A stretch of DNA of 64,000 nucleotides from an uncultured Gemmatimonadota bacterium (GTDB lineage Bacteria > JAAXHH01). The translations under genes were made by a program, and so were the position numbers. Numbering within the stretch: the stretch's first letter is position 1; each line of letters starts with the position of its first letter. The stretch is taken from assembly GCA_951812955.1 (NCBI GenBank), contig OX638340.1:1312001-1376000 (forward strand). Direction: 5' to 3'. Positions 1 through 64,000 of the stretch are shown here, piece after piece. The notes below the pieces were generated by a model. The model saw nothing but the letters and a program-made list of their open reading frames with translations. It made no database searches and was not told the DNA's origin.

Positions 1-266
1 TCATCACGGCACTGACCATTTTCTACAGCATTCTGTCCGTGGCCCTCTTCGTACCCCTTATTGCGGGGCTGTATTCCAGAAAGCCGAATGCCGCGGGCGC
101 ACTGGCGACGATCATCGGTTCCGTTCTCGTGATGACCCTCGTACATCTGGCCACGGACGGGAGTGGAACCGGAGGCGTATCTCCCGCGACCTGGGGCATC
201 GGTACGGCCGTTGCGATTATGGCACTGCACATGGTGTACCGGCGTGACGCAGAACCGGCAGGATGA
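1..266 (+). CDS. sodium:solute symporter (SSS)-like permease, C-terminal fragment (5' end lies outside the window)
   Basis: The reading frame is open from the window edge. The tail is hydrophobic and TM-like (ITALTIFYSILSVALFVPLIAGLYSRKP...GIGTAVAIMALHMVY). The call rests on a short fragment only. Confidence 0.5.
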   Translation, partial: ITALTIFYSILSVALFVPLIAGLYSRKPNAAGALATIIGSVLVMTLVHLATDGSGTGGVSPATWGIGTAVAIMALHMVYRRDAEPAG

Positions 267-349
267 CGTTGGTATCTATTCTGTTTATGCAAAAGACTCG
301 AATTTCAAACGGGCGTAACTGGTAACTCAACCAATCGAAGGAGGAAGAC

Positions 350-1240
350 ATGCTGAATGACCTGCGGGGCGTGATCCCCCCGGCAACCACACCATTCTCG
401 CGGGACGGAGACGTGGACCTCGGGGCCATGAAGGAACAGGTCGACTGGCTGATCGACCAGGGTGCGCACGGCATCGCGGTGGGCGGCAGCACGGGCGAAG
501 GCCATACGTTGGACGTCGACGAATTCCGGGGTCTGGTGGACACGGCCCTGGACGCCGCGGCGGGGCGCGTACCGGTCGTCGCCGGAATCATCGTCGACAG
601 CACCCGCGACGCCGTCCGTAGGGGGCAGGCCATCGCGGACCTGGACGTGGCGGCGTTGCAGGTGACCCCGGTCCATTACCTGTTTCGCCCGGACGATGAT
701 GCCATGCAGGAGCATTTCAGGGTGATGGGCGAGGAAGTGGAACATCCCATCATCATCTACAACGTGGTGCCCTGGAGCTACCTTTCGCCTGAACTGCTCT
801 GCCGGATCATGGACGAAGTGCCCGGAGTCGTCGGGGTGAAGCAGAGCGCCGGAGATCTGAAGCTGTTCGCCGACCTGATGCTCATGGCCGACCCGGAGCA
901 CCTGCTGTTCTGCGCCGTCGACGCCCTGATGTACTCGGCATACGCCCTGGGCGCCCGCGGATCGATCGCGGCCATACTGACGGCGACGCCCCGGGCCTCG
1001 GTGGATGTGTGGGACGCCGTACAGGCCGGAGATCACGCGCGGGCGCTCGATATGCACAAGAAACTGCTGCGACTCTGGAATGCCATGGATGGGACGAACC
1101 TGCCCGCCTGTACCAAGTATGCCCAGACGCTGCAGGGATGCCCCGGCCGATTCCCCCGCGCCCCAATGCAAGAAGCGTCCGACGAGCAGAAGCGGAACAT
1201 TGAAGAAGGACTTGCGCACCTGGGTGCGCTGGACGGATAG
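350..1240 (+). CDS. dihydrodipicolinate synthase / N-acetylneuraminate lyase family aldolase (DapA-like)
   Basis: 296-aa ORF with the family motif GIAVGGSTGEGHTL and the typical length. AGGAGG lies upstream of the ATG. Confidence 0.85.
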   Translation: MLNDLRGVIPPATTPFSRDGDVDLGAMKEQVDWLIDQGAHGIAVGGSTGEGHTLDVDEFRGLVDTALDAAAGRVPVVAGIIVDSTRDAVRRGQAIADLDVAALQVTPVHYLFRPDDDAMQEHFRVMGEEVEHPIIIYNVVPWSYLSPELLCRIMDEVPGVVGVKQSAGDLKLFADLMLMADPEHLLFCAVDALMYSAYALGARGSIAAILTATPRASVDVWDAVQAGDHARALDMHKKLLRLWNAMDGTNLPACTKYAQTLQGCPGRFPRAPMQEASDEQKRNIEEGLAHLGALDG

Positions 1241-1333
1241 TACCGGAAGGTCCGTGCACGACGTATCTTGCGAGTGGGCGGGCGCGCTAATAACAGCGGT
1301 TCGAGGACTGCAGAAATGGAGGATGCATCGCGT

Positions 1334-2434
1334 ATGTCCGCATCGGAGAGCAAGTCGGCATCGGCCCCACGTCCCATCCGCATGGAACCGGATCGCGTGA
1401 CGCGGATCATGGACCTCGTCTTCACGCGTCTGGGCCTGGAATGCGACGAAAGAAAGGTGGTCGTCGAGCGGCTCATGGAGGCCTCCCTTTCCGGGTACCA
1501 CTCCCACGGCGTGATGCGGATAACCATGTATACGGAAGGCATTCGCGTCGGCAATATGATCCCGGGCGCGAAGCTGGACGTCCTGGGTGAAACGGTCTCC
1601 ACGCTGCACCTGGACGCCAACAAGGGCATGGGGCCCTGGACGGCCACCGAGGCCATGAAGCGCGCGGTGGGCAAGGCCGAGGCAACGGGTATCGGTTGCG
1701 TGAGCGTCGTGAACGCCAATGATGTCGCGCGGCTGGGCGGATACGTGGAACAGCCGGCAAAAGACGGTTACATCGCCCTGCTGATGGCCAACGACGCCGG
1801 CGGCAATCCCTGCGTGGCGCCATGGGGCGCGACCTCACCCCTGATGAGCACAAACCCTATGGCCGTCGGTATTCCCCGGAAAGGCGGCGACCCGATCCTC
1901 ATCGATATCTCCACGGGGGTTTCTTCCGAGGGACGGGTCAAGATGCTGCGCAACCGGGGCCAGGCGGTACCCGACGGCTGGCTGATTGACGGAGATGGAC
2001 GGACCACGACGGATGCCGAAACCTACTTTTCAACGCCCAGGCAGGCAGCACTCCTGCCACTGGGCAGCCTGATCGCGGGACACAAGGGGTTCGCGCTGAG
2101 CATACTGGTCGACGTGCTGACTGGTGGCCTGAGCGGCGCGGGCTGCAGCGGCCGGTCGCCGGACGACCTCGACGAGAATGCCCTGTTCATCCTCGTCATC
2201 GACCCCGACAAGTTTGGTTCCAGGTCCGCCTTATCCGCAGAAGTGGACCGGCTCGCTGAGAGCATCAAGGGCGCACGCAAGGCACCCGGAGTCGACGAGA
2301 TCCGTGTGCCCGGCGATGGAGCCCGCAGCGAACGGGAGCGGCAACTGAAACAGGGTATTGAAATCGATCCGCCTGTCTGGTCCTCCATACAGGAAATCAT
2401 GGACGAATTGGGGATTGATCAGGACGGCCTGTAA
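1334..2434 (+). CDS. Ldh family (malate/L-lactate/sulfolactate dehydrogenase type 2) oxidoreductase
   Basis: Motifs SGYHSHGVMRI and LMANDAGGNPCVAPWG are typical of the Ldh_2 family. The start is ambiguous (1316, 1334 or 1382). 1334 was chosen because GGAGGA lies 10 nt upstream. Confidence 0.8.
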   Translation: MSASESKSASAPRPIRMEPDRVTRIMDLVFTRLGLECDERKVVVERLMEASLSGYHSHGVMRITMYTEGIRVGNMIPGAKLDVLGETVSTLHLDANKGMGPWTATEAMKRAVGKAEATGIGCVSVVNANDVARLGGYVEQPAKDGYIALLMANDAGGNPCVAPWGATSPLMSTNPMAVGIPRKGGDPILIDISTGVSSEGRVKMLRNRGQAVPDGWLIDGDGRTTTDAETYFSTPRQAALLPLGSLIAGHKGFALSILVDVLTGGLSGAGCSGRSPDDLDENALFILVIDPDKFGSRSALSAEVDRLAESIKGARKAPGVDEIRVPGDGARSERERQLKQGIEIDPPVWSSIQEIMDELGIDQDGL

Positions 2435-2464
2435 CACGGCGTTCGGCTTCGCTCCCAACAGTCA

Positions 2465-4402
2465 TCAATAACCGCTGTTCCCTAACCTGACACCGATGTA
2501 GCCGGTCATGCCCACGGTTCCGTATCCCAGGATTTCCTCGTACTCCGCATTGAGCAGATTGTCGATCCTTCCGAATAACTGGATGTTCGGTGTGACCTTC
2601 CAATTGGCGGCCACATTCACGATCCCGTAGCCATCCAGCGTTACCGGTGTGGCGGGCCAGGTCGAGAAGTCGTTGTCCCTTCGCTCCCCCGAAAAACGGA
2701 AACTCAGGTTCAGATCTACGCCCTGCCGTACTCGCTGATCAAGGACGATCCCGCCGCTGTGCCTCGGCCGTCTCAATAACTGCTCATCCGACTCATGGTC
2801 CTTCGAATCGGTCAAAGTATAGTAGGCACGCAGGGAAGTTCCCGCGATTCCCACATACCGTCCGGTCAACTCCAACCCCTTGCTTGTGGCCTTGAACACG
2901 TTCTTGTAACTGGATGTTTCGCTGTCCCACCCGACCATATTGTCGAAGGTATTGTCGAAATAGGTCACGCCGGCCACCAGCTTCTGATCGGCCAGGTACT
3001 GCTCCAGCCCCGCTTCCCAGCTCTTGCTGGTCCCGGCCTGGAGCGTGGAATCACCGAAGGAAGAATGCAGTTGAAACAGTGACGGCGCCTTGTAACCCGT
3101 ACCGTAGGCGCCTTTGATCCTGATTCCCGACGCTTCGAAGTACGCGTTTGGCGCGATGCTGTAGGTGACTTTAGAACCGTACCGGCTGTGATGATCGGCT
3201 CGCACGCCAAGGGTTGCAAACAGCGTATTGCCATACTGCAGCAACTCCTGCAGATAAGCACCGGTCATCCTTGCGGATCGGCGATCGAACTTGCTCGGGA
3301 ATCGGCCCCTTGATTCTGATTCTCCCTGTTCCGTTTCGGTTTCGGCGCCGAATACGAGCGTATTCCCGCCAGACAGCATCAGCGTGTTCTGCCAGTCTAT
3401 TTTGTGCAACCGCGCGTAGAACGTGGAGTTCGAAGCCGTTTCCTGGTTCTCGTCCACCGGATTGTCGTCTTCCCTGCTGTGATCGACGAGGCTATATCCC
3501 AGGGTCTGCTTCCATCGCTGCGACCACAATTCGAGGGTGGCCGAGGGACGGACAAACAGTTGCCTGGAGGAGTTTACCCGATTGGGATCGTCCCCATCGG
3601 GACCGGCTCCATTATCGATATCGGCCCGGCCATCCGTGAAACGAAACGTGAGATCGACCGAAGCATTCGCGGCGGGCGTCGCCCCGAAGCGTCCACCCAC
3701 CGTGGTGTTTCGATAGCCGTCTTCTTCCTGGTTCCCCAGGGCATTCGCTGAAATACCCCGAGCGTTCAGGAAGGAGCCGTCGATCGCATACTGGTAACTG
3801 TCCGTTCCGCCATTCAATCCCGCCCGGCTTCGAAACGTACCCAGGGCGCCGCCCTCGAAGGATGCCCCGATCTTTGGCTTACCCTCACCGCGCTTCGTAA
3901 TGATGTTCACGACCCCCGCGATGGCGTCCGACCCGTACAGTGTACTCTGGGACCCGTACAGCACCTCGATACGTTCTACCTGGTCGACGGTCAGATGCGC
4001 CGGGCTGTAGCCGCGACCCGGAGACATGGCATCGTTGACCTCGATTCCATCGATCAGAAACAGGGTGTAGGACGATTCGGCACCGCGAAGAAAAACAGAC
4101 GCGTTATTACCCGTGCCGCCAGCCTGTGCCATGCTCAAACCGCCCACGTCGCGCAGCACGCCGGCGACCGTGTTCTGGCTGCTGCGTTCGATATCGTCGG
4201 CGGTGATTACGGCGATCGAGCTCGACACCTGCCGCAAGGGTGTTTCGATTTTCGCAGCGGTTACGACAACGGCATCCAGAATGTATCTGGGTTCCTGGTC
4301 CACCGGGTCCTCCGGGTCCGGTGAATTCTGCGCAAATCCTGGCGCTGCGGACAGCAGGTAAAAACAGAGCACGGCTTTAATCGCATGTGGTATGTGTTTC
4401 AT
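2465..4402 (-). CDS. btuB: TonB-dependent outer-membrane receptor, vitamin B12 (BtuB)-like
   Basis: Signal peptide MKHIPHAIKAVLCFYLLSAAPGFAQ, a TonB-box/plug region (LDAVVVTAAKIETPL) and a C-terminal barrel ending in an aromatic residue. A cobalamin riboswitch lies directly upstream. The start is set at the internal ATG (4402), which has GGGAGG upstream. Confidence 0.85.
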   Translation of the reverse strand: MKHIPHAIKAVLCFYLLSAAPGFAQNSPDPEDPVDQEPRYILDAVVVTAAKIETPLRQVSSSIAVITADDIERSSQNTVAGVLRDVGGLSMAQAGGTGNNASVFLRGAESSYTLFLIDGIEVNDAMSPGRGYSPAHLTVDQVERIEVLYGSQSTLYGSDAIAGVVNIITKRGEGKPKIGASFEGGALGTFRSRAGLNGGTDSYQYAIDGSFLNARGISANALGNQEEDGYRNTTVGGRFGATPAANASVDLTFRFTDGRADIDNGAGPDGDDPNRVNSSRQLFVRPSATLELWSQRWKQTLGYSLVDHSREDDNPVDENQETASNSTFYARLHKIDWQNTLMLSGGNTLVFGAETETEQGESESRGRFPSKFDRRSARMTGAYLQELLQYGNTLFATLGVRADHHSRYGSKVTYSIAPNAYFEASGIRIKGAYGTGYKAPSLFQLHSSFGDSTLQAGTSKSWEAGLEQYLADQKLVAGVTYFDNTFDNMVGWDSETSSYKNVFKATSKGLELTGRYVGIAGTSLRAYYTLTDSKDHESDEQLLRRPRHSGGIVLDQRVRQGVDLNLSFRFSGERRDNDFSTWPATPVTLDGYGIVNVAANWKVTPNIQLFGRIDNLLNAEYEEILGYGTVGMTGYIGVRLGNSGY

Positions 4403-4492
4403 CTTGCCTCCCGATATGGTAGATGGTTCGGTGCCTGCAAATTGACGACGCGCATTGGGGTCCATCAGGTCGTTGATTCAGATCGATCTCCT

Positions 4493-4537
4493 TTAAATAA
4501 AAAATCCCCGTACCTGAACGTTGTCAGATACGGGGAT
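4493..4537 (-). terminator. intrinsic terminator/attenuator hairpin between the riboswitch aptamer and the btuB start
   Basis: Minus strand reads ATCCCCGTA-(16 nt)-TACGGGGAT followed by TTTTTTATTT. This is a 9-bp GC-rich stem with a U tract, placed in the 5' leader. Confidence 0.65.
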
Positions 4538-4675
4538 GCCGTTTGTCATCCTCGGAATACGGCCACTTGCAGATTACGCCCCAATGAATATACTACGGGA
4601 CAAAAACGCCTGGCGGCCGTACTTACGATTATCCATGTACACCGGACGACTTCAGTCCACGGAAGTCCCGATGAA

Positions 4676-4850
4676 AACTATGGGCAGGTCGGTCTTCTGG
4701 CTTCCGGATCGATCTACTCGCCGCGCCTTCCCATTCCCGGAGGAACAGTGGCTCGAGCACTATGGCTCTTGATGCGGTTTTCGTCCCCGGTCACAGCGAC
4801 GGGTCCGCGACGGATTCGCACCGTCTTCCCAACTTCTCACCTGCTCCTGT
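4676..4850 (-). ncRNA. cobalamin (B12) riboswitch aptamer
   Basis: Minus strand contains GGGAAGACGGTGCGAATCCGTCGCGGACCCGTCGCTGTGA (conserved core). It also contains GCCACTG...GGGAATGGGAAGGCG and the B12 box AGCCAGAAGACCGACCTGCC. Confidence 0.9.
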
Positions 4851-4851
4851 C

Positions 4852-4880
4852 AAGATAGTACCGTTTCGGGGTGAGATCAA
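4852..4880 (-). promoter_or_regulatory. putative sigma70-type promoter driving the riboswitch-btuB transcript
   Basis: Minus strand reads TTGATC-N17-TATCTT, just upstream of the aptamer 5' end. Confidence 0.4.
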
Positions 4881-5006
4881 TCGAAAACTGCGGATTACCT
4901 TAAGGTCGCAGCAAAACTGCTACGTGAGCTACTGGGAAGTGTAATCCTTGATGCGAGGGAGGATTGGTCCGGAGGCGTTCTGGAATCCGCATACAAGCGT
5001 CAATAA

Positions 5007-5762
5007 TTATGACACTTCGATAAGTATCCTGCAATGATCGCTGGGACCCCATTCTTCCGGCTTGTTCAGTGCCGTTGTTCTGATGGAATTCTTCATGCTT
5101 CGTGAAGCAAACACGTAATCCAGCTGCCTGGTGGCCGTCGCAGGTTTTTGACTGGTATGATAGTATGTGGGACCCTGGGGGCCTATCATGGGCAGACCAA
5201 TTGATGACATCCTGTCGAATACTGCTTTCTTGCGGGTCTTCCAGTATTCGTTGCTTCCATCGCCATCCATCACAGTTGTATCTCCAGCCGCGATCATCCT
5301 GAAACTGTTCTTCCTGCCTATAAGCAGCGAGATGTCCGATATGATGCGATGGATCGACGTGTCTACTAGATCACGGCTTTTAAGGCCCGATGATGGATGA
5401 TATGCCTCATACTGGGGACAGAATGACACTACATGAATCGGCCAGTCCCGGAATTTGCCTTCAAGAGGGGTCACAACGGCCGCGGACAGGCATCCCGGAT
5501 GACTGGACTGTATATCATCCAGATAACACACCTTAACCCTGTCGGATGTTTTTACTATAGCACATCTGGATCGTGCTTTGCCCCGACTATCTGGTCTAAG
5601 TGGGTCCTTTTTGTAGTATGGCGCAGGATCCACTTCAATTCTGCCAGCCACATCCTTTGGCGGTTTATAGCCTTCCTGGAGCAGGACAATATCTACGTCC
5701 AGATCAGGCAAGGATCTCCATGCCGCCCTGCGATGCCCGATATTCCAGCAGACCAGTTTCAT
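5007..5762 (-). CDS. endonuclease/exonuclease/phosphatase (EEP) family protein, copy 1
   Basis: N-terminus MKLVCWNIG, then LLQE, AAGD and C-terminal PSDHCRI, which are EEP catalytic-motif positions. Paralog of 32432..33244. The longest ORF starts at 5783, but 5762 has GGAG upstream and aligns with the paralog N-terminus. Local GC is about 48%. Confidence 0.75.
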   Translation of the reverse strand: MKLVCWNIGHRRAAWRSLPDLDVDIVLLQEGYKPPKDVAGRIEVDPAPYYKKDPLRPDSRGKARSRCAIVKTSDRVKVCYLDDIQSSHPGCLSAAVVTPLEGKFRDWPIHVVSFCPQYEAYHPSSGLKSRDLVDTSIHRIISDISLLIGRKNSFRMIAAGDTTVMDGDGSNEYWKTRKKAVFDRMSSIGLPMIGPQGPTYYHTSQKPATATRQLDYVFASRSMKNSIRTTALNKPEEWGPSDHCRILIEVS

Positions 5763-5798
5763 CCAGATCTCCAAACGGTCCATCTGAAGATCGCAGCA

Positions 5799-6179
5799 CT
5801 ATGGCTTGTCGTCAAAGTACGGAGAGCAGTTTTGTTTCCAGGCCAGCCAGGTCCGACTGCCGTCGGAAGCCACAATGACGTGATCTTTGAACTTTTCCGG
5901 TATATTGGTGATTTTGCCTTGAGGGCCTTCGCCCGTTACGAACAGATCGTCCAGCGTCGTCCTTTCATGAAACAACCTGCTCTTTCCTTCGTGCACGGCG
6001 TCCTTTATTTCTGAAATCACCTGTCTGAATTCTTCTTCTATATCATCGGTTATTGTTTCCCTTTCCGACATTGTCCTTGTCTCCTTGTAGGCTTCCCACA
6101 ACCGCTTGACATGTTTGGCATACCTAAAATACTTCGCAAGCTCCAGAAGCAGTTCGAGGTATTCGGTCATGACCTGCAA
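5799..6179 (-). CDS. hypothetical protein (126 aa), upstream partner of EEP copy 1
   Basis: ORF co-directional with the EEP gene, 15-36 nt upstream of it depending on which EEP start is used, in the same low-GC patch. No motif recognised. Confidence 0.5.
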   Translation of the reverse strand: MQVMTEYLELLLELAKYFRYAKHVKRLWEAYKETRTMSERETITDDIEEEFRQVISEIKDAVHEGKSRLFHERTTLDDLFVTGEGPQGKITNIPEKFKDHVIVASDGSRTWLAWKQNCSPYFDDKP

Positions 6180-6285
6180 TGCCTGATTTAAAGGATACCC
6201 AATGCCGCCCTGAATTCAAAGGTATTCCCGATAAACATCCAAACAGCACCCTTGTACCTGGCATAGCCTCAGTTTTCTACCACAA

Positions 6286-7941
6286 TCACCACCTGGCGTT
6301 TAACTGCAAAATCCATCGTGTTTCGACGAGGGGAACCTTGAGTTGATCGTAGCGGGTCTGACGTGTCCGCGTATAACGCACCACGGTGGAAACGCCCGAT
6401 CCGACCGGTCCGTACAGCAGGATAACCCACCTATCGCGGCGGTTGGATCGAAATAGGGAGGTCGATTCCTCCGGCTCGGGTAACCCGGCCAACGTGTATT
6501 CCCACTGGGCGGACAGGCTGACACGGTCCCTGGACCGGTATCGCATGTACAATCGCAGATCGTGCGCGGGATTCAAACCGGACTGGCCGCGTCGCTCGTA
6601 GCGGGCCCGCCACTGGACCCGGGCGGGCAGCCGCCAGGCCATCTGACCTCGCCAGGATTCCAGCAGAACCGATCCATCAATTCTATGCGCATCCATCTCA
6701 CGGCGCCACACGCCCGAGAGTACGAGGCCGCCGTTCATTCTTCGGCGAAATCGGAAGGTGCTGCGCCGGTACAACTCCAAGTTGGTCAACCGGGGTTCAA
6801 CGCTCAGTTGCAGCGTGGTCCGGCGGTCCGGCCGCCAGCGCAGGAGCAGGCTCTGCCACGTCCGTTCGGACTTCTCGATGAACCGGGCATTCGGCTGACG
6901 GTGGATAGTCAGTCCCCCTTCCACGCGCTCCATGCTCCAGATCATGCCCCCCTGAACGGTCTGGTATCCCTCATCGTCGATGGCCATTTCACCGAACAGA
7001 TTCGTACCGCCGAAGAGCAAGTCCAGGTCCACGCCAGCACGTACGCGACCTTCCGTGTGAATGGCCGAGATACCGATCAGTCCACTGTTTCGCTTCCAGT
7101 CCAGGCGGCCCCCAGGTTCCCATTTTCCCGATGCGGTCCGTGAGAGGATCCCCGTCAGGCTATAACCTGGGCGGGCAATCCGCAGCGCCACGCCACGACG
7201 GGCGCCGGATACGTAGGTCGTTCTTACGGGTCTCAGTCCCCGGACACGGCGTTTCACGGACGCACTTAGACTGGCCGTCGAAGGCCGGATCGAATGACTG
7301 CGCCACACCAGTCCCTGGCCGAAATCCACTTCGTAGTATCCCAGGATCAACATGCGGGATGCATCCGCCTGACCCAGTTCCAGGTATCCCGACCGCCACC
7401 GGGTTTCACCGTCTCGATCCCGGCGTTCCCCCCGTCCGCCCAGTCTGAACGACCGTCCGAGTTCAATGTCCCCCTGCAGACCGAGGATGCCGTTTCCCGT
7501 CGCTTCCGGACGGTCGGTGCGGCTTCGCGACAGGCGCCCGCGACCCGCGGTTTTAAAGGTGCGGACACCGTCCGCCCGAATAAAGGGACTGATTCGGGAT
7601 ACAAGAGCCTCCGTGAAACCTGGAATTCGAACGAGTTCCCCCACGCTGGTGAAGGGGCCGAGCTTTTCACGCCAGGTGACGACGGCTCCGGCGAGCGCCG
7701 GCGTGATCCACGGCAGTTGTTCCAGCTCGGTCCGGCTGGCCCGGTTGATATCGAGCGGGTCGCGCCGCAAGGAGACCAGCAGCGCGATGTCCTCCGGATC
7801 GATGTCTGCTGCTTCCCGGTCGATCAGTGCATCAATGGAGTAGTCTGGTTCCTGCCCCGACCGTTCTTCAGGAGAGAAAATCATCATTGCTAGGTACACG
7901 GAGACCAGAATTCGCCATGCGTGGTACATGAACCGGCTCAT
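6286..7941 (-). CDS. ComEA-type helix-hairpin-helix domain fused to a predicted outer-membrane beta-barrel
   Basis: N-terminal signal-like segment, then the HhH motif region INRASRTELEQLPWITPALAGAVVTWREKLGPFTSVGELVRIPGF. About 420 aa of alternating R/G/aromatic beta-strand-like sequence follow, ending ...LQLNARW (C-terminal aromatic residue). Confidence 0.7.
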   Translation of the reverse strand: MSRFMYHAWRILVSVYLAMMIFSPEERSGQEPDYSIDALIDREAADIDPEDIALLVSLRRDPLDINRASRTELEQLPWITPALAGAVVTWREKLGPFTSVGELVRIPGFTEALVSRISPFIRADGVRTFKTAGRGRLSRSRTDRPEATGNGILGLQGDIELGRSFRLGGRGERRDRDGETRWRSGYLELGQADASRMLILGYYEVDFGQGLVWRSHSIRPSTASLSASVKRRVRGLRPVRTTYVSGARRGVALRIARPGYSLTGILSRTASGKWEPGGRLDWKRNSGLIGISAIHTEGRVRAGVDLDLLFGGTNLFGEMAIDDEGYQTVQGGMIWSMERVEGGLTIHRQPNARFIEKSERTWQSLLLRWRPDRRTTLQLSVEPRLTNLELYRRSTFRFRRRMNGGLVLSGVWRREMDAHRIDGSVLLESWRGQMAWRLPARVQWRARYERRGQSGLNPAHDLRLYMRYRSRDRVSLSAQWEYTLAGLPEPEESTSLFRSNRRDRWVILLYGPVGSGVSTVVRYTRTRQTRYDQLKVPLVETRWILQLNARW

Positions 7942-7942
7942 T

Positions 7943-8752
7943 TCAGCCGAATTCCATGGTGACAGAAAACCGGTGCGTGATGCCTAGCAGGGAGTGAGAC
8001 GACAGGGCGTAATCCGTTTTCACGCGGCCCTTTTCCAGGCCCAGGCCAACATAGAACAGTGACGGATCGGTCGTCAGACCCGCCCGGATCGTTACAACCT
8101 CGGCCAGGTGAAACTCCTGCCCCACCCTCGTGGTGTAGCCGTGGCGGGGGTGGTGGTCGAACTGGAACGAAACCGTCAGGCGGTCTCCCGTCCTGCTCAG
8201 CCCCGCCTGGATGATACGCGGATTCTCAGTTGCCGTGCCGGACTCCTTGAGAAGTGCGACGGCATGGGCCATCGCGCCGAGACGAAGTTGATACGGGAGA
8301 TCTATGAGGACACCCGCGTCCAACGCGACGGCGGAAGCGCCTTCGTAGTTTTTGACTGCAAGGCTCAATCGGCGAAGCGTAAGTCCCGCATGGAATCTCC
8401 TGCTGATGGATCGTCCGTAGGAAAGGCCGAACACACCCTCCCGGTACAACGAGCTTCCGAGACCGTGGTAGAACAGGCCGATGTGGCCCAGGACGGTAGG
8501 TGCGACACCGGAGATGGCCACCTGGGCCAGCTCTTTCATGCCGAATAGCCGCGTGTAGTGGCTCGTCAATGCGAACCGGCCGACCTGGGGCGTACCGCCC
8601 GGATTGAGGAAGGCCGCTTCGGCGTCATCCGCGACGGCTACGAAAGCGCCCGCCATGCCGACCGGCCTCGCACCGGCAAAAACTGGTTCGAATGCGCTCC
8701 AGGCCGTACCTGGAGTCAATAGCAGTAACAACAGCGGTAGTATCCGTTTCAT
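7943..8752 (-). CDS. PorV/PorQ- or FadL-like outer-membrane beta-barrel protein
   Basis: Signal peptide MKRILPLLLLLLTPGTAWS, the motif GARPVGMAGAFVAVADDAEAAFLNPGG, and a C-terminal F. Its stop is 1 nt from the downstream HhH-barrel start, suggesting an operon. Confidence 0.6.
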   Translation of the reverse strand: MKRILPLLLLLLTPGTAWSAFEPVFAGARPVGMAGAFVAVADDAEAAFLNPGGTPQVGRFALTSHYTRLFGMKELAQVAISGVAPTVLGHIGLFYHGLGSSLYREGVFGLSYGRSISRRFHAGLTLRRLSLAVKNYEGASAVALDAGVLIDLPYQLRLGAMAHAVALLKESGTATENPRIIQAGLSRTGDRLTVSFQFDHHPRHGYTTRVGQEFHLAEVVTIRAGLTTDPSLFYVGLGLEKGRVKTDYALSSHSLLGITHRFSVTMEFG

Positions 8753-8881
8753 TTGGGCTCCCATCTCGAAATGATCGACTTGTTTCTCTATTCAAAGCGC
8801 CACACTTCATCAGTCGGAAGCACATCATGAAATCTCGTTTTAGACTGCCATTAATCGGCCTGAACCCGCTCCAATCTCGTA

Positions 8882-8909
8882 TTGACTCCCACCCCTGATC
8901 CCGTATATT
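8882..8909 (+). promoter_or_regulatory. putative promoter of the tRNA-Arg pair
   Basis: TTGACT-N16-TATATT ends 11 nt before the first tRNA. Confidence 0.5.
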
Positions 8910-8920
8910 GTGGATGGTGC

Positions 8921-8994
8921 GCCCCAGTAGCTCAGTTGGACAGAGCATCGGACTTCTAATCCGAGGGTCGCAGGTTCGAATCCTGCCTGGGGTA
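8921..8994 (+). tRNA. tRNA-Arg (anticodon TCT)
   Basis: Cloverleaf folded by hand: acceptor GCCCCAG/CTGGGGT, D arm GCTC..GAGC, anticodon arm TCGGA-CTTCTAA-TCCGA, T arm GCAGG-TTCGAAT-CCTGC. Length 74 nt. Confidence 0.93.
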
Positions 8995-9054
8995 TGGGAA
9001 CCGGGCTTTCAGCGTAGTCCGCGCAGTGGTTGCGCCGGTTCCCGGTTCCCCCGT

Positions 9055-9128
9055 GCGTCCGTAGCTCAGCTGGATAGAGCAACTGACTTCGGATCAGTAG
9101 GTCGGGGGTTCGAATCCCTCCGGGCGTA
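9055..9128 (+). tRNA. tRNA-Arg (anticodon TCG)
   Basis: Acceptor GCGTCCG/CGGGCGT, anticodon arm ACTGA-CTTCGGA-TCAGT, T arm GGGGG-TTCGAAT-CCCTC. Length 74 nt. Confidence 0.93.
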
Positions 9129-9194
9129 TACATTTCATCGACATCCCCATCTGTTCATCGTTTCCAAGGCATCGATTGCCGGGAAGGAACGACC

Positions 9195-10280
9195 ATGGAC
9201 CGTATCAGGATCGGCGTGATCGGCTGCGGTGCGATCGCCCAGATTCAGCATCTGCCCCATATCGCCGAGCTCCGGGACCGGTACGAGCTGGCTGGGCTTT
9301 GCGACGCGTCCGCGAAGCTCGTGGACTTCATCGGCGGGATGTACCACGTACCCCAACGCGCCCGGGTCACCCGGTACGAGGAACTCCTCGGACTCGATCT
9401 CGACACCGTGCTGCTGTGTTTCGCCGACCCCAAGACCGAAGTGGCCGTCGCCGCGCTGAATGCGGGAAAACACGTCTTCATCGAGAAGCCCATGTGCTTT
9501 ACGGTCAAGGATGCGGACCGGATCATCGGTGCCGCCGAGGCTTCGGGCAAAACCCTGATGGTGGGGTACATGAAGCAGCACGACCCGGGATACCAGTTCG
9601 CGCGGAACGAGGTCCTCGCCATGTCGGATATCCGCTTCATCCAGGCCAACCACCTCCACTGCGGCAACGACCGGCACCTCCAGGAATTTAAGCTGTATGC
9701 CTTTGACGACGTTCCGCGCGACCTGATGGAGGACACGGCGCGGAGACGGGAACAGACCGTCCGGGATGCCATAGGCGACGCCCCGGAAGCAGCCCGCCGC
9801 ATCTTCTTCTCCCTTTCCGGAAGCATGATCCACGACATCAGCAGTTTGCGCGGCATGTTCGGGCCGCCGGAACGCGTGATCAGCGCGGAAGTATGGCGGG
9901 ACGGAACCAGCGTAACGACCGTGCTGGCCTACGAGAACGACGCGCGCTGCTCGGCGACCTGGACGAGCCTGCCAGGCCTGCATGATTTTCGGGAGACTCT
10001 GGAAGTCTTTGGCGCGGAGCGCCGCGTGAGCATCCGGTTTCCCACGGGATTCGACCGGGGACTGCCGACTCCGGTGACGGTGCAGGGCATGGACGGCGAA
10101 CAGCCCTGGAAGAAGGAACTCGTCGTAAACAAGCAGAATGCCTTCAAACTGGAAATGATCCACTTTCATGATTGCGTCGTGAACGGAAAACAGCCCATCA
10201 CCGACGGATACGGCGCCCGGCAGGACCACGCCCTGTGCCGGGACATCGTCAACGCGTACCTGGGGAAAAACACTACATGA
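9195..10280 (+). CDS. Gfo/Idh/MocA family oxidoreductase
   Basis: N-terminal Rossmann motif RIGVIGCGAIAQ and EKPM motif (HVFIEKPM). Length 361 aa. Confidence 0.85.
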   Translation: MDRIRIGVIGCGAIAQIQHLPHIAELRDRYELAGLCDASAKLVDFIGGMYHVPQRARVTRYEELLGLDLDTVLLCFADPKTEVAVAALNAGKHVFIEKPMCFTVKDADRIIGAAEASGKTLMVGYMKQHDPGYQFARNEVLAMSDIRFIQANHLHCGNDRHLQEFKLYAFDDVPRDLMEDTARRREQTVRDAIGDAPEAARRIFFSLSGSMIHDISSLRGMFGPPERVISAEVWRDGTSVTTVLAYENDARCSATWTSLPGLHDFRETLEVFGAERRVSIRFPTGFDRGLPTPVTVQGMDGEQPWKKELVVNKQNAFKLEMIHFHDCVVNGKQPITDGYGARQDHALCRDIVNAYLGKNTT

Positions 10281-11209
10281 AGATCGTCTTCTGTACCCTG
10301 ACACTCAGTCCGTACCGTTCACCCGAAGCCGCGGAGCGAGGCTATCCCCTGGCCGAGGAGCGCAAACCCGTGTGGGACTGGCTCGTCCGTCACGGATTCG
10401 ACGGGATCGACCTGGGTGAGACCTGGTTCAACTTCTACGACGCCCCGGACGAGGTCCTGGTCGAACTCGGCGAGGAGGCGCGCGAGCATAGTCTCGAAAT
10501 CGGCGGACTGACCGTTCTGCGCAAGATCATCACCTGGCCGGCCCCGGAAGAGGTCCGCGCGACGAACCGGGGACTGCTGCGAAGGGCGGTAAAAGCGGCC
10601 CAACTCGCCGGCGCGCCGCTCGTCAACATGTCCATTTCGCCGCAACCCTGGGAAGTTGGCGTGCGCGAACAGGATCTCCGGGGACAGTCCGACCCGGTGG
10701 GCAGCAGCCTGCGGGCGCGGGACGAAGACTACGAGGAAGCCGCCGGGGTGTTGAAAGCGCTGGCCAGGGAGGCCGAACCGGAAGGCACCGAACTGACGCT
10801 GGAACTGCACCAGAACAGCATCGTGGACACCCCGGAGGGCATGCTGCGGCTCATCGATCTCGTCGGCCATCCCCTGATCAAGGCGAATCCGGACCTCGGC
10901 AATTTCTACTTCGCCTACGCGACACCCGACGGCGGCTGGGACGACGTGTGCCGGATGCTGGCGCCGCACACCAACTTCTGGCACGTCAAGAACATACAGC
11001 GGATCTACTTCCAGGAAGAAGACCGCGCACAGCACATCAACGCGCCACTCGGCGAGGGCATGATCGATTACCGGCGGGCGCTCCGGATCCTGCGGGACGG
11101 CGGATTCGACGGATATATCAGTATCGAGCTGGCCACGGGCGCCGATCCCTTCAACGCGATCCTGTCCGGGAAGCGATACCTGGACGAAATGATGCAGGAC
11201 GGGATCTGA
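10277..11209 (+). CDS. sugar phosphate isomerase/epimerase (xylose isomerase-like TIM barrel)
   Basis: Start ATG overlaps the upstream stop (ATGA). The sequence is TIM-barrel-like (LELHQNS..., ISIELATG). The longer ORF starting at 10172 overlaps the upstream gene and was rejected. Confidence 0.75.
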   Translation: MKIVFCTLTLSPYRSPEAAERGYPLAEERKPVWDWLVRHGFDGIDLGETWFNFYDAPDEVLVELGEEAREHSLEIGGLTVLRKIITWPAPEEVRATNRGLLRRAVKAAQLAGAPLVNMSISPQPWEVGVREQDLRGQSDPVGSSLRARDEDYEEAAGVLKALAREAEPEGTELTLELHQNSIVDTPEGMLRLIDLVGHPLIKANPDLGNFYFAYATPDGGWDDVCRMLAPHTNFWHVKNIQRIYFQEEDRAQHINAPLGEGMIDYRRALRILRDGGFDGYISIELATGADPFNAILSGKRYLDEMMQDGI

Positions 11210-11321
11210 GAGGCCGGCGATTTCCGGCCTGATTCCGGCATGACTATCGGCCTGATTCCGGCCTGATTCCCTTTAGCATCTTCCGGGTTTATTCCAATGG
11301 GCTTACCCACCTGATTCCTAT

Positions 11322-12566
11322 GTGGAAATCACCTTGAAACTGAACTTCTTCCAGATGTTTGCGCTGATGGGCCCGGGCATCGCCGTGGCGGCCACCGGGG
11401 TCGGCGCGGGCGACATGATCTCGGCAACCAACGCCGGGGCGAAATTCGGCACCGTGCTCCTGTGGGCCATCGTCTACGGCGCCGTACTCAAATTCGCCCT
11501 GAACGAGGGGATCGGCCGCTGGCAATTGGCGACCGGCACCACGCTGCTGGAAGGGTGGGTGGAACGCCTCGGCAGGCCCGTCCAGTATTTCTTCCTGCTG
11601 TACCTGGTCATCTGGTCCTTCCTGGTCGGAGGCGGACTGCTTTCGGCTTCCGGCCTGGCCGGCCACACGGTTTTTCCGTCTCTTTCGGTCGCCCAATGGG
11701 GTGTCATCCACGCCCTGGCGGCGTGCCTCATGGTCTGGTTAGGTAGATTCGGGTTTTTCCTGAAGGTCATGAAAGTGCTCATCGGCCTGATGTTCGTTAG
11801 TTTCCTGATCAGCGCCTGGGCGCTGCGTCCCGATCTGGGCGACGTCGTTCGGGGTATCGCGATACCCAGCGCGCCATCCGGATCGGTGGTCGCGGTACTG
11901 AGCGTCCTAGGCGGTGTAGGCGGAAGCCTGTCCGTCATGTGCTACGGATACTGGATCCGCGAAGCCGGGCGAACCGGAAGCGAATGGGTGAAGGGCATCC
12001 GAATCGACCTGGCAGGCGCTTACATCCTGACGGGTTTCTTCGGTATCGCGGTTATGATCCTGGGCGCCCAGATCCAGCCCGAAGCCGTGGGCCTGGACAT
12101 TGTACTGAGCATGGCCGACCGGCTGGAAGTGGCGATGGGACCCTTCGGAAGGTGGTCCCTCTACCTGGGATTCTGGGCCGCGGTCATCACGTCGGTCCTG
12201 GGCGTCTGGCAGGGCATCCCCTATCTCTTCGCTGATTTCATGTCGTTGTTCAAAAACGCGTCCAGCGAGGACCGGGAGAACATGGTCCGCACCGATTCGC
12301 CCTACTACCGGGGGTTTCTGCTGTTTCTGACCTTTCCGACCATGGTCTTGCTGCTCTTCGACAGGCCGGTCGCCGTGGTCATCGTATACACCGTTGTCGG
12401 CGCGCTGTTCATGCCGTTCCTGGCCGGGACCCTGCTCTACATGAACTCCCGGAAGGACTGGGTCGGCAGGCTGAGGACGGGATGGTTGCTGAACGCGATG
12501 CTGATCCTCGCGCTGGTCCTCTTCCTTTACCTGGGCGTCAACCAGTTGATTCAAACCCTGGGCTGA
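11322..12566 (+). CDS. NRAMP-family divalent metal cation transporter-like membrane protein
   Basis: Polytopic membrane ORF of 414 aa with GPGIAVAATGVGAGDMISATNAGAKFG near the N-terminus. GTG start; the exact start is uncertain. Confidence 0.7.
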   Translation: MEITLKLNFFQMFALMGPGIAVAATGVGAGDMISATNAGAKFGTVLLWAIVYGAVLKFALNEGIGRWQLATGTTLLEGWVERLGRPVQYFFLLYLVIWSFLVGGGLLSASGLAGHTVFPSLSVAQWGVIHALAACLMVWLGRFGFFLKVMKVLIGLMFVSFLISAWALRPDLGDVVRGIAIPSAPSGSVVAVLSVLGGVGGSLSVMCYGYWIREAGRTGSEWVKGIRIDLAGAYILTGFFGIAVMILGAQIQPEAVGLDIVLSMADRLEVAMGPFGRWSLYLGFWAAVITSVLGVWQGIPYLFADFMSLFKNASSEDRENMVRTDSPYYRGFLLFLTFPTMVLLLFDRPVAVVIVYTVVGALFMPFLAGTLLYMNSRKDWVGRLRTGWLLNAMLILALVLFLYLGVNQLIQTLG

Positions 12567-12600
12567 CCACGGCCATCATCAGGAGAACGGAACAGAAGGC

Positions 12601-13773
12601 ATGACTCCGCACATCGGAATCGGCATTATCGGAATGGGCTGGATGGGCATGGTCCATGGCCGCGCCTACCGCCAGGTCCGGCAGCGATTCCACGAAAGCG
12701 AACTCCTTCCCGATCTGGTCATATGCGCCGACGATGTGGCAAACCGATGCGGGCAGGCCATGGACATGCTGGGATTCACGCGTACTACAACGGACTGGCG
12801 CAAGGTCATCGACGACCCCGAGGTGTCGGTTGTCAACATCACCGCGCCCAATTTACTTCACCTGGAAATGGTCCGCGCCGCCGCCGCCGCGGGCAAGCAT
12901 ATCTTCTGCGAGAAGCCCGTGGGCCGTTCCCCCGGCGAAACGGACGAAATCGCCCGGGCGGCCGCCGATGCCGGCGTGCTGACCTGGGTCGGATACAACT
13001 ACCGGTGGGCGCCGCTCGTGCAGCATACGCGCAGTCTCGTCGCAGACGGCAAGCTGGGGGACATCACCCATTACCGCGGCCGGTTCTTCGCGGGGTACGC
13101 GAGCCATCCGGACGGTGTGCTGTCGTGGCGATTTCAACGGGAACATGCGGGTAGCGGAGCCCTGGGCGACCTCATGTCCCACGTTGCCGACATGGCCCAC
13201 ATGCTCGCGGGACCCATCAGACGCGTAGTCGGCCAGCAGGCGCTGATCATCGAAGACCGGCCCGTCGCCCCAGCCGGCGAAGGCACCCATTTTTCCGTAG
13301 GGACCGGAGGCAATCGGGAACCGGTGACCAACGAAGACTACGCCGGGGCGCTGGTGGAATTCGAGAACGGCGCGCGGGGAACCTTCGAAGTCTGCCGCGT
13401 GATCCAGGGAACGAAATGCCAGATGGCCTTCGAGATCCACGGCACAAAAGGCGCGGTCCGGTGGGATTTCGAACGAATGAACGAACTTCAACTCTATTCC
13501 GTCGATGGCCTGCACGACGGTTTTGTAACGCTTCAGAGCGGTCCGGCCTATCCCGGGCATGCGCACTTCAACCCCGGGCCGGCCGTGGGACTGGGATACG
13601 ACGACCTAAAGGCGATCGAGACCTTCCACTTCCTGCAGTCCATCGCGGCGGGCAGACAGGGTGAACCGGGTTTCAGCGAAGCGCTGGCCGTCGCGCGGGT
13701 GCTTTCCGCGATCGAACGCTCCTGGTCGTCCGACCGGTGGGAAACGATCGACAGTTCCTGCCTTGATCGGTAG
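12601..13773 (+). CDS. Gfo/Idh/MocA family oxidoreductase (possible inositol dehydrogenase-like)
   Basis: [11 protein letters not shown] Rossmann motif and HIFCEKP motif. Lies next to iolD. Confidence 0.85.
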
Positions 13774-13866
13774 ATTCGGCCGTTGATCGATAGAGACAGG
13801 CCTATGATCGACAGTTCCGACCTTGATCGGCAGAACCGGCCGTTGATCGATCGAGACAGGCCGCGG
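13747..13866. repeat. 60-bp tandem direct repeat x2 straddling the stop codon of the upstream oxidoreductase gene
   Basis: Unit 1 is 13747-13806 and unit 2 is 13807-13866, aligned by eye with about 8 mismatches. The TAG stop in unit 1 corresponds to CAG in unit 2. Confidence 0.9.
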
Positions 13867-13916
13867 CCCTCCTCCCGATTCAACCGGGATCAGATATTCA
13901 AACGAAGGAGCAGACC

Positions 13917-15806
13917 ATGGCATATCCCCACGAAAAAGTCCGTCTGACCACGGCGCAGGCGGTGGTCAAATTCCTCTCGGTGCAGTACAGTGAACGGGAC
14001 GGCTCGGAGCGTCGTTTCATTCCTGCGATTTTTGGGATTTTCGGCCATGGGAACGTGGCGGGGCTGGGCCAGGCGCTTTTCGAGTACGGACAGGATCTGA
14101 CCTACCATCAGCCTTGCAACGAGCAGTCCATGGTGCACACGGCTTCGGGCTATGCCAAGGTGAACCACCGCATGGCCACGATTGCGTGTACGGCTTCCAT
14201 CGGACCGGGGTCGACCAACATGTTGTCCGGCGCGGCAACAGCCACGATCAACCGCCTGCCCGTGCTCCTGTTGCCTTCAGACTACTATGCCACCCGGTAC
14301 CAGGGCCCCGTGCTGCAGCAGCTTGAGCACCCGGTGTCCGCCGAAGTCAGCGTCAACGACTGCTTCCGACCGGTCAGCCGGTTCTTCGACCGGATCAACC
14401 GGCCCGAACAACTGCTTACCGCTCTACCGGAAGCCATGCGCGTACTCACCGATCCGGCCGATACCGGCGCCGTGACGATCTCGCTGCCGCAGGACGTGCA
14501 GGCCCACGCATACGACTATCCGGCCCACCTCTTCGAAAAGCGCACCTGGCGCGTGGAGCGCAGGCCGCCGACATCGGAACGCATCGCGGAGGCAATCGAA
14601 ATGCTCAAAGGTGCGAAGCGGCCCATGATCATCGCGGGCGGCGGCGTACACTACTCGGAAGCATGGGACGCCCTGGCGGAGTTCGCCGGGAACTGCGGCA
14701 TTCCCGTGGGAGAGACCTTCGGCGGCAAGGGCGCCATGCGCGAATCCTCGCCCTGGGCAATCGGCGGGTTCGGGGTGACCGGCACGCCGGCGGGCGCGAG
14801 GGTCGCCGCGGAGGCCGACCTGGTCATCGCCGTGGGGACGCGTTTGACCGATTTCTCCACGGGCTCGCAGTCGGCCTTTTCCCATCCCGACGTGCGATTC
14901 ATCGGCATCAACGTGGCCGGACACGACGCCTTCAAGCAAGGGGCTCTGCCGGTGACTGCCGACGCCCGGGAAGCGCTGCACGCGTTGATCAAGGCCGCCG
15001 GAGAGGCCGGTATCCGTCCCGATGAGGCGTACCTGGCCGAAATTCGACGCCGCCTGGATGCGCACAGCCGGTCCCTGCAGGAGGAAGTATACGTCGACCC
15101 TCCCGGAGAGGCCATGAGCCAGGCCCGTCTCATCCGGACGCTCAACGAGGAAGCCATGGACGGTGATTGCGTCATTGCCGCGGCGGGCAGCCCGCCGGGC
15201 GACCTGCACCGGCTCTGGGACGTGACGGGCGGCGCGGCCTGCTATCTGGAGTTCGGCTTCTCGTGCATGGGCTGGGAACTGCCGGCCGGCCTGGGTACCC
15301 GCATGGCCGGGAAACACGACGAGGTCTACGTCTACATCGGCGACGGGACCTACCTGATGAACCCCACCGAACTGATGACCGCCATGCAGGAAGGCCTCAA
15401 GGTGACCGTCGTCATCTCGGAGAACCACGGTTACCAGATCATCCGTGCGCTGCAGATGGCCCGGGCGGGCCGGTCGTTCGGCAACGAGTTCCGGGGACGA
15501 GACACCGATTCGGACCGCCTGGAAGGGGCATACCTGAAGATCGATTTCGCGGCCAATGCCGAGAGTTTCGGCGCGCGGGCATGGCACGTCAAGTCACCGG
15601 ACGCGCTGCGACAAGCCCTCCGTGAGGCCCGATCGGAGACGCGGGCCTGCGTGATCGTGTGCGAGACCGAGAAACACCGCTACCTGCCGCCCTCAGACGT
15701 CTGGTGGGACATCGCGTCCGCCGAGGCGACCAACGATCCCATGACGCGGAAGCTGCGCGAGGGTTACGAGGCCGAACGGCGCAAGAGCCAGCGGTTTCAT
15801 TACTAA
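13917..15806 (+). CDS. iolD: 3D-(3,5/4)-trihydroxycyclohexane-1,2-dione acylhydrolase (TPP-dependent, IolD)
   Basis: The N-terminus VRLTTAQAVVKFLSVQYSERDG...IFGIFGHGNVAGLGQAL matches IolD as I recall it. The TPP-binding region is GDGTYLM. Length 629 aa. Confidence 0.85.
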   Translation: MAYPHEKVRLTTAQAVVKFLSVQYSERDGSERRFIPAIFGIFGHGNVAGLGQALFEYGQDLTYHQPCNEQSMVHTASGYAKVNHRMATIACTASIGPGSTNMLSGAATATINRLPVLLLPSDYYATRYQGPVLQQLEHPVSAEVSVNDCFRPVSRFFDRINRPEQLLTALPEAMRVLTDPADTGAVTISLPQDVQAHAYDYPAHLFEKRTWRVERRPPTSERIAEAIEMLKGAKRPMIIAGGGVHYSEAWDALAEFAGNCGIPVGETFGGKGAMRESSPWAIGGFGVTGTPAGARVAAEADLVIAVGTRLTDFSTGSQSAFSHPDVRFIGINVAGHDAFKQGALPVTADAREALHALIKAAGEAGIRPDEAYLAEIRRRLDAHSRSLQEEVYVDPPGEAMSQARLIRTLNEEAMDGDCVIAAAGSPPGDLHRLWDVTGGAACYLEFGFSCMGWELPAGLGTRMAGKHDEVYVYIGDGTYLMNPTELMTAMQEGLKVTVVISENHGYQIIRALQMARAGRSFGNEFRGRDTDSDRLEGAYLKIDFAANAESFGARAWHVKSPDALRQALREARSETRACVIVCETEKHRYLPPSDVWWDIASAEATNDPMTRKLREGYEAERRKSQRFHY

Positions 15807-15817
15807 AGGAGATTCCC

Positions 15818-16702
15818 ATGAACATCCGCATCGGCAGTGCGCCGGACTCGTGGGGCGTCTGGTTTCCGGACGATCCGAGGCAGACGCCGTGGCAACGTTT
15901 CATGGACGAGGTGGCCGAAGCCGGCTATGAATGGATCGAACTGGGGCCCTACGGCTACCTGCCCGCGGATGTCGACAGGCTGAAAGGGGAATTGGACGGA
16001 CGCAGCCTGAAGGTGACCAGCGCTTTCGCCATGGGGAACCTGGAAGATCCGGGCAGATGGACCGAACTGGAGCAGCAGGTGGAGGGTGCGGGTGAACTGC
16101 TGGCCGCCACCGGCGCCGGCTACCTGGTCCTGATCGACGGAACTTACTCGGACCTCTTCACGGGAGAACTGATCGAGCCCAGGACCCTGGACGACGAAGC
16201 CTGGCGGCGTCTCGTCGACACGACCCACCGCGTAGCCGATCTCGCCCGGGACGCATACGGACTGCAACTCGTTTTCCACCCCCACGCGGAGACCCACGTG
16301 GAATACGAGGAGCAGATCGAACGTTTCCTGGCGGACACCGACCCCGGACGGGTGGCGCTTTGTTTCGACGTGGGACACCACGCCTATCGCGGGGGCGATC
16401 CGGTCGCGTTCCTCGAAAAACACCGCGACCGAATCCCCTACCTTCATCTCAAGAGCGTGGATCCGGAGAAACAACGGAAAGTGGACGAAGAGAACATCCC
16501 CTTTGCCGCGGCGGTGGCCATGGACATGTTCTGCGAACCTTCGGCGGGCGTTGTGGACTTCCCGGCATTGCTTGAATTGCTGAAACGCATCGATTACGAC
16601 GGATACGCCATCGTGGAGCAGGACATGTACCCCGCGCCGTTCGACAAACCCTTTCCTATCGCGAAACGGACGCTGGAGTACCTGCGGGAAATCGGGTTTT
16701 AA
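15818..16702 (+). CDS. sugar phosphate isomerase/epimerase (xylose isomerase-like TIM barrel), iol-cluster associated
   Basis: AAGGAG RBS before ATG 15818. N-terminus IGSAPDSWGVWFPDDP..., and EQD near the C-terminus. The ORF extension back to 15659 overlaps iolD and was rejected. Confidence 0.8.
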   Translation: MNIRIGSAPDSWGVWFPDDPRQTPWQRFMDEVAEAGYEWIELGPYGYLPADVDRLKGELDGRSLKVTSAFAMGNLEDPGRWTELEQQVEGAGELLAATGAGYLVLIDGTYSDLFTGELIEPRTLDDEAWRRLVDTTHRVADLARDAYGLQLVFHPHAETHVEYEEQIERFLADTDPGRVALCFDVGHHAYRGGDPVAFLEKHRDRIPYLHLKSVDPEKQRKVDEENIPFAAAVAMDMFCEPSAGVVDFPALLELLKRIDYDGYAIVEQDMYPAPFDKPFPIAKRTLEYLREIGF

Positions 16703-16726
16703 AGAAGCGCCAGGACCGCGCATCGA

Positions 16727-17203
16727 TCACTGGGCTCGAGCCTGCCGCCTGCGCATAGCTCCGGGCAGCCAGGTGAACAACGTACCCAGCGTGATGCTCC
16801 AGACCGAACCGGCGAGGAATGTGGCCCCCGCCACCATGCCGCCGTTTAGAATGATCATGAGTGGACCCTGGAAGTTTTCTCTTCTCCCGGAATTCTCTGG
16901 CGAAAACCGTCCGTGATCCAGACCGACAAAGTAGGCCGTCGAATAAGAAATCAGGTTTGGAATGAACCAGACAAGGAAAGCCACTACGAGCAGCGACCCC
17001 GCCACCCGCCTCCAGGCCAGATGGTCCCACCGGCCTTTCCAGCCGTAGTACAGGTACGCCAGGGGCATCAGAATGTAAACGCCGAGGTACATCGACTGGT
17101 CTGGCGCGACGAAATCCAGCAGAAGGCGCGTCGCCGCAACGACCCAGCCGAAGAACACGAGTCCGCGGATGTCCGACCAGAGCGACGGTTGGTCCAATGT
17201 CAT
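16727..17203 (-). CDS. hypothetical integral membrane protein
   Basis: 158-aa ORF with about 4 hydrophobic segments. No recognised motif. Confidence 0.5.
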   Translation of the reverse strand: MTLDQPSLWSDIRGLVFFGWVVAATRLLLDFVAPDQSMYLGVYILMPLAYLYYGWKGRWDHLAWRRVAGSLLVVAFLVWFIPNLISYSTAYFVGLDHGRFSPENSGRRENFQGPLMIILNGGMVAGATFLAGSVWSITLGTLFTWLPGAMRRRQARAQ

Positions 17204-17240
17204 TTAGATTCCTCCCTGAAACAGATTTGAGGGGATGATC

Positions 17241-17329
17241 AGTACTGAAAGTTTGCGGACCGTTTGTCCGCGAGCCAGCACTTCAATACTGGAAATGGGC
17301 CGACCGTTTGTCCGCGAGCCAGCCCTTAA
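17241..17329. repeat. 44-bp tandem duplication of the last 13 codons plus stop of the cupin/epimerase gene
   Basis: Minus-strand gene end reads GWLADKRSAHFQY-TGA. Five nt downstream a second copy encodes CWLADKRSANFQY-TGA. The differences are mostly third-position. Confidence 0.9.
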
Positions 17330-17912
17330 AAGAACGCGCGTCCCGGTCCTTCCCGGAAATGATGGCCTTTCCGGCAGTGACCTTGTCGAAAGCGCGCTTT
17401 AACCCGCTGTCGCACAAGGACCAGTCCAAATCCGGGGCCAGCGGCGAGATACCGGCCTGGTTGCCGGGGCTGTATTCCCCGTCGCACAGGTACTCCAGGA
17501 CGCAGTCGGTCGTGCAGAAGAACCCGTGGGCGAATCCCGGCGGAACCCAGATCCAATCTCCGTGGTCCGCTTCGGGATCCTCTGAGATGTCCCGGGCGAC
17601 GATCCTGCCCAGAGTGGGAGACCCCAGCCGGATATCCAGCGCCAGGTCCACGACGCGTCCGCGGACGGCCCTGACCAGTTTGCCCATATGGGGATTCCAC
17701 TGAAAATGGAGGCCTCGCACCACGCCGGCTCGGGAAAAACTCTCGTTGATCTGTAGAAACCGGACCTCGCGGAGGAAACTGGTCTCCGGGTGATGGACGA
17801 GATCGCCAAGACGGTAGGATTCCGTGAAGTAACCCCGCTCATCGGTGTACCGGCCGAAACGAATGACCTTCAGATCGGGGATCGCAAGGGTCTCCACCGC
17901 ATCGATCTTCAA
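17283..17912 (-). CDS. dTDP-4-dehydrorhamnose 3,5-epimerase-like cupin (RmlC family)
   Basis: FTDERGYFTESY, VRGLHFQ and KLVRAVRGRVVDLALDIR motifs. The start is set at TTG 17912, preceded by GGAAAGGAGG. The long ORF to 18122 has a non-homologous N-extension. Confidence 0.75.
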   Translation of the reverse strand: MKIDAVETLAIPDLKVIRFGRYTDERGYFTESYRLGDLVHHPETSFLREVRFLQINESFSRAGVVRGLHFQWNPHMGKLVRAVRGRVVDLALDIRLGSPTLGRIVARDISEDPEADHGDWIWVPPGFAHGFFCTTDCVLEYLCDGEYSPGNQAGISPLAPDLDWSLCDSGLKRAFDKVTAGKAIISGKDRDARSFKGWLADKRSAHFQY

Positions 17913-18099
17913 CCGGGCCTCCTTTCCTGGACGTTTTACAGGGGAACAAGATAGGGCAAGGCTGAACCTCACAGCAAGGACGAAATAGAAAGGGCGAGGG
18001 CTCAGCGCTTGACAAGACTGGGCCCATTCTGTTGATTCGGGACAATACCCTGAACACCTCCTGGCGACACCTGTTTCGGAAAGAAAGGACACTCGTTTT

Positions 18100-18828
18100 A
18101 TGACAGGAGACTCCGGTCCCACACCGGCGGAACGGAAGCAATGGGAGGACCTTGGATACCTTGTCTTCGAAGAGGCGATCAGCGGAGATGTGCTGGCCCG
18201 TCTACAGCACGCCTTTGACTACTGGGCGGAGGCCTGCAAGGAGGAATGGCTCGGCCGCATTGCCAAGGGTGAGGCCGCGGCGACCTATTACGACATCCCG
18301 AATACCCTGGAGAAGGACGACGTCTTCATCGATATCCTCGACCGGCCGAAGTATTACAGATATATAAAGGCCTTCGCGGGGGACGACGCCATCGTCATCG
18401 GCGAACAGGTGCGGACAGCGCCGGTCTGGACCACAAGCTACACGGGCTGGCATCCCGACGTACCTCCCAGCCACCCGCTGCATATCAAGGTGCAGGTTTA
18501 CGTGAACGACGTAGAGCCCGGCGGGGGGGAATTCGCCTTCGTACCGGGCAGTCACCGGCCTGGCGCGGGGCCCTATCCCCGGGTGAAGAACCTTGCGGCC
18601 ATGCCCGGCCACAAACGGTTTGCAGGCAAGGCGGGCACGGCGATCATGTTCAATTCATACGGCTGGCACGTGGCCATGGAGAACCATACCGAAACGCCGC
18701 GTAAGTCGATTATCCTGATTTACGAAAAACGGACTCCGGACCGCGTCGCCGAGAACGAGAATCGGTTCGCTTCCATCTCACACGCGCTGAACACGCCGGA
18801 ACGCCACCGGCTCTTCGGAATATCCTGA
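18100..18828 (+). CDS. phytanoyl-CoA dioxygenase (PhyH) family Fe(II)/2-oxoglutarate oxygenase
   Basis: WHPD (HxD) and a later H in GWHVAMENHT. Length 242 aa, typical family layout. Confidence 0.75.
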   Translation: MTGDSGPTPAERKQWEDLGYLVFEEAISGDVLARLQHAFDYWAEACKEEWLGRIAKGEAAATYYDIPNTLEKDDVFIDILDRPKYYRYIKAFAGDDAIVIGEQVRTAPVWTTSYTGWHPDVPPSHPLHIKVQVYVNDVEPGGGEFAFVPGSHRPGAGPYPRVKNLAAMPGHKRFAGKAGTAIMFNSYGWHVAMENHTETPRKSIILIYEKRTPDRVAENENRFASISHALNTPERHRLFGIS

Positions 18829-18846
18829 TTCGAGTCGAGAGGTAAC

Positions 18847-19746
18847 ATGCCGCGCATCGATGCCCATGGTCACGTATTCGCAAAAGTTTCACGCGAATTT
18901 CCGCGGGAAACCGGCGGAAACACGCCGGCGGATCGGGAAGAATCGGTCGAGAAGCTGATGACCTACATGGCCGCAAGCGATATCGGCCAGGCCATGCTCG
19001 TTCAGATGGGTGGCGCGACGGCGGCACATCACGCCTACGTGCTCCACTGCCTCAGGACCTACCCCGACCGCTTCCTCGGCATCGGGCTCATCCCGGAAGA
19101 CCTCGTCGCATCACCAGAGGAGCACATGGACCGCCTGACGGACGGAACGGGCATCGTGGGCTTCCGGCTCGGACTGGTCGGCGGACCCAGGGATCCCTTC
19201 GATGACGTGGACGTACGCACCTTCCTGACCTACCGGATCTGGAAACACGCGGCGGAGAAGGACCTCGTCCTCTGGCTGTACGTACGCGCCGCGGACGCCC
19301 ACCTGATCGCCTATCTCGTCGACGCCTTTCCCCAGGTCCGTGTCGTACTCAACCACCTGGGCATCTGTCCCGGCGAAGGCAAGGGGCGCCACGACCAGTG
19401 GGGCCGGCCGCAGATCGACATTGCGTCATACAACCCGGCGTTTCACACCACCCACCGCCTGAGTACCTACGAGAATGTGACCATGAAACTGTCCGGGCAC
19501 TACGCCTTCAGCAAGAAACCGTACCCCTATGAGGACCTGGCGGGATGGCACAGGGCGGCGCTCAATTCCTTCGGGGCTGACCGGCTCATGTGGGCGACGG
19601 ACTTTCCCTGGATCTACGAGGAACCGGGATACGACAAACTGGTGGACCTCGTGGAAAAACTCACGCCCGATATCATGCCGCACGAATACGAGGCGGTCAT
19701 GGGCGGAACGGCCAGGCGGTTTCTTCGTTTTCCGGACCTGAAATAA
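18847..19746 (+). CDS. amidohydrolase-2 family metal-dependent hydrolase (TIM barrel)
   Basis: N-terminal IDAHGHVF motif and C-terminal WATDFPW motif. Confidence 0.8.
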   Translation: MPRIDAHGHVFAKVSREFPRETGGNTPADREESVEKLMTYMAASDIGQAMLVQMGGATAAHHAYVLHCLRTYPDRFLGIGLIPEDLVASPEEHMDRLTDGTGIVGFRLGLVGGPRDPFDDVDVRTFLTYRIWKHAAEKDLVLWLYVRAADAHLIAYLVDAFPQVRVVLNHLGICPGEGKGRHDQWGRPQIDIASYNPAFHTTHRLSTYENVTMKLSGHYAFSKKPYPYEDLAGWHRAALNSFGADRLMWATDFPWIYEEPGYDKLVDLVEKLTPDIMPHEYEAVMGGTARRFLRFPDLK

Positions 19747-19816
19747 TGCATCCCGCATCTGAATGAAGTGATGCATTTCGCATCCGTAAGAGTCTACGCC
19801 CCGATCGGAGACAGAT

Positions 19817-20902
19817 ATGAGCGAAGACCAGCATGGTTTACTGACCAGCGAGCACATCCAGGGCCTGGTTCAACGGATGGGAGAAGCCGCCGTCGATTTT
19901 ACGGCCGTCCTGGCCACGGACCAGCGGACGAAAGCGCTCTTCCCCTTCGAAGACGACGACGCACGCACCTTCTGGGACTACGTGCCCCTGGCGAGAAAAG
20001 GCCTTCCGCTTGGGGAAATGGAACGGGGACAACGGCGCCGGGCACTGCAACTCGTGGCCACGGGGCTGAGTGGTACGGGTTATGCCACTACGACGACCAT
20101 CATGGGCCTGGAAGCGACGCTGGATGCCCGGGAGGGGTGGTCATCGGGCAACTGGCGGGATCCTTCCGACTACTACGTGTCCATATTCGGCACGCCATCG
20201 GACCGTGACCCCTGGGGATGGAAATTCGAGGGACACCACGTTTCCATCAACTATACGATCGCCGGGGGACGGATCGTCGCGCCTACGCCCTTCTTCTTCG
20301 GGGCAAATCCTGCGTCGGCGGCCCTCAACGGGGTAGGATACCTCCGGCCCCTGGGCAACGTGGAAGACCTGGCGCGGGAACTGGTACGCGCCTTGGACGA
20401 GGACCAACGGCACAACGCGCTGATCGCGTCCGTTCCGCCCGGGGACATCGTCACGGTGAATCAGAGGTATATACAGGAGAACAGGGAGAAGCCGGACCGG
20501 CTGGCCCGAACGGAGGTGCCTTACGATTCGGTGCGGTACACGGAGACGCCCCGTGGCCTTTCCGGGGCGGGCATGAATGACGGACAGCGGGAGATACTGG
20601 AGGCCCTCATAGGCGAGTACATTCACCGCATGCCCGACGCCGTTGCCGAGATCGAGTCCGATCTGCTGCGTAGAAACGGCGTGGGCGACGTCCACCTGGC
20701 ATGGGCAGGCGGCCTGGAATCCCGGCAACCCCATTACTACCGCCTGCAGGGCGGACGATTCCTGGTGGAATACGACAACGTCCAGAACGACGCCAACCAC
20801 GTGCACACGGTCTGGCGCAACCCGACGAACGACTTCGGCGCGGATCTGCTCACCCACCATTACCACACCGCGCACAACCACGGCGTGGAACACCGGCACT
20901 GA
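19817..20902 (+). CDS. DUF3500-like protein of unknown function
   Basis: The FEGHHVSINYT motif and overall length recall DUF3500. This is from memory only. Confidence 0.55.
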   Translation: MSEDQHGLLTSEHIQGLVQRMGEAAVDFTAVLATDQRTKALFPFEDDDARTFWDYVPLARKGLPLGEMERGQRRRALQLVATGLSGTGYATTTTIMGLEATLDAREGWSSGNWRDPSDYYVSIFGTPSDRDPWGWKFEGHHVSINYTIAGGRIVAPTPFFFGANPASAALNGVGYLRPLGNVEDLARELVRALDEDQRHNALIASVPPGDIVTVNQRYIQENREKPDRLARTEVPYDSVRYTETPRGLSGAGMNDGQREILEALIGEYIHRMPDAVAEIESDLLRRNGVGDVHLAWAGGLESRQPHYYRLQGGRFLVEYDNVQNDANHVHTVWRNPTNDFGADLLTHHYHTAHNHGVEHRH

Positions 20903-21011
20903 GCGGCCGGCCGCGGCCGGGATGGTATGCTCAGAGATAGGGCGTGCTGCGATCCGGACCGTTAGCGCCGCGCTTCGGAACGACGGCGCCGCGCTTCGGA
21001 ACGACTATGAA

Positions 21012-21959
21012 TCAGTAACCCTTGCGTTTGTCGATGACGCTCACCAGCGGAAGCCCATCCCGGTAACGCCGCAGATTCTCGCAGAACAGGGCCACGCACC
21101 GTCCGTCCCGATTGGGAGATCCTCCGGCCGTATGGGGCGTGATTACCACGTTGTCCATCTTCCACAGCGGGTGGTCTTCGGGTAAAGGTTCCTGTGGTAC
21201 CACGTCCAGACCTGCGCCGCCGATCTGGTTCCCTTCGAGCGCATCCAGCAGAGCCGCCTCGTCGACTATCCTGCCCCTGGTGACGTTGATCAACAACGCG
21301 TGATGCCGCATGCGGGCGAAGGCCGTCCGATCGAACAGCCCCTCGGTTTCCGCCGTCAACGGCGCGCAGATGGCCACGACATCGGACTGTTCCAGGAGCG
21401 CGTGGAACCGATCCATGCCCCAGCAGGCTTCAACTTCGGACGGCACTTCGACGTCCTCCGGATCCACGGCGACGACCCGCATGCCGAAAGCTGCCGCCCG
21501 CCTTGCCAGTTCGCGTCCGGTGCCGCCCAGCCCCACGATCCCCATCGTCCGGTCGACCAGCTCCCACGAGGCATCGCGAATGGGCCAACGGATATTATCC
21601 CAGCCCTGGTTTCGAAGCGCGGTGTGTATACCGCGGGTTAATGCAAGCAACAGCGCCATCCCGTGGTCGGCCAGATGTACACCCACCGTGCCCTTCGCAC
21701 TACACAGTACTACGTCGCTCTCCACCAGTTCGGGATAGAGCAGTCCGTCCACCCCGGCACCCCAGCTCTGGATCCACGCGAGCTTATCCCGACGCGCGAA
21801 AAGGGCACGCGTAATCTCGCCGCAGACTACTTCGATGCCGGGCATGACTTCCGCGGCTTCTTCTTCCGAATCCGTGCGTACCACCTGTACATTCTCGTCA
21901 ACCCGGCGGATTTCATCGACGAGGGGTTCGATCAGATTCATCCTGAGCAAAACGTTCAT
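21012..21959 (-). CDS. D-isomer-specific 2-hydroxyacid dehydrogenase, NAD-binding
   Basis: GIVGLGGTGRELARR Rossmann motif, plus the catalytic region LINVTRGRIVDE...ITPHTAG. Confidence 0.85.
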   Translation of the reverse strand: MNVLLRMNLIEPLVDEIRRVDENVQVVRTDSEEEAAEVMPGIEVVCGEITRALFARRDKLAWIQSWGAGVDGLLYPELVESDVVLCSAKGTVGVHLADHGMALLLALTRGIHTALRNQGWDNIRWPIRDASWELVDRTMGIVGLGGTGRELARRAAAFGMRVVAVDPEDVEVPSEVEACWGMDRFHALLEQSDVVAICAPLTAETEGLFDRTAFARMRHHALLINVTRGRIVDEAALLDALEGNQIGGAGLDVVPQEPLPEDHPLWKMDNVVITPHTAGGSPNRDGRCVALFCENLRRYRDGLPLVSVIDKRKGY

Positions 21960-22005
21960 CGTTGTACCTCGAGGTAGACGGACCTAAGGCGCGTTTCTTG
22001 AGGTC

Positions 22006-23124
22006 TCAGGTGCGTTTCTTGAGATAAGCAGCGCCGAGCCGGGCGATTTCTAAGGCGGTTTTTCCGCTTTTGTTCAGCACGGTCCCGTCCGCGCCCTCGG
22101 CGAGCAGGACCTCCGCGGCTTTGGCATGCCCTTCGTACGTGGCCCTGTGTAGGGGTGTGCGGCCCTTTCGATCCTGGGCATCCAGGTCCGCTCCGGCCTG
22201 TGTGAGTAGTTTCACGGAATCCGACCGGCCACTTTCCGCCGCCAGGTGCAAGGGCGTTCGGTGCGCCTTGTTCCGGGCGTCCACCTCGGCGCCATGGTCC
22301 AGCAGCAGCTTAGCGCACTCAACTGAACCTGCCCGGCACGCCCAGTGCAGCGGGGTCATCCCGTAAACGCCAATTTCCCTGGCCATCGCCGGATTTGTGG
22401 ACAAAAGTTCCAGGACCCGGGTTACGTCATTCAGTCCCGCCGCCGCATAGGCGTCGTATACCGCGCCGTCCTCGATCAACAAGCGGGCGACTTCCCGCTT
22501 ACCTTCGTTCCGGCGTGCGTCGTCTCCACCCCACCTGCCAGGCGCCACAGCCTCGTGCAGGGCCGTCTCACCTCGCTCCCCGTTGCCCGTGATAGGCAGT
22601 TCGTGATGCACGGAGGCACCATTGTCGATCAGGAGTCCGGCGACTTCAGGAAACCCGCCCCAGGCGGCCCAGTACATGAGGGAAAGGTTCGCGGGCCAGC
22701 CCGTGTGGGGCTTTGCGATGGACACCGGGGTGGCGTCCGCCGCACCCGCGGCGAAAACGGCTTCAAGGGTGTCCACTGAACCCGCCCAGGCCGCTTCGTG
22801 CAGGACGTTGTAGGAGGTCGTGTCGATGCTTAAAACAATTCCGCGATCGAGGAGAAACGATACCGCCTCTCCACAGCCGCGCATGCCAACGGCTACGGTA
22901 AGCAGGCTGGAACCGATGCGATCGAGAACGGCCGGATGTTTCGCGTGGATTTCCGCCATCATCGGCAGGTCCGGCTGTCCATCCCAACGATCCGATGCCT
23001 GACCGATAGCCGCTTCGATGAAGCGCCCTTCCGCTTGCGTGACGTCCGGCAACTGTTCTTCACGAAGAAACCAGTTTTGTCGGAACAACCGGATTGCGGG
23101 ACTGTCGAGCACCGCGCCTCCCAT
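22006..23124 (-). CDS. ankyrin-repeat protein
   Basis: Multiple 33-aa repeats of the form TPLHxAxxxGxxxxxxLLLxxGAxxxA. Confidence 0.85.
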   Translation of the reverse strand: MGGAVLDSPAIRLFRQNWFLREEQLPDVTQAEGRFIEAAIGQASDRWDGQPDLPMMAEIHAKHPAVLDRIGSSLLTVAVGMRGCGEAVSFLLDRGIVLSIDTTSYNVLHEAAWAGSVDTLEAVFAAGAADATPVSIAKPHTGWPANLSLMYWAAWGGFPEVAGLLIDNGASVHHELPITGNGERGETALHEAVAPGRWGGDDARRNEGKREVARLLIEDGAVYDAYAAAGLNDVTRVLELLSTNPAMAREIGVYGMTPLHWACRAGSVECAKLLLDHGAEVDARNKAHRTPLHLAAESGRSDSVKLLTQAGADLDAQDRKGRTPLHRATYEGHAKAAEVLLAEGADGTVLNKSGKTALEIARLGAAYLKKRT

Positions 23125-23141
23125 TGGCTCGAGACCAGGCG

Positions 23142-23777
23142 CTATTCGAGCAGATCGGCGCCGCCGTCATCCATTTTCTCGGGCTGGCGCCAGTACCGGT
23201 ACTGCGGGGTCCATTCCGCTTCGCCCAGGCCCGCGAGCCCCAGCAGGTTCCAGTGCGAGCAGTACAGGTCGCCGGGACCGAATACGCAGCTGTTCTTCCG
23301 GAGTACCTGGTCGTCCTTACGTTCGTAGACCACGGCGCCGGGCATGTTCTCCACGCCTTCCATCACCGTCTGCTCCACGATGTAGTCGCCGCCTTCGTGG
23401 GAAGCGAGGCGAAAGCGCCAGTTTCTCGAATTTGCGAAATCACGCTGCAAGGCTGGGGGATCGCCGGAAAGGAGCACGACGGACATGGCGTCCTCGAGAT
23501 GGGCAAGCATGCCGTTGAATCCGTCCGCCCAGAGCGTACAGTATCGGCAGCCCTGTCCCATGTTGTGGATGGCCAGCAGGCGATCGCGGCCGGCGAACAG
23601 GTCGAGCAGGGAGACTTCCCCGGTCAGGGTGGCGAACCGGTAATCGGGAACCGGCCGCGGATCGTTGTCTCGCCGCAACGCATTCAACTTCGCGGTGAGC
23701 TCGTATATCTGCCGTTCGAGGGCGACGATGTCCTGGTCAGCCTGGTCAGCCTGGTCAGCCTGGTCAGACATGCTCAT
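23142..23777 (-). CDS. DUF899 thioredoxin-like family protein
   Basis: The pattern LLDLFAGRDRLLAIHNMGQGCRYCTLWADGFNG is typical of DUF899. The N-terminus carries a 9-bp x4 repeat encoding DQADQADQADQ. Confidence 0.7.
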   Translation of the reverse strand: MSMSDQADQADQADQDIVALERQIYELTAKLNALRRDNDPRPVPDYRFATLTGEVSLLDLFAGRDRLLAIHNMGQGCRYCTLWADGFNGMLAHLEDAMSVVLLSGDPPALQRDFANSRNWRFRLASHEGGDYIVEQTVMEGVENMPGAVVYERKDDQVLRKNSCVFGPGDLYCSHWNLLGLAGLGEAEWTPQYRYWRQPEKMDDGGADLLE

Positions 23778-23831
23778 GCCTTTCGCGAGTCGGAGGGCGT
23801 CTCGATTGCCATCCGGAGTGGTTTACTGTCG

Positions 23832-24926
23832 TCAGAACCGGTCGATGACCGTCACGCCCGTCTGGCTGAAACGGCCCATGGCTTCCAGCTCCGCGCCGGC
23901 TTCTTCGAGGGCGACCGTCCTGCCGACCAGTTTTCCGGGCCGAAGCACGCCGGAGGTGATCATGCGTAGCAGGTCGGCGTACCGGTGGGCCGGCATACCG
24001 TGGCTGCCCACGATTTCGAGTTCTTTCGCGATTACGGCGTTCATCGGGATCGAGACGTCGGCCTCGTCCGCCAGAGTAAGGCCGATCTGCACGTGACGGC
24101 CGCGTTTCCGAAGGCACCGGATGGAGTTTCGGCTGGTAACCTGGCTGCCAAGGGCATCGATCGAGACCAGGGCGCCGCCGCCCGTCATTTCCCGAATCTC
24201 CCTGACTACATCCGGATTCGTCCTGGCATTAACCGTCATGCGTGCGCCGAAATCGCTGGCCAGTTGCAGACGGTCGTCATCGATGTCCACGGCAATCACC
24301 GTGGCCCCCAGGGCCGCCGCGATCATCGTCGCCGACAGGCCCACGCCACCGCATCCGTGGATGGCCACGCAGTCGCCTCCGGTCACCCGGCCCTGGTCCA
24401 CCACGCCGCGGAAAGCCGTCATGAACCGGCATCCCAGGCTCGCCGCTTCTACGAAGTCCAGCTCATCCGGCAAACCCACTAGATTCACGTCGGCGTACGG
24501 CATGGCCACATATTGGGCGAAAGCTCCCCATCCGGAGAATCCAGGCTGGTATTCATCATCACAGATGTGGTGATTGCCGGCCAGGCACTGCGTACAGACG
24601 CCGCATCCGCTACTAAAGGGGACGGTCACCCGGTCCCCGATCTGCCAGTTCCGAACCAGGCCGCCCTTTTCGACAACAACGCCGGCGAATTCGTGGCCCG
24701 GCACGTGGGGCAGCTGGATCGACGTGTCGTGTCCCATCCATCCGTGCCAGTCGCTTCGGCAGATCCCGTTGGCCCGCACCTCGATCACGACACCGTCCGC
24801 CGACGGTACGGGATCGGAGACTTCCCGCACCTCGAGCGACTTTCCGAAGGCGTCCATTACGGCGGCTTTCATCAGGCTATCCAAAGGTTTGGCGGGAGCT
24901 TCGGTGACCACGGGGCTACCGGACAC
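23832..24926 (-). CDS. zinc-dependent alcohol dehydrogenase family protein
   Basis: GICRSDWH, PGHEFAGVV and a GCGGVG Rossmann motif. Confidence 0.85.
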   Translation of the reverse strand: MSGSPVVTEAPAKPLDSLMKAAVMDAFGKSLEVREVSDPVPSADGVVIEVRANGICRSDWHGWMGHDTSIQLPHVPGHEFAGVVVEKGGLVRNWQIGDRVTVPFSSGCGVCTQCLAGNHHICDDEYQPGFSGWGAFAQYVAMPYADVNLVGLPDELDFVEAASLGCRFMTAFRGVVDQGRVTGGDCVAIHGCGGVGLSATMIAAALGATVIAVDIDDDRLQLASDFGARMTVNARTNPDVVREIREMTGGGALVSIDALGSQVTSRNSIRCLRKRGRHVQIGLTLADEADVSIPMNAVIAKELEIVGSHGMPAHRYADLLRMITSGVLRPGKLVGRTVALEEAGAELEAMGRFSQTGVTVIDRF

Positions 24927-24977
24927 GCCCGCCTCGTGATCCGGGGATTGGCCATGAAACCTGAATGACAGGGGATC

Positions 24978-25802
24978 CTAGAGGCGCCAGACCACCAGGA
25001 ACTGAACGGTGTTCTCGTCCTCGTCCGTGCCGATTTTGTTTCTCCAGTACTGGTATTCCAGTCCAACCATTAGCTGGTTGGGCTCGTTGGCCACGGCCCG
25101 GCCGAGATCCCAGACGAACTGAGGCTGTGCAAGGATCGATCCGTCGTACCGGCCCCCGAGTTCATTGGACCTGCTCCCGATATACTCCGCATGACCCATG
25201 ATCGCGAAGGATTGACTACCCATTTCGAAAGGCGCGGCCCAGTTTACGTCGAACATGAAGCTGTGGCCTTCCTTCGGCGCGCCGCCCTTATCCACGCCGA
25301 AGCTCCGGTCGATATAGGCGGTGAGGTCGGTGTTCAGGAACAGGAATCCCGGGATATCCCAGGATGCCCTGAATCCGGGCAGAAACTTGAGCATCTTCGC
25401 GTCACCGCCAACATTGACTCCAGCTATGATCGCCAGATCGGAAATGAGCCCCAGGCTGGCGCCGGACTGTTGCAGTTTGCCGATACTGAGCGTCGGATAC
25501 CACTCTCCGTAGAAATCGCGGTCGTTGAATCCGTCTCTCTCCTGGTCGACGGTGTAATTGATAAAGTAGAAACTGTCTCCAAGCTTCCAACGGGACGCCT
25601 GCAGCACGGCGAGCACCAGGGACGTCACGTTTTTTTGCGCGAATGGGTTTCTGAGTTTTCCGACCTTCAGTTGGAAATCAGTCTGGGCGGAGGCCGTTGA
25701 GGTTACGGCCGTTATCATCAGGGTCAATACCGCGATTCGCCGGACGAGCCGAACGAGCAGGACGAGCCGGACGTTGCATAGGGCTGAAAACTTCATTTCC
25801 AT
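24978..25802 (-). CDS. Tsx/OmpK-like outer-membrane channel (putative)
   Basis: Signal peptide ending TASAQ, beta-rich sequence, FYGEWYPTLS and LEYQYWRNK motifs, and a C-terminal VVWRL. The family assignment is tentative. Confidence 0.5.
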   Translation of the reverse strand: MEMKFSALCNVRLVLLVRLVRRIAVLTLMITAVTSTASAQTDFQLKVGKLRNPFAQKNVTSLVLAVLQASRWKLGDSFYFINYTVDQERDGFNDRDFYGEWYPTLSIGKLQQSGASLGLISDLAIIAGVNVGGDAKMLKFLPGFRASWDIPGFLFLNTDLTAYIDRSFGVDKGGAPKEGHSFMFDVNWAAPFEMGSQSFAIMGHAEYIGSRSNELGGRYDGSILAQPQFVWDLGRAVANEPNQLMVGLEYQYWRNKIGTDEDENTVQFLVVWRL

Positions 25803-25872
25803 GACCTTGTCCCGGAGAGAGTCCGCCCCCCGTACCATTCGTGTGTTGCCGCGCAAAAAGGACCGAGCTTAC

Positions 25873-26748
25873 TCATTCTCCCCAGCGGTCGGGGTTTATC
25901 CCAGGCGCTTCGCTCTTCATCCCCTTCGGCTTGTGCGGTTGCTGCCATTCCAGGCCCGTGGTGTTCAGGCTCTGCAGGAAGGGTCTGGCCTGCGCCGGCG
26001 CGGAGGCCACGTCCCGGGGGTCCCACTCCTCCATGGGCTGTACGGGTCCCGACCAGGCCGGCCGGTAACCGAACTGGATTAGCTCCCGGGGTACCGTATC
26101 GCGGTTGGGATGGGTACCGTGGAAAACGTCCTTGGGAATCACCAGGGCCGATCCGGCTTTCGCGCACAGGGTCACCTCCTGGGGATGGGACTTGTAGCGT
26201 ACGTAGGGGTTGCCATGGGCGTGGAAGGACAGGTGCGATCGCGGTAAGACACGGAACGGCGCCCTTTCCGGCGGCAGATCGTCCAGATAGTACAGCACGC
26301 GCACCAGCCGCGGTGAACTGCCCTCGTAACTGAAAATGGAGGAGCCGTACGGCTGGCCGTCCGTATGCATGGAAATGGGCGGCGACCCCGAGAGGGTCCG
26401 CGTGAAGAGGCCTCGCGTAAACACGATGTCGGGGCCCATCAGCGCCTCGAGAAACTCGACCATGGGCGGATGGCCGATCAATGCGCACGTGGCCGGACTT
26501 TGCCACTGGGCTTCGAGACAATAGGTCTGGCAGTCGCTGTAGTCCTTGCACTCCATGGGCACATCGGACAGTTCGGCTTTAAGATTAGCGATGTGATCGG
26601 CGTCGAGCATTTCAGGGAGCAGCACATAGCCCTCGACTTCCAGGTGATGGATGCGCTGGGCGGTGGTCAAGGACCCGAAATCCGTCTCGTCGACGTGCAT
26701 GAACCCGATCTCTTCACTCGGATCGATTTTAACCGTGGCGCTTTCCAT
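25873..26748 (-). CDS. phytanoyl-CoA dioxygenase (PhyH) family oxygenase
   Basis: The MHTD (HxD) motif and overall similarity to the other PhyH copies. The start is set at ATG 26748, preceded by AAGGAG. Confidence 0.75.
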   Translation of the reverse strand: MESATVKIDPSEEIGFMHVDETDFGSLTTAQRIHHLEVEGYVLLPEMLDADHIANLKAELSDVPMECKDYSDCQTYCLEAQWQSPATCALIGHPPMVEFLEALMGPDIVFTRGLFTRTLSGSPPISMHTDGQPYGSSIFSYEGSSPRLVRVLYYLDDLPPERAPFRVLPRSHLSFHAHGNPYVRYKSHPQEVTLCAKAGSALVIPKDVFHGTHPNRDTVPRELIQFGYRPAWSGPVQPMEEWDPRDVASAPAQARPFLQSLNTTGLEWQQPHKPKGMKSEAPGINPDRWGE

Positions 26749-26909
26749 GATGTGCTCCTTGACAGACGGCCATTGCTTATCCCGGTGTCTGAGAAAACTA
26801 AATGTAACACCAGGGTGTTTCAAGTGTTTTCCGCGTGTATTCCGCTAGTGGGGTTACGCCCCGCTCATGATTTGCCCGGATGCCGATTCGGCGCGCGAAC
26901 GTCCCTGAT

Positions 26910-28031
26910 TCACGCCGGCAGGGCGAAATGCCGGCGCACGAAATCCCAGGCCGGTGTCTTGTAATACCGGTGCCCGCCTTCACCAACGGCCAACTCGCAT
27001 TTTTCAGCGGCGCCGGCGACCGCGTAGACGGCCTTGAGCCGGTCGAATGCGGCATGGACCTCGTCGATGGGGAAGATGCGGTCGTACCGTCCCGCGATGG
27101 CGCAGAAGGGGCGGGGGGCGATCAAGCCGGCCACGTCGTACATTTCACCCATGCGCAGCATGCCGGGCACGTAGTTGCATTCGCAGTGGTGGATCGTCCC
27201 GATGCTTCCCACGAAGCTACAGAAATAACACCCGGGCATGGAAAGGGCGATCCGGGTATCGCAGGCCGAGGCGAATAGCGATATCGTACCGCCACCCGAG
27301 TTGCCCGTGATGGCTATACGATCAGCATCTATCGGCAGATGCGCTATCGCCCAGTCGATCAGGCGGGACGTGTCCCAAACGCGTTCGCCGATGGGCGTTC
27401 TCCCAAGCAGCAGATCGTGGACGAGCTGGTCGCGGCAGGAGTGCATTTTGTCGGCCTGGATGTCGTCCGCGGTGCGCGTTTCCCCGAAGGCCCGCGCGGT
27501 CGGCGCGATGACGATGTATCCTTCCTCCGCGGCCGCCTGCCGGGCAATATCGCGCTCACCCTCCATCATGTGCGCCTCTTCCGCTTCGTCCCGTGCAATA
27601 CCCACGTATATGCGCGGATGGTTGTGGCCGTGGGGCACGAGGACCAGTGGAAGCTTCCGGTCGCGGTCCGTCCCGTCCTCGCGTTCGTCCCTGTGCTTCA
27701 CGCCCTTCGGCAACAAGAGATAAAATGGCAATGGCACCGTCGGTTCGACCCAGAGATACCAGCGTTCCCTGACGTGACTGCCCAGATCGGTGGATTCGAG
27801 CCGCTCCGCCTTCGGCACGTAACCCGCCAGATCCGAAGCCATGTGGTCCAGGCCGAGGGCAACCCGCAGTTTCGGACGGAATGCGGCCTGCCAGGCCGAC
27901 AGTTCCTCCGGATCCGTCGCCCTGAAGGCATACTCTTTTGGAACGTTCTGGTACAGGATATTCAGGTGTTCTTCATTGTTATATGGCTTGAATGATCCGG
28001 CAGCATGCCTTTTAATCCGGGATTCCATCAT
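26910..28031 (-). CDS. alpha/beta hydrolase (acetyl-xylan-esterase / dienelactone-hydrolase-like)
   Basis: Nucleophile elbow ITGNSGGG, and a later H in GEGGHRY. Confidence 0.7.
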   Translation of the reverse strand: MMESRIKRHAAGSFKPYNNEEHLNILYQNVPKEYAFRATDPEELSAWQAAFRPKLRVALGLDHMASDLAGYVPKAERLESTDLGSHVRERWYLWVEPTVPLPFYLLLPKGVKHRDEREDGTDRDRKLPLVLVPHGHNHPRIYVGIARDEAEEAHMMEGERDIARQAAAEEGYIVIAPTARAFGETRTADDIQADKMHSCRDQLVHDLLLGRTPIGERVWDTSRLIDWAIAHLPIDADRIAITGNSGGGTISLFASACDTRIALSMPGCYFCSFVGSIGTIHHCECNYVPGMLRMGEMYDVAGLIAPRPFCAIAGRYDRIFPIDEVHAAFDRLKAVYAVAGAAEKCELAVGEGGHRYYKTPAWDFVRRHFALPA

Positions 28032-28146
28032 GAACTCCGTGTTGCATTGCGATGATCAGGTTTGACTGCGCGCATGGCACGCACCCGCCCGAATGCCTGT
28101 TTGTCAGACGAAAAGGATGATGTTCAGTCCCAAGGCGAACATAGTG

Positions 28147-29370
28147 CTAATGCGGAGCAACCTGCGACGTTCCGGTACGCAATCCGATTTCCCCCGGCGG
28201 ATCGCCGAGATCCGGTACCGGGAGCAGGACTCCTCCGCGGAGCGAGGATTCATGGGCTGCGAGCCCGGGAAGCATGTACCTGGCGGCGTCCCAGGCGTTG
28301 TTCGGAGGTAGCGTACCGTTGACGCAGGACATCACGAAATCGTCGACCAGGAACTGGTGGCTGCCCGCATGGCCGTTGGGCAGTCCGGCGAAAGCTTCCG
28401 GCAGCCGTTCCACGGGATGCACCTTGGAGACGCCCAGATGGGTGCCGTCGGAAGCGGTCACCTTGCGCATCGGATCGCTTCCCGGCACGGGCTGGCCGGA
28501 GCAGGCGAGCAAGTTGCCGAGGTGCTCCATGCGCTCCCCGTCCTTGCAGAGCCAGGCCGCGCCCGCGGCGGACTGTTCGAAGCCGCCTTCGGTGCCCTGC
28601 AGGCCCATGCGCACGCAGCCGGGATGACCCACGCGCCGGAATTCGTTGATGCGGCAGACACTCCCATCGGACATGCCGAACAGCGCACTCTGGTTGCTGA
28701 AGGGATTGCTCCAGTCGTTGGCCCCGTAAATCCCGTCCTCGCCTTTGTCTTCAAATCCCTGGCAGGACACCTGGGTCATGCGGGCGCCGGTGACGGATAC
28801 GATCTGGCTCGTGGAATGCGTCGGGTAGTACATGGGCGGTATGCCGGCTGTCTCCCGCCAGTGCTTGCCGCCCCGCCAGCGCGCCACTTCGTAAAGGCCG
28901 TGGTCCCAGTCATGGTAATATTCCGCCTGGCCGTAGACGATGCGGCCGAAGGCGCCCCGCGCGTACTGCTCCCGGCAATACAGTACGCCTGGATAATAGT
29001 AGCTGGTCTCACCGAGCATGTAGACGGCGCCCGAGGCCCCGGCAGCGGCCACCAGTTTTTCGATCTCGGCCACGCTGATCCCCGGTGGCACGGCCGAGTA
29101 CACGTGTTTCCCGGCCTCCAAAGCCTGGACGGCCTGCGGCCCGTGAAGCCAGTTCTGGGTAAACAGGCACACGGCGTCCACGCCGGTTTCACAGAGGGCC
29201 TCGAGGGAGGGGCAGGTGTCCCCGATCTGGAATCGGGCGGCCGAACGAGCCAGTTTTTCATCGTCCAGGTCGCACAATACCACCCGATCGACCTGCGGAT
29301 GCGCCTTGAACAAGGGGATGAAAGCCTGCGCGAACGCGCCGGTGCCAACGATACCGACCTGGAGTTCCAT
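28147..29370 (-). CDS. Gfo/Idh/MocA family oxidoreductase
   Basis: VGIVGTGAFAQ Rossmann motif. The start is set at ATG 29370 because the longer ORF overlaps the upstream gene. Confidence 0.8.
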   Translation of the reverse strand: MELQVGIVGTGAFAQAFIPLFKAHPQVDRVVLCDLDDEKLARSAARFQIGDTCPSLEALCETGVDAVCLFTQNWLHGPQAVQALEAGKHVYSAVPPGISVAEIEKLVAAAGASGAVYMLGETSYYYPGVLYCREQYARGAFGRIVYGQAEYYHDWDHGLYEVARWRGGKHWRETAGIPPMYYPTHSTSQIVSVTGARMTQVSCQGFEDKGEDGIYGANDWSNPFSNQSALFGMSDGSVCRINEFRRVGHPGCVRMGLQGTEGGFEQSAAGAAWLCKDGERMEHLGNLLACSGQPVPGSDPMRKVTASDGTHLGVSKVHPVERLPEAFAGLPNGHAGSHQFLVDDFVMSCVNGTLPPNNAWDAARYMLPGLAAHESSLRGGVLLPVPDLGDPPGEIGLRTGTSQVAPH

Positions 29371-29377
29371 GTTCACC

Positions 29378-30775
29378 TCATGAGGAGCCAAGGATTCGGC
29401 GCAAGAACTCCAGTGCACGGGGTATGGCGGTCGGCATTGACGTGATATCATGCGTTCCACCCGGGTAGATGAAGGCCTCGAACTCCGGCGCTCCGCGCCC
29501 GATCTCCTCCATGGCCCGTATCATGGATTCTGCCTGGGAGACGGAAACCACCCCGTCCATGTCGCCGTGGTGAACCTGCAAGGGGGGCAGATCCTCTGCA
29601 AAGAAGACGGCGGATCGCCGGATGAGCGCCAGCCGTGCGTCCTGGAGCGTAATTTCCCCTGCCCACCACGGTACTAAGTAGTTGGCGCGCAGGTATTCGA
29701 CACCGGGCAGGTCGACGGTCACGCCTCTCACCAGGAGACTGGCGATATCGCGCGCCCATTCATTCTGGAAATCCGTCGGGCCGAAGAACGTGATGACTCC
29801 CGCGATACGCGCGTCCCTTATCCCCATCAGCATCGCCACGCCGCCGCCTCTGCTGGCGCCCACGACGAAATACCGGTCGGTTGAGGCTTCCGGTATGGAC
29901 TCCATGACGAGACTGACCAGCGCCATCGCGTCGTCCGCGTCGCGGTCCCACGGACTGGCCGGACCCTCCGATGTCCAGGCCCGCCCCCCGTATTCGAGCG
30001 GTTCGTCCCGGAACGACGGGATCACGTAGATGAAGTCGTCCCGCATCTCTCCGAGGGCGATGGTCAATATGAGCAACGTGCTTTCCACCGACACGCCGTT
30101 GTCGCCGCCATGGGCGAATACCAGTATGGGAAGACGTTTCGTGCCCGCGCTGCTCGGCACGACGATAGCGCCGAAATGACGCACGCCGGCGACCTGGTGC
30201 GAGACGATCCGCAGGGTGGTCGGACTTCCCCCCATGCTAAAGGGTTCTTCAAACTCGACCGTCTCCCCGGCCGGCGAGACGTCCCGCGTGGCCCAGTCGG
30301 CGCGGACCGCCGACAATTCAGCCTCTTCGGGCGGTGCAAACAAAACTTCGAGCGAGTCTTCCACCGTGATCGCTTGGCCGCTGACGTTTACGGTAACGCC
30401 GGAAGCGCTTACAGCCAGCGTTTGCGGGCCTGAAATCGGGCCGAGCGTCCAGTTCGTGGAAGTCTTGCCGTCCGTACCGGTTCCGGCGGTTGTGGGCTCC
30501 GTGAAGCCGTGGCTGGGTGCGAACAAGACATGCGCGCCGGACATGGGCCGTTCTTCTTCATCGTGCACCTGGACCACGATCGGTTCCCGCAAGCTCGAAC
30601 CGGCCAGTGCGCGCTGCCCGTCGCCGGATACGATACTTATCCTGGCGGCACGGGGCAGGTCCGTGGGTTCGGGTGTGGTCGGACCTTCACTGCCGCAGGA
30701 AACCAGGACGGCTAGGGAAAGAAGCAACGTAATCGGAGAAAGGAGGCGCAGGCGGCAGGAAAGTCTGTGACGCAT
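29378..30775 (-). CDS. lipoprotein with an Ig-like domain and an S9/prolyl-oligopeptidase-type alpha/beta hydrolase domain
   Basis: Lipobox LVSCGS, then an Ig-like segment (ISIVSGDGQRALAGSSLREPIVVQV). Serine elbow VVGASRGGG and a C-terminal HHGDMD...GGTHD. Confidence 0.7.
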   Translation of the reverse strand: MRHRLSCRLRLLSPITLLLSLAVLVSCGSEGPTTPEPTDLPRAARISIVSGDGQRALAGSSLREPIVVQVHDEEERPMSGAHVLFAPSHGFTEPTTAGTGTDGKTSTNWTLGPISGPQTLAVSASGVTVNVSGQAITVEDSLEVLFAPPEEAELSAVRADWATRDVSPAGETVEFEEPFSMGGSPTTLRIVSHQVAGVRHFGAIVVPSSAGTKRLPILVFAHGGDNGVSVESTLLILTIALGEMRDDFIYVIPSFRDEPLEYGGRAWTSEGPASPWDRDADDAMALVSLVMESIPEASTDRYFVVGASRGGGVAMLMGIRDARIAGVITFFGPTDFQNEWARDIASLLVRGVTVDLPGVEYLRANYLVPWWAGEITLQDARLALIRRSAVFFAEDLPPLQVHHGDMDGVVSVSQAESMIRAMEEIGRGAPEFEAFIYPGGTHDITSMPTAIPRALEFLRRILGSS

Positions 30776-31005
30776 GTCTGGTCCTGGTATCATCTCATAT
30801 GCGGAGAAACGGGCAGTTATCATCATCAACCGCCGGTCAATTATCCTTCATCTACGTTTCAAATTTACGCATTCTATCGTGCGACAGGCAGATAATGTAA
30901 GGGACGGTCACGGAGATTGGAAGTTCCTATTTCACGGATGCGTCAAATTAGAAGGGTTTGGCCGGAAATGGCAATCCGTCTTTCGTAACAGCGTCATGTG
31001 GCGAT

Positions 31006-32205
31006 CTAGGTGGTGACTCGCATGGCAGATACACGCTGAAGCATCAACAGGCACGCTATGCCCGCCGCGGCCAGCACACCGTTGAAACTGAATACCAGAA
31101 TCCAGGCCGACTGCACGTCGGAATGGTCGAGTATCGATCCTGCCAGAACAGGCGCGCCGGTTCCCACCACAAATCCGATGAAGGACTGCAGAGCCTGAGC
31201 AGAACCAACCAGGTTTCTCGGAGCGAGTTCCGTGACAGTCGTCGAGTAGATGGCGGAATCGGCGGCCGTAAAGAATCCGTAAAGAAAACCCAGGGCGACG
31301 AGGTATGTAAACGGCAATCCAACCAGCCAACCGGCCAGGAATGAACATGTGCCGCTGACTGCGAATATCCACAACGCCGACCTGATTCTACCGATCCTGT
31401 CCGAAGTCCATCCACCCAATAGCACGGCGAAGATACCAGTCATGAACATCAAACCAGCCAGGGTAGCGGCCCTCGATGCCGCGTTGTCCGGTTCGAGACC
31501 TCCCATCATGAGCGCTGCGCCGAGCAGCAGGGGAAGCCACAGTCGGGCCACGAAGAGTTCGGCCGTGTGCAGCGCGTAGGCCATGATCACCAGGATCATC
31601 CGACGGTCACGCAATGGCGCCAGGGACAGCCATCCGGCTATTCCGCGGCTATCCTTCTCCTGCGGCGTCCGTTCACCCCGCCCTGAAGCCAGAAACGCAG
31701 CTATAAAAATGCTTGCCAGACCGGGCAAAGTGGTCATCAGAAAAGCTGGCTCCCACCCTTCCAATCGATCCAGGAGCGTGCCCATGAACACGTATGAGAC
31801 CGTCGTACCTGCATAACCCGATCCCACGAAAATACTTACGGCCGTGGCCCTTCCCCTTCGGGCGAACCTGTACGACGCGAGACGTATACCGGTGATGTAA
31901 ACACATACATGACCGACCCCGTAGATGAATCGCAGCAAGCAGGCGGTCCACAACCCCTCCGCCAGAATGGGAAACAGGAACCCGCTGCACGCCGTCAACA
32001 CGACGCCGATGATCAGGATCCGATACGGATTGAACCGGTCGGTGAAGGGTACGAGCAGCAGGGACGAAACGGCATAACCAGCTAGGTACGAAGAGAAGAT
32101 CATTCCCGCCTGGGTATTGTTCAGTTCCCACTGCGCTCGAATAAAAGGAAGAGACGCGACGTAACTCGAGGAGGACAGCAGGATGAGAAACAGCACCCCG
32201 CTCAA
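31006..32205 (-). CDS. MFS transporter
   Basis: About 12 hydrophobic segments over 399 aa, with an MFS-like loop motif (FTDRFNPYR). Confidence 0.8.
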   Translation of the reverse strand: MSGVLFLILLSSSSYVASLPFIRAQWELNNTQAGMIFSSYLAGYAVSSLLLVPFTDRFNPYRILIIGVVLTACSGFLFPILAEGLWTACLLRFIYGVGHVCVYITGIRLASYRFARRGRATAVSIFVGSGYAGTTVSYVFMGTLLDRLEGWEPAFLMTTLPGLASIFIAAFLASGRGERTPQEKDSRGIAGWLSLAPLRDRRMILVIMAYALHTAELFVARLWLPLLLGAALMMGGLEPDNAASRAATLAGLMFMTGIFAVLLGGWTSDRIGRIRSALWIFAVSGTCSFLAGWLVGLPFTYLVALGFLYGFFTAADSAIYSTTVTELAPRNLVGSAQALQSFIGFVVGTGAPVLAGSILDHSDVQSAWILVFSFNGVLAAAGIACLLMLQRVSAMRVTT

Positions 32206-32293
32206 CCCGGCGAGCCAGGCTATGCCCGGCCAGGAGGATGTGCCGGATTGATTTCGGTGGGTGGCTTGATCAGTTATCTCGGATGACCTCGTT

Positions 32294-32348
32294 GAGTCAA
32301 ATGAAACGTAGTTTGAAACGCGGTTGAATGAACGGTATTGAATGAACT
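32294..32348. repeat. four imperfect direct repeats (TTGAATGAAC-like, period 12-15 nt) in the divergent MFS/EEP intergenic region
   Basis: The repeats read TCAAATGAAACG, TTTGAAACG, TTGAATGAACGG and TTGAATGAACTA, in tandem. Confidence 0.7.
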
Positions 32349-32431
32349 ATGCACTTGCAAATCTTGTTCGTCTAACTATCATCCCAATAGGAATTCGCTC
32401 AAGCAACCCTTAATACTGGGAGTAGTGCAAG

Positions 32432-33244
32432 TTGACCAAACTATTATGCTGGAACATTAATCGCGGGTCTGAAGAAAGTGATAGCTGGCGGGAAATAGCG
32501 AACTCGGATGCGGACATTGCACTGTTACAGGAGGCCAGAAGACCTCCTGAAGATCTATCGAATCGTTTGCAGGTGGATCCTGAAGCATTCACTCATGGTA
32601 CTTCTAGATGTGCAATCGTAAGCCTCTCCAGCAAGGTGAGCGTTCGTTTTTTAAAACCCATGCTTCTGAATGATATCGATCAAGAAGGCGACTTTACAAC
32701 CACACATCAAGGGTGCATTTCAGCCGCTATCGTCAGTCCGAATAAGGGAGAGTCGTTTACTGCAGTTTCAATTTGTGCCGAATACGAGCAGCCTCGATGT
32801 TCATCATGGAATGTAACTGACGCCTCGGTCCACCGCGTCATCTCCGACCTGTCCCTGTTCATTGGCAAACAGCGGGGACACCGTATCATCGCAGCGGGTG
32901 ATCTCACCATCAATCGAGGCTATGGTGAAGATAAAAGCGGCTACTGGAAAGGAAGGTATGACTCGGTATTCAATCGTATGGACGCCATCGGCATGTGTTT
33001 CGTCGGTCCGCAAAACCCCCATGGCTGTTCGGCCGATCCTCGACCGCAGAACATGCCCCAAGACAGCAAAAACGTGCCTACCTACTGCAAGTCGTTTAGA
33101 AAAAACCCAGCGGCAGCATACGATCAACTGGACTACGTCTTCGTGTCGGAAAGCATGGCCGATTCCGTCAAGGTGTGCGCCTTGAACCACCCTGAAGAAT
33201 GGGGGCCAAGCGATCACTGCAGGATTAAAATTATGGTAGAGTAG
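32432..33244 (+). CDS. endonuclease/exonuclease/phosphatase (EEP) family protein, copy 2
   Basis: TTG start. Motifs LLCWNINRG, LLQE, AAGD and PSDHCRI. Roughly 35-40% identical by eye to copy 1. Local GC is about 49%. Confidence 0.75.
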   Translation: MTKLLCWNINRGSEESDSWREIANSDADIALLQEARRPPEDLSNRLQVDPEAFTHGTSRCAIVSLSSKVSVRFLKPMLLNDIDQEGDFTTTHQGCISAAIVSPNKGESFTAVSICAEYEQPRCSSWNVTDASVHRVISDLSLFIGKQRGHRIIAAGDLTINRGYGEDKSGYWKGRYDSVFNRMDAIGMCFVGPQNPHGCSADPRPQNMPQDSKNVPTYCKSFRKNPAAAYDQLDYVFVSESMADSVKVCALNHPEEWGPSDHCRIKIMVE

Positions 33245-33253
33245 AGGAAAAAC

Positions 33254-33820
33254 ATGGCTACACAAAGGAACTCGGACACAACCTACCTGGCCCTCCTGCG
33301 CGGAGTAAATGTGGGCGGAAAGAACGTGATCAAGATGGCGGATCTCAGGAACTGCTTCGAGGCCGAAGGCTTCCGCGACGTCGTCACCTATATCCAAAGC
33401 GGGAATGTGATCTTTCGTTCGCCTTCAACAGGGCTCAGCGTCCTGACAAACCGGATCGAGGAGATGCTGGCCGCGGCGTTTGACTATGAAGCGAGTGTCG
33501 TGTTACGCTCACGAAAGCAGATGCGGGCAGTGGTTTCCGAGGCGCCGGCGGAATTTGGAGAACGGCCGGAGACGTACCGCTACGACACCCTCTTCCTGAA
33601 GGCTCCCCTAACGGCAACTGCCGCCATGGAGTGCATCCCCGCCAGGCCCGGTGTGGATGAATCCTGGGCAGGAAATGGTGTGCTCTACTACTCGAGACGC
33701 ATCGACCAGGCCTCGCGTAGTTATCTCAGCCGTCTCGCGTCGATGCCCGTCTACCAGCGCATGACGGTCCGCAACTGGAACACGACGACCAGGTTGTTAG
33801 AGCTCATGGAAAGAGACTGA
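33254..33820 (+). CDS. DUF1697 domain protein
   Basis: The N-terminal LLRGVNVGGKNVIKMADLR signature of DUF1697. Starts 10 nt after EEP copy 2. Confidence 0.75.
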   Translation: MATQRNSDTTYLALLRGVNVGGKNVIKMADLRNCFEAEGFRDVVTYIQSGNVIFRSPSTGLSVLTNRIEEMLAAAFDYEASVVLRSRKQMRAVVSEAPAEFGERPETYRYDTLFLKAPLTATAAMECIPARPGVDESWAGNGVLYYSRRIDQASRSYLSRLASMPVYQRMTVRNWNTTTRLLELMERD

Positions 33821-33924
33821 ATCGTGGCCAACCTGTCCGGTACCCGTGTCCGTTCCTTGCGGTCTACCAATCGCAGGTTTGAACAGTGATGTCCGGGTTG
33901 ATCGTCGCGTTAGAGGGCAAGGCG

Positions 33925-34395
33925 TCACTCGGCGATGCACCGTCCATCCTTAAACGCCAAAACCGGTGGTGCGGGAATTGAGCAGTCGGAAACGTACCCA
34001 TACAGCTCATTCATCTCAGCTTCAAAGGCGTCATACGCTGTCAGCCGAATAGCTAGTGCCGTCGAATCGGTGGACGAGACGGAGTAAACGATGTACGCCC
34101 AGGGACCGCCGCAGGGCTTGGAGCCCAGGCCCGCGTAGCGACAGTCTGCAATCGACACGCCCTCAGCTTCGCCGACGAGCGTGTCGATTTCCCGTCGCAT
34201 CTCCATTAGCTGCGCACGGTCGCCTTCCTCGGACCGTTGGTCGCCTTCCTCGGTTCGCTGTTCGCCTTCCTCGGTCTGCTGTTCGCCTTCCTCGGTCTGC
34301 TGTTCGCCATTATTGTCATCGCCAACGACAGGATCCCGGCCGTCACAACCAAGGAGTAAAACGGAGATCCATACCGCCATAACCAGGTATCGCAT
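33925..34395 (-). CDS. hypothetical lipoprotein with an acidic heptad tandem repeat and a Cys-containing C-terminal domain
   Basis: Lipobox LLLGCDG. A 21-bp x4 repeat encodes EEGEQQT-type units (34220-34308). No recognised domain. Confidence 0.55.
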   Translation of the reverse strand: MRYLVMAVWISVLLLGCDGRDPVVGDDNNGEQQTEEGEQQTEEGEQRTEEGDQRSEEGDRAQLMEMRREIDTLVGEAEGVSIADCRYAGLGSKPCGGPWAYIVYSVSSTDSTALAIRLTAYDAFEAEMNELYGYVSDCSIPAPPVLAFKDGRCIAE

Positions 34396-34600
34396 GGTCT
34401 TTCCTTTCTGTCAGAAAAGAGTCATAGTCCCCGCTATGGAGGACGCCTGGCCTCGCTAACGGTTCCACGAGCTTGACCTCTAATTGTTCGACCTTATTCT
34501 TGCCCAACGCCCTCAGTTCTTCTTCGACGGAGAGCAAATGTAGGTTGGCGAACACTTGTTGAACATCCCTACATTTCATCTCCGTTAAAAGTCCTTCGCC

Positions 34601-34650
34601 CCAAACCCTTGACACCACCATCCGATACTCCTTACTTCCCGTTGTAAGCC
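34601..34650 (+). promoter_or_regulatory. conserved about 50-bp box upstream of MNT copy 1 (putative promoter/operator)
   Basis: The sequence is CCAAACCCTTGACACCACCATCCGATACTCCTTACTTCCCGTTGTAAGCC. It contains TTGACA-N17-TTACTT and the inverted repeat CTTAC-N8-GTAAG. It is nearly identical to 39796..39847. Confidence 0.4.
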
Positions 34651-34686
34651 CGGTTTTTGGTCGTGCCCCCAGGGATACTGGTAGCT

Positions 34687-34971
34687 ATGCACTCGATCAT
34701 CAAACAACACCGCACCGAGATCCTCGCCCTCGCCGAACTCCACGGCGTCGCCAATGTGCGCGTGTTCGGATCCATGGCAAGGGAAGATGCTGATGACTCG
34801 AGCGACGTCGATCTACTGGTGTCGCTGCCTTCTGGTAAAACAGGCCTCGCACTTGGCGCCCTGTTGATGGACGTGCAAGACCTTCTGCAACGGCGTGTGG
34901 AAGTCGTGACCGTGAAGAGTCTTCATCCTGCTCTCCGGGATAACGTGCTGAACGAGGCGCAGTCGCTATGA
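34687..34971 (+). CDS. mntA: MNT-type nucleotidyltransferase antitoxin (HepT-MntA type VII TA)
   Basis: The motif FGSMAREDADDSSDVDLLV (GS...DxD). 94 aa, with a 4-nt ATGA overlap onto the downstream HEPN gene. Confidence 0.85.
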   Translation: MHSIIKQHRTEILALAELHGVANVRVFGSMAREDADDSSDVDLLVSLPSGKTGLALGALLMDVQDLLQRRVEVVTVKSLHPALRDNVLNEAQSL

Positions 34972-35312
34972 AATCCGACGCGCGGTCCGATAGAGTGTTG
35001 CTGGAACACATCCGAGAGTGTATTGACCGTATTAGTGAATACACCGGCTGTAAGCGCTCATCGTTCTACGCCTCGCGTCTGGTTCAGGACGCAGTGGTAC
35101 GTAATCTGCAATTGCTTGCGGAGTCAACGCAACGCCTGAGTAACGCTGTTAAAGAAACCGAGACGGATATACCCTGGCGTGCCATTGCAGGATTTCGAAA
35201 CGTGCTCGTACACGGTTATCTTGAGATTGACCTCGATGCAGTTTGGAGCGTGGTTGAACAGGACCTCCCGAAGTTATCCAGGGCAATCGATCGCATGGTC
35301 CGATCCGTATGA
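34968..35312 (+). CDS. hepT: HepT (DUF86) HEPN-domain RNase toxin
   Basis: The Rx4-6H motif in FRNVLVHGY. 114 aa, in canonical position after MNT. Confidence 0.85.
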   Translation: MKSDARSDRVLLEHIRECIDRISEYTGCKRSSFYASRLVQDAVVRNLQLLAESTQRLSNAVKETETDIPWRAIAGFRNVLVHGYLEIDLDAVWSVVEQDLPKLSRAIDRMVRSV

Positions 35313-35340
35313 TCTCTGGGATATCCCGCGCGAGTCCACC

Positions 35341-36474
35341 TCATCCCTGCCTGTCCAGCCTGCCCGTCCCCATTATCCGTTCCATGTTCCCACCCAGTAT
35401 CGCCGCCATCTCGTCCTCGTCGAGGAACGGGCAGTAGCGCCTCACATAGTCGAGGCTCTGGCGGTAGGTCCAGTGCAGCAGCACGATAGGGATGTCCGTC
35501 CCCCACAGAATACGGTCGGCGCCGAAGCATTCGACCATCTTTTCAAGGACCGGCCGCACCTGGGGCATGGGATAGTCCCAGTGCGACTGCAGGAACACGG
35601 CAAAGAGGATCTGGATGTGGAAACGGGGGTGCTCGGACGGCACGGCTTCGTATACTTCATCGGGAATGTCAAACCGGTCGCGGCCGGCGAACAACCGCCA
35701 GGGGAAGCCGTGGGTCATGATCACCTCGACCTTGGGGTAATGGTCCATCCAGGCCCGCAACGAACGTAACTCTTCTATGTAGGCGGAAGGCGATCCGACC
35801 GCGCCGAGAGTGAAGAACACCGGTATGTCCAGCTCGGCCACCGCTGCCCAGAACGGGTCGAAATCCGGCCCGGTCCATTCGGGCGACAGGCCGTAGAGCG
35901 GCCGATGGAAAGGAGCGAACTGAAGGCCAGAAAGACCGTGAACGCGGATCGCCCGTTCGAGTTTCGCAATGGCGTCGTCGGTCCTCTCCGGCATCCACCA
36001 TTCGGGGACCTGGGCCAGTCCCTGGATCCGCTCCGGATAACGCCTGCAGCATGCCGCGATGTAGCCGTCATCGAGTCCCATGTACGGCGTGCGATGCAGA
36101 AGCGCCCGGTCGATGCCCGCGTAGTCCATTTCCGCCACCAGATTCTCCGCGGAGAAGGAGAAATCCTCCGTCCATGGCGGCAGGGCCTGCTTGACAAATT
36201 CCTCGCCATCTACCGTCCACTCGGCCAGGCCGTGTTTGCCGGTGCGGAAGTTCGCGTCACGCAGGCCATCGAAGCGCCACGGAAGGTCGGGGTCGTAGAG
36301 ACCCGTGGCGTCGGCCGGAGCGCGGTCCTTACGCCGCCAGACGGGTTGCTGGCGTGCCTGGGCCATAAACATCTGCAGATGACGCCGGAATTCGGCATGG
36401 TCGTCGAAGCCGCCGATATCGCGCGGGGCGGGAAAGCAATAGGCGTGTCCGTCGTAGATCATGATATCGTCCAT
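35341..36474 (-). CDS. amidohydrolase-2 family metal-dependent hydrolase
   Basis: 377-aa ORF with a WGTDIP C-terminal motif and the high GC of the core genome. Confidence 0.75.
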   Translation of the reverse strand: MDDIMIYDGHAYCFPAPRDIGGFDDHAEFRRHLQMFMAQARQQPVWRRKDRAPADATGLYDPDLPWRFDGLRDANFRTGKHGLAEWTVDGEEFVKQALPPWTEDFSFSAENLVAEMDYAGIDRALLHRTPYMGLDDGYIAACCRRYPERIQGLAQVPEWWMPERTDDAIAKLERAIRVHGLSGLQFAPFHRPLYGLSPEWTGPDFDPFWAAVAELDIPVFFTLGAVGSPSAYIEELRSLRAWMDHYPKVEVIMTHGFPWRLFAGRDRFDIPDEVYEAVPSEHPRFHIQILFAVFLQSHWDYPMPQVRPVLEKMVECFGADRILWGTDIPIVLLHWTYRQSLDYVRRYCPFLDEDEMAAILGGNMERIMGTGRLDRQG

Positions 36475-36569
36475 CTAAACGCGTTGACAGGATCATGCTT
36501 GCAGAGGTATTTTTCAGCAATTAACCATACCCGTCTTCACGCGATCTTCTTCGATCCTTAAGAATCGCA

Positions 36570-38087
36570 TTGACCGTCGGAGTGGTCTCAGTGAAAAGTA
36601 CCGAAATCCGTCCAATCTGGAATCCCCGTACCGGCATTGAAGGTCTTGACGGAGATCCCAATGAACTGAGTTCTTCCGAGATCCCCGGAATAAAAGCGAG
36701 CTGGACCGAGCAGCAGGAGCGGTTGAAGGACAAGGCCCAACTTTCTGACTTCACCGAGAAGTTGAGCCGGGAATGGGCAATAGAAACCGGTATTCTTGAG
36801 AATCTATACGAAATCGACCGTGGCGTCACGCAGACTCTCATCGAGCGGGGTTTTCAATCCGAAATTCTCAGCTACGGAACGACAAATAAGCCCCGAGAAT
36901 ACGTGATCCAACTCTTGCGAGATCAGAAGGAAGCCCTGGACGGCGTATTCGCGTTCGTCAAGAACGACCGGTCCCTCACTACGTCTTACATAAAAGAACT
37001 ACACGCGGCATTACTGCGCAACCAGCACACGACCGAGGCGCTCGACAGTCTGGGTAGAACAGTTGAAGTCCCGCTCCTCAAGGGAGACTGGAAAACCCAG
37101 CCCAACTACCCCGTCCGGGATGGCGTGACGTACAGCTACTGCCCGCCGGAACAGGTTAGTTCTGAGATGGACCGGTTGCTCGAGATGCATGAGGCGCAGG
37201 TCGAAAGCGGCGTGTCTGCCGAGGTACAGGCCGCTTGGCTGCATCATCGTTTCACCCAGATCCATCCCTTTCAAGATGGAAACGGACGCGTGGTCCGTGC
37301 GATCGCTTCACTGGTGCTCGTAAAGGAAGGACTTTTCCCGCTTGTGATAAGGAGGGACGACAGGGGCAGATACCTGGAAGCCCTCGAAGCCGCCGACCTC
37401 GGCGACCTGAACCCGCTTGTCATGCTGTTCACTGGACTGCAAAGAGATCAGTTCCTGAAGGCGACCAAGATATCTGAAGAACTACGTTTGGAAGAGGACG
37501 TGCAGGTAGTCTTGGACGGGCTGGACAGGGAAGCCCGCAGAATCGCAACGGAGAGGCTCAAGGCACACAGGGAGGTATTCGGTTTGGCCAGCGCTATCGA
37601 AAATGATCTAGAAGAACGTTTGAATACGATAGCAAAAGAAGTTTCGGGAGCACTAAATCAGGTAGCGTCCGGCGCAACTACATTCGTGCGAAGATCCGAC
37701 GAGAAAACGGATTATTTCTACAGGGCGCAGATCGTCAAGATTGCAAATGAACACATTGATTATTACGCCAATACGTCCGAATACCGATCATGGGTTTCAT
37801 TAAACATGCGATGGTCGCGTCGAGGGCAGTTGGTATTCGCGCTACACGGAATCGGCAAACCATTCAACGGTGGCCTTATCTGCGCGCCATTTCTGGAATT
37901 CAGAGATTACGACGATACCGACGAGGAGCACGGCGAGCGTCAATCAAATTCAACCCTCATTCCGGTCGCCGAGGAAGGTTTCGTTTTCTTCTACAACGAG
38001 GACAAGGATCGACTTCTCGGAAGGTTCAGGCCCTGGCGGGAAAACGTCCTCAAGATTGTCATAAAAGAACTCGCGCAAAACCTCTGA
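36570..38087 (+). CDS. Fic family protein (AMPylase-type) with an uncharacterised about 240-aa C-terminal region
   Basis: Fic core HPFQDGNGRVVR. The upstream TGILEN fits the inhibitory (S/T)xxxE(G/N) helix motif. TTG start at 36570, with GTG 36591 as an alternative. GC is about 52%. Confidence 0.85.
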   Translation: MTVGVVSVKSTEIRPIWNPRTGIEGLDGDPNELSSSEIPGIKASWTEQQERLKDKAQLSDFTEKLSREWAIETGILENLYEIDRGVTQTLIERGFQSEILSYGTTNKPREYVIQLLRDQKEALDGVFAFVKNDRSLTTSYIKELHAALLRNQHTTEALDSLGRTVEVPLLKGDWKTQPNYPVRDGVTYSYCPPEQVSSEMDRLLEMHEAQVESGVSAEVQAAWLHHRFTQIHPFQDGNGRVVRAIASLVLVKEGLFPLVIRRDDRGRYLEALEAADLGDLNPLVMLFTGLQRDQFLKATKISEELRLEEDVQVVLDGLDREARRIATERLKAHREVFGLASAIENDLEERLNTIAKEVSGALNQVASGATTFVRRSDEKTDYFYRAQIVKIANEHIDYYANTSEYRSWVSLNMRWSRRGQLVFALHGIGKPFNGGLICAPFLEFRDYDDTDEEHGERQSNSTLIPVAEEGFVFFYNEDKDRLLGRFRPWRENVLKIVIKELAQNL

Positions 38088-38140
38088 ATCAACGATTGCC
38101 GGACCACCCAGATGTGCGATGAGGTTACGAATCCACTCCG

Positions 38141-38947
38141 ATGCATTCTCTCAGCACATGTACAGTTGACCATCCCACGGACGCCGAACGTTTTCTTTTC
38201 GATACCAACGGCTACCTGGTGTTGGAGGATTTCCTCCAGGAATCCCTTGTCGATTCGCTCAATTCCGCGCTGGAGCGGACGATAGCGCGCCGGCGCGACC
38301 CCGAATTCAAACGGACGCACGAACCGGCCTTCGCCGACAGGCTCGGTAAAGCCAATGCGCGGGTCATGCACCTGCTGGCCGAAGATCCGCTCTTTCTGGA
38401 CATGCTCGACTACGAACCGATGATGGCCTACGTGCACGGTCTGTTCAACGAGATGCCCCATCTGCATTCGACTGATGCCTTCTATGAAATCGAGCAGGAG
38501 GAATACCACGGGCAGGGCTGGCATACGGACGGAATCCAGGCCGGATTCCGCAACTTCCGGCCGCACATACCGTTGTTACAGTTCAAGGTGGGGTATTACC
38601 TGAGCGACATGTCCGAACCCAACCAGGGCAACCTGAACCTCGTTCCCGGTAGCCATAAGTCCGTGGTCGAGCCAGACACGGAGGACGGCATGCCCGGCGC
38701 CGTTCAGATCTGCGGGCGTCCCGGCACGGCCGTGCTATTCCACAACGGGGTATGGCATTCGGCCGGACCGTTCACACGTCGCGGCGGCAAACGGGTAATC
38801 CTGTACTATGGGTACGAACACCCGTGGATGCTGGCTTGTGCGGAACAGTGGCGGTACGACAGGGACTTCCTGAACAACCTCACCCCGGCGCAGCGACGCT
38901 TTTTCCACGGTTTCGTCTTCGACCCGCCCGAGTATCGCTGGGGATGA
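38141..38947 (+). CDS. phytanoyl-CoA dioxygenase (PhyH) family oxygenase
   Basis: The N-terminus FDTNGYLVLEDFL, then WHTD (HxD) and a later VWHSAGP. Confidence 0.8.
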   Translation: MHSLSTCTVDHPTDAERFLFDTNGYLVLEDFLQESLVDSLNSALERTIARRRDPEFKRTHEPAFADRLGKANARVMHLLAEDPLFLDMLDYEPMMAYVHGLFNEMPHLHSTDAFYEIEQEEYHGQGWHTDGIQAGFRNFRPHIPLLQFKVGYYLSDMSEPNQGNLNLVPGSHKSVVEPDTEDGMPGAVQICGRPGTAVLFHNGVWHSAGPFTRRGGKRVILYYGYEHPWMLACAEQWRYDRDFLNNLTPAQRRFFHGFVFDPPEYRWG

Positions 38948-39088
38948 CCGGATGGGTCGGACGGACGGGATGACCGGACGATTCGAAACGAATTGCTATA
39001 AAAGTCCTGCTGGTGCCTACAGACGAAAGCCGAGTCCCGGGCAACCTGACTATCCGATTTCGTTGGCGTCCAGCGGGGATGAGCGTAA

Positions 39089-39478
39089 TCAGGCAGCCTT
39101 GCGATTCGGCAGTTTGCGCCTCATCATCACGCCTGGAAGCCGCTTCAGTCTTTCGTTGCGAGGATCGATCTCGAATCCGCCGGACTCCAGGGCCGTAACG
39201 CCAAGCAGCGGTTCCGTCCCTTCCGGGCCATACGCAATGGTCCCGCCAACGACCACGCCCTCGAATTCGATCTCGGCGACTGTTGCTTCCAGCGTGAGCT
39301 GTTTCCCGTCCGCGAGTACGTAGTCGCGACTCCCCCTCGGTTTGAGTCCAATCGCTTCGAGACGCTGCCTCGGTACGAGCGAGTCGAACGCGGCGGTATC
39401 GACAACGAACTTGCCGGTCCAGCTACGCCGTGGATCGGCGGGATTTCGGATCGTCACGTCGACATAAGTAGTCCCCAT
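39089..39478 (-). CDS. retropepsin-like (clan AA) aspartic protease, single-domain
   Basis: FVVDTAAF contains the D-T/S-A active-site triad and LLGVTALE is a flap/dimer-like motif. About 130 aa. The start at 39478 has GGAGGG upstream. Confidence 0.6.
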   Translation of the reverse strand: MGTTYVDVTIRNPADPRRSWTGKFVVDTAAFDSLVPRQRLEAIGLKPRGSRDYVLADGKQLTLEATVAEIEFEGVVVGGTIAYGPEGTEPLLGVTALESGGFEIDPRNERLKRLPGVMMRRKLPNRKAA

Positions 39479-39795
39479 ACTGAAATCCCTCCGGTGGGTA
39501 TCTCTTTCGATTGCACAAGTCAGATCTGATAATCCGTTGATCACCTTGTTAATATAGTCGTAATTCATTTGGTATTCTATTCGGTAATTTCGCTGAAGCG
39601 CACAGCGATCGGTTCGCCGATGGATTACATTATGTCGGAGGATTGTTCACCCGATTCGTCTGGAACGCTTTGGGTGGGCCGCGAAACCGCTTCACCCGGA
39701 ATGCTTCGAATGGGTCTCGGCTCCGCCGGACTGCACGGATGACGGAGTTTTGCAGAACATTTGGTCCTTCATTCCGTCGCCGTTACCGTACCCAT

Positions 39796-39847
39796 CCCAA
39801 ATCCTTGACACCGCCATCCCATTCTCCTTACTTCCCGTTGTAAGTCC
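39796..39847 (+). promoter_or_regulatory. second copy of the conserved box upstream of MNT copy 2
   Basis: The sequence is CCCAAATCCTTGACACCGCCATCCCATTCTCCTTACTTCCCGTTGTAAGTCC. It has the same TTGACA-N17-TTACTT and CTTAC-N8-GTAAG layout as 34601..34650. Confidence 0.4.
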
Positions 39848-39961
39848 TGCCGCTGTGGTCCGGTCGGATCTGTGGCGTTGGAAGGTGGGACCAATTACGT
39901 AAGTCTTTCCTTTTGTTGAACGCACGGCATCGATCAGGTCGTACCGAAGGATAAGGTAGCT

Positions 39962-40246
39962 ATGCACGCTATAATCGAACAGAACCGCGCGGAAATCCTC
40001 GCCCTTGCCGAACGCCATGGCGTCGCCGACGTGCGCGTATTCGGGTCCATGGCGAGGGGCGACGCCGACGACGCCGGCGATGTCGACCTACTGGTGTCAC
40101 TGTCGCCTGGCAAAACAGGTCTTGCACTCGGAGCGCTGTTGATGGACGTGCAGGACCTCCTGCAACGACGTGTTGAAGTCTTAACGGAGAAAAGCCTTCA
40201 TCCTGCCCTCCGTGAAAACGTGTTGCGCGAGGCGCAGCCGTTATGA
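39962..40246 (+). CDS. mntA: MNT-type nucleotidyltransferase antitoxin, copy 2 (orphan)
   Basis: About 83% identical by eye to copy 1, with the FGSMARGDADDAGDVDLLV motif. Confidence 0.85.
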   Translation: MHAIIEQNRAEILALAERHGVADVRVFGSMARGDADDAGDVDLLVSLSPGKTGLALGALLMDVQDLLQRRVEVLTEKSLHPALRENVLREAQPL

Positions 40247-40334
40247 AGTCAGACGCCTGGTCCGTAGAGTATCGCCCGAACACAACATTCCCGAATTAGC
40301 CAGGGCGATCGAGCGTATAGTTCATTCCACCTGA
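40243..40334 (+). pseudogene. hepT: hepT remnant (internal deletion of about 250 bp plus a 1-nt frameshift)
   Basis: It has the same ATGA overlap with MNT as the intact pair. The first about 44 nt align to the 5' end of intact hepT and the last about 50 nt align to its 3' end. The Rx4-6H region is absent. Read from the ATG, the frame stops after 18 codons. Confidence 0.75.
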
Positions 40335-40390
40335 TCCTTGAGAAGACCTCGCGGCCACGTGTCCTGCTGGCCGAGTGAAGGGTAATCATC

Positions 40391-40588
40391 ATGAATGTCA
40401 GTAAAGAAGAAAACACCAGACTCACTCCTTCGACAGTCAAACTCAAGCGGTTAATAGGGACCTCGCCTGCTCCTCGAATGTTGACGCCATACGAAATCAA
40501 GTTGCTGCGGCAAGCCGCGAAGGAAGTGGCCGAAGTTACGGAAGAAGTCCTCGCTGAGAAAGACAGTAGTAAGGAAGAAGGATGCTGA
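40391..40588 (+). CDS. small hypothetical ORF (65 aa) overlapping the cas3 start
   Basis: ATG ORF whose stop (GGATGCTGA) overlaps the cas3 ATG by 7 nt. The tail is charged and helical-looking. No recognised motif, and coding status is unproven. Confidence 0.35.
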   Translation: MNVSKEENTRLTPSTVKLKRLIGTSPAPRMLTPYEIKLLRQAAKEVAEVTEEVLAEKDSSKEEGC

Positions 40589-43045
40589 CCTTCGAGCGGT
40601 TTTTCTCCACAGCGTTCGGTAAAGACGTTTGTCCTTTCGCCTATCAACAGGCTCTCGCAAAGCAGGCCTGGCCAGACGCGCTCATTGCTCCGACCGGCCT
40701 TGGCAAGACCGCCGCGGTGGTGCTTGGTTGGGCCTGGAAACACGCCGTAGTCGAATCTCCAACTCCACGTCGCCTCGTTTATTGCCTGCCTATGCGCACG
40801 CTCGTCGAGCAAACCGAGCGGAATGTCAGAGAATGGCTGCGTGAACTGGGCAAAGCAAATACGGACTGGAAATCACGCCTTCCGGACCCTGAAGCCGGAG
40901 TCCATGTCCTCATGGGCGGCATGGATGAGCCGCGCTGGTTTGAAACACCTGAACGACCGGCCATCCTGATCGGAACTCAAGATATGCTGATCAGCCGCGC
41001 CCTGATGCGGGGGTACGCCATGAGCCGCTTCCGCTGGCCAGTGGACTTCGCCTTGTTGCACAACGACGCGCAGTGGGTTTTTGACGAAGTGCAATTGATG
41101 GGAGCAGGCCTGGCGACCTCTACACAACTCGAAGGTTTTCGTCGTACGTTCGGAACGGAGATCCCTTCGTGCAGTCTCTGGGTGTCAGCGACCCTTCACC
41201 CGGACTGGCTACATACGGTTGATTTCCAGCAACGTCCTACGGTGTGGCGTGTTCCATGTGATTTCCCCGACGATATACATTCATCGCAAGTCCTCAAACT
41301 GATTAACGCGTGTAAGCCAATTCAGCCGTCGTCCGTCGCGCCGATGAGTGCCAAGAAGGCCGATCTGAACGCATACGCGACAGCGTTGGCGAAGGAAACC
41401 CGGAGTCTGCACCAAGAAAACAATACGACGCTTGTGGTACTCAATACAGTCGCCCGCGCCCAAGCCGTGCATAAAGCACTTCAGAAGATGGATGTTGCGC
41501 CTGCTTGCCTTGCTCTCATCCACTCGCGGTTTCGGCCTAAAGATCGCACCCGGCAGATGGACAAGTTGCCGCAAACCGGGGAAACAAAAAAACTGATCGT
41601 AGTCGCGACGCAGGCGATTGAAGCAGGTATCGATCTATCAGCGGCGGTCCTGCTCACCGAACTCGCGCCTCCTTCGTCCCTTACCCAGCGGTTCGGTCGG
41701 GTAAATCGCTACGGTGAGTTGAACGATTCCGGTGGCGGGACGGTCCGCTGGATAGATATCATCGGAGGCGACCTCGGTGATTCGTTGGCGGCTCCGTATG
41801 AGATTAACGAACTCAAAATCGGGCGCGAGCGGATTGCCGCGTTAAAGGACGCTCGGCCCTCTAATCTCGTGCCGCCCGCATCAGACGACTGCGCCTATCG
41901 GGGTGTGATACGATCCAGGGATATGCTGGACCTATACGACACCGATCCGGATTTGACCGGCTTTGATGTCGATATCGCTCCTTACGTCCGCGATGCTGAA
42001 GATACCGATATTCGAGTTTTCTGGCGCGATTTCGACGTGCAGTCTGGACCAGAGGACCAGACTGCACCCATGCGGGACGAGCTTTGTGCGGTTCCGATTG
42101 GGCGCGCGCGTAACTGGCTTAGGGATGTCAGAAAGAAGGAAGGGCAGCGGGTATTTCGCATAGACCCGCAGGCACGAGCTAATGGGAAGGGTAGCGTTCC
42201 GACTTGGACCGCGTTCCGAGAGGAACCGTGGCCGGGTTTGGTGTTGATGGTTCATGCGAGTGCTGGGGGTTATGCACCGGACACGGGGTTTGATCAGGGT
42301 CTAAAAACAGCAGTCGAGCCTGTGAAGCTAGGAGAGGAACAGCAGACGGCAGACGAGTCGAACGACGGCGATTCCGACAGCGAGCAGAGCAGGTGCGTGG
42401 AACTGACGGATCATCTGGACCACGTGGCTTTTGAAGCCAGATACCTATGCGATGGCCTCGACGTTTGTGAAGCTTGGAAAGCCACAATCCTCCAGGCAGC
42501 GTACTGGCACGACCTCGGTAAAGCACACCCTGAGTTTCAGGCGCGAATGGTTGCAAGTAACACGGAGGCCGACCCACCACCAGAAGGGTTGCTAGCCAAG
42601 GCTCCGAAGTACGACCGCACGAAAGGACGTGCATATTTCCGGCACGAACTTGCGTCTGCACTAGCATTTCTCACACAAGCAGGCTGGGTACGCAAGGCCG
42701 ATCTTGTTGCGTACCTGATAGCCGCCCATCACGGCAAGGTACGCCTGAACTTGCGTCCCCTACCAGCCGAAAGTCGGGTAATGGGGGAGGATGGACGGCG
42801 TTTTGCTCGCGGCGTGTGGGAGGGAGACGAGATACCGTTGGTTAGTTTGGGCAATGGGGAAACATGGACAGGGGGGCCACTCGCACTATCCGTGATGGAG
42901 TTAGGCGAGCATCCGGAAACTGGGGCAAGTTGGACCGAGCGTACGCGAAATTTGCTTTCCCAGTACGGTCCTTTTCAGCTCGCTTGGTTGGAGGCACTTG
43001 TACGTATCGCCGACTGGCGGGCATCAGCAAAAGAAGAACGAGGTC

Positions 43046-43062
<17 letters not shown>
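40582..43062 (+). CDS. cas3: type I-G (I-U) Cas3 helicase-nuclease with N-terminal helicase and C-terminal HD domain
   Basis: Walker A APTGLGKT, DEAD-like FDEVQLMG, and helicase C IVVATQAIEAGIDLS. HD residues sit at the C-terminus (HLDHV, WHDLGK, FRHELAS, AAHHGK). Confidence 0.9.
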
Positions 43063-46598
<3,536 letters not shown>

Positions 46599-46605
46599 GT
46601 CTCGA

Positions 46606-48240
46606 ATGTTTGCACTTACTTTCACCTTTCCTTTGGGCCGCTATCACGCAACGCCGTGGGGGCGCCATGTCAACGAAGCCGATGTCGCTTGGCCGCCAGA
46701 GCCTTGGCGCATTCTTCGTGCGCTCGTCGCTACCTACTGGCGCAAAGGCGACCGGGTACGCTGGTCCGAGGACACACTCGCCCGTCTAGTAGACGCGCTA
46801 GCCCAGGATGCGCCGATCTATCACTTGCCCCCAGGCGTGATCCACGCACATACCCGGCATTACATGCCCACACCTAAAATGACGCTCGTCTTCGACGCCT
46901 TTGCCCACTTGTCTAAAGACGAACAGATCGTAGCGGCTTGGCCAGAACTCGAATTGGACGTCGAACTATTTGATTTGGCGGCTGATCTCGCAGAGGGGCT
47001 CGGCTACCTGGGGCGTGCCGAGAGTTGGGTTGAATGCGGAACGATAACCGACTGGAACCAAGATGTGGCAAACTGCCATCCTGTGGGCCAAAATGGGACC
47101 GCCCACGGGGAGATAGTGCGAGTGCTCACACCGCTCAGTGCTCAGGATTATATGGTGGAGCGTACGCGCCTGTTGGAGGAAGTTGACGATGCAGAGCGAG
47201 ACCGCACCGCTGCTTCCGGCAAGAGACCTCCTACCCCCAGAGCCCTTGAAAGGGCACGCAACAAAGCGTTCGGGCCGACCCTTCCTGATCGTCTGGTCGA
47301 AGCCTTGATGCTCGATACGGCCGATTACCAAAAATACCGTTGGAACCGACCGCCAGCCTCACGTGAGATTGTTTATACACGTCCGCCTCTGTCCCCTGTT
47401 CCTCGCCGTGCCCGGATTCGTGCAACAGTTGATGACCGCAGACAATTCACCGTAGCGCGCTTTCTTTTGGCCGGCCGTCCCCGACCTCGTATTGAGGATG
47501 CGGTCAAGATCGGTGAACTCATGCGGCTTGCCGCGCTTTCCAAGTTTGGTTGGGAGGACAAGAGACCCAGAGCACCGTCGGTGATATCAGGCCGGGGTTC
47601 TGATGGCCGACCATTACGCAACGGCCAGCATTCGCATGCGTTTTGGTTGCCCGAGGACGCCGATGGCGATGGCTGGATTGACCATATAACGGTTTACGCA
47701 GAGGAAGGTTTCGATGTTTCAGTGCGCGAGAAGCTGGATCGACTGACCCGTTTGTGGGTCGGTGGAGACGATTCCGGTGGAGAGGAAGGAGATAAAGAGA
47801 CCGGTCGCCAAGAGTGGCGACTGGCCTTGGAGGGCTTTGGCCGCCCGGAGGACTTTGCGGACACATCAAGGCTATTTAGCTGTTCAGATGAATGGGAAAG
47901 TGTAACACCTTTTTTGGCGTCTGGTCACTTAAAAAAGGCCGGGTATGAAGGCGAGATACATCGGCTTTGGAAGCGCAGACGAGTCACATCTGGTTCGCAT
48001 ACTGAGCCTGTACAGGTCGAAATCTTGCGCCACATCGAGATTCACGGTACTCTCCGTAGAGCAGTGCATTTTCATCGATTCCGTTCACGGGGACGAGAGA
48101 AGCAACCCGACGCGCAAGGGGCCTTGCTGCGCCTGAGTTTTAACGAGCCAGTTACAGGACCCTTAGCTCTTGGATATGCCTGCCATTTTGGTCTTGGAAT
48201 GTTCGCACGCCCAATCCTAGACGCAAAATCGGAACAATGA
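46606..48240 (+). CDS. csb2: type I-G Cas5-Cas6 fusion (Csb2)
   Basis: The N-terminus FTFPLGRYHATPWGRHVNEADVAWPPEPWRILRAL is typical of Csb2. 544 aa. Confidence 0.85.
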   Translation: MFALTFTFPLGRYHATPWGRHVNEADVAWPPEPWRILRALVATYWRKGDRVRWSEDTLARLVDALAQDAPIYHLPPGVIHAHTRHYMPTPKMTLVFDAFAHLSKDEQIVAAWPELELDVELFDLAADLAEGLGYLGRAESWVECGTITDWNQDVANCHPVGQNGTAHGEIVRVLTPLSAQDYMVERTRLLEEVDDAERDRTAASGKRPPTPRALERARNKAFGPTLPDRLVEALMLDTADYQKYRWNRPPASREIVYTRPPLSPVPRRARIRATVDDRRQFTVARFLLAGRPRPRIEDAVKIGELMRLAALSKFGWEDKRPRAPSVISGRGSDGRPLRNGQHSHAFWLPEDADGDGWIDHITVYAEEGFDVSVREKLDRLTRLWVGGDDSGGEEGDKETGRQEWRLALEGFGRPEDFADTSRLFSCSDEWESVTPFLASGHLKKAGYEGEIHRLWKRRRVTSGSHTEPVQVEILRHIEIHGTLRRAVHFHRFRSRGREKQPDAQGALLRLSFNEPVTGPLALGYACHFGLGMFARPILDAKSEQ

Positions 48241-48444
48241 AACGCAGCATTTACAATGACACCTCAGTCATTGGAGTTTGTTATAGAGTTGTTTCAAGGA
48301 AGCTATAACTGTCGATCGATTCTTACATAATCTCGATGTTGTTCATACAGCCTTAAGTCGAGACGTATCCCTGGACCCACGACAGCTAAAACGTACGAAC
48401 ATTTTGCAGAACGAGTAGCCGCGAATACTTCAGCGACTCACCAC

Positions 48445-50157
48445 ATGAACCACATCCACCAACTCACGCTACCAATACCTCCGCCCCCAGTCGACGCGAA
48501 TACGCCATTGGTCCCAGCGCGCATGGTCAACGAATGGGTCTATTGCCCGCGACTGGCCTACCTGGAATGGGTTGAAGGAGAGTGGGCGGAGACGGGAGAC
48601 ACCGCCGAGGGACGGCGTACACACGTAAGGGTCGACGAAGGTGGCGGCCGTCTGCCCGGACCGGAAGAACTGGATGATGAGATGGCCCGCGCCCGGTCCG
48701 TCACGCTTTCGTCGGATCGTCTCGGCGTAATCGCCAAGATAGACGTCGTGGAAGCCGAAGAAGGAATCGTCACGCCCGTGGATTTCAAGAAAGGCAAGCG
48801 TCCCCATGTCGCCACTGGCGCCTACGAGCCCGAACGCGTCCAGATCTGCACGCAGGCCATGATCCTGGAGGACAATGGTTACAGAGTGGAGCGCGGTATG
48901 CTCTGGTACGCCGGGTCGCGTGAGCGCGTCCCGGTGATGCTTGACGATGAACTTCGATCCCTGACCCTGGCGGCAATCAGAGAATTGCGCGTCGCCGCGG
49001 CTGATGGCCGTCGGCCACCGCCTCTGGAAAACAGCCCGAAGTGCCCCCGCTGTGCCCTGGCGGGGATCTGTCTGCCCGACGAAACCAACCTGTTCCGCAA
49101 AGGGACTGCACCACGCCCGCTGAACCCATCGGATGATCCGGCCCTGCCGCTCTACGTACAGGAACCGGGGGCGCGACTGCGAAAGAGCGGTGAGCGCTTG
49201 GTGGTGGAAATCAAGGAAGAATCCGTAGAGGTACCCATAATCGACGTTTCCCAGGTCGCTCTGTTCGGCCCCGTCTCGGTGACCACACCGGCTCTGCACG
49301 CGCTGATGAACGCGGAGATTCCGGTATCGTGGTTTTCCACGGGAGGCTGGTTCCTCGGCCATACAGTAGGAACAGGGCATGGAAACGTGGCCGTTCGCGA
49401 AGCGCAATACCGCGTAGCCTTCGATAAAGGCGCTCGCCTTGCCTTCGCGCGCGATCTCGTGGCGGCTAAGGCGCGTAACGCCCGTACGATGTTGCGTCGC
49501 AACTGGCGCGTCAATATGGACGCGGAAATCAGGGATGAAGCCCTAGTCCGGCTCAGGGGAGTCGTGCGCCGCATCTCCCGCGCCACGGACGAAAGCCAAC
49601 TGCTGGGCCTGGAAGGCGAGGCCGCCGCAGTGTATTTCAACTGCTTCGAGCACATGCTTGCTAAGGATCTGGACGGCGGCGCGACGGGGTTCTCCTTCAC
49701 CAAGCGCAATCGGCGGCCTCCCACGGATCCGGTGAACGCGCTCCTGTCGCTGGCCTACGCTTTGTTGACGCGGGTATTCACTACGACCATCTCGGCGACG
49801 GGGCTCGACCCCTACATGGGCCTCTACCACCATACGCGCCACGGGCGCCCGGCGCTGTCCCTCGATCTAATGGAACCGTTCAGACCTATTGTCGCCGACT
49901 CCTGCGTTATTCAAGCCATCAACAACGGCGAAGTAAAGCTGGCCGATTTCGTGTTCAACGGGGCTGCTTGTTCGCTGAAGCCTGCTGGTCGCAAGTCCTT
50001 CATCGCCGCGTTCGAGCGGCGCATGGAGCAGGAGACCACACATCCGCTTTTCGGCTATCGCGTTTCCATGCGGCGACTTATCGAGGTACAGTCCCGATTG
50101 CTCGCCCGGCATTTTCAGGGAGAGATCGTCTCTTACCCTCATTATCTTCCCCGGTAG
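48445..50157 (+). CDS. cas1: Cas4-Cas1 fusion integrase/nuclease
   Basis: The N-terminal Cas4 part has YCPRLAYLEW and the Cys cluster CPRCALAGICLPDE. The C-terminal Cas1 part has PLYVQEPGARLRK...PTDPVNALLSLAY...GLYH. Confidence 0.9.
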   Translation: MNHIHQLTLPIPPPPVDANTPLVPARMVNEWVYCPRLAYLEWVEGEWAETGDTAEGRRTHVRVDEGGGRLPGPEELDDEMARARSVTLSSDRLGVIAKIDVVEAEEGIVTPVDFKKGKRPHVATGAYEPERVQICTQAMILEDNGYRVERGMLWYAGSRERVPVMLDDELRSLTLAAIRELRVAAADGRRPPPLENSPKCPRCALAGICLPDETNLFRKGTAPRPLNPSDDPALPLYVQEPGARLRKSGERLVVEIKEESVEVPIIDVSQVALFGPVSVTTPALHALMNAEIPVSWFSTGGWFLGHTVGTGHGNVAVREAQYRVAFDKGARLAFARDLVAAKARNARTMLRRNWRVNMDAEIRDEALVRLRGVVRRISRATDESQLLGLEGEAAAVYFNCFEHMLAKDLDGGATGFSFTKRNRRPPTDPVNALLSLAYALLTRVFTTTISATGLDPYMGLYHHTRHGRPALSLDLMEPFRPIVADSCVIQAINNGEVKLADFVFNGAACSLKPAGRKSFIAAFERRMEQETTHPLFGYRVSMRRLIEVQSRLLARHFQGEIVSYPHYLPR

Positions 50158-50162
50158 CGACT

Positions 50163-50456
50163 ATGGCCAACGAACGTCTCTACATCGTCGCCTACGACAT
50201 ATCCGAGCCAAAGCGATGGCGGCGCGTGTACAAGCTGATGAAAGGCTATGGGCACTGGTTGCAGTTGTCGATTTTCCAGTGCAGGCTCACGGCCCGGCGA
50301 CGCGCGGAAATGACCGCTCGTCTGGAGGAATCGATCGATCTGTCGGAGGACCACATTCTGATCGTGGACATGGGTCCCGCGGACAAAGTGGATCCATTGG
50401 TAGAAAGCCTGGGCAAGGCATATGAAGCGCCGACTCGAAAAGCCACCGTCGTGTAG
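50163..50456 (+). CDS. cas2: Cas2 endoribonuclease
   Basis: LYIVAYDISEPKRWRRVYKLMKGYGHWLQLSIFQC is a typical Cas2 fold sequence. 97 aa. Confidence 0.9.
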   Translation: MANERLYIVAYDISEPKRWRRVYKLMKGYGHWLQLSIFQCRLTARRRAEMTARLEESIDLSEDHILIVDMGPADKVDPLVESLGKAYEAPTRKATVV

Positions 50457-50665
50457 CCGTGCCTTTGCCGGGTCCTCCGCGAACGCTCCGGTGGAAGGGA
50501 AATGCCGGGCAGCGCTCGCGTCCTGGTATTTGTTTGTTCTGCATGGAGTTACGAGGCATTGTAACTGATTTCGGGGAGGGCGATTTGAATGTCCGTGAGA
50601 TTTTAGCAGCAGTGCTCGCAAAAGGCCTGACAAGCCTAAGTCTGCCAAAGAGTTGCTAAGGAACT
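50457..50665 (+). promoter_or_regulatory. CRISPR leader
   Basis: Non-coding 209 bp between cas2 and the first repeat. Repeat degeneration at the far end of the array supports this polarity. Confidence 0.6.
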
Positions 50666-53281
50666 ATTTCCGGGGCTGCGCAGCCCCGGCCTCATTGAAG
50701 CGCCGCCATATCGATCCGGATAGAAGGTTGTCCGTTCGATTTCCGGGGCTGCGCAGCCCCGGCCTCATTGAAGCACCATATGCCGGCGCGGTGATTGGGT
50801 ATTTGCGGCACGATTTCCGGGGCTGCGCAGCCCCGGCCTCATTGAAGCATCCGTCATCATAAAACCCCCGTAAATGGCCATAGGGATTTCCGGGGCTGCG
50901 CAGCCCCGGCCTCATTGAAGCCGTCGTCGCGATGGCGGTGTTCGGTGGCAACCTGTGATTTCCGGGGCTGCGCAGCCCCGGCCTCATTGAAGCCACCAGA
51001 ATACCCATGCGGCCGATAACGAGGTGCTGCTTATTTCCGGGGCTGCGCAGCCCCGGCCTCATTGAAGCCGATCCTTCCGCGAAGTGTCCGGCCTGCACCG
51101 CTCCATTTCCGGGGCTGCGCAGCCCCGGCCTCATTGAAGCATGAGTTGACGCTCCGAGATACCCAGCAGCGTCGCGAGATTTCCGGGGCTGCGCAGCCCC
51201 GGCCTCATTGAAGCCGGAAGATGTTGCTCCCCTGGCCGTCGGTGAAGAAGTTATTTCCGGGGCTGCGCAGCCCCGGCCTCATTGAAGCCGGAAGATGTTG
51301 CTCCCCTGGCCGTCGGTGAAGAAGTTATTTCCGGGGCTGCGCAGCCCCGGCCTCATTGAAGCGAGAAGATCTCCCCGGATAACGTGGACGACCCCACCGG
51401 CATTTCCGGGGCTGCGCAGCCCCGGCCTCATTGAAGCCGGTTGGCCTCCGGGTCCGGCTCGGTTTCGTGCGGTTGATTTCCGGGGCTGCGCAGCCCCGGC
51501 CTCATTGAAGCTTGGAAGCCATGATGGCCTTGGTGCCCAGGGCGAGCGCCATTTCCGGGGCTGCGCAGCCCCGGCCTCATTGAAGCTAGGCCTCCTCGCT
51601 GGCGAATCCCATCTTGTACCACTATTTCCGGGGCTGCGCAGCCCCGGCCTCATTGAAGCTCGTACACGTGGGCGGTGGTCAGCACCACCTTGGAACCGGA
51701 TTTCCGGGGCTGCGCAGCCCCGGCCTCATTGAAGCGTCGGTTTCGTCCTCGGTGTCGCGGTGACGACGCTCTATTTCCGGGGCTGCGCAGCCCCGGCCTC
51801 ATTGAAGCATCAAACACACCCTTCAAGCGTAAACATAGGCCCTGGATTTCCGGGGCTGCGCAGCCCCGGCCTCATTGAAGCCCATCAGTGTGGTCGACTG
51901 CTGCCTGCGTGTGCTGGAGAAATTTCCGGGGCTGCGCAGCCCCGGCCTCATTGAAGCCCATCAGTGTGGTCGACTGCTGCCTGCGTGTGCTGGAGAAATT
52001 TCCGGGGCTGCGCAGCCCCGGCCTCATTGAAGCATGCACATCTCGAAGTCACAGGACCAGACACAGGTGACGATTTCCGGGGCTGCGCAGCCCCGGCCTC
52101 ATTGAAGCCACGGAAGGCAGCCAGGGTCGCACCGCTGGCACCCAGATTTCCGGGGCTGCGCAGCCCCGGCCTCATTGAAGCCAAGCAATCGAACGCAAGC
52201 ACAAGCGGACGCTCGACCATTTCCGGGGCTGCGCAGCCCCGGCCTCATTGAAGCTAAGGGTATTGTCCAGGACGATGACCTGAATGAATATATTTCCGGG
52301 GCTGCGCAGCCCCGGCCTCATTGAAGCCTGTGCAAAACGCGCGGTACTTGAAATTGGCCCGTGTCATTTCCGGGGCTGCGCAGCCCCGGCCTCATTGAAG
52401 CGTGATTGATCAATTTCGAGATTAACCGTTATTTCCTCCATTTCCGGGGCTGCGCAGCCCCGGCCTCATTGAAGCAGGAACACGTGGAAGAGGTAGGAGC
52501 AGACGCGAAACCATTTCCGGGGCTGCGCAGCCCCGGCCTCATTGAAGCGAAGCTCCTGTTGAGTCTGTGAACGACTGGACGGGTTAATTTCCGGGGCTGC
52601 GCAGCCCCGGCCTCATTGAAGCGATGCAATCAGAAACCTCCTTCATCGTCGCATCCTGATATTTCCGGGGCTGCGCAGCCCCGGCCTCATTGAAGCGATT
52701 CATCGTTGGCGTTGTCGTCCACCTCCTCGGCGAGGTATTTCCGGGGCTGCGCAGCCCCGGCCTCATTGAAGCCAAGTTGACAGACATAGGAATCCAGCCT
52801 TACGCGTCCACATTTCCGGGGCTGCGCAGCCCCGGCCTCATTGAAGCTCTGAAAAAGACCTGTTGCTCCACCCCATCGAGGACGTATTTCCGGGGCTGCG
52901 CAGCCCCGGCCTCATTGAAGCGCCTTGTCGCGGATAGCCCTTGCCTGCTCCTCCAAAGCCATTTCCGGGGCTGCGCAGCCCCGGCCTCATTGAAGCCTCC
53001 AACACCAGCAACAGCACGGCAGGGTCCCTGGGCATTTCCGGGCTGCGCAGCCCCGGCCTCATTGAAGCGAATCTCCCTCCAGCGGGTTGCAGTCCTTCAG
53101 GTCCTGGGTTTCCGGGGCCGCACGGCCCCGGCCTCATTGAAGCGAGATCCCCCCGGACCCTGGTAAGGCGTCGGCGGGCAGTGTTTCCGGGGCCGCTCGG
53201 CCCCGGCCTCATTGAAGCTCGGATCCTAACTACGACCTGTTCATTATCAATTGCGTTTCCGGGCTGCGCGGCGAGGATCGT
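50666..53281 (+). CRISPR. CRISPR array: 35 repeats of 36 nt plus one degenerate terminal repeat, and 35 spacers of 36-40 nt
   Basis: The repeat is ATTTCCGGGGCTGCGCAGCCCCGGCCTCATTGAAGC, with an internal 20-nt perfect palindrome and an ATTGAAGC 3' end. I located every repeat by hand: first at 50666-50701, last intact at 53183-53218, degenerate remnant from 53255. Confidence 0.98.
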
Positions 53282-53282
53282 G

Positions 53283-53303
53283 GGCCCTGATCCAGGGCTT
53301 TTA
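53283..53303 (+). terminator. weak hairpin plus T-run after the array
   Basis: GCCCTG-ATC-CAGGGC followed by TTTT. The stem is short. Confidence 0.3.
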
Positions 53304-53340
53304 GACGTTTCGTTTCCAGACAGACTGATTTCAACGTATA

Positions 53341-56300
53341 ATGAATATCAGGAAACACCGTAACACTCATCATCCTCGACGCATTTCGCAAAGGAATTGT
53401 GCCTTGAGGTTTCTTGTCGTTCCCGTCGTCCTCTCGATCATTATCCTTCCGTCGTGCGGCAGGGAAAGCCCCACGGGACCGCCGCAGGCGGCCAGCATCA
53501 GGATATCGCCGGCCGAGGCCGTGCTGGACGCCATTGGCGCGACCGTGCAGCTCACTGCGTCGGTCCGGGACGGGAACGATCGGGAGGTACCGGACGCTGC
53601 CGTGACGTGGACCAGCGGTAACACCGAAGTGGCCAGCGTGACTGACGAGGGCCTGGTCACGGCCCGGAAGAACGGTTCCGCAGTCATCACGGCCGTTTCA
53701 GGGCAATTCCAAGCGAATGCCGCAGTCACGGTATCGCAGGCGGTCGCTAACATCGAGGTTGCGCCCGCCAGCGTGTCGCTGACGAAGACGGACGGGGCTC
53801 TGCGGGTCGACGCAGTGGTGAAAGACAGGAAAGGCAACCTGGTGGCGAACGCGCTGCTCGTCTGGACAAGCAGCGATCCCTTCGTCGTCTCAGTGAACGC
53901 CCTGGGAGTCCTCGAGGCGCGGTCGAACGGAAACGCCCGGATCACCGTGTCTTCAGGGGACGTATCGACAAGCGTGGAAGTCACGGTCTCGGGTTTCGGA
54001 CCGGATGCGCTGGACCGCGTCGCCCTGGTCGCGCTGTTCAACGAAACGGGCGGACCGGGATGGACGCTCGCCACAAACTGGTCGAGCGACTCGCCCCTGG
54101 CCGAGTGGCACGGGGTGGCGACCGATGCCGAAGGAAGGGTGATCGAATTGTTGCTCGACGGGAACGGCCTGAAGGGCGCGATCCCGGAGGAACTGGTCCG
54201 GCTGACAAGGCTCCGAGCTCTTTCCCTCGCACGCAATCAGTTGACAGGAAGCATACCCCCCGGAATCGGACGACTCGCCAGACTGGAGGTGCTGGAGGTT
54301 TCCTACAACCGTTTGACGGGAAGCATACCCCCCGAATTCGGACGACTCACCAGACTCAGGGAACTCGGCGCCAACGGCAACAACTTCTCGCCCGGGCCAT
54401 TGCCCCGGGCTATGACCAATCTCGACAACCTCGAGTTCCTGGGACTCGCGGGAACATCGCTGTGCGCGCCGCTCGACGCAGATTTCCAGGCCTGGCTCGG
54501 CGCGATAGACGACGTTGAAGTGGACAACTGCGAGGACATGGAGCGGAGCGCGCTGATCGCGTTGTACAACGCGACGGACGGAGGAAACTGGACCGAACGG
54601 GACAATTGGCTCACCGGCGTGCCCCTGAGCGCCTGGCACGGAGTTGCGACAAATGACCAGGGCCAGGTAACGGGCTTGGATCTGGCAGACAACAACCTGA
54701 GGGGAACACTGCCGACCCGACTGAGCGATCTCCGGTCTCTGAGCGGTTTGGACCTGTCCAACAACTCCGGGCTGACGGGACCGCTGCCCGTGTCGCTTGG
54801 CAGTCTCAGTCTAACGGCCCTCAAACTAGGCGGAACGGATCTATGCGCGCCGCTGGACCCCGCTTATCAGGCCTGGCTGGCCGCCATCGGGGACATACGG
54901 GTCGCTGGCTGTCCCGCCGACATCGCCCCCGACCGGGTGGCGTTGACCGCGCTATACGGCGAAACGGGCGGTGCGTACTGGAAGGAGTCCGCCAACTGGC
55001 TCGGCGAAGCGCCATTGCGAGACTGGTACGGCGTCGAGACCGACGCCGAAGGGCGTGTGACCTCCATTGACCTGAGGTACAATAACCTGAGGGGGCGGCT
55101 GCCTCCGGAATTGGCGCTGATCGACAGGCTGGAAGCGTTGCGTCTTGCCGGCAACGGCCTGACGGGGCAGATACCGCCAGAACTCGCGCGCCTCGACCGA
55201 CTCTCTGCGTTGGATCTTTCGGTGAACCTGCTGACGGGCTCCATTCCACCGGAACTGGGCCGACTGGCAGACCTCTCCGTCCTTGATCTCTCCGCCAACG
55301 GATTGACCGGGTCCGTTCCACCCCAACTGGGACGACTCGACCGACTATCCGTCCTCGACCTCCGACTCAACCGGTTACACGGCCCCGTTCCGTCCGAACT
55401 GGGGAACCTCCGCAGCCTCGGGCGACTGGCACTCTCCTCCAACGAGTTGACCGGCCGCGTGCCGCCGGAACTGGGATTATTGGCAAACCTCTCCGTCCTC
55501 GACCTCAGACTCAATCGGTTACACGGCCCCGTACCACCCGAACTGGGACGACTCGCAAACCTCAAGGAACTGAATCTCGCCAGGAACGGCTTTACGGGCC
55601 CCGTTCCACCCGAACTGGGACGGCTCCCAAACCTCGAGGATCTGGAACTCTCCACCAACGAGTTGACGGGCCCCGTTCCGCCCGAACTGGGACGACTCGC
55701 AAACCTCAAGGAACTGAATCTCGCCACCAACGGCCTGACGGGCCCCGTTCCGCCCGAACTGGGACGACTCGCAAACCTCGTCACGCTGAGCCTGGCGTCG
55801 AATCAGCTGACGGGATCGGTCCCGCCCGAACTGGGACGACTCGCAAATCTCGTCACGCTGAGTCTTTCCGGTAACGCCGCGCTGTCGGGGACGTTGCCGC
55901 GCGCGTTGCTCAACCTCGACCTGGCCTCCCTGCTCCTGGCCGGTACGCGCCTCTGCGCGTCCCGGGACGTGGAGACTCAGGCTTGGTTGCGGGATATCGA
56001 TGAAAGGCGCGTTTCCGACTGCGGCGATTCCGTCCCGCTTATTATGTCTGCGTATCTCACACAGGCGGTGCAGTCCCTCGAAAATCCAGTGCCGCTGGTT
56101 GCCGGCAAGCCCGCGCTCCTGCGCGTATTCTTAACGAACGGCGGCATGGCCGACGCCAAACGGCCGCCGGTACGCGCTACATTCTACCGGAACGACCTTC
56201 CAGTGCACACGACCGAGATATCGGGCGGAGACGATAGACTGCCGGACAGTCCGGAGGAAGGACAACTCGCGGCTTCATCCAACGCCGCGATACCGGCCGA

Positions 56301-57492
56301 AGTCGTTCGGCCGGGCCTGGAAATGGTGATAGAAATCGATCCCGGCAGCATACCGGATTCCGCTTTGGACATCGGTCGCCGCCTGCCGTCTACCGGACGG
56401 TTGGCTTTGGAGGTGGTGGAGGTGCCGCCCCTCCATCTTACCCTGGTCCCGTTTCTGTGGTCGTCGAATCCGGACCGGACGCTCGCGGATTACGCCTCGG
56501 GCCTGTCGTCCGATGACGAACTGTTCAGGATGACCCGGGAAACGTTGCCGGTTGGTGATTTCCATCTGACCGTGCGCGAGCCCGTCTGGACCTCGGTGGT
56601 ATCCGAGGCGAAGAACACCATATCGATCCTGGTTGAGGTCTATGTGGTTCGCATCCTGGACGGCGCCCGGGGACATTATATGGGTATCCTCCCTGCCGGA
56701 GAACGGGTGGGCGTTGCCGCCATCCCGGGATACTTCGGTGTGGCGGCGCTGAACGGACGCATCATTGCCCATGAACTCGGACACAACATGAACCTGGGGC
56801 ACGCGCCGTGCGGCGACCCGGCCGGGGTGGACCCCGACTACCCCTACTTCGACGGGACTACCGGCGCATGGGGCTACGACGTCCTGTCGGAATCATTGGT
56901 GTCGCCGCAAAACTTCGACTTGATGAGTTACTGCCTCCCCAATGGGATCAGTGACTTCCACTTCGTCAAGGCGCTGATTTACCGGCGGTCCGAGGAAACG
57001 CCCGTTCCAGCAGCGCGCGCCGCTTCCGCGACCAACCTGCTGCTATGGGGCGAAGTGAACGAGTTTACGGAAACCGTCCTCCATCCTGCCTTCGTGGTCG
57101 ACGCCCCGCCCGCCCTGCCGGAGACCGGCGGTCCGTATCGCATCACCGGTGAAGACGGAGCAGGGAACACGCTGTTCGCGCTGTCCTTCGGCGCGGTGGA
57201 AGTCGCGGACGGGGCCGGGAGTGTTTTCGCGTTCGTCCTTCCCGTCCAGGAGGACTGGCTCGATCGATTGCATCGGATCGCGTTATCCGGCCCGGACGGG
57301 GTGAAGACGGTAGATCGAAGAGGAGGGTCGGCCGCCGCGATCATGTTAGACCGGACGACCGGAACGGTCCGGGGCATCCTCCGAGACTGGCCCGACCAGG
57401 GCGGCTCTCAGCCGTTCGCGCGGCGCGTGCTGCCGGACGGTGATTTCGAAGTCCTGGTCAGCCACGGCATCCCAGATTCGAATCCCCGGTAA
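53341..57492 (+). CDS. large lipoprotein: two Big_2-like Ig domains, three capped plant-type LRR modules, and a C-terminal metzincin-like zinc protease region
   Basis: Lipobox ILPSCG, with an alternative TTG start at 53404 that gives MRFLVVPVVLSIIILPSCG. The Big_2-like segments include VTWTSGNTEVASV... There are many 24-aa LxxLxLxxNxLTGxVPPELGRLxN repeats, each module preceded by an ALxALYxxTxGxxWxxxxNWxxxxPLxxWxGV cap. The zinc motif is HELGHNMNLGH. Confidence 0.8.
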   Translation: MNIRKHRNTHHPRRISQRNCALRFLVVPVVLSIIILPSCGRESPTGPPQAASIRISPAEAVLDAIGATVQLTASVRDGNDREVPDAAVTWTSGNTEVASVTDEGLVTARKNGSAVITAVSGQFQANAAVTVSQAVANIEVAPASVSLTKTDGALRVDAVVKDRKGNLVANALLVWTSSDPFVVSVNALGVLEARSNGNARITVSSGDVSTSVEVTVSGFGPDALDRVALVALFNETGGPGWTLATNWSSDSPLAEWHGVATDAEGRVIELLLDGNGLKGAIPEELVRLTRLRALSLARNQLTGSIPPGIGRLARLEVLEVSYNRLTGSIPPEFGRLTRLRELGANGNNFSPGPLPRAMTNLDNLEFLGLAGTSLCAPLDADFQAWLGAIDDVEVDNCEDMERSALIALYNATDGGNWTERDNWLTGVPLSAWHGVATNDQGQVTGLDLADNNLRGTLPTRLSDLRSLSGLDLSNNSGLTGPLPVSLGSLSLTALKLGGTDLCAPLDPAYQAWLAAIGDIRVAGCPADIAPDRVALTALYGETGGAYWKESANWLGEAPLRDWYGVETDAEGRVTSIDLRYNNLRGRLPPELALIDRLEALRLAGNGLTGQIPPELARLDRLSALDLSVNLLTGSIPPELGRLADLSVLDLSANGLTGSVPPQLGRLDRLSVLDLRLNRLHGPVPSELGNLRSLGRLALSSNELTGRVPPELGLLANLSVLDLRLNRLHGPVPPELGRLANLKELNLARNGFTGPVPPELGRLPNLEDLELSTNELTGPVPPELGRLANLKELNLATNGLTGPVPPELGRLANLVTLSLASNQLTGSVPPELGRLANLVTLSLSGNAALSGTLPRALLNLDLASLLLAGTRLCASRDVETQAWLRDIDERRVSDCGDSVPLIMSAYLTQAVQSLENPVPLVAGKPALLRVFLTNGGMADAKRPPVRATFYRNDLPVHTTEISGGDDRLPDSPEEGQLAASSNAAIPAEVVRPGLEMVIEIDPGSIPDSALDIGRRLPSTGRLALEVVEVPPLHLTLVPFLWSSNPDRTLADYASGLSSDDELFRMTRETLPVGDFHLTVREPVWTSVVSEAKNTISILVEVYVVRILDGARGHYMGILPAGERVGVAAIPGYFGVAALNGRIIAHELGHNMNLGHAPCGDPAGVDPDYPYFDGTTGAWGYDVLSESLVSPQNFDLMSYCLPNGISDFHFVKALIYRRSEETPVPAARAASATNLLLWGEVNEFTETVLHPAFVVDAPPALPETGGPYRITGEDGAGNTLFALSFGAVEVADGAGSVFAFVLPVQEDWLDRLHRIALSGPDGVKTVDRRGGSAAAIMLDRTTGTVRGILRDWPDQGGSQPFARRVLPDGDFEVLVSHGIPDSNPR
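55080..55900 (+). repeat. 72-bp (24-codon) tandem LRR coding repeats, some near-identical at DNA level
   Basis: For example 55536-55607 versus 55680-55751 differ at only a few positions. The periodicity is in-frame within the large CDS. Confidence 0.85.
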
Positions 57493-57666
57493 CGAAGGTT
57501 GCCTGCCGTAGTATCCGCGACCGGTTCAAAAAACAGTTTTGGGATTCGCGCAATAGGGTATAATGATTAGGTATAGCCCGGACCGGTCGTGTCTTCCAGA
57601 TTGGGGTTACCGCCGAGACCAGTCCCTGTGTAAAACCCGGATCGACCCGGATTCCCGCCCTATTCC

Positions 57667-58626
57667 ATGAATCTTGTTCTTACCCTGGCTTTGACCGCTA
57701 TCTGCCTGGGGGGCGAGACTTTCTTCCACGCGCCGCGGGCCTATTTTGGAGATCAGGCTTTCTCGTTCCACCTCTCCGATGGGCGGGTGGCGAATGGCCA
57801 CACCCTTTTACTGGAATGCATACCTGAAGGTCCCGGCGTTGAAGCTGGTCGCGTGGCTGACCTGACCGTTTCGACGGGCACCCGGATTCATCGCCTGTAC
57901 CCTCATCCCACCGAAGTCGACAGTGTCCTGTTCACCCTGATCGGCATTCCCTATGGCACGGCGCCGGGTCCGGATACCCTGCACGTGGAGTGGACCGAAA
58001 GCGACCGGATCTTCGACCGGGAACTGCCCTTCAGCGTGGTAGCCGGTCCTTACCGGTCGGAGCAAATCCGCGGCGTGCCGCAGAATCGGGTTACGCCTTC
58101 GGCGGAGGACTTCCGCCGCATCGCGAGGGAACGGAAGATAATCGCCTCGGCGTACGAAGCGGTCCGGGATACGGCCATGATGGCGGATACGTTCAGTTAT
58201 CCCGTGGAGAAAAAAACGATTACCAGCCCCTATGGGACCCGAAGGGTATTCAATGGACAGCTTCGAAGCTTTCACGGCGGCCTCGACCTGCGGGCCTACG
58301 AAGGAACGCCCCTATACGCCGCGCAGTCCGGCGTGGTCAAGCTGGCGCAGAACCTGTTCTTTTCAGGCAACCATGTCCTGATCGAACACGGCATGGGCAT
58401 CCACACCGGGTATTCTCACATGAGCAGGCTGTACGTGAAAACCGGTGACGTGGTTACCCAGGGACAGTTATTGGGGCTGTCCGGATCCACAGGCCGGGTG
58501 ACCGCCGCGCACCTGCACTGGACGGTTAACGTAAACGGCGTGGGGGTCAGCCCGTTGCAGTTTACCGAGATCCTTTCCATGCTGTACGGGAAACCCGTTG
58601 AGGTACGTAACCGGAATGACGGCTAG
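57667..58626 (+). CDS. M23 family metallopeptidase
   Basis: HGGLDL, then GNHVLIEHG and SGSTGRVTAAHLHW (the HxxxD / HxH M23 signatures). Confidence 0.85.
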   Translation: MNLVLTLALTAICLGGETFFHAPRAYFGDQAFSFHLSDGRVANGHTLLLECIPEGPGVEAGRVADLTVSTGTRIHRLYPHPTEVDSVLFTLIGIPYGTAPGPDTLHVEWTESDRIFDRELPFSVVAGPYRSEQIRGVPQNRVTPSAEDFRRIARERKIIASAYEAVRDTAMMADTFSYPVEKKTITSPYGTRRVFNGQLRSFHGGLDLRAYEGTPLYAAQSGVVKLAQNLFFSGNHVLIEHGMGIHTGYSHMSRLYVKTGDVVTQGQLLGLSGSTGRVTAAHLHWTVNVNGVGVSPLQFTEILSMLYGKPVEVRNRNDG

Positions 58627-58637
58627 ACGGAGTTGCC

Positions 58638-60392
58638 ATGCGCCCTGTGATCGTCCTGATGTTCCCAGTTACGTTTCTAGCGCTCACCGTCGCTTTCGCC
58701 GTGGAAATACCCTCCAATACGTCTGAACGCGCCGATTCTGAACGCGTCAATTCCGTCGGCGTGACACTGCCTCCTGACGCCGCGCCACCCGCTCTGCAGC
58801 AACTGCATACCTTCGAACTGAACAACCGGTACATGGACCGGGCCACTTCTTCCTACCAGAAGTCCTTCGGGTTCGCCCTGACGAACGAACCACTTACCCG
58901 GGTCGATCGTAACTTCAAACTCATCCCCGCCGCCGCAACCCACTGGGAAGTGACCGAAGACGGGCACACCTGGGTTTTCCACCTCAGAAAAGACATGGTG
59001 TTCGGCGATGGCAAACCCGTTACTGCTTACGACTACGCGGACACTTTCCGGCGGTGGGCGGATCCGGACATCGGATTCGATTTCGAATGGTATTACCGGT
59101 CGATCAGGAATTGGGGCGCCGTCGTCGCACGGGAGATGCCCCTGGATTCGCTGGGCGTCAAGGCGCTGGACCGGCACGCCATTGCCTTCACCACCACCCG
59201 GCCGGCGCCCTTCGCGCCACATCTGCTCAACTACAGCTGGGTGACGCCGACACACCAGTTCGAGAAGTACGGGGCAGCGTGGTCCACCAAACCCGAAACC
59301 CACATCGGGTATGGCCCCTACCGGCTCAAGGAGTGGACCATCAACCACCGGATTGTCCTGGAGCCGAATCCTACGTATCCTGGGCCCAGCACGCCTTACC
59401 TGGAAAAGATAATCGCCCGTCTTTACAACGCGGCGGCCCAGCCACCCTTCCTCGCCTCATACGAATCGGGCGAGGTCGACTACGTTCTGCTGAACAACCC
59501 GGCCGAGATCAACCGGGTCCGGTCCGACCCGGTACTGCGAAGCCAACTGAATACCTACACCAATTTCACCACGTACTATCTCTTCATGGATACCCGGGTT
59601 CCGCCTTTCGACGACCTGCGCGTTCGCCAGGCCATCAGCCACGCCATCGACCAGCCGGCCATCATGAAATCCGCCCTGAAAGACATCGCGGTTTCGGCCG
59701 TATCCATGATGCCGTCGGGATTTCCGGCCGCCAGTCCCGAAACGCTGGGACACATACAACAATACGACCTGGAAAAGGCACGCCGTCTGCTCGCGGAAGC
59801 GGGATATCCCAATGGAAGGGGATTCCCCCCAATGGCCATGTGGCTGCGAGGCGAAGCCTACCTTAGAAAGGTGGCCGCCGAGGCCATTCAGGCCATGCTT
59901 AAGCAGAATCTGAATATTGAGATCGAGGTCCTGAACGTGGAAAGGAAAGTCTACACGGAAGCCTTGAACGCCAAAGAGATTCCATTTTCTATGCTTGCAT
60001 ATGGTTGGGATTACCTGGACCCCAGCAACCTGCTCAACTTGTGGCTGTCCCGGGGCCGACACCCCTGGCGCAACGAGCAGTTCGAGGAACTCGTGGAACG
60101 GGCCAACCACCTGGTGGGAGATCCCGAACGGCGCACCCGACTCTACCAGGAAGCAGAAGAGATCCTGGTCCGGGACGTGGGCGGTGTCTTCCTCTGGCAC
60201 GACCTGGTCAACGAGATGTGGCGTCCATACGTCCGCGGTGACGCGCTCGAACCGAACGAATCGGGATACAGGGCGTGGCGCGGGAACCAGATGCTGAACC
60301 TGATGACTACGATTTACATTACAGAGGATGTAACCCGGGAAACGACGGCACGGAAGCGCGGCGGTCCGTGGAGTTGGCTGACTGGTCGATGA
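58638..60392 (+). CDS. ABC transporter substrate-binding protein, family 5 (peptide/nickel/opine type), copy 1
   Basis: 584 aa with a signal peptide and a family-5 layout (YRLKEWTINHRIVLEPNPTY...). About 70% identical by eye to the next gene. Confidence 0.8.
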   Translation: MRPVIVLMFPVTFLALTVAFAVEIPSNTSERADSERVNSVGVTLPPDAAPPALQQLHTFELNNRYMDRATSSYQKSFGFALTNEPLTRVDRNFKLIPAAATHWEVTEDGHTWVFHLRKDMVFGDGKPVTAYDYADTFRRWADPDIGFDFEWYYRSIRNWGAVVAREMPLDSLGVKALDRHAIAFTTTRPAPFAPHLLNYSWVTPTHQFEKYGAAWSTKPETHIGYGPYRLKEWTINHRIVLEPNPTYPGPSTPYLEKIIARLYNAAAQPPFLASYESGEVDYVLLNNPAEINRVRSDPVLRSQLNTYTNFTTYYLFMDTRVPPFDDLRVRQAISHAIDQPAIMKSALKDIAVSAVSMMPSGFPAASPETLGHIQQYDLEKARRLLAEAGYPNGRGFPPMAMWLRGEAYLRKVAAEAIQAMLKQNLNIEIEVLNVERKVYTEALNAKEIPFSMLAYGWDYLDPSNLLNLWLSRGRHPWRNEQFEELVERANHLVGDPERRTRLYQEAEEILVRDVGGVFLWHDLVNEMWRPYVRGDALEPNESGYRAWRGNQMLNLMTTIYITEDVTRETTARKRGGPWSWLTGR

Positions 60393-60435
60393 AAGCGGAA
60401 GCGTCACGCAGCAACAGTCTGATGGGTCCACACTC

Positions 60436-62277
60436 ATGCCAATGCAACCTGACAAACGAAACCGGAATATCCTCGAAGCGGTAGCGTCCCTGCCTCGCGC
60501 AACGGCGATCCTGCTCGGCGCAGCGGCGATCCTCCTTGCCACCATGCTGGGCGCATCAGCGCTCGGCATCGGTGCCTCGGCGCTCGGCCTCACCACCGAC
60601 GGCCCATCCGGCCAGGGGCAGCCTGCCCAGGTCAACTCCGTGGGCGTCACTCTACCTGCGGACGCCGCACCGCCGGAACACCAGCATCTACGCACATTCG
60701 AGTTAAACAACCGGTTCATGGACCGGGCCACTTCCTCCTACCAGAAGATCTTCGGTTTCGCCCTGACGAACGAGCCGTTGACACGGGTCGACCGGGATTT
60801 CAACCTGCTTCCCGCCGCCGCGACACACTGGGAAGTGACCGAAGACGGCCAGACATGGATTTTCCATCTGCAGCGGGACCTGGTTTTTGGCGACGGCCGG
60901 CCCGTCACGGCCTACGACTACTTGTCTTCGTTCCGACGCTGGGCCGATCCGAAAACCGGTTTCGATTTCGAATGGTACTACCGGCCCATCAAGAACTGGG
61001 GCGAGGTCGTGGACGGCCGTATGCCCCTGGATTCCCTGGGCGTCGAAGCCCTGGACCGGTATACGATCGCTTTCACCACGACCCAGCCGACGCCTTACAC
61101 GCCGGAACTGCTGAACTACAGTTGGGTGACCCCTACCCACCTGTACGAGAAGTACGGTCCGGCCTGGTCGACCCGGCCCGAAACCCACATGGGCAACGGT
61201 CCGTTCCGGCTCAAGGAATGGACGATTAACGACCGCATCGTCCTCGAGCCCAGTCCGACGTACCGGGGGCCCAACAAGCCCTACCTGGAACGCATCACGG
61301 CGCAGCTCTTCAACGCCGCCGCGCAGCCGCCCTACCTCGCCGCTTACGAGGCGGGCGAAGTCGACTACATCGTGCTGAGCAACCAGGCCGAGATAAACCG
61401 GGTCAATTCGATTCCTGATTTGAAGGATCACCTGAACACCTACGTGGATTTCCAGACTTTCTATCTGATGATGGATACCCACAATCCCCCCTTCAACGAT
61501 TTGAGGGTACGCCAGGCCTTCAGCCATGCCGTCGACCAGGCCTCGCTTATGAAATCCGCCCTGCGGGACATTGCGTTGCCGGCTTCCGCCATGTCGCCAC
61601 CGGGGTTCCCAGCGGCCAACCCCGAAGCGCTGGCGTCCTTCCAGGCATACGACCCGGACCTCGCGCGCAGACTCCTTGCGGAAGCGGGTTTCCCGGACGG
61701 AAAGGGATTCCCGGCCGTGAACTTGTGGCTGCGGGGAGAACCCATCGTGATCAACACGGCCGCCGAGGCGGTCCAGGCCATGTTGAAACAAAGCCTGAAC
61801 ATCGAAGTAGGCGTACGAAACGTGGAAAGGAAGGTGTTTACGGAAACGATGAACGCCAAGGAACTCACGCTGGCGCTCATCCCCTACCGTTACGACTATG
61901 TCGACGCCAGCAACCTGCTCACGCTGTGGCTGTCGAATGGACGCCATTCCTGGTACAATGAACGGTTCGAAGAACTGGTACTCAGGGCAAACGTGCTGGT
62001 GGGAGATCCGGTCCGGCGGATCGAGCTATACCAGGAAGCGGAGGAGATACTCGTCCGTGACGTAGGCGGCGTGTTCCTGTGGCACACCCTGATCAATGAA
62101 ATGTGGCGGCCCTACGTACGAGGTGCAGCGATTGAGACGAACAGGTGGGGATACAGGGCATGGCGGGGCAACCAGATGTTGAACCTGATGCCGACCCTGT
62201 ACATATCGGATGAAGTCCTGGATACGGCCGTTGAGCAGAAATCCACCGGCTTCTGGGACTGGCTGACCACGAGGTAG
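60436..62277 (+). CDS. ABC transporter substrate-binding protein, family 5, copy 2
   Basis: 613 aa. A paralog of 58638..60392 with a longer N-terminal TM/signal region. Confidence 0.8.
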   Translation: MPMQPDKRNRNILEAVASLPRATAILLGAAAILLATMLGASALGIGASALGLTTDGPSGQGQPAQVNSVGVTLPADAAPPEHQHLRTFELNNRFMDRATSSYQKIFGFALTNEPLTRVDRDFNLLPAAATHWEVTEDGQTWIFHLQRDLVFGDGRPVTAYDYLSSFRRWADPKTGFDFEWYYRPIKNWGEVVDGRMPLDSLGVEALDRYTIAFTTTQPTPYTPELLNYSWVTPTHLYEKYGPAWSTRPETHMGNGPFRLKEWTINDRIVLEPSPTYRGPNKPYLERITAQLFNAAAQPPYLAAYEAGEVDYIVLSNQAEINRVNSIPDLKDHLNTYVDFQTFYLMMDTHNPPFNDLRVRQAFSHAVDQASLMKSALRDIALPASAMSPPGFPAANPEALASFQAYDPDLARRLLAEAGFPDGKGFPAVNLWLRGEPIVINTAAEAVQAMLKQSLNIEVGVRNVERKVFTETMNAKELTLALIPYRYDYVDASNLLTLWLSNGRHSWYNERFEELVLRANVLVGDPVRRIELYQEAEEILVRDVGGVFLWHTLINEMWRPYVRGAAIETNRWGYRAWRGNQMLNLMPTLYISDEVLDTAVEQKSTGFWDWLTTR

Positions 62278-62380
62278 GTCCCGGCTGTGCGTCCTCACCG
62301 AACACCCGGCGTACGTACTCACCGAACGCCTTGAAACGATTCCCCAGGACGCTTTCTCACCGCATCCATGTTCCAGCTTC

Positions 62381-63055
62381 CTACGCCGCGGCCTCCGTCA
62401 CGATGCGTCCGTCGAAGAGGCGGATGATCCGGTGGGCGTGATCGGCCAGAACCTGGTCGTGGGTCACCATGATGATGGTCGTGCCCGCCTCGTTGAGGCC
62501 GTTGAGCAGTTCCATGACCTCCGAACCGTTGGCCGAGTCCAGGTTACCCGTCGGCTCATCCGCCAGGATCAGCTTGGGATTGCCGATGACCGCCCGCGCC
62601 ACGGCCACGCGCTGCTGCTGGCCGCCGGAAAGCTGCTGCGGGAAGTGATTACGCCGGTGGGGGATCTGCATATGCTCCATCGCCGCATCCACCCGTTCCT
62701 TGCGCTCCTGCTTTGACGTGCCCAGGTAGATCAGCGGAAGCTCGATGTTCTCGTACACGGTCAGTTCGTCGATCAGGTTGAAGCTCTGGAACACGAAGCC
62801 GATGTTGTTCTTGCGCAGATTGGCTCTTTGCCGCTCGGAGTGGCCGGACACTTCCTGGTCCAGGAAATGGTATTCCCCGCCCGTGGGATTGTCGAGGAGG
62901 CCGAGGATGTTGAGCAAGGTGGACTTGCCGCAGCCCGAGGGTCCCATGACCGCCACGAACTCGCCCTGGTCCACGGCCATGCTCACGTCGTTCAACGCCG
63001 TCGTCTCCACCTCTTCGGTCGCATAGAGTTTCTGGAGATGCTCTGTCCGTATCAT
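62381..63055 (-). CDS. ABC transporter ATP-binding protein (MacB/LolD-type)
   Basis: Walker A GPSGCGKST, signature LSGGQQQRVAVARA, and Walker B LILADEPTGNLD. Confidence 0.9.
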   Translation of the reverse strand: MIRTEHLQKLYATEEVETTALNDVSMAVDQGEFVAVMGPSGCGKSTLLNILGLLDNPTGGEYHFLDQEVSGHSERQRANLRKNNIGFVFQSFNLIDELTVYENIELPLIYLGTSKQERKERVDAAMEHMQIPHRRNHFPQQLSGGQQQRVAVARAVIGNPKLILADEPTGNLDSANGSEVMELLNGLNEAGTTIIMVTHDQVLADHAHRIIRLFDGRIVTEAAA

Positions 63056-63193
63056 GTTGCGCTCCCGTAATGAAATGAGGCTCTGGGCGGACCCGGCGCG
63101 AGGCTTGGTGCGCCGCTGCGCGCCGCCCTGTCCTGTCGAGAAAACCTTACCATAAGCGTCCGTACCCGCTGCTATAAGCGTCCGTACCCGCTG

Positions 63194-64000
63194 CTACTGC
63201 AACACCAGCCTTTCCATGTCGCCGAAGTTGTCGTACATGGAGGTGATGACCTGCTCGCCCTCTTCGAGGCCTTCGAGGACCTCGAAATACTGGCTGTTCT
63301 GCCTGCCGAGCCGTATCTGCCGCCGCACGGCGAACTCGCCCGCGGGATCCAGCACGTAGATCCACCGGCCGCCCGTCGTCTGGTAGAACCCGCCCCGGGG
63401 CACCTGCATGGCGTCGGCCAGCTCGCCCAGCGCGACCCGCACCTGCAGCGTCTGGCCGCGGCGAAGGCCGTCCGGCATGCCCTCGGGGAACACCATGTCC
63501 GCCTCGAACTGCCCCTCGATCACCTCGGGATATACCCGGCTGATCACCAGATCGTAGGTTCCTCCGGCGAAATCGAAGGAACCGGCCTGCCCTGTACGAA
63601 TGCGGGCGATGTAATGCTCGTCGATGGCCGCACGCACCTTGAACTCGTCCTCCACGTCGATCTGACCCAACCGGTCGCCGCGGGGCTTGGACTCGCCCAC
63701 CTCGGCGATAAGCGAGGAGAGCAGCCCCGAGATCGGCGCGCGAAGCGTCAGGTTATCCTCGTTCTGCTTGATGAGTTCCAGGTTCAGGCGCAACCGGTCG
63801 ATCGATTCTTCCAGCTGCTGAACCTGGATCGTCTGGTAAAGCGAATCCTGGCGCAGCGTCTCGACGGTAACGTCCCGGCTGCGCGTCAGGTATTCCAGGT
63901 TGTCCTTGGCCTCGTCGAATTCCTTGCGCGAGGCAAGGTCCGCCTTGAACATCTCGTCCTGGCGCGTGTATTCCCGCTCGGCTTTGCGAAACTCGAATTC
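63194..64000 (-). CDS. efflux transporter periplasmic adaptor subunit (HlyD/MacA family), 5' end outside the window
   Basis: A coiled-coil segment followed by beta-barrel-like segments (LTLRAPISGLLS, GQTLQVRVALGE). The frame stays open to the window edge. Confidence 0.8.
   Translation of the reverse strand, partial: EFEFRKAEREYTRQDEMFKADLASRKEFDEAKDNLEYLTRSRDVTVETLRQDSLYQTIQVQQLEESIDRLRLNLELIKQNEDNLTLRAPISGLLSSLIAEVGESKPRGDRLGQIDVEDEFKVRAAIDEHYIARIRTGQAGSFDFAGGTYDLVISRVYPEVIEGQFEADMVFPEGMPDGLRRGQTLQVRVALGELADAMQVPRGGFYQTTGGRWIYVLDPAGEFAVRRQIRLGRQNSQYFEVLEGLEEGEQVITSMYDNFGDMERLVLQ

What the first reader, a model, noticed from the sequence alone, without database searches (positions are those of the whole stretch)
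53341..57492. 1383-aa lipoprotein combining Big_2 domains, three plant-type capped LRR modules and a metzincin-like protease
The LRR units are the 24-residue LxxLxLxxNxLTGxIPxELGxLxxL type. Each module has an N-cap of the form ...W.GV..D..GRV..L.L, which resembles plant receptor-kinase ectodomains rather than the typical bacterial LRRs. Each module ends with a conserved L-C-A-P-L-D...QAWL...C element. The C-terminal third carries HELGHNMNLGH (HExxHxxxxxH). The gene abuts the CRISPR trailer and precedes an M23 peptidase. It may be a surface recognition-plus-protease device, for example for prey, host or polymer interaction.
Basis: partly seen in the sequence, partly recalled or inferred. Interest (0 to 1): 0.5.

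Follow-up and report, generated by a model that had tools for sequence, protein, structure and literature searches.

The report
LRR-guided surface zinc protease
This gene encodes a large, probably lipid-anchored bacterial surface protein that joins three plant-style leucine-rich-repeat binding modules to a zinc protease related to the mucin-cutting enzyme StcE. It belongs to a large, uncharacterised family found mainly in marine and sponge-associated Gemmatimonadota-like bacteria.

Summary
ORF 53341-57492 (+) is intact. It has two Big_2 domains and three separately capped blocks of 24-residue LRRs. Its 487-residue C-terminal module carries HELGHNMNLGH.

The LRR units are of the plant-specific class. 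By sequence and by predicted fold, their best solved relatives are plant receptor-kinase ectodomains. The caps are only partly plant-like. The N-cap's only significant solved relatives are two bacterial LRR proteins. The Cys-Cys C-cap has no solved relative.

The C-terminal module is a metzincin-fold protease in a StcE-like layout: an Ig-like domain, a catalytic domain and a beta-sandwich. It passes the Pfam M66 threshold only over the zinc helix. Its core is as close to ADAM/adamalysin enzymes as to StcE.

The true start is probably TTG 53404, giving 1362 aa, as in the orthologues.

CRISPR adjacency is incidental, because orthologous loci lack it. The M23/SBP_bac_5 neighbours are conserved only among direct orthologues.

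The protease module has about 2,100 cluster representatives at E<=1e-30. It is always C-terminal, behind variable binding modules.

Most likely function: an extracytoplasmic protease whose substrate is chosen by the LRR modules. The substrate is unknown. I rate it a new variant of known kinds, of moderate interest.

The parts
53341..57492 (+). Whole ORF as listed (1383 codons from ATG, including the stop codon)
53404..53457 (+). Probable true start (TTG) and signal peptide MRFLVVPVVLSIIILPS, ending in the lipobox Cys (Cys39 in ATG numbering). AAGGA lies 8 nt upstream, at 53391-53395.
   Evidence: Orthologue N-termini; DNA; a promoter-like -10 box overlapping the ATG
53491..53730 (+). Big_2 domain 1 (aa 51-130)
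   Evidence: Pfam PF02368, 60.3 bits, 2 stretches
53755..53991 (+). Big_2/Big_1-like domain 2 (about aa 139-217)
   Evidence: Second Big_2 stretch and Big_1 155-217
54007..54531 (+). LRR module 1: N-cap aa 223-266, four 24-residue LRRs aa 267-363, C-cap aa 364-397 (Cys375/Cys397)
54538..54912 (+). LRR module 2: N-cap aa 400-442, two LRRs aa 443-490, C-cap aa 491-524 (Cys502/Cys524)
54928..56022 (+). LRR module 3: N-cap aa 530-572, twelve LRRs aa 573-860 with consensus LxxLxLxxNxLTGxVPPELGRLxx, C-cap aa 861-894 (Cys872/Cys894)
   Evidence: AF2 model pLDDT 93.4 with beta-beta-helix units. Plant LRR-RK matches.
55232..55852 (+). 72-nt tandem DNA repeats (one LRR each) inside module 3
   Evidence: TRF, period 72/144/216, 72-83% matches
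56047..56418 (+). Ig-like beta-sandwich that opens the C-terminal protease module (model residues 7-130)
   Evidence: AF2 model; it aligns with StcE together with the catalytic domain
56431..57003 (+). Metzincin-fold catalytic domain (model residues 135-325)
56770..56802 (+). Zinc-binding motif HELGHNMNLGH (H1144, E1145, H1148, H1154)
   Evidence: invariant in alignment A1; kept in 118/120 homologues
56917..56934 (+). DLMSYC: candidate Met-turn (M1195 at least 90% conserved, Y1197 and C1198 invariant). C1198 probably pairs with C1157.
   Evidence: Conservation in A1; followed by a helix in the model; geometry not checked
57034..57462 (+). C-terminal beta-sandwich domain (model residues 336-478)
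   Evidence: AF2 model
57667..58626 (+). Neighbour: M23 peptidase. Conserved next to direct orthologues only.
58638..62277 (+). Neighbours: two SBP_bac_5 solute-binding proteins. Conserved next to direct orthologues only.
50666..53218 (+). CRISPR array (35 repeats, last three degenerate). Adjacent to the gene but not part of the feature.
   Evidence: absent from orthologous loci

Best explanation
The gene encodes an exported, probably lipid-anchored, multi-module protein of a diderm bacterium from the Gemmatimonadota/Latescibacterota group.

Proposed mechanism, from the N-terminus:
- After signal-peptide cleavage at the lipobox Cys, two Big_2 Ig-like domains act as a stalk.
- Three independently capped solenoids of plant-specific-class LRRs (4, 2 and 12 repeats) form the ligand-binding part. 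Each is probably closed by a disulfide in its C-cap.
- A constant C-terminal module carries out zinc-dependent proteolysis. It consists of an Ig-like domain, a metzincin catalytic domain (H1144/E1145/H1148/H1154) and a beta-sandwich.

The LRR modules most likely select or hold the protein or peptide substrate for the protease. LRR domains play the same role in bacterial LRR-enzyme fusions.

Shown here: the ORF, the domain architecture, the fold assignments, the conservation of catalytic residues and caps, and the size and modularity of the family.

Inferred: lipidation, surface exposure, the disulfides, catalytic activity, substrate selection by the LRRs, and the identity of the substrate. A host or environmental extracellular protein is plausible, possibly a glycoprotein, given the StcE-like layout and the sponge-derived relatives.
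For: ORF and motifs:
- ORF and motifs are confirmed.
- Pfam finds Big_2, LRR models and M66 above threshold.
- Catalytic HExxHxxxLxH is present in 118/120 homologues, and lipobox-bearing N-termini are common.
- H, E, H, H and C1198 are invariant; C1157 and M1195 are at least 90% conserved.

Protease module:
- AF2 model has pLDDT 84.5.
- Foldseek's top hit is StcE at E 3e-13, spanning several domains.
- hhalign to StcE gives E 2.4e-5 and includes the downstream WGYD/WGWD motif.

LRR module:
- AF2 model has pLDDT 93.4 with beta-beta-helix units.
- PDB sequence and fold neighbours are all plant LRR receptor ectodomains, which bind ligands on the concave face.
- Caps recur 393 and 334 times in the family, with fixed Cys spacing.

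Family:
- The protease module is always C-terminal (150 best of 8,169 hits; 2,101 at E<=1e-30).
- It sits behind variable N-terminal modules: PS-LRR, another LRR class, Big_12, or none.
- Precedent for an LRR acting as the targeting domain of an enzyme: XopAC and XopL (PMC4617103).
Against: - There is no experimental evidence for activity, lipidation or localisation.
- The lipobox is non-canonical (Pro at -2; many paralogues have Thr at -1).
- The Pfam M66 match covers only 52 of 306 profile positions.
- The canonical Gly of HExxHxxGxxH is Asn here.
- Among orthologues, LRR variability follows the ordinary scaffold/variable pattern. There is no special hypervariability.
- No conserved partner gene points to a substrate.
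Confidence: 0.6

Rival explanations
1. Nutrient-scavenging operon. The protease digests extracellular protein, and the downstream M23 peptidase and two oligopeptide-type solute-binding proteins process and import the products. The four genes would then form one functional unit.
For: - All four genes are on the same strand, with short gaps of 174, 11 and 43 nt.
- The order M23 - SBP_bac_5 x2 - ABC - MFP is conserved in the three orthologous loci L001-L003.
- No terminator-like site was found between the protease gene and the M23 gene.
Against: - None of the 79 paralogue loci has an M23 or SBP_bac_5 neighbour.
- Clustering of neighbours found no conserved partner.
- Synteny among genomes whose orthologues are 77-91% identical is expected by descent alone.
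Confidence: 0.2
2. The protein is mainly an adhesin or host-mimicking 'eukaryotic-like' LRR protein. It binds host (sponge) molecules to avoid digestion or to colonise. The protease domain is accessory, latent or inactive.
For: - LRR proteins are counted among the eukaryotic-like proteins of sponge-associated Latescibacterota MAGs (PMC12993501).
- Relatives come largely from MAGs with sponge-derived names.
- Big_2 plus LRR is a typical adhesin layout.
Against: - The zinc ligands and the catalytic Glu are kept in 118/120 homologues.
- The protease module is the constant part of the family, while the LRRs are replaceable. That argues the protease is the core function.
Confidence: 0.15
3. The LRR region is a recent horizontal acquisition of a plant or algal receptor ectodomain.
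For: Best sequence and fold matches in the PDB are plant LRR receptor kinases at 30-38% identity.
Against: - GC content of the LRR region (64.4%) equals that of the rest of the gene (63.9%) and is near the window mean of 59.8%.
- The N-cap's significant solved relatives are bacterial (4eco, 4ecn). The plant-type cap cysteines are absent and Pfam LRRNT_2 is not hit.
- The C-cap is unlike anything solved.
- Hundreds of bacterial paralogues carry the same cassettes.
Confidence: 0.05
4. The gene is an accessory or defence gene functionally tied to the adjacent CRISPR-Cas locus.
For: The gene starts 122-185 nt after the last CRISPR repeat.
Against: - Orthologous loci have a PhyH gene upstream and no CRISPR-Cas.
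- There is no PADLOC hit.
- The protein has an export signal.
Confidence: 0.02

Closest known systems
StcE (peptidase family M66), the mucinase of enterohaemorrhagic E. coli
   Same: - Nearly the same zinc motif: HEVGHNYGLGH in StcE against HELGHNMNLGH here.
- Both have the downstream WG(W/Y)D motif.
- Both have an Ig-like domain ahead of the catalytic domain.
- StcE is annotated as a lipoprotein in pO157.
   Different: - Identity is only about 15%. hhalign covers 76 columns and Pfam covers 52 of 306 positions.
- The catalytic domain here is about 190 residues and aligns equally well with ADAM/adamalysin cores.
- A Met 41 residues after the third His is conserved here, whereas M66 is reported to lack the conserved Met (PMC7518263).
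- StcE has no LRRs.
- Some relatives of this family score better against Reprolysin models than against M66.
Plant LRR receptor-kinase ectodomains (GSO1, MIK2, PEPR1, FLS2, BRI1, TDR)
   Same: - Same 24-residue plant-specific LRR unit, LxxLxLxxNxLTGxIPxELGxLxx.
- Same beta-beta-helix repeat structure, with TM-scores normalised to the query up to 0.90 and 30-38% identity.
- The W-x-G-V...V-x-L-x-L strand of the N-cap aligns, as does the first Cys of the C-cap (LCAS against LCGS).
   Different: - There are no N-cap cysteines and no Pfam LRRNT_2 hit.
- The first half of the N-cap is of a bacterial type.
- The C-cap has a helix (FQAWL) and a second Cys 22 residues on, with no solved relative.
- There are three capped modules in one chain.
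- There is no transmembrane helix or kinase. The LRRs are fused to a protease instead.
Bacterial LRR proteins of PDB entries 4eco and 4ecn
   Same: They are the only significant solved matches to the whole N-cap (D-x-x-A-L-x-x-[IL]-[YW]-x-A-x-x-G-x-x-W ... N-W ... W ... G-V ... G-R-V-T-x-L-x-L), at E 1.9e-4 and 1.1e-3.
   Different: They are not among the best 60 sequence matches or the best 50 fold matches to the LRR repeats. I did not examine their other domains.
Bacterial LRR-enzyme fusions (XopAC = LRR + Fic; XopL = LRR + E3 ligase)
   Same: - An LRR domain serves as the target-recognition part of a catalytic protein (PMC4617103).
- The best NCBIfam matches for the LRR region are XopAC, XopAE and XopL, all far below their cut-offs.
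   Different: Those proteins are type III effectors that act inside host cells. Their enzymes are not proteases, and they have no signal peptide, lipobox, Big_2 domains or disulfide caps.
ADAM/adamalysin (M12B) and other metzincin catalytic domains
   Same: - The profile against the PDB hits adamalysins over the strand plus zinc helix.
- The HExxHxxxxxH motif is shared.
   Different: Sequence matches are marginal (E 0.005 and worse). There is no disintegrin or pro-domain context, and the accessory domains differ.

Membership tests
Plant-specific (PS) class of LRRs | 24-residue unit with consensus LxxLxLxxNxL(T/S)GxIPxxLGxLxx | tested here: met
   All 18 units listed. Module 3 consensus is LxxLxLxxNxLTGxVPPELGRLxx, with scaffold positions nearly invariant among 30 orthologues.
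Plant-specific (PS) class of LRRs | beta-beta-3(10) structural unit (definition in PMC5976695) | tested here: met
   The AF2 model (pLDDT 93.4) shows two strands and a short helix per repeat. This is a prediction, not a solved structure.
Plant-specific (PS) class of LRRs | Closest relatives are plant LRR ectodomains | tested here: met
   phmmer against the PDB: the top 40 are all plant LRR receptor kinases or receptor-like proteins (5e-162 to 6e-75). SHOC-2 and Leptospira LRR proteins are far weaker. The Foldseek top 50 are all plant.
Plant LRR ectodomain caps (Pfam LRRNT_2 N-cap; Cys-pair C-cap) | N-cap matching LRRNT_2, with its cysteine pair | tested here: not met
   No Pfam hit for the three caps at E<=10. 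The cap positions that hold Cys in plants are not Cys here. The cap profile matches plant kinases only at E 0.16-0.5 over half its length, but matches bacterial 4eco/4ecn significantly.
Plant LRR ectodomain caps (Pfam LRRNT_2 N-cap; Cys-pair C-cap) | C-cap of the plant type | tested here: not met
   Only the 'GT-x-LC[AG]S' start aligns with GSO1. The C-cap profile has no significant PDB match (best E 0.56, spurious).
Peptidase family M66 (StcE-like) | Pfam PF10462 at or above the gathering score | tested here: met
   26.5-28.3 bits against a cut-off of 20.6, but only profile positions 193-244 of 306.
Peptidase family M66 (StcE-like) | Zinc motif HE[VL]GHNxxLGH plus downstream WG[WY]D | tested here: met
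   hhalign of family profile A1 against StcE: 75.6% probability, E 2.4e-5, with both motifs aligned.
Peptidase family M66 (StcE-like) | Overall fold and domain order of StcE | tested here: inconclusive
   [not shown]
Peptidase family M66 (StcE-like) | Cleavage of O-glycosylated mucin-type substrates | not testable with these tools
   This needs enzyme assays.
Metzincins (clan MA, subclan M) | HExxHxxGxxH/D with three zinc ligands and a catalytic Glu | tested here: met
   H1144, E1145, H1148 and H1154 are invariant. The canonical Gly at motif position 8 is Asn here.
Metzincins (clan MA, subclan M) | Met-turn under the zinc site | tested here: inconclusive
   M1195 is at least 90% conserved in DLMSYC and is followed by a helix. 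Its position relative to the metal site could not be measured.
Metzincins (clan MA, subclan M) | Metzincin catalytic fold | tested here: met
   [not shown]
Bacterial lipoproteins | Signal peptide ending in a lipobox with invariant Cys | tested here: met
   MRFLVVPVVLSIIILPS-C; orthologues have LSSC, LASC, LPSC and paralogues have LTTC, LATC. The conserved post-Cys motif is G-[KR]-[DE]-S-P-T-x-P. The -2 and -1 residues are partly non-canonical, and no dedicated predictor was available.
Bacterial lipoproteins | Acylation and membrane anchoring | not testable with these tools
   This needs biochemical labelling or proteomics.
Anti-phage defence / CRISPR-associated genes | Match to a defence-system model, or conserved linkage to cas genes | tested here: not met
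   No PADLOC hit. Orthologous loci lack CRISPR-Cas.

The most novel reading that the evidence does not exclude
The family is a repertoire of 'addressable' surface proteases used by marine, largely sponge-associated bacteria. One constant metzincin warhead is combined with exchangeable, independently capped plant-class LRR cassettes. Several paralogues occur per genome, and each is tuned to recognise and cut a different host protein, for example an extracellular-matrix or mucin-like glycoprotein or an immune receptor. That would make it a symbiosis factor that mirrors, on the bacterial side, the LRR receptor repertoires of eukaryotic hosts.
Probability: 0.2. Interest if true: 0.7.

Novelty: new variant of a known kind. 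Interest (0 to 1): 0.4.

Why it matters
If the model is right, this is one member of a very large, unstudied family of bacterial extracellular proteases. The family has about 2,100 clusters at 50% identity with E<=1e-30. Substrate choice would be delegated to plant-class LRR solenoids.

That would offer three things:
- A concrete molecular handle on how abundant uncultured Gemmatimonadota/Latescibacterota-type symbionts interact with sponge tissue or with other extracellular proteins.
- New LRR cap types for structural study.
- Possibly new glycoprotein- or sequence-specific proteases useful as tools, as StcE has become.

As it stands, this is a sound annotation of an uncharacterised multi-domain protein. 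It is not a new principle.

Tried and rejected
- **Caps against Pfam.** I scanned the three N-caps and three C-caps alone at E<=10 and found nothing.
- **Protease module against PDB sequences.** phmmer with the single sequence found nothing. The profile gave only marginal adamalysin hits over the zinc helix.
- **C-cap profile against the PDB.** It returned only spurious matches.
- **PADLOC.** No hit.
- **Functional link to CRISPR.** Rejected, because orthologous loci lack it.
- **Family-wide link to M23/SBP_bac_5.** Rejected.
- **Conserved partner gene across 82 loci.** The search found only another giant Ig-like/cadherin-like/PD40 protein in 14 loci, plus spurious high-GC ORFs.
- **Hypervariable concave-face residues among orthologues.** I found only the ordinary LRR pattern.
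- **Literature.** No paper combines 'peptidase M66' with 'leucine-rich repeat'. The Palauibacterales paper does not mention LRRs or peptidases.
- **Disulfide and Met-turn geometry.** These could not be checked, because model coordinates are not exposed by the tools.

Full report
**1. The observation**

The window holds one uninterrupted ORF on the + strand, from ATG 53341 to the stop at 57492, 1383 codons.

Pfam reports two Big_2 stretches (best at aa 51-130) and many LRR models. It also reports Peptidase_M66 at 26.5 bits against a cut-off of 20.6, over aa 1139-1189. That stretch contains HELGHNMNLGH.

Reading the translation gives three blocks of 24-residue repeats. Each block is preceded by a cap of the form ...ALxALYxxTxGxxW...NWL...PLxxWxGVxTDxxGRVxxLxL. 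Each block is closed by LxxLxLxGTxLCAPxDxxFQAWLxxIxxxxVxxC.

| Module | N-cap (aa) | LRRs (aa) | C-cap (aa) | Cys pair |
|---|---|---|---|---|
| 1 | 223-266 | 267-363 | 364-397 | 375/397 |
| 2 | 400-442 | 443-490 | 491-524 | 502/524 |
| 3 | 530-572 | 573-860 | 861-894 | 872/894 |

Each cysteine pair is 22 residues apart.

The caps are not chance motifs. In the 120 best homologues I count 393 N-caps and 334 C-caps. The Cys spacing is 22 in 271 of the C-caps and 23 in 56.

The downstream gene is an M23 peptidase. The CRISPR array of 35 repeats ends at 53218 with three degenerate repeats.

One detail changes. About 45 orthologues (77-91% identical) are 1362 aa long and begin MRFLVVPVVLSIIILPSCG. 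That start corresponds to TTG 53404, which has AAGGA 8 nt upstream. The only promoter-like site places its -10 box on top of the ATG at 53341. The real product is probably 1362 aa.

**2. The LRR part**

The unit consensus in module 3 is LxxLxLxxNxLTGxVPPELGRLxx. Among 30 orthologues the scaffold positions are almost invariant and the x positions vary. This is the 'plant specific' class in the standard eight-class scheme, whose structural unit is beta-beta-3(10) (PMC5976695).

A phmmer search with module 3 against all PDB sequences puts plant receptor kinases first. GSO1 scores 5e-162, followed by MIK2, PEPR1, FLS2, BRI1 and others. Human SHOC-2 (about 1e-56) and Leptospira LRR proteins are far behind.

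An AlphaFold model of module 3 has pLDDT 93.4 and shows two strands and a short helix per repeat. Its 50 best Foldseek matches in the PDB are all plant LRR ectodomains, with TM-scores normalised to the query up to 0.90 and 30-38% identity. The 'plant-type LRR' claim holds for the repeats.

The caps are a different matter.
- **Pfam.** The three N-caps and three C-caps alone hit nothing in Pfam at E<=10, including LRRNT_2.
- **N-cap profile (52 sequences).** It finds two bacterial LRR proteins over its whole length: 4eco at E 1.9e-4 and 4ecn at 1.1e-3. Plant kinases match only the second half (W-x-G-V...V-x-L-x-L), at non-significant E values of 0.16-0.5. The plant cap cysteines are absent.
- **C-cap profile.** It has no significant PDB match. 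Only its first residues (GT-x-LCAS) align with the plant GN-x-x-LCGS.

The modules are therefore plant-class repeats inside caps that are bacterial (N) or so far family-specific (C).

GC content of the LRR region (64.4%) matches the rest of the gene (63.9%). The window mean is 59.8%. Nothing suggests a recent transfer from a eukaryote.

**3. The protease part**

I aligned aa 897-1383 with 23 homologous C-terminal regions (alignment A1, 36-84% identity).
- Invariant: H1144, E1145, H1148, H1154, Y1197 and C1198.
- At least 90% conserved: C1157 and M1195.

The AlphaFold model has pLDDT 84.5 and pTM 0.87. It shows an Ig-like beta-sandwich, an alpha/beta catalytic domain and a second beta-sandwich.

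Fold and profile comparisons:
- Foldseek against the PDB puts StcE (3ujz) first at E 3e-13, with the alignment running through several domains.
- I took the StcE sequence from pO157. Against it, the family profile gives an hhalign E-value of 2.4e-5 and aligns both the zinc motif and the downstream WGYD/WGWD motif.

That test fails, so the fold is present.

Membership of M66 proper is less clear.
- The Pfam match covers 52 of 306 positions.
- The catalytic domain is small.
- Several LRR-less relatives score better against Reprolysin models.
- The family keeps a Met 41 residues after the third His, in DLMSYC. M66 is reported to lack the conserved Met (PMC7518263).

I file it as an M66-related metzincin, not as an M66 member in the strict sense.

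**4. Family and context**

118 of the 120 best homologues carry the C-terminal module with HExxHxxxLxH. Most have a lipobox-type N-terminus.

A profile search of 1.84 billion cluster representatives gives the following counts:

| E-value threshold | Hits |
|---|---|
| <=1e-3 | 8,169 |
| <=1e-10 | 5,501 |
| <=1e-30 | 2,101 |

In all 150 hits listed, the module lies at the C-terminus of proteins of 510-2,731 aa.

In species-representative genomes the relatives are mostly MAGs of Gemmatimonadota, Longimicrobiales or Candidatus Palauibacter. Several have sponge-derived names (P. irciniicola, P. ramosifaciens, P. rhopaloidicola). The closest, at 81% identity, is a MAG labelled Candidatus Latescibacterota. 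[quoted passage not shown] LRR proteins are listed among the eukaryotic-like proteins of sponge Latescibacterota (PMC12993501). That the window itself comes from a sponge symbiont is an inference from these relatives.

Several genomes hold more than one copy, some in tandem.

Of 73 long ORFs in the fetched loci, 64 combine capped plant-class LRRs with the protease module. Others combine the protease module with different N-terminal parts:
- L062: Big_2 plus a different LRR class.
- L071: nine Big_12 domains.
- L047, L079 and L080 (bioreactor and soil-type MAGs): no recognisable binding domain.

The protease module is the constant element and the binding modules are exchangeable.

**5. Neighbours**

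Upstream lies a type I CRISPR-Cas locus: a Cas3 with a C-terminal HD domain, a GSU0053-family protein and a Cas4-Cas1 fusion. In two orthologous loci the upstream gene is PhyH and there is no CRISPR-Cas. The downstream genes (M23, two SBP_bac_5, ABC ATPase, membrane-fusion protein, lactonase, LpxB) are conserved there.

Across 82 loci, M23 and SBP_bac_5 neighbours occur only in the three orthologous loci. Clustering all neighbours finds no conserved partner. The one exception is another giant Ig-like/cadherin-like/PD40 protein, present in 14 loci. PADLOC finds nothing.

The CRISPR adjacency is incidental. The M23/SBP linkage is local synteny, which leaves a nutritional coupling possible but unsupported.

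**6. How it most likely works**

Shown:
- the export signal and lipobox Cys
- the Big_2 pair
- three capped plant-class LRR solenoids
- a metzincin-fold module with all catalytic residues conserved
- modular evolution around a constant protease

Inferred:
- The protein is acylated at Cys39 and tethered outside the cytoplasm.
- The paired cysteines form disulfides in the caps and across the active-site/Met-turn region.
- The LRR solenoids bind a protein or extended peptide on their concave face, as their plant structural relatives do.
- This binding presents or retains the substrate for the protease.

I give this mechanism a confidence of 0.6. The rivals are listed separately: a nutritional operon (0.2), mainly an adhesin (0.15), recent plant transfer (0.05) and a CRISPR-linked function (0.02).

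**7. Novelty and verdict**

Every component belongs to a known kind, and close homologues are already in the databases as 'Ig-like domain-containing protein' or 'hypothetical protein'.

Three things are not described in the literature I could search:
- the combination of plant-class LRR cassettes with an M66-related metzincin
- the distinct disulfide C-cap
- the size of this family

I rate it a new variant of a known kind, with interest 0.4.

Noticed in passing
window 40582-53218: A type I CRISPR-Cas locus. It has a Cas3 with a C-terminal HD domain (40582-43059), a GSU0053-family protein (45642-46595) and a Cas4-Cas1 fusion (48445-50154). Two large ORFs have no Pfam hit (42998-45649, 884 aa; 46606-48237, 544 aa). 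The array has 35 repeats of 36 nt (ATTTCCGGGGCTGCGCAGCCCCGGCCTCATTGAAGC) with 36-40 nt spacers, and the last three repeats carry 4 mismatches each. From memory, the gene set looks like subtype I-G (formerly I-U); I did not test this.
   Followed up: partly
window 53455-53484 (Cys39 and following residues); homologues P0046-P0120: The residues after the lipobox Cys are strongly conserved even between paralogues that are 40-50% identical. The motif is C-G-[KR]-[DE]-S-P-T-x-P, often followed by a proline-rich stretch. It could be a lipoprotein sorting or surface-export signal.
   Followed up: partly
C-termini of homologues (P0001-P0261); window 57481-57489: 36 of 120 homologues end in a conserved ...GIPxxxxW with Trp as the very last residue. 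The orthologue group of the window ends ...GIPDSNPR. The meaning is unknown.
   Followed up: no
window 55232-55852: The LRRs of module 3 are also tandem repeats at the DNA level (period 72 nt, up to 83% matches). One orthologue (P0007) is 24 aa longer than the 1362-aa orthologues, the length of one LRR unit. This hints at gain or loss of a repeat unit, but the position of the extra residues was not checked.
   Followed up: partly
P0066 and P0119 (2348 and 2320 aa): Two family members carry two complete HExxHxxxLxH protease modules in one chain. They have few LRR caps and no lipobox-like N-terminus.
   Followed up: no
L054 8772-12362 and 13 other loci: A second kind of giant exported protein recurs next to family members in 14 of 82 loci. 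It has Big_2, Big_9, cadherin-like, He_PIG and CARDB domains plus a PD40 beta-propeller.
   Followed up: partly
L047, L079, L080 versus the sponge/marine loci: The few relatives from a bioreactor MAG and from soil-type Gemmatimonadaceae MAGs have the protease module without any LRR cassette. Almost all the marine or sponge-named MAG copies have LRRs. The sample is small and has no habitat metadata.
   Followed up: partly
window 57667-63952; L001, L002: A block is conserved between the window and two complete orthologous genomes: M23 peptidase, two SBP_bac_5 proteins, then on the opposite strand an ABC ATPase and a membrane-fusion protein. In the orthologous loci a lactonase and LpxB follow.
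   Followed up: yes
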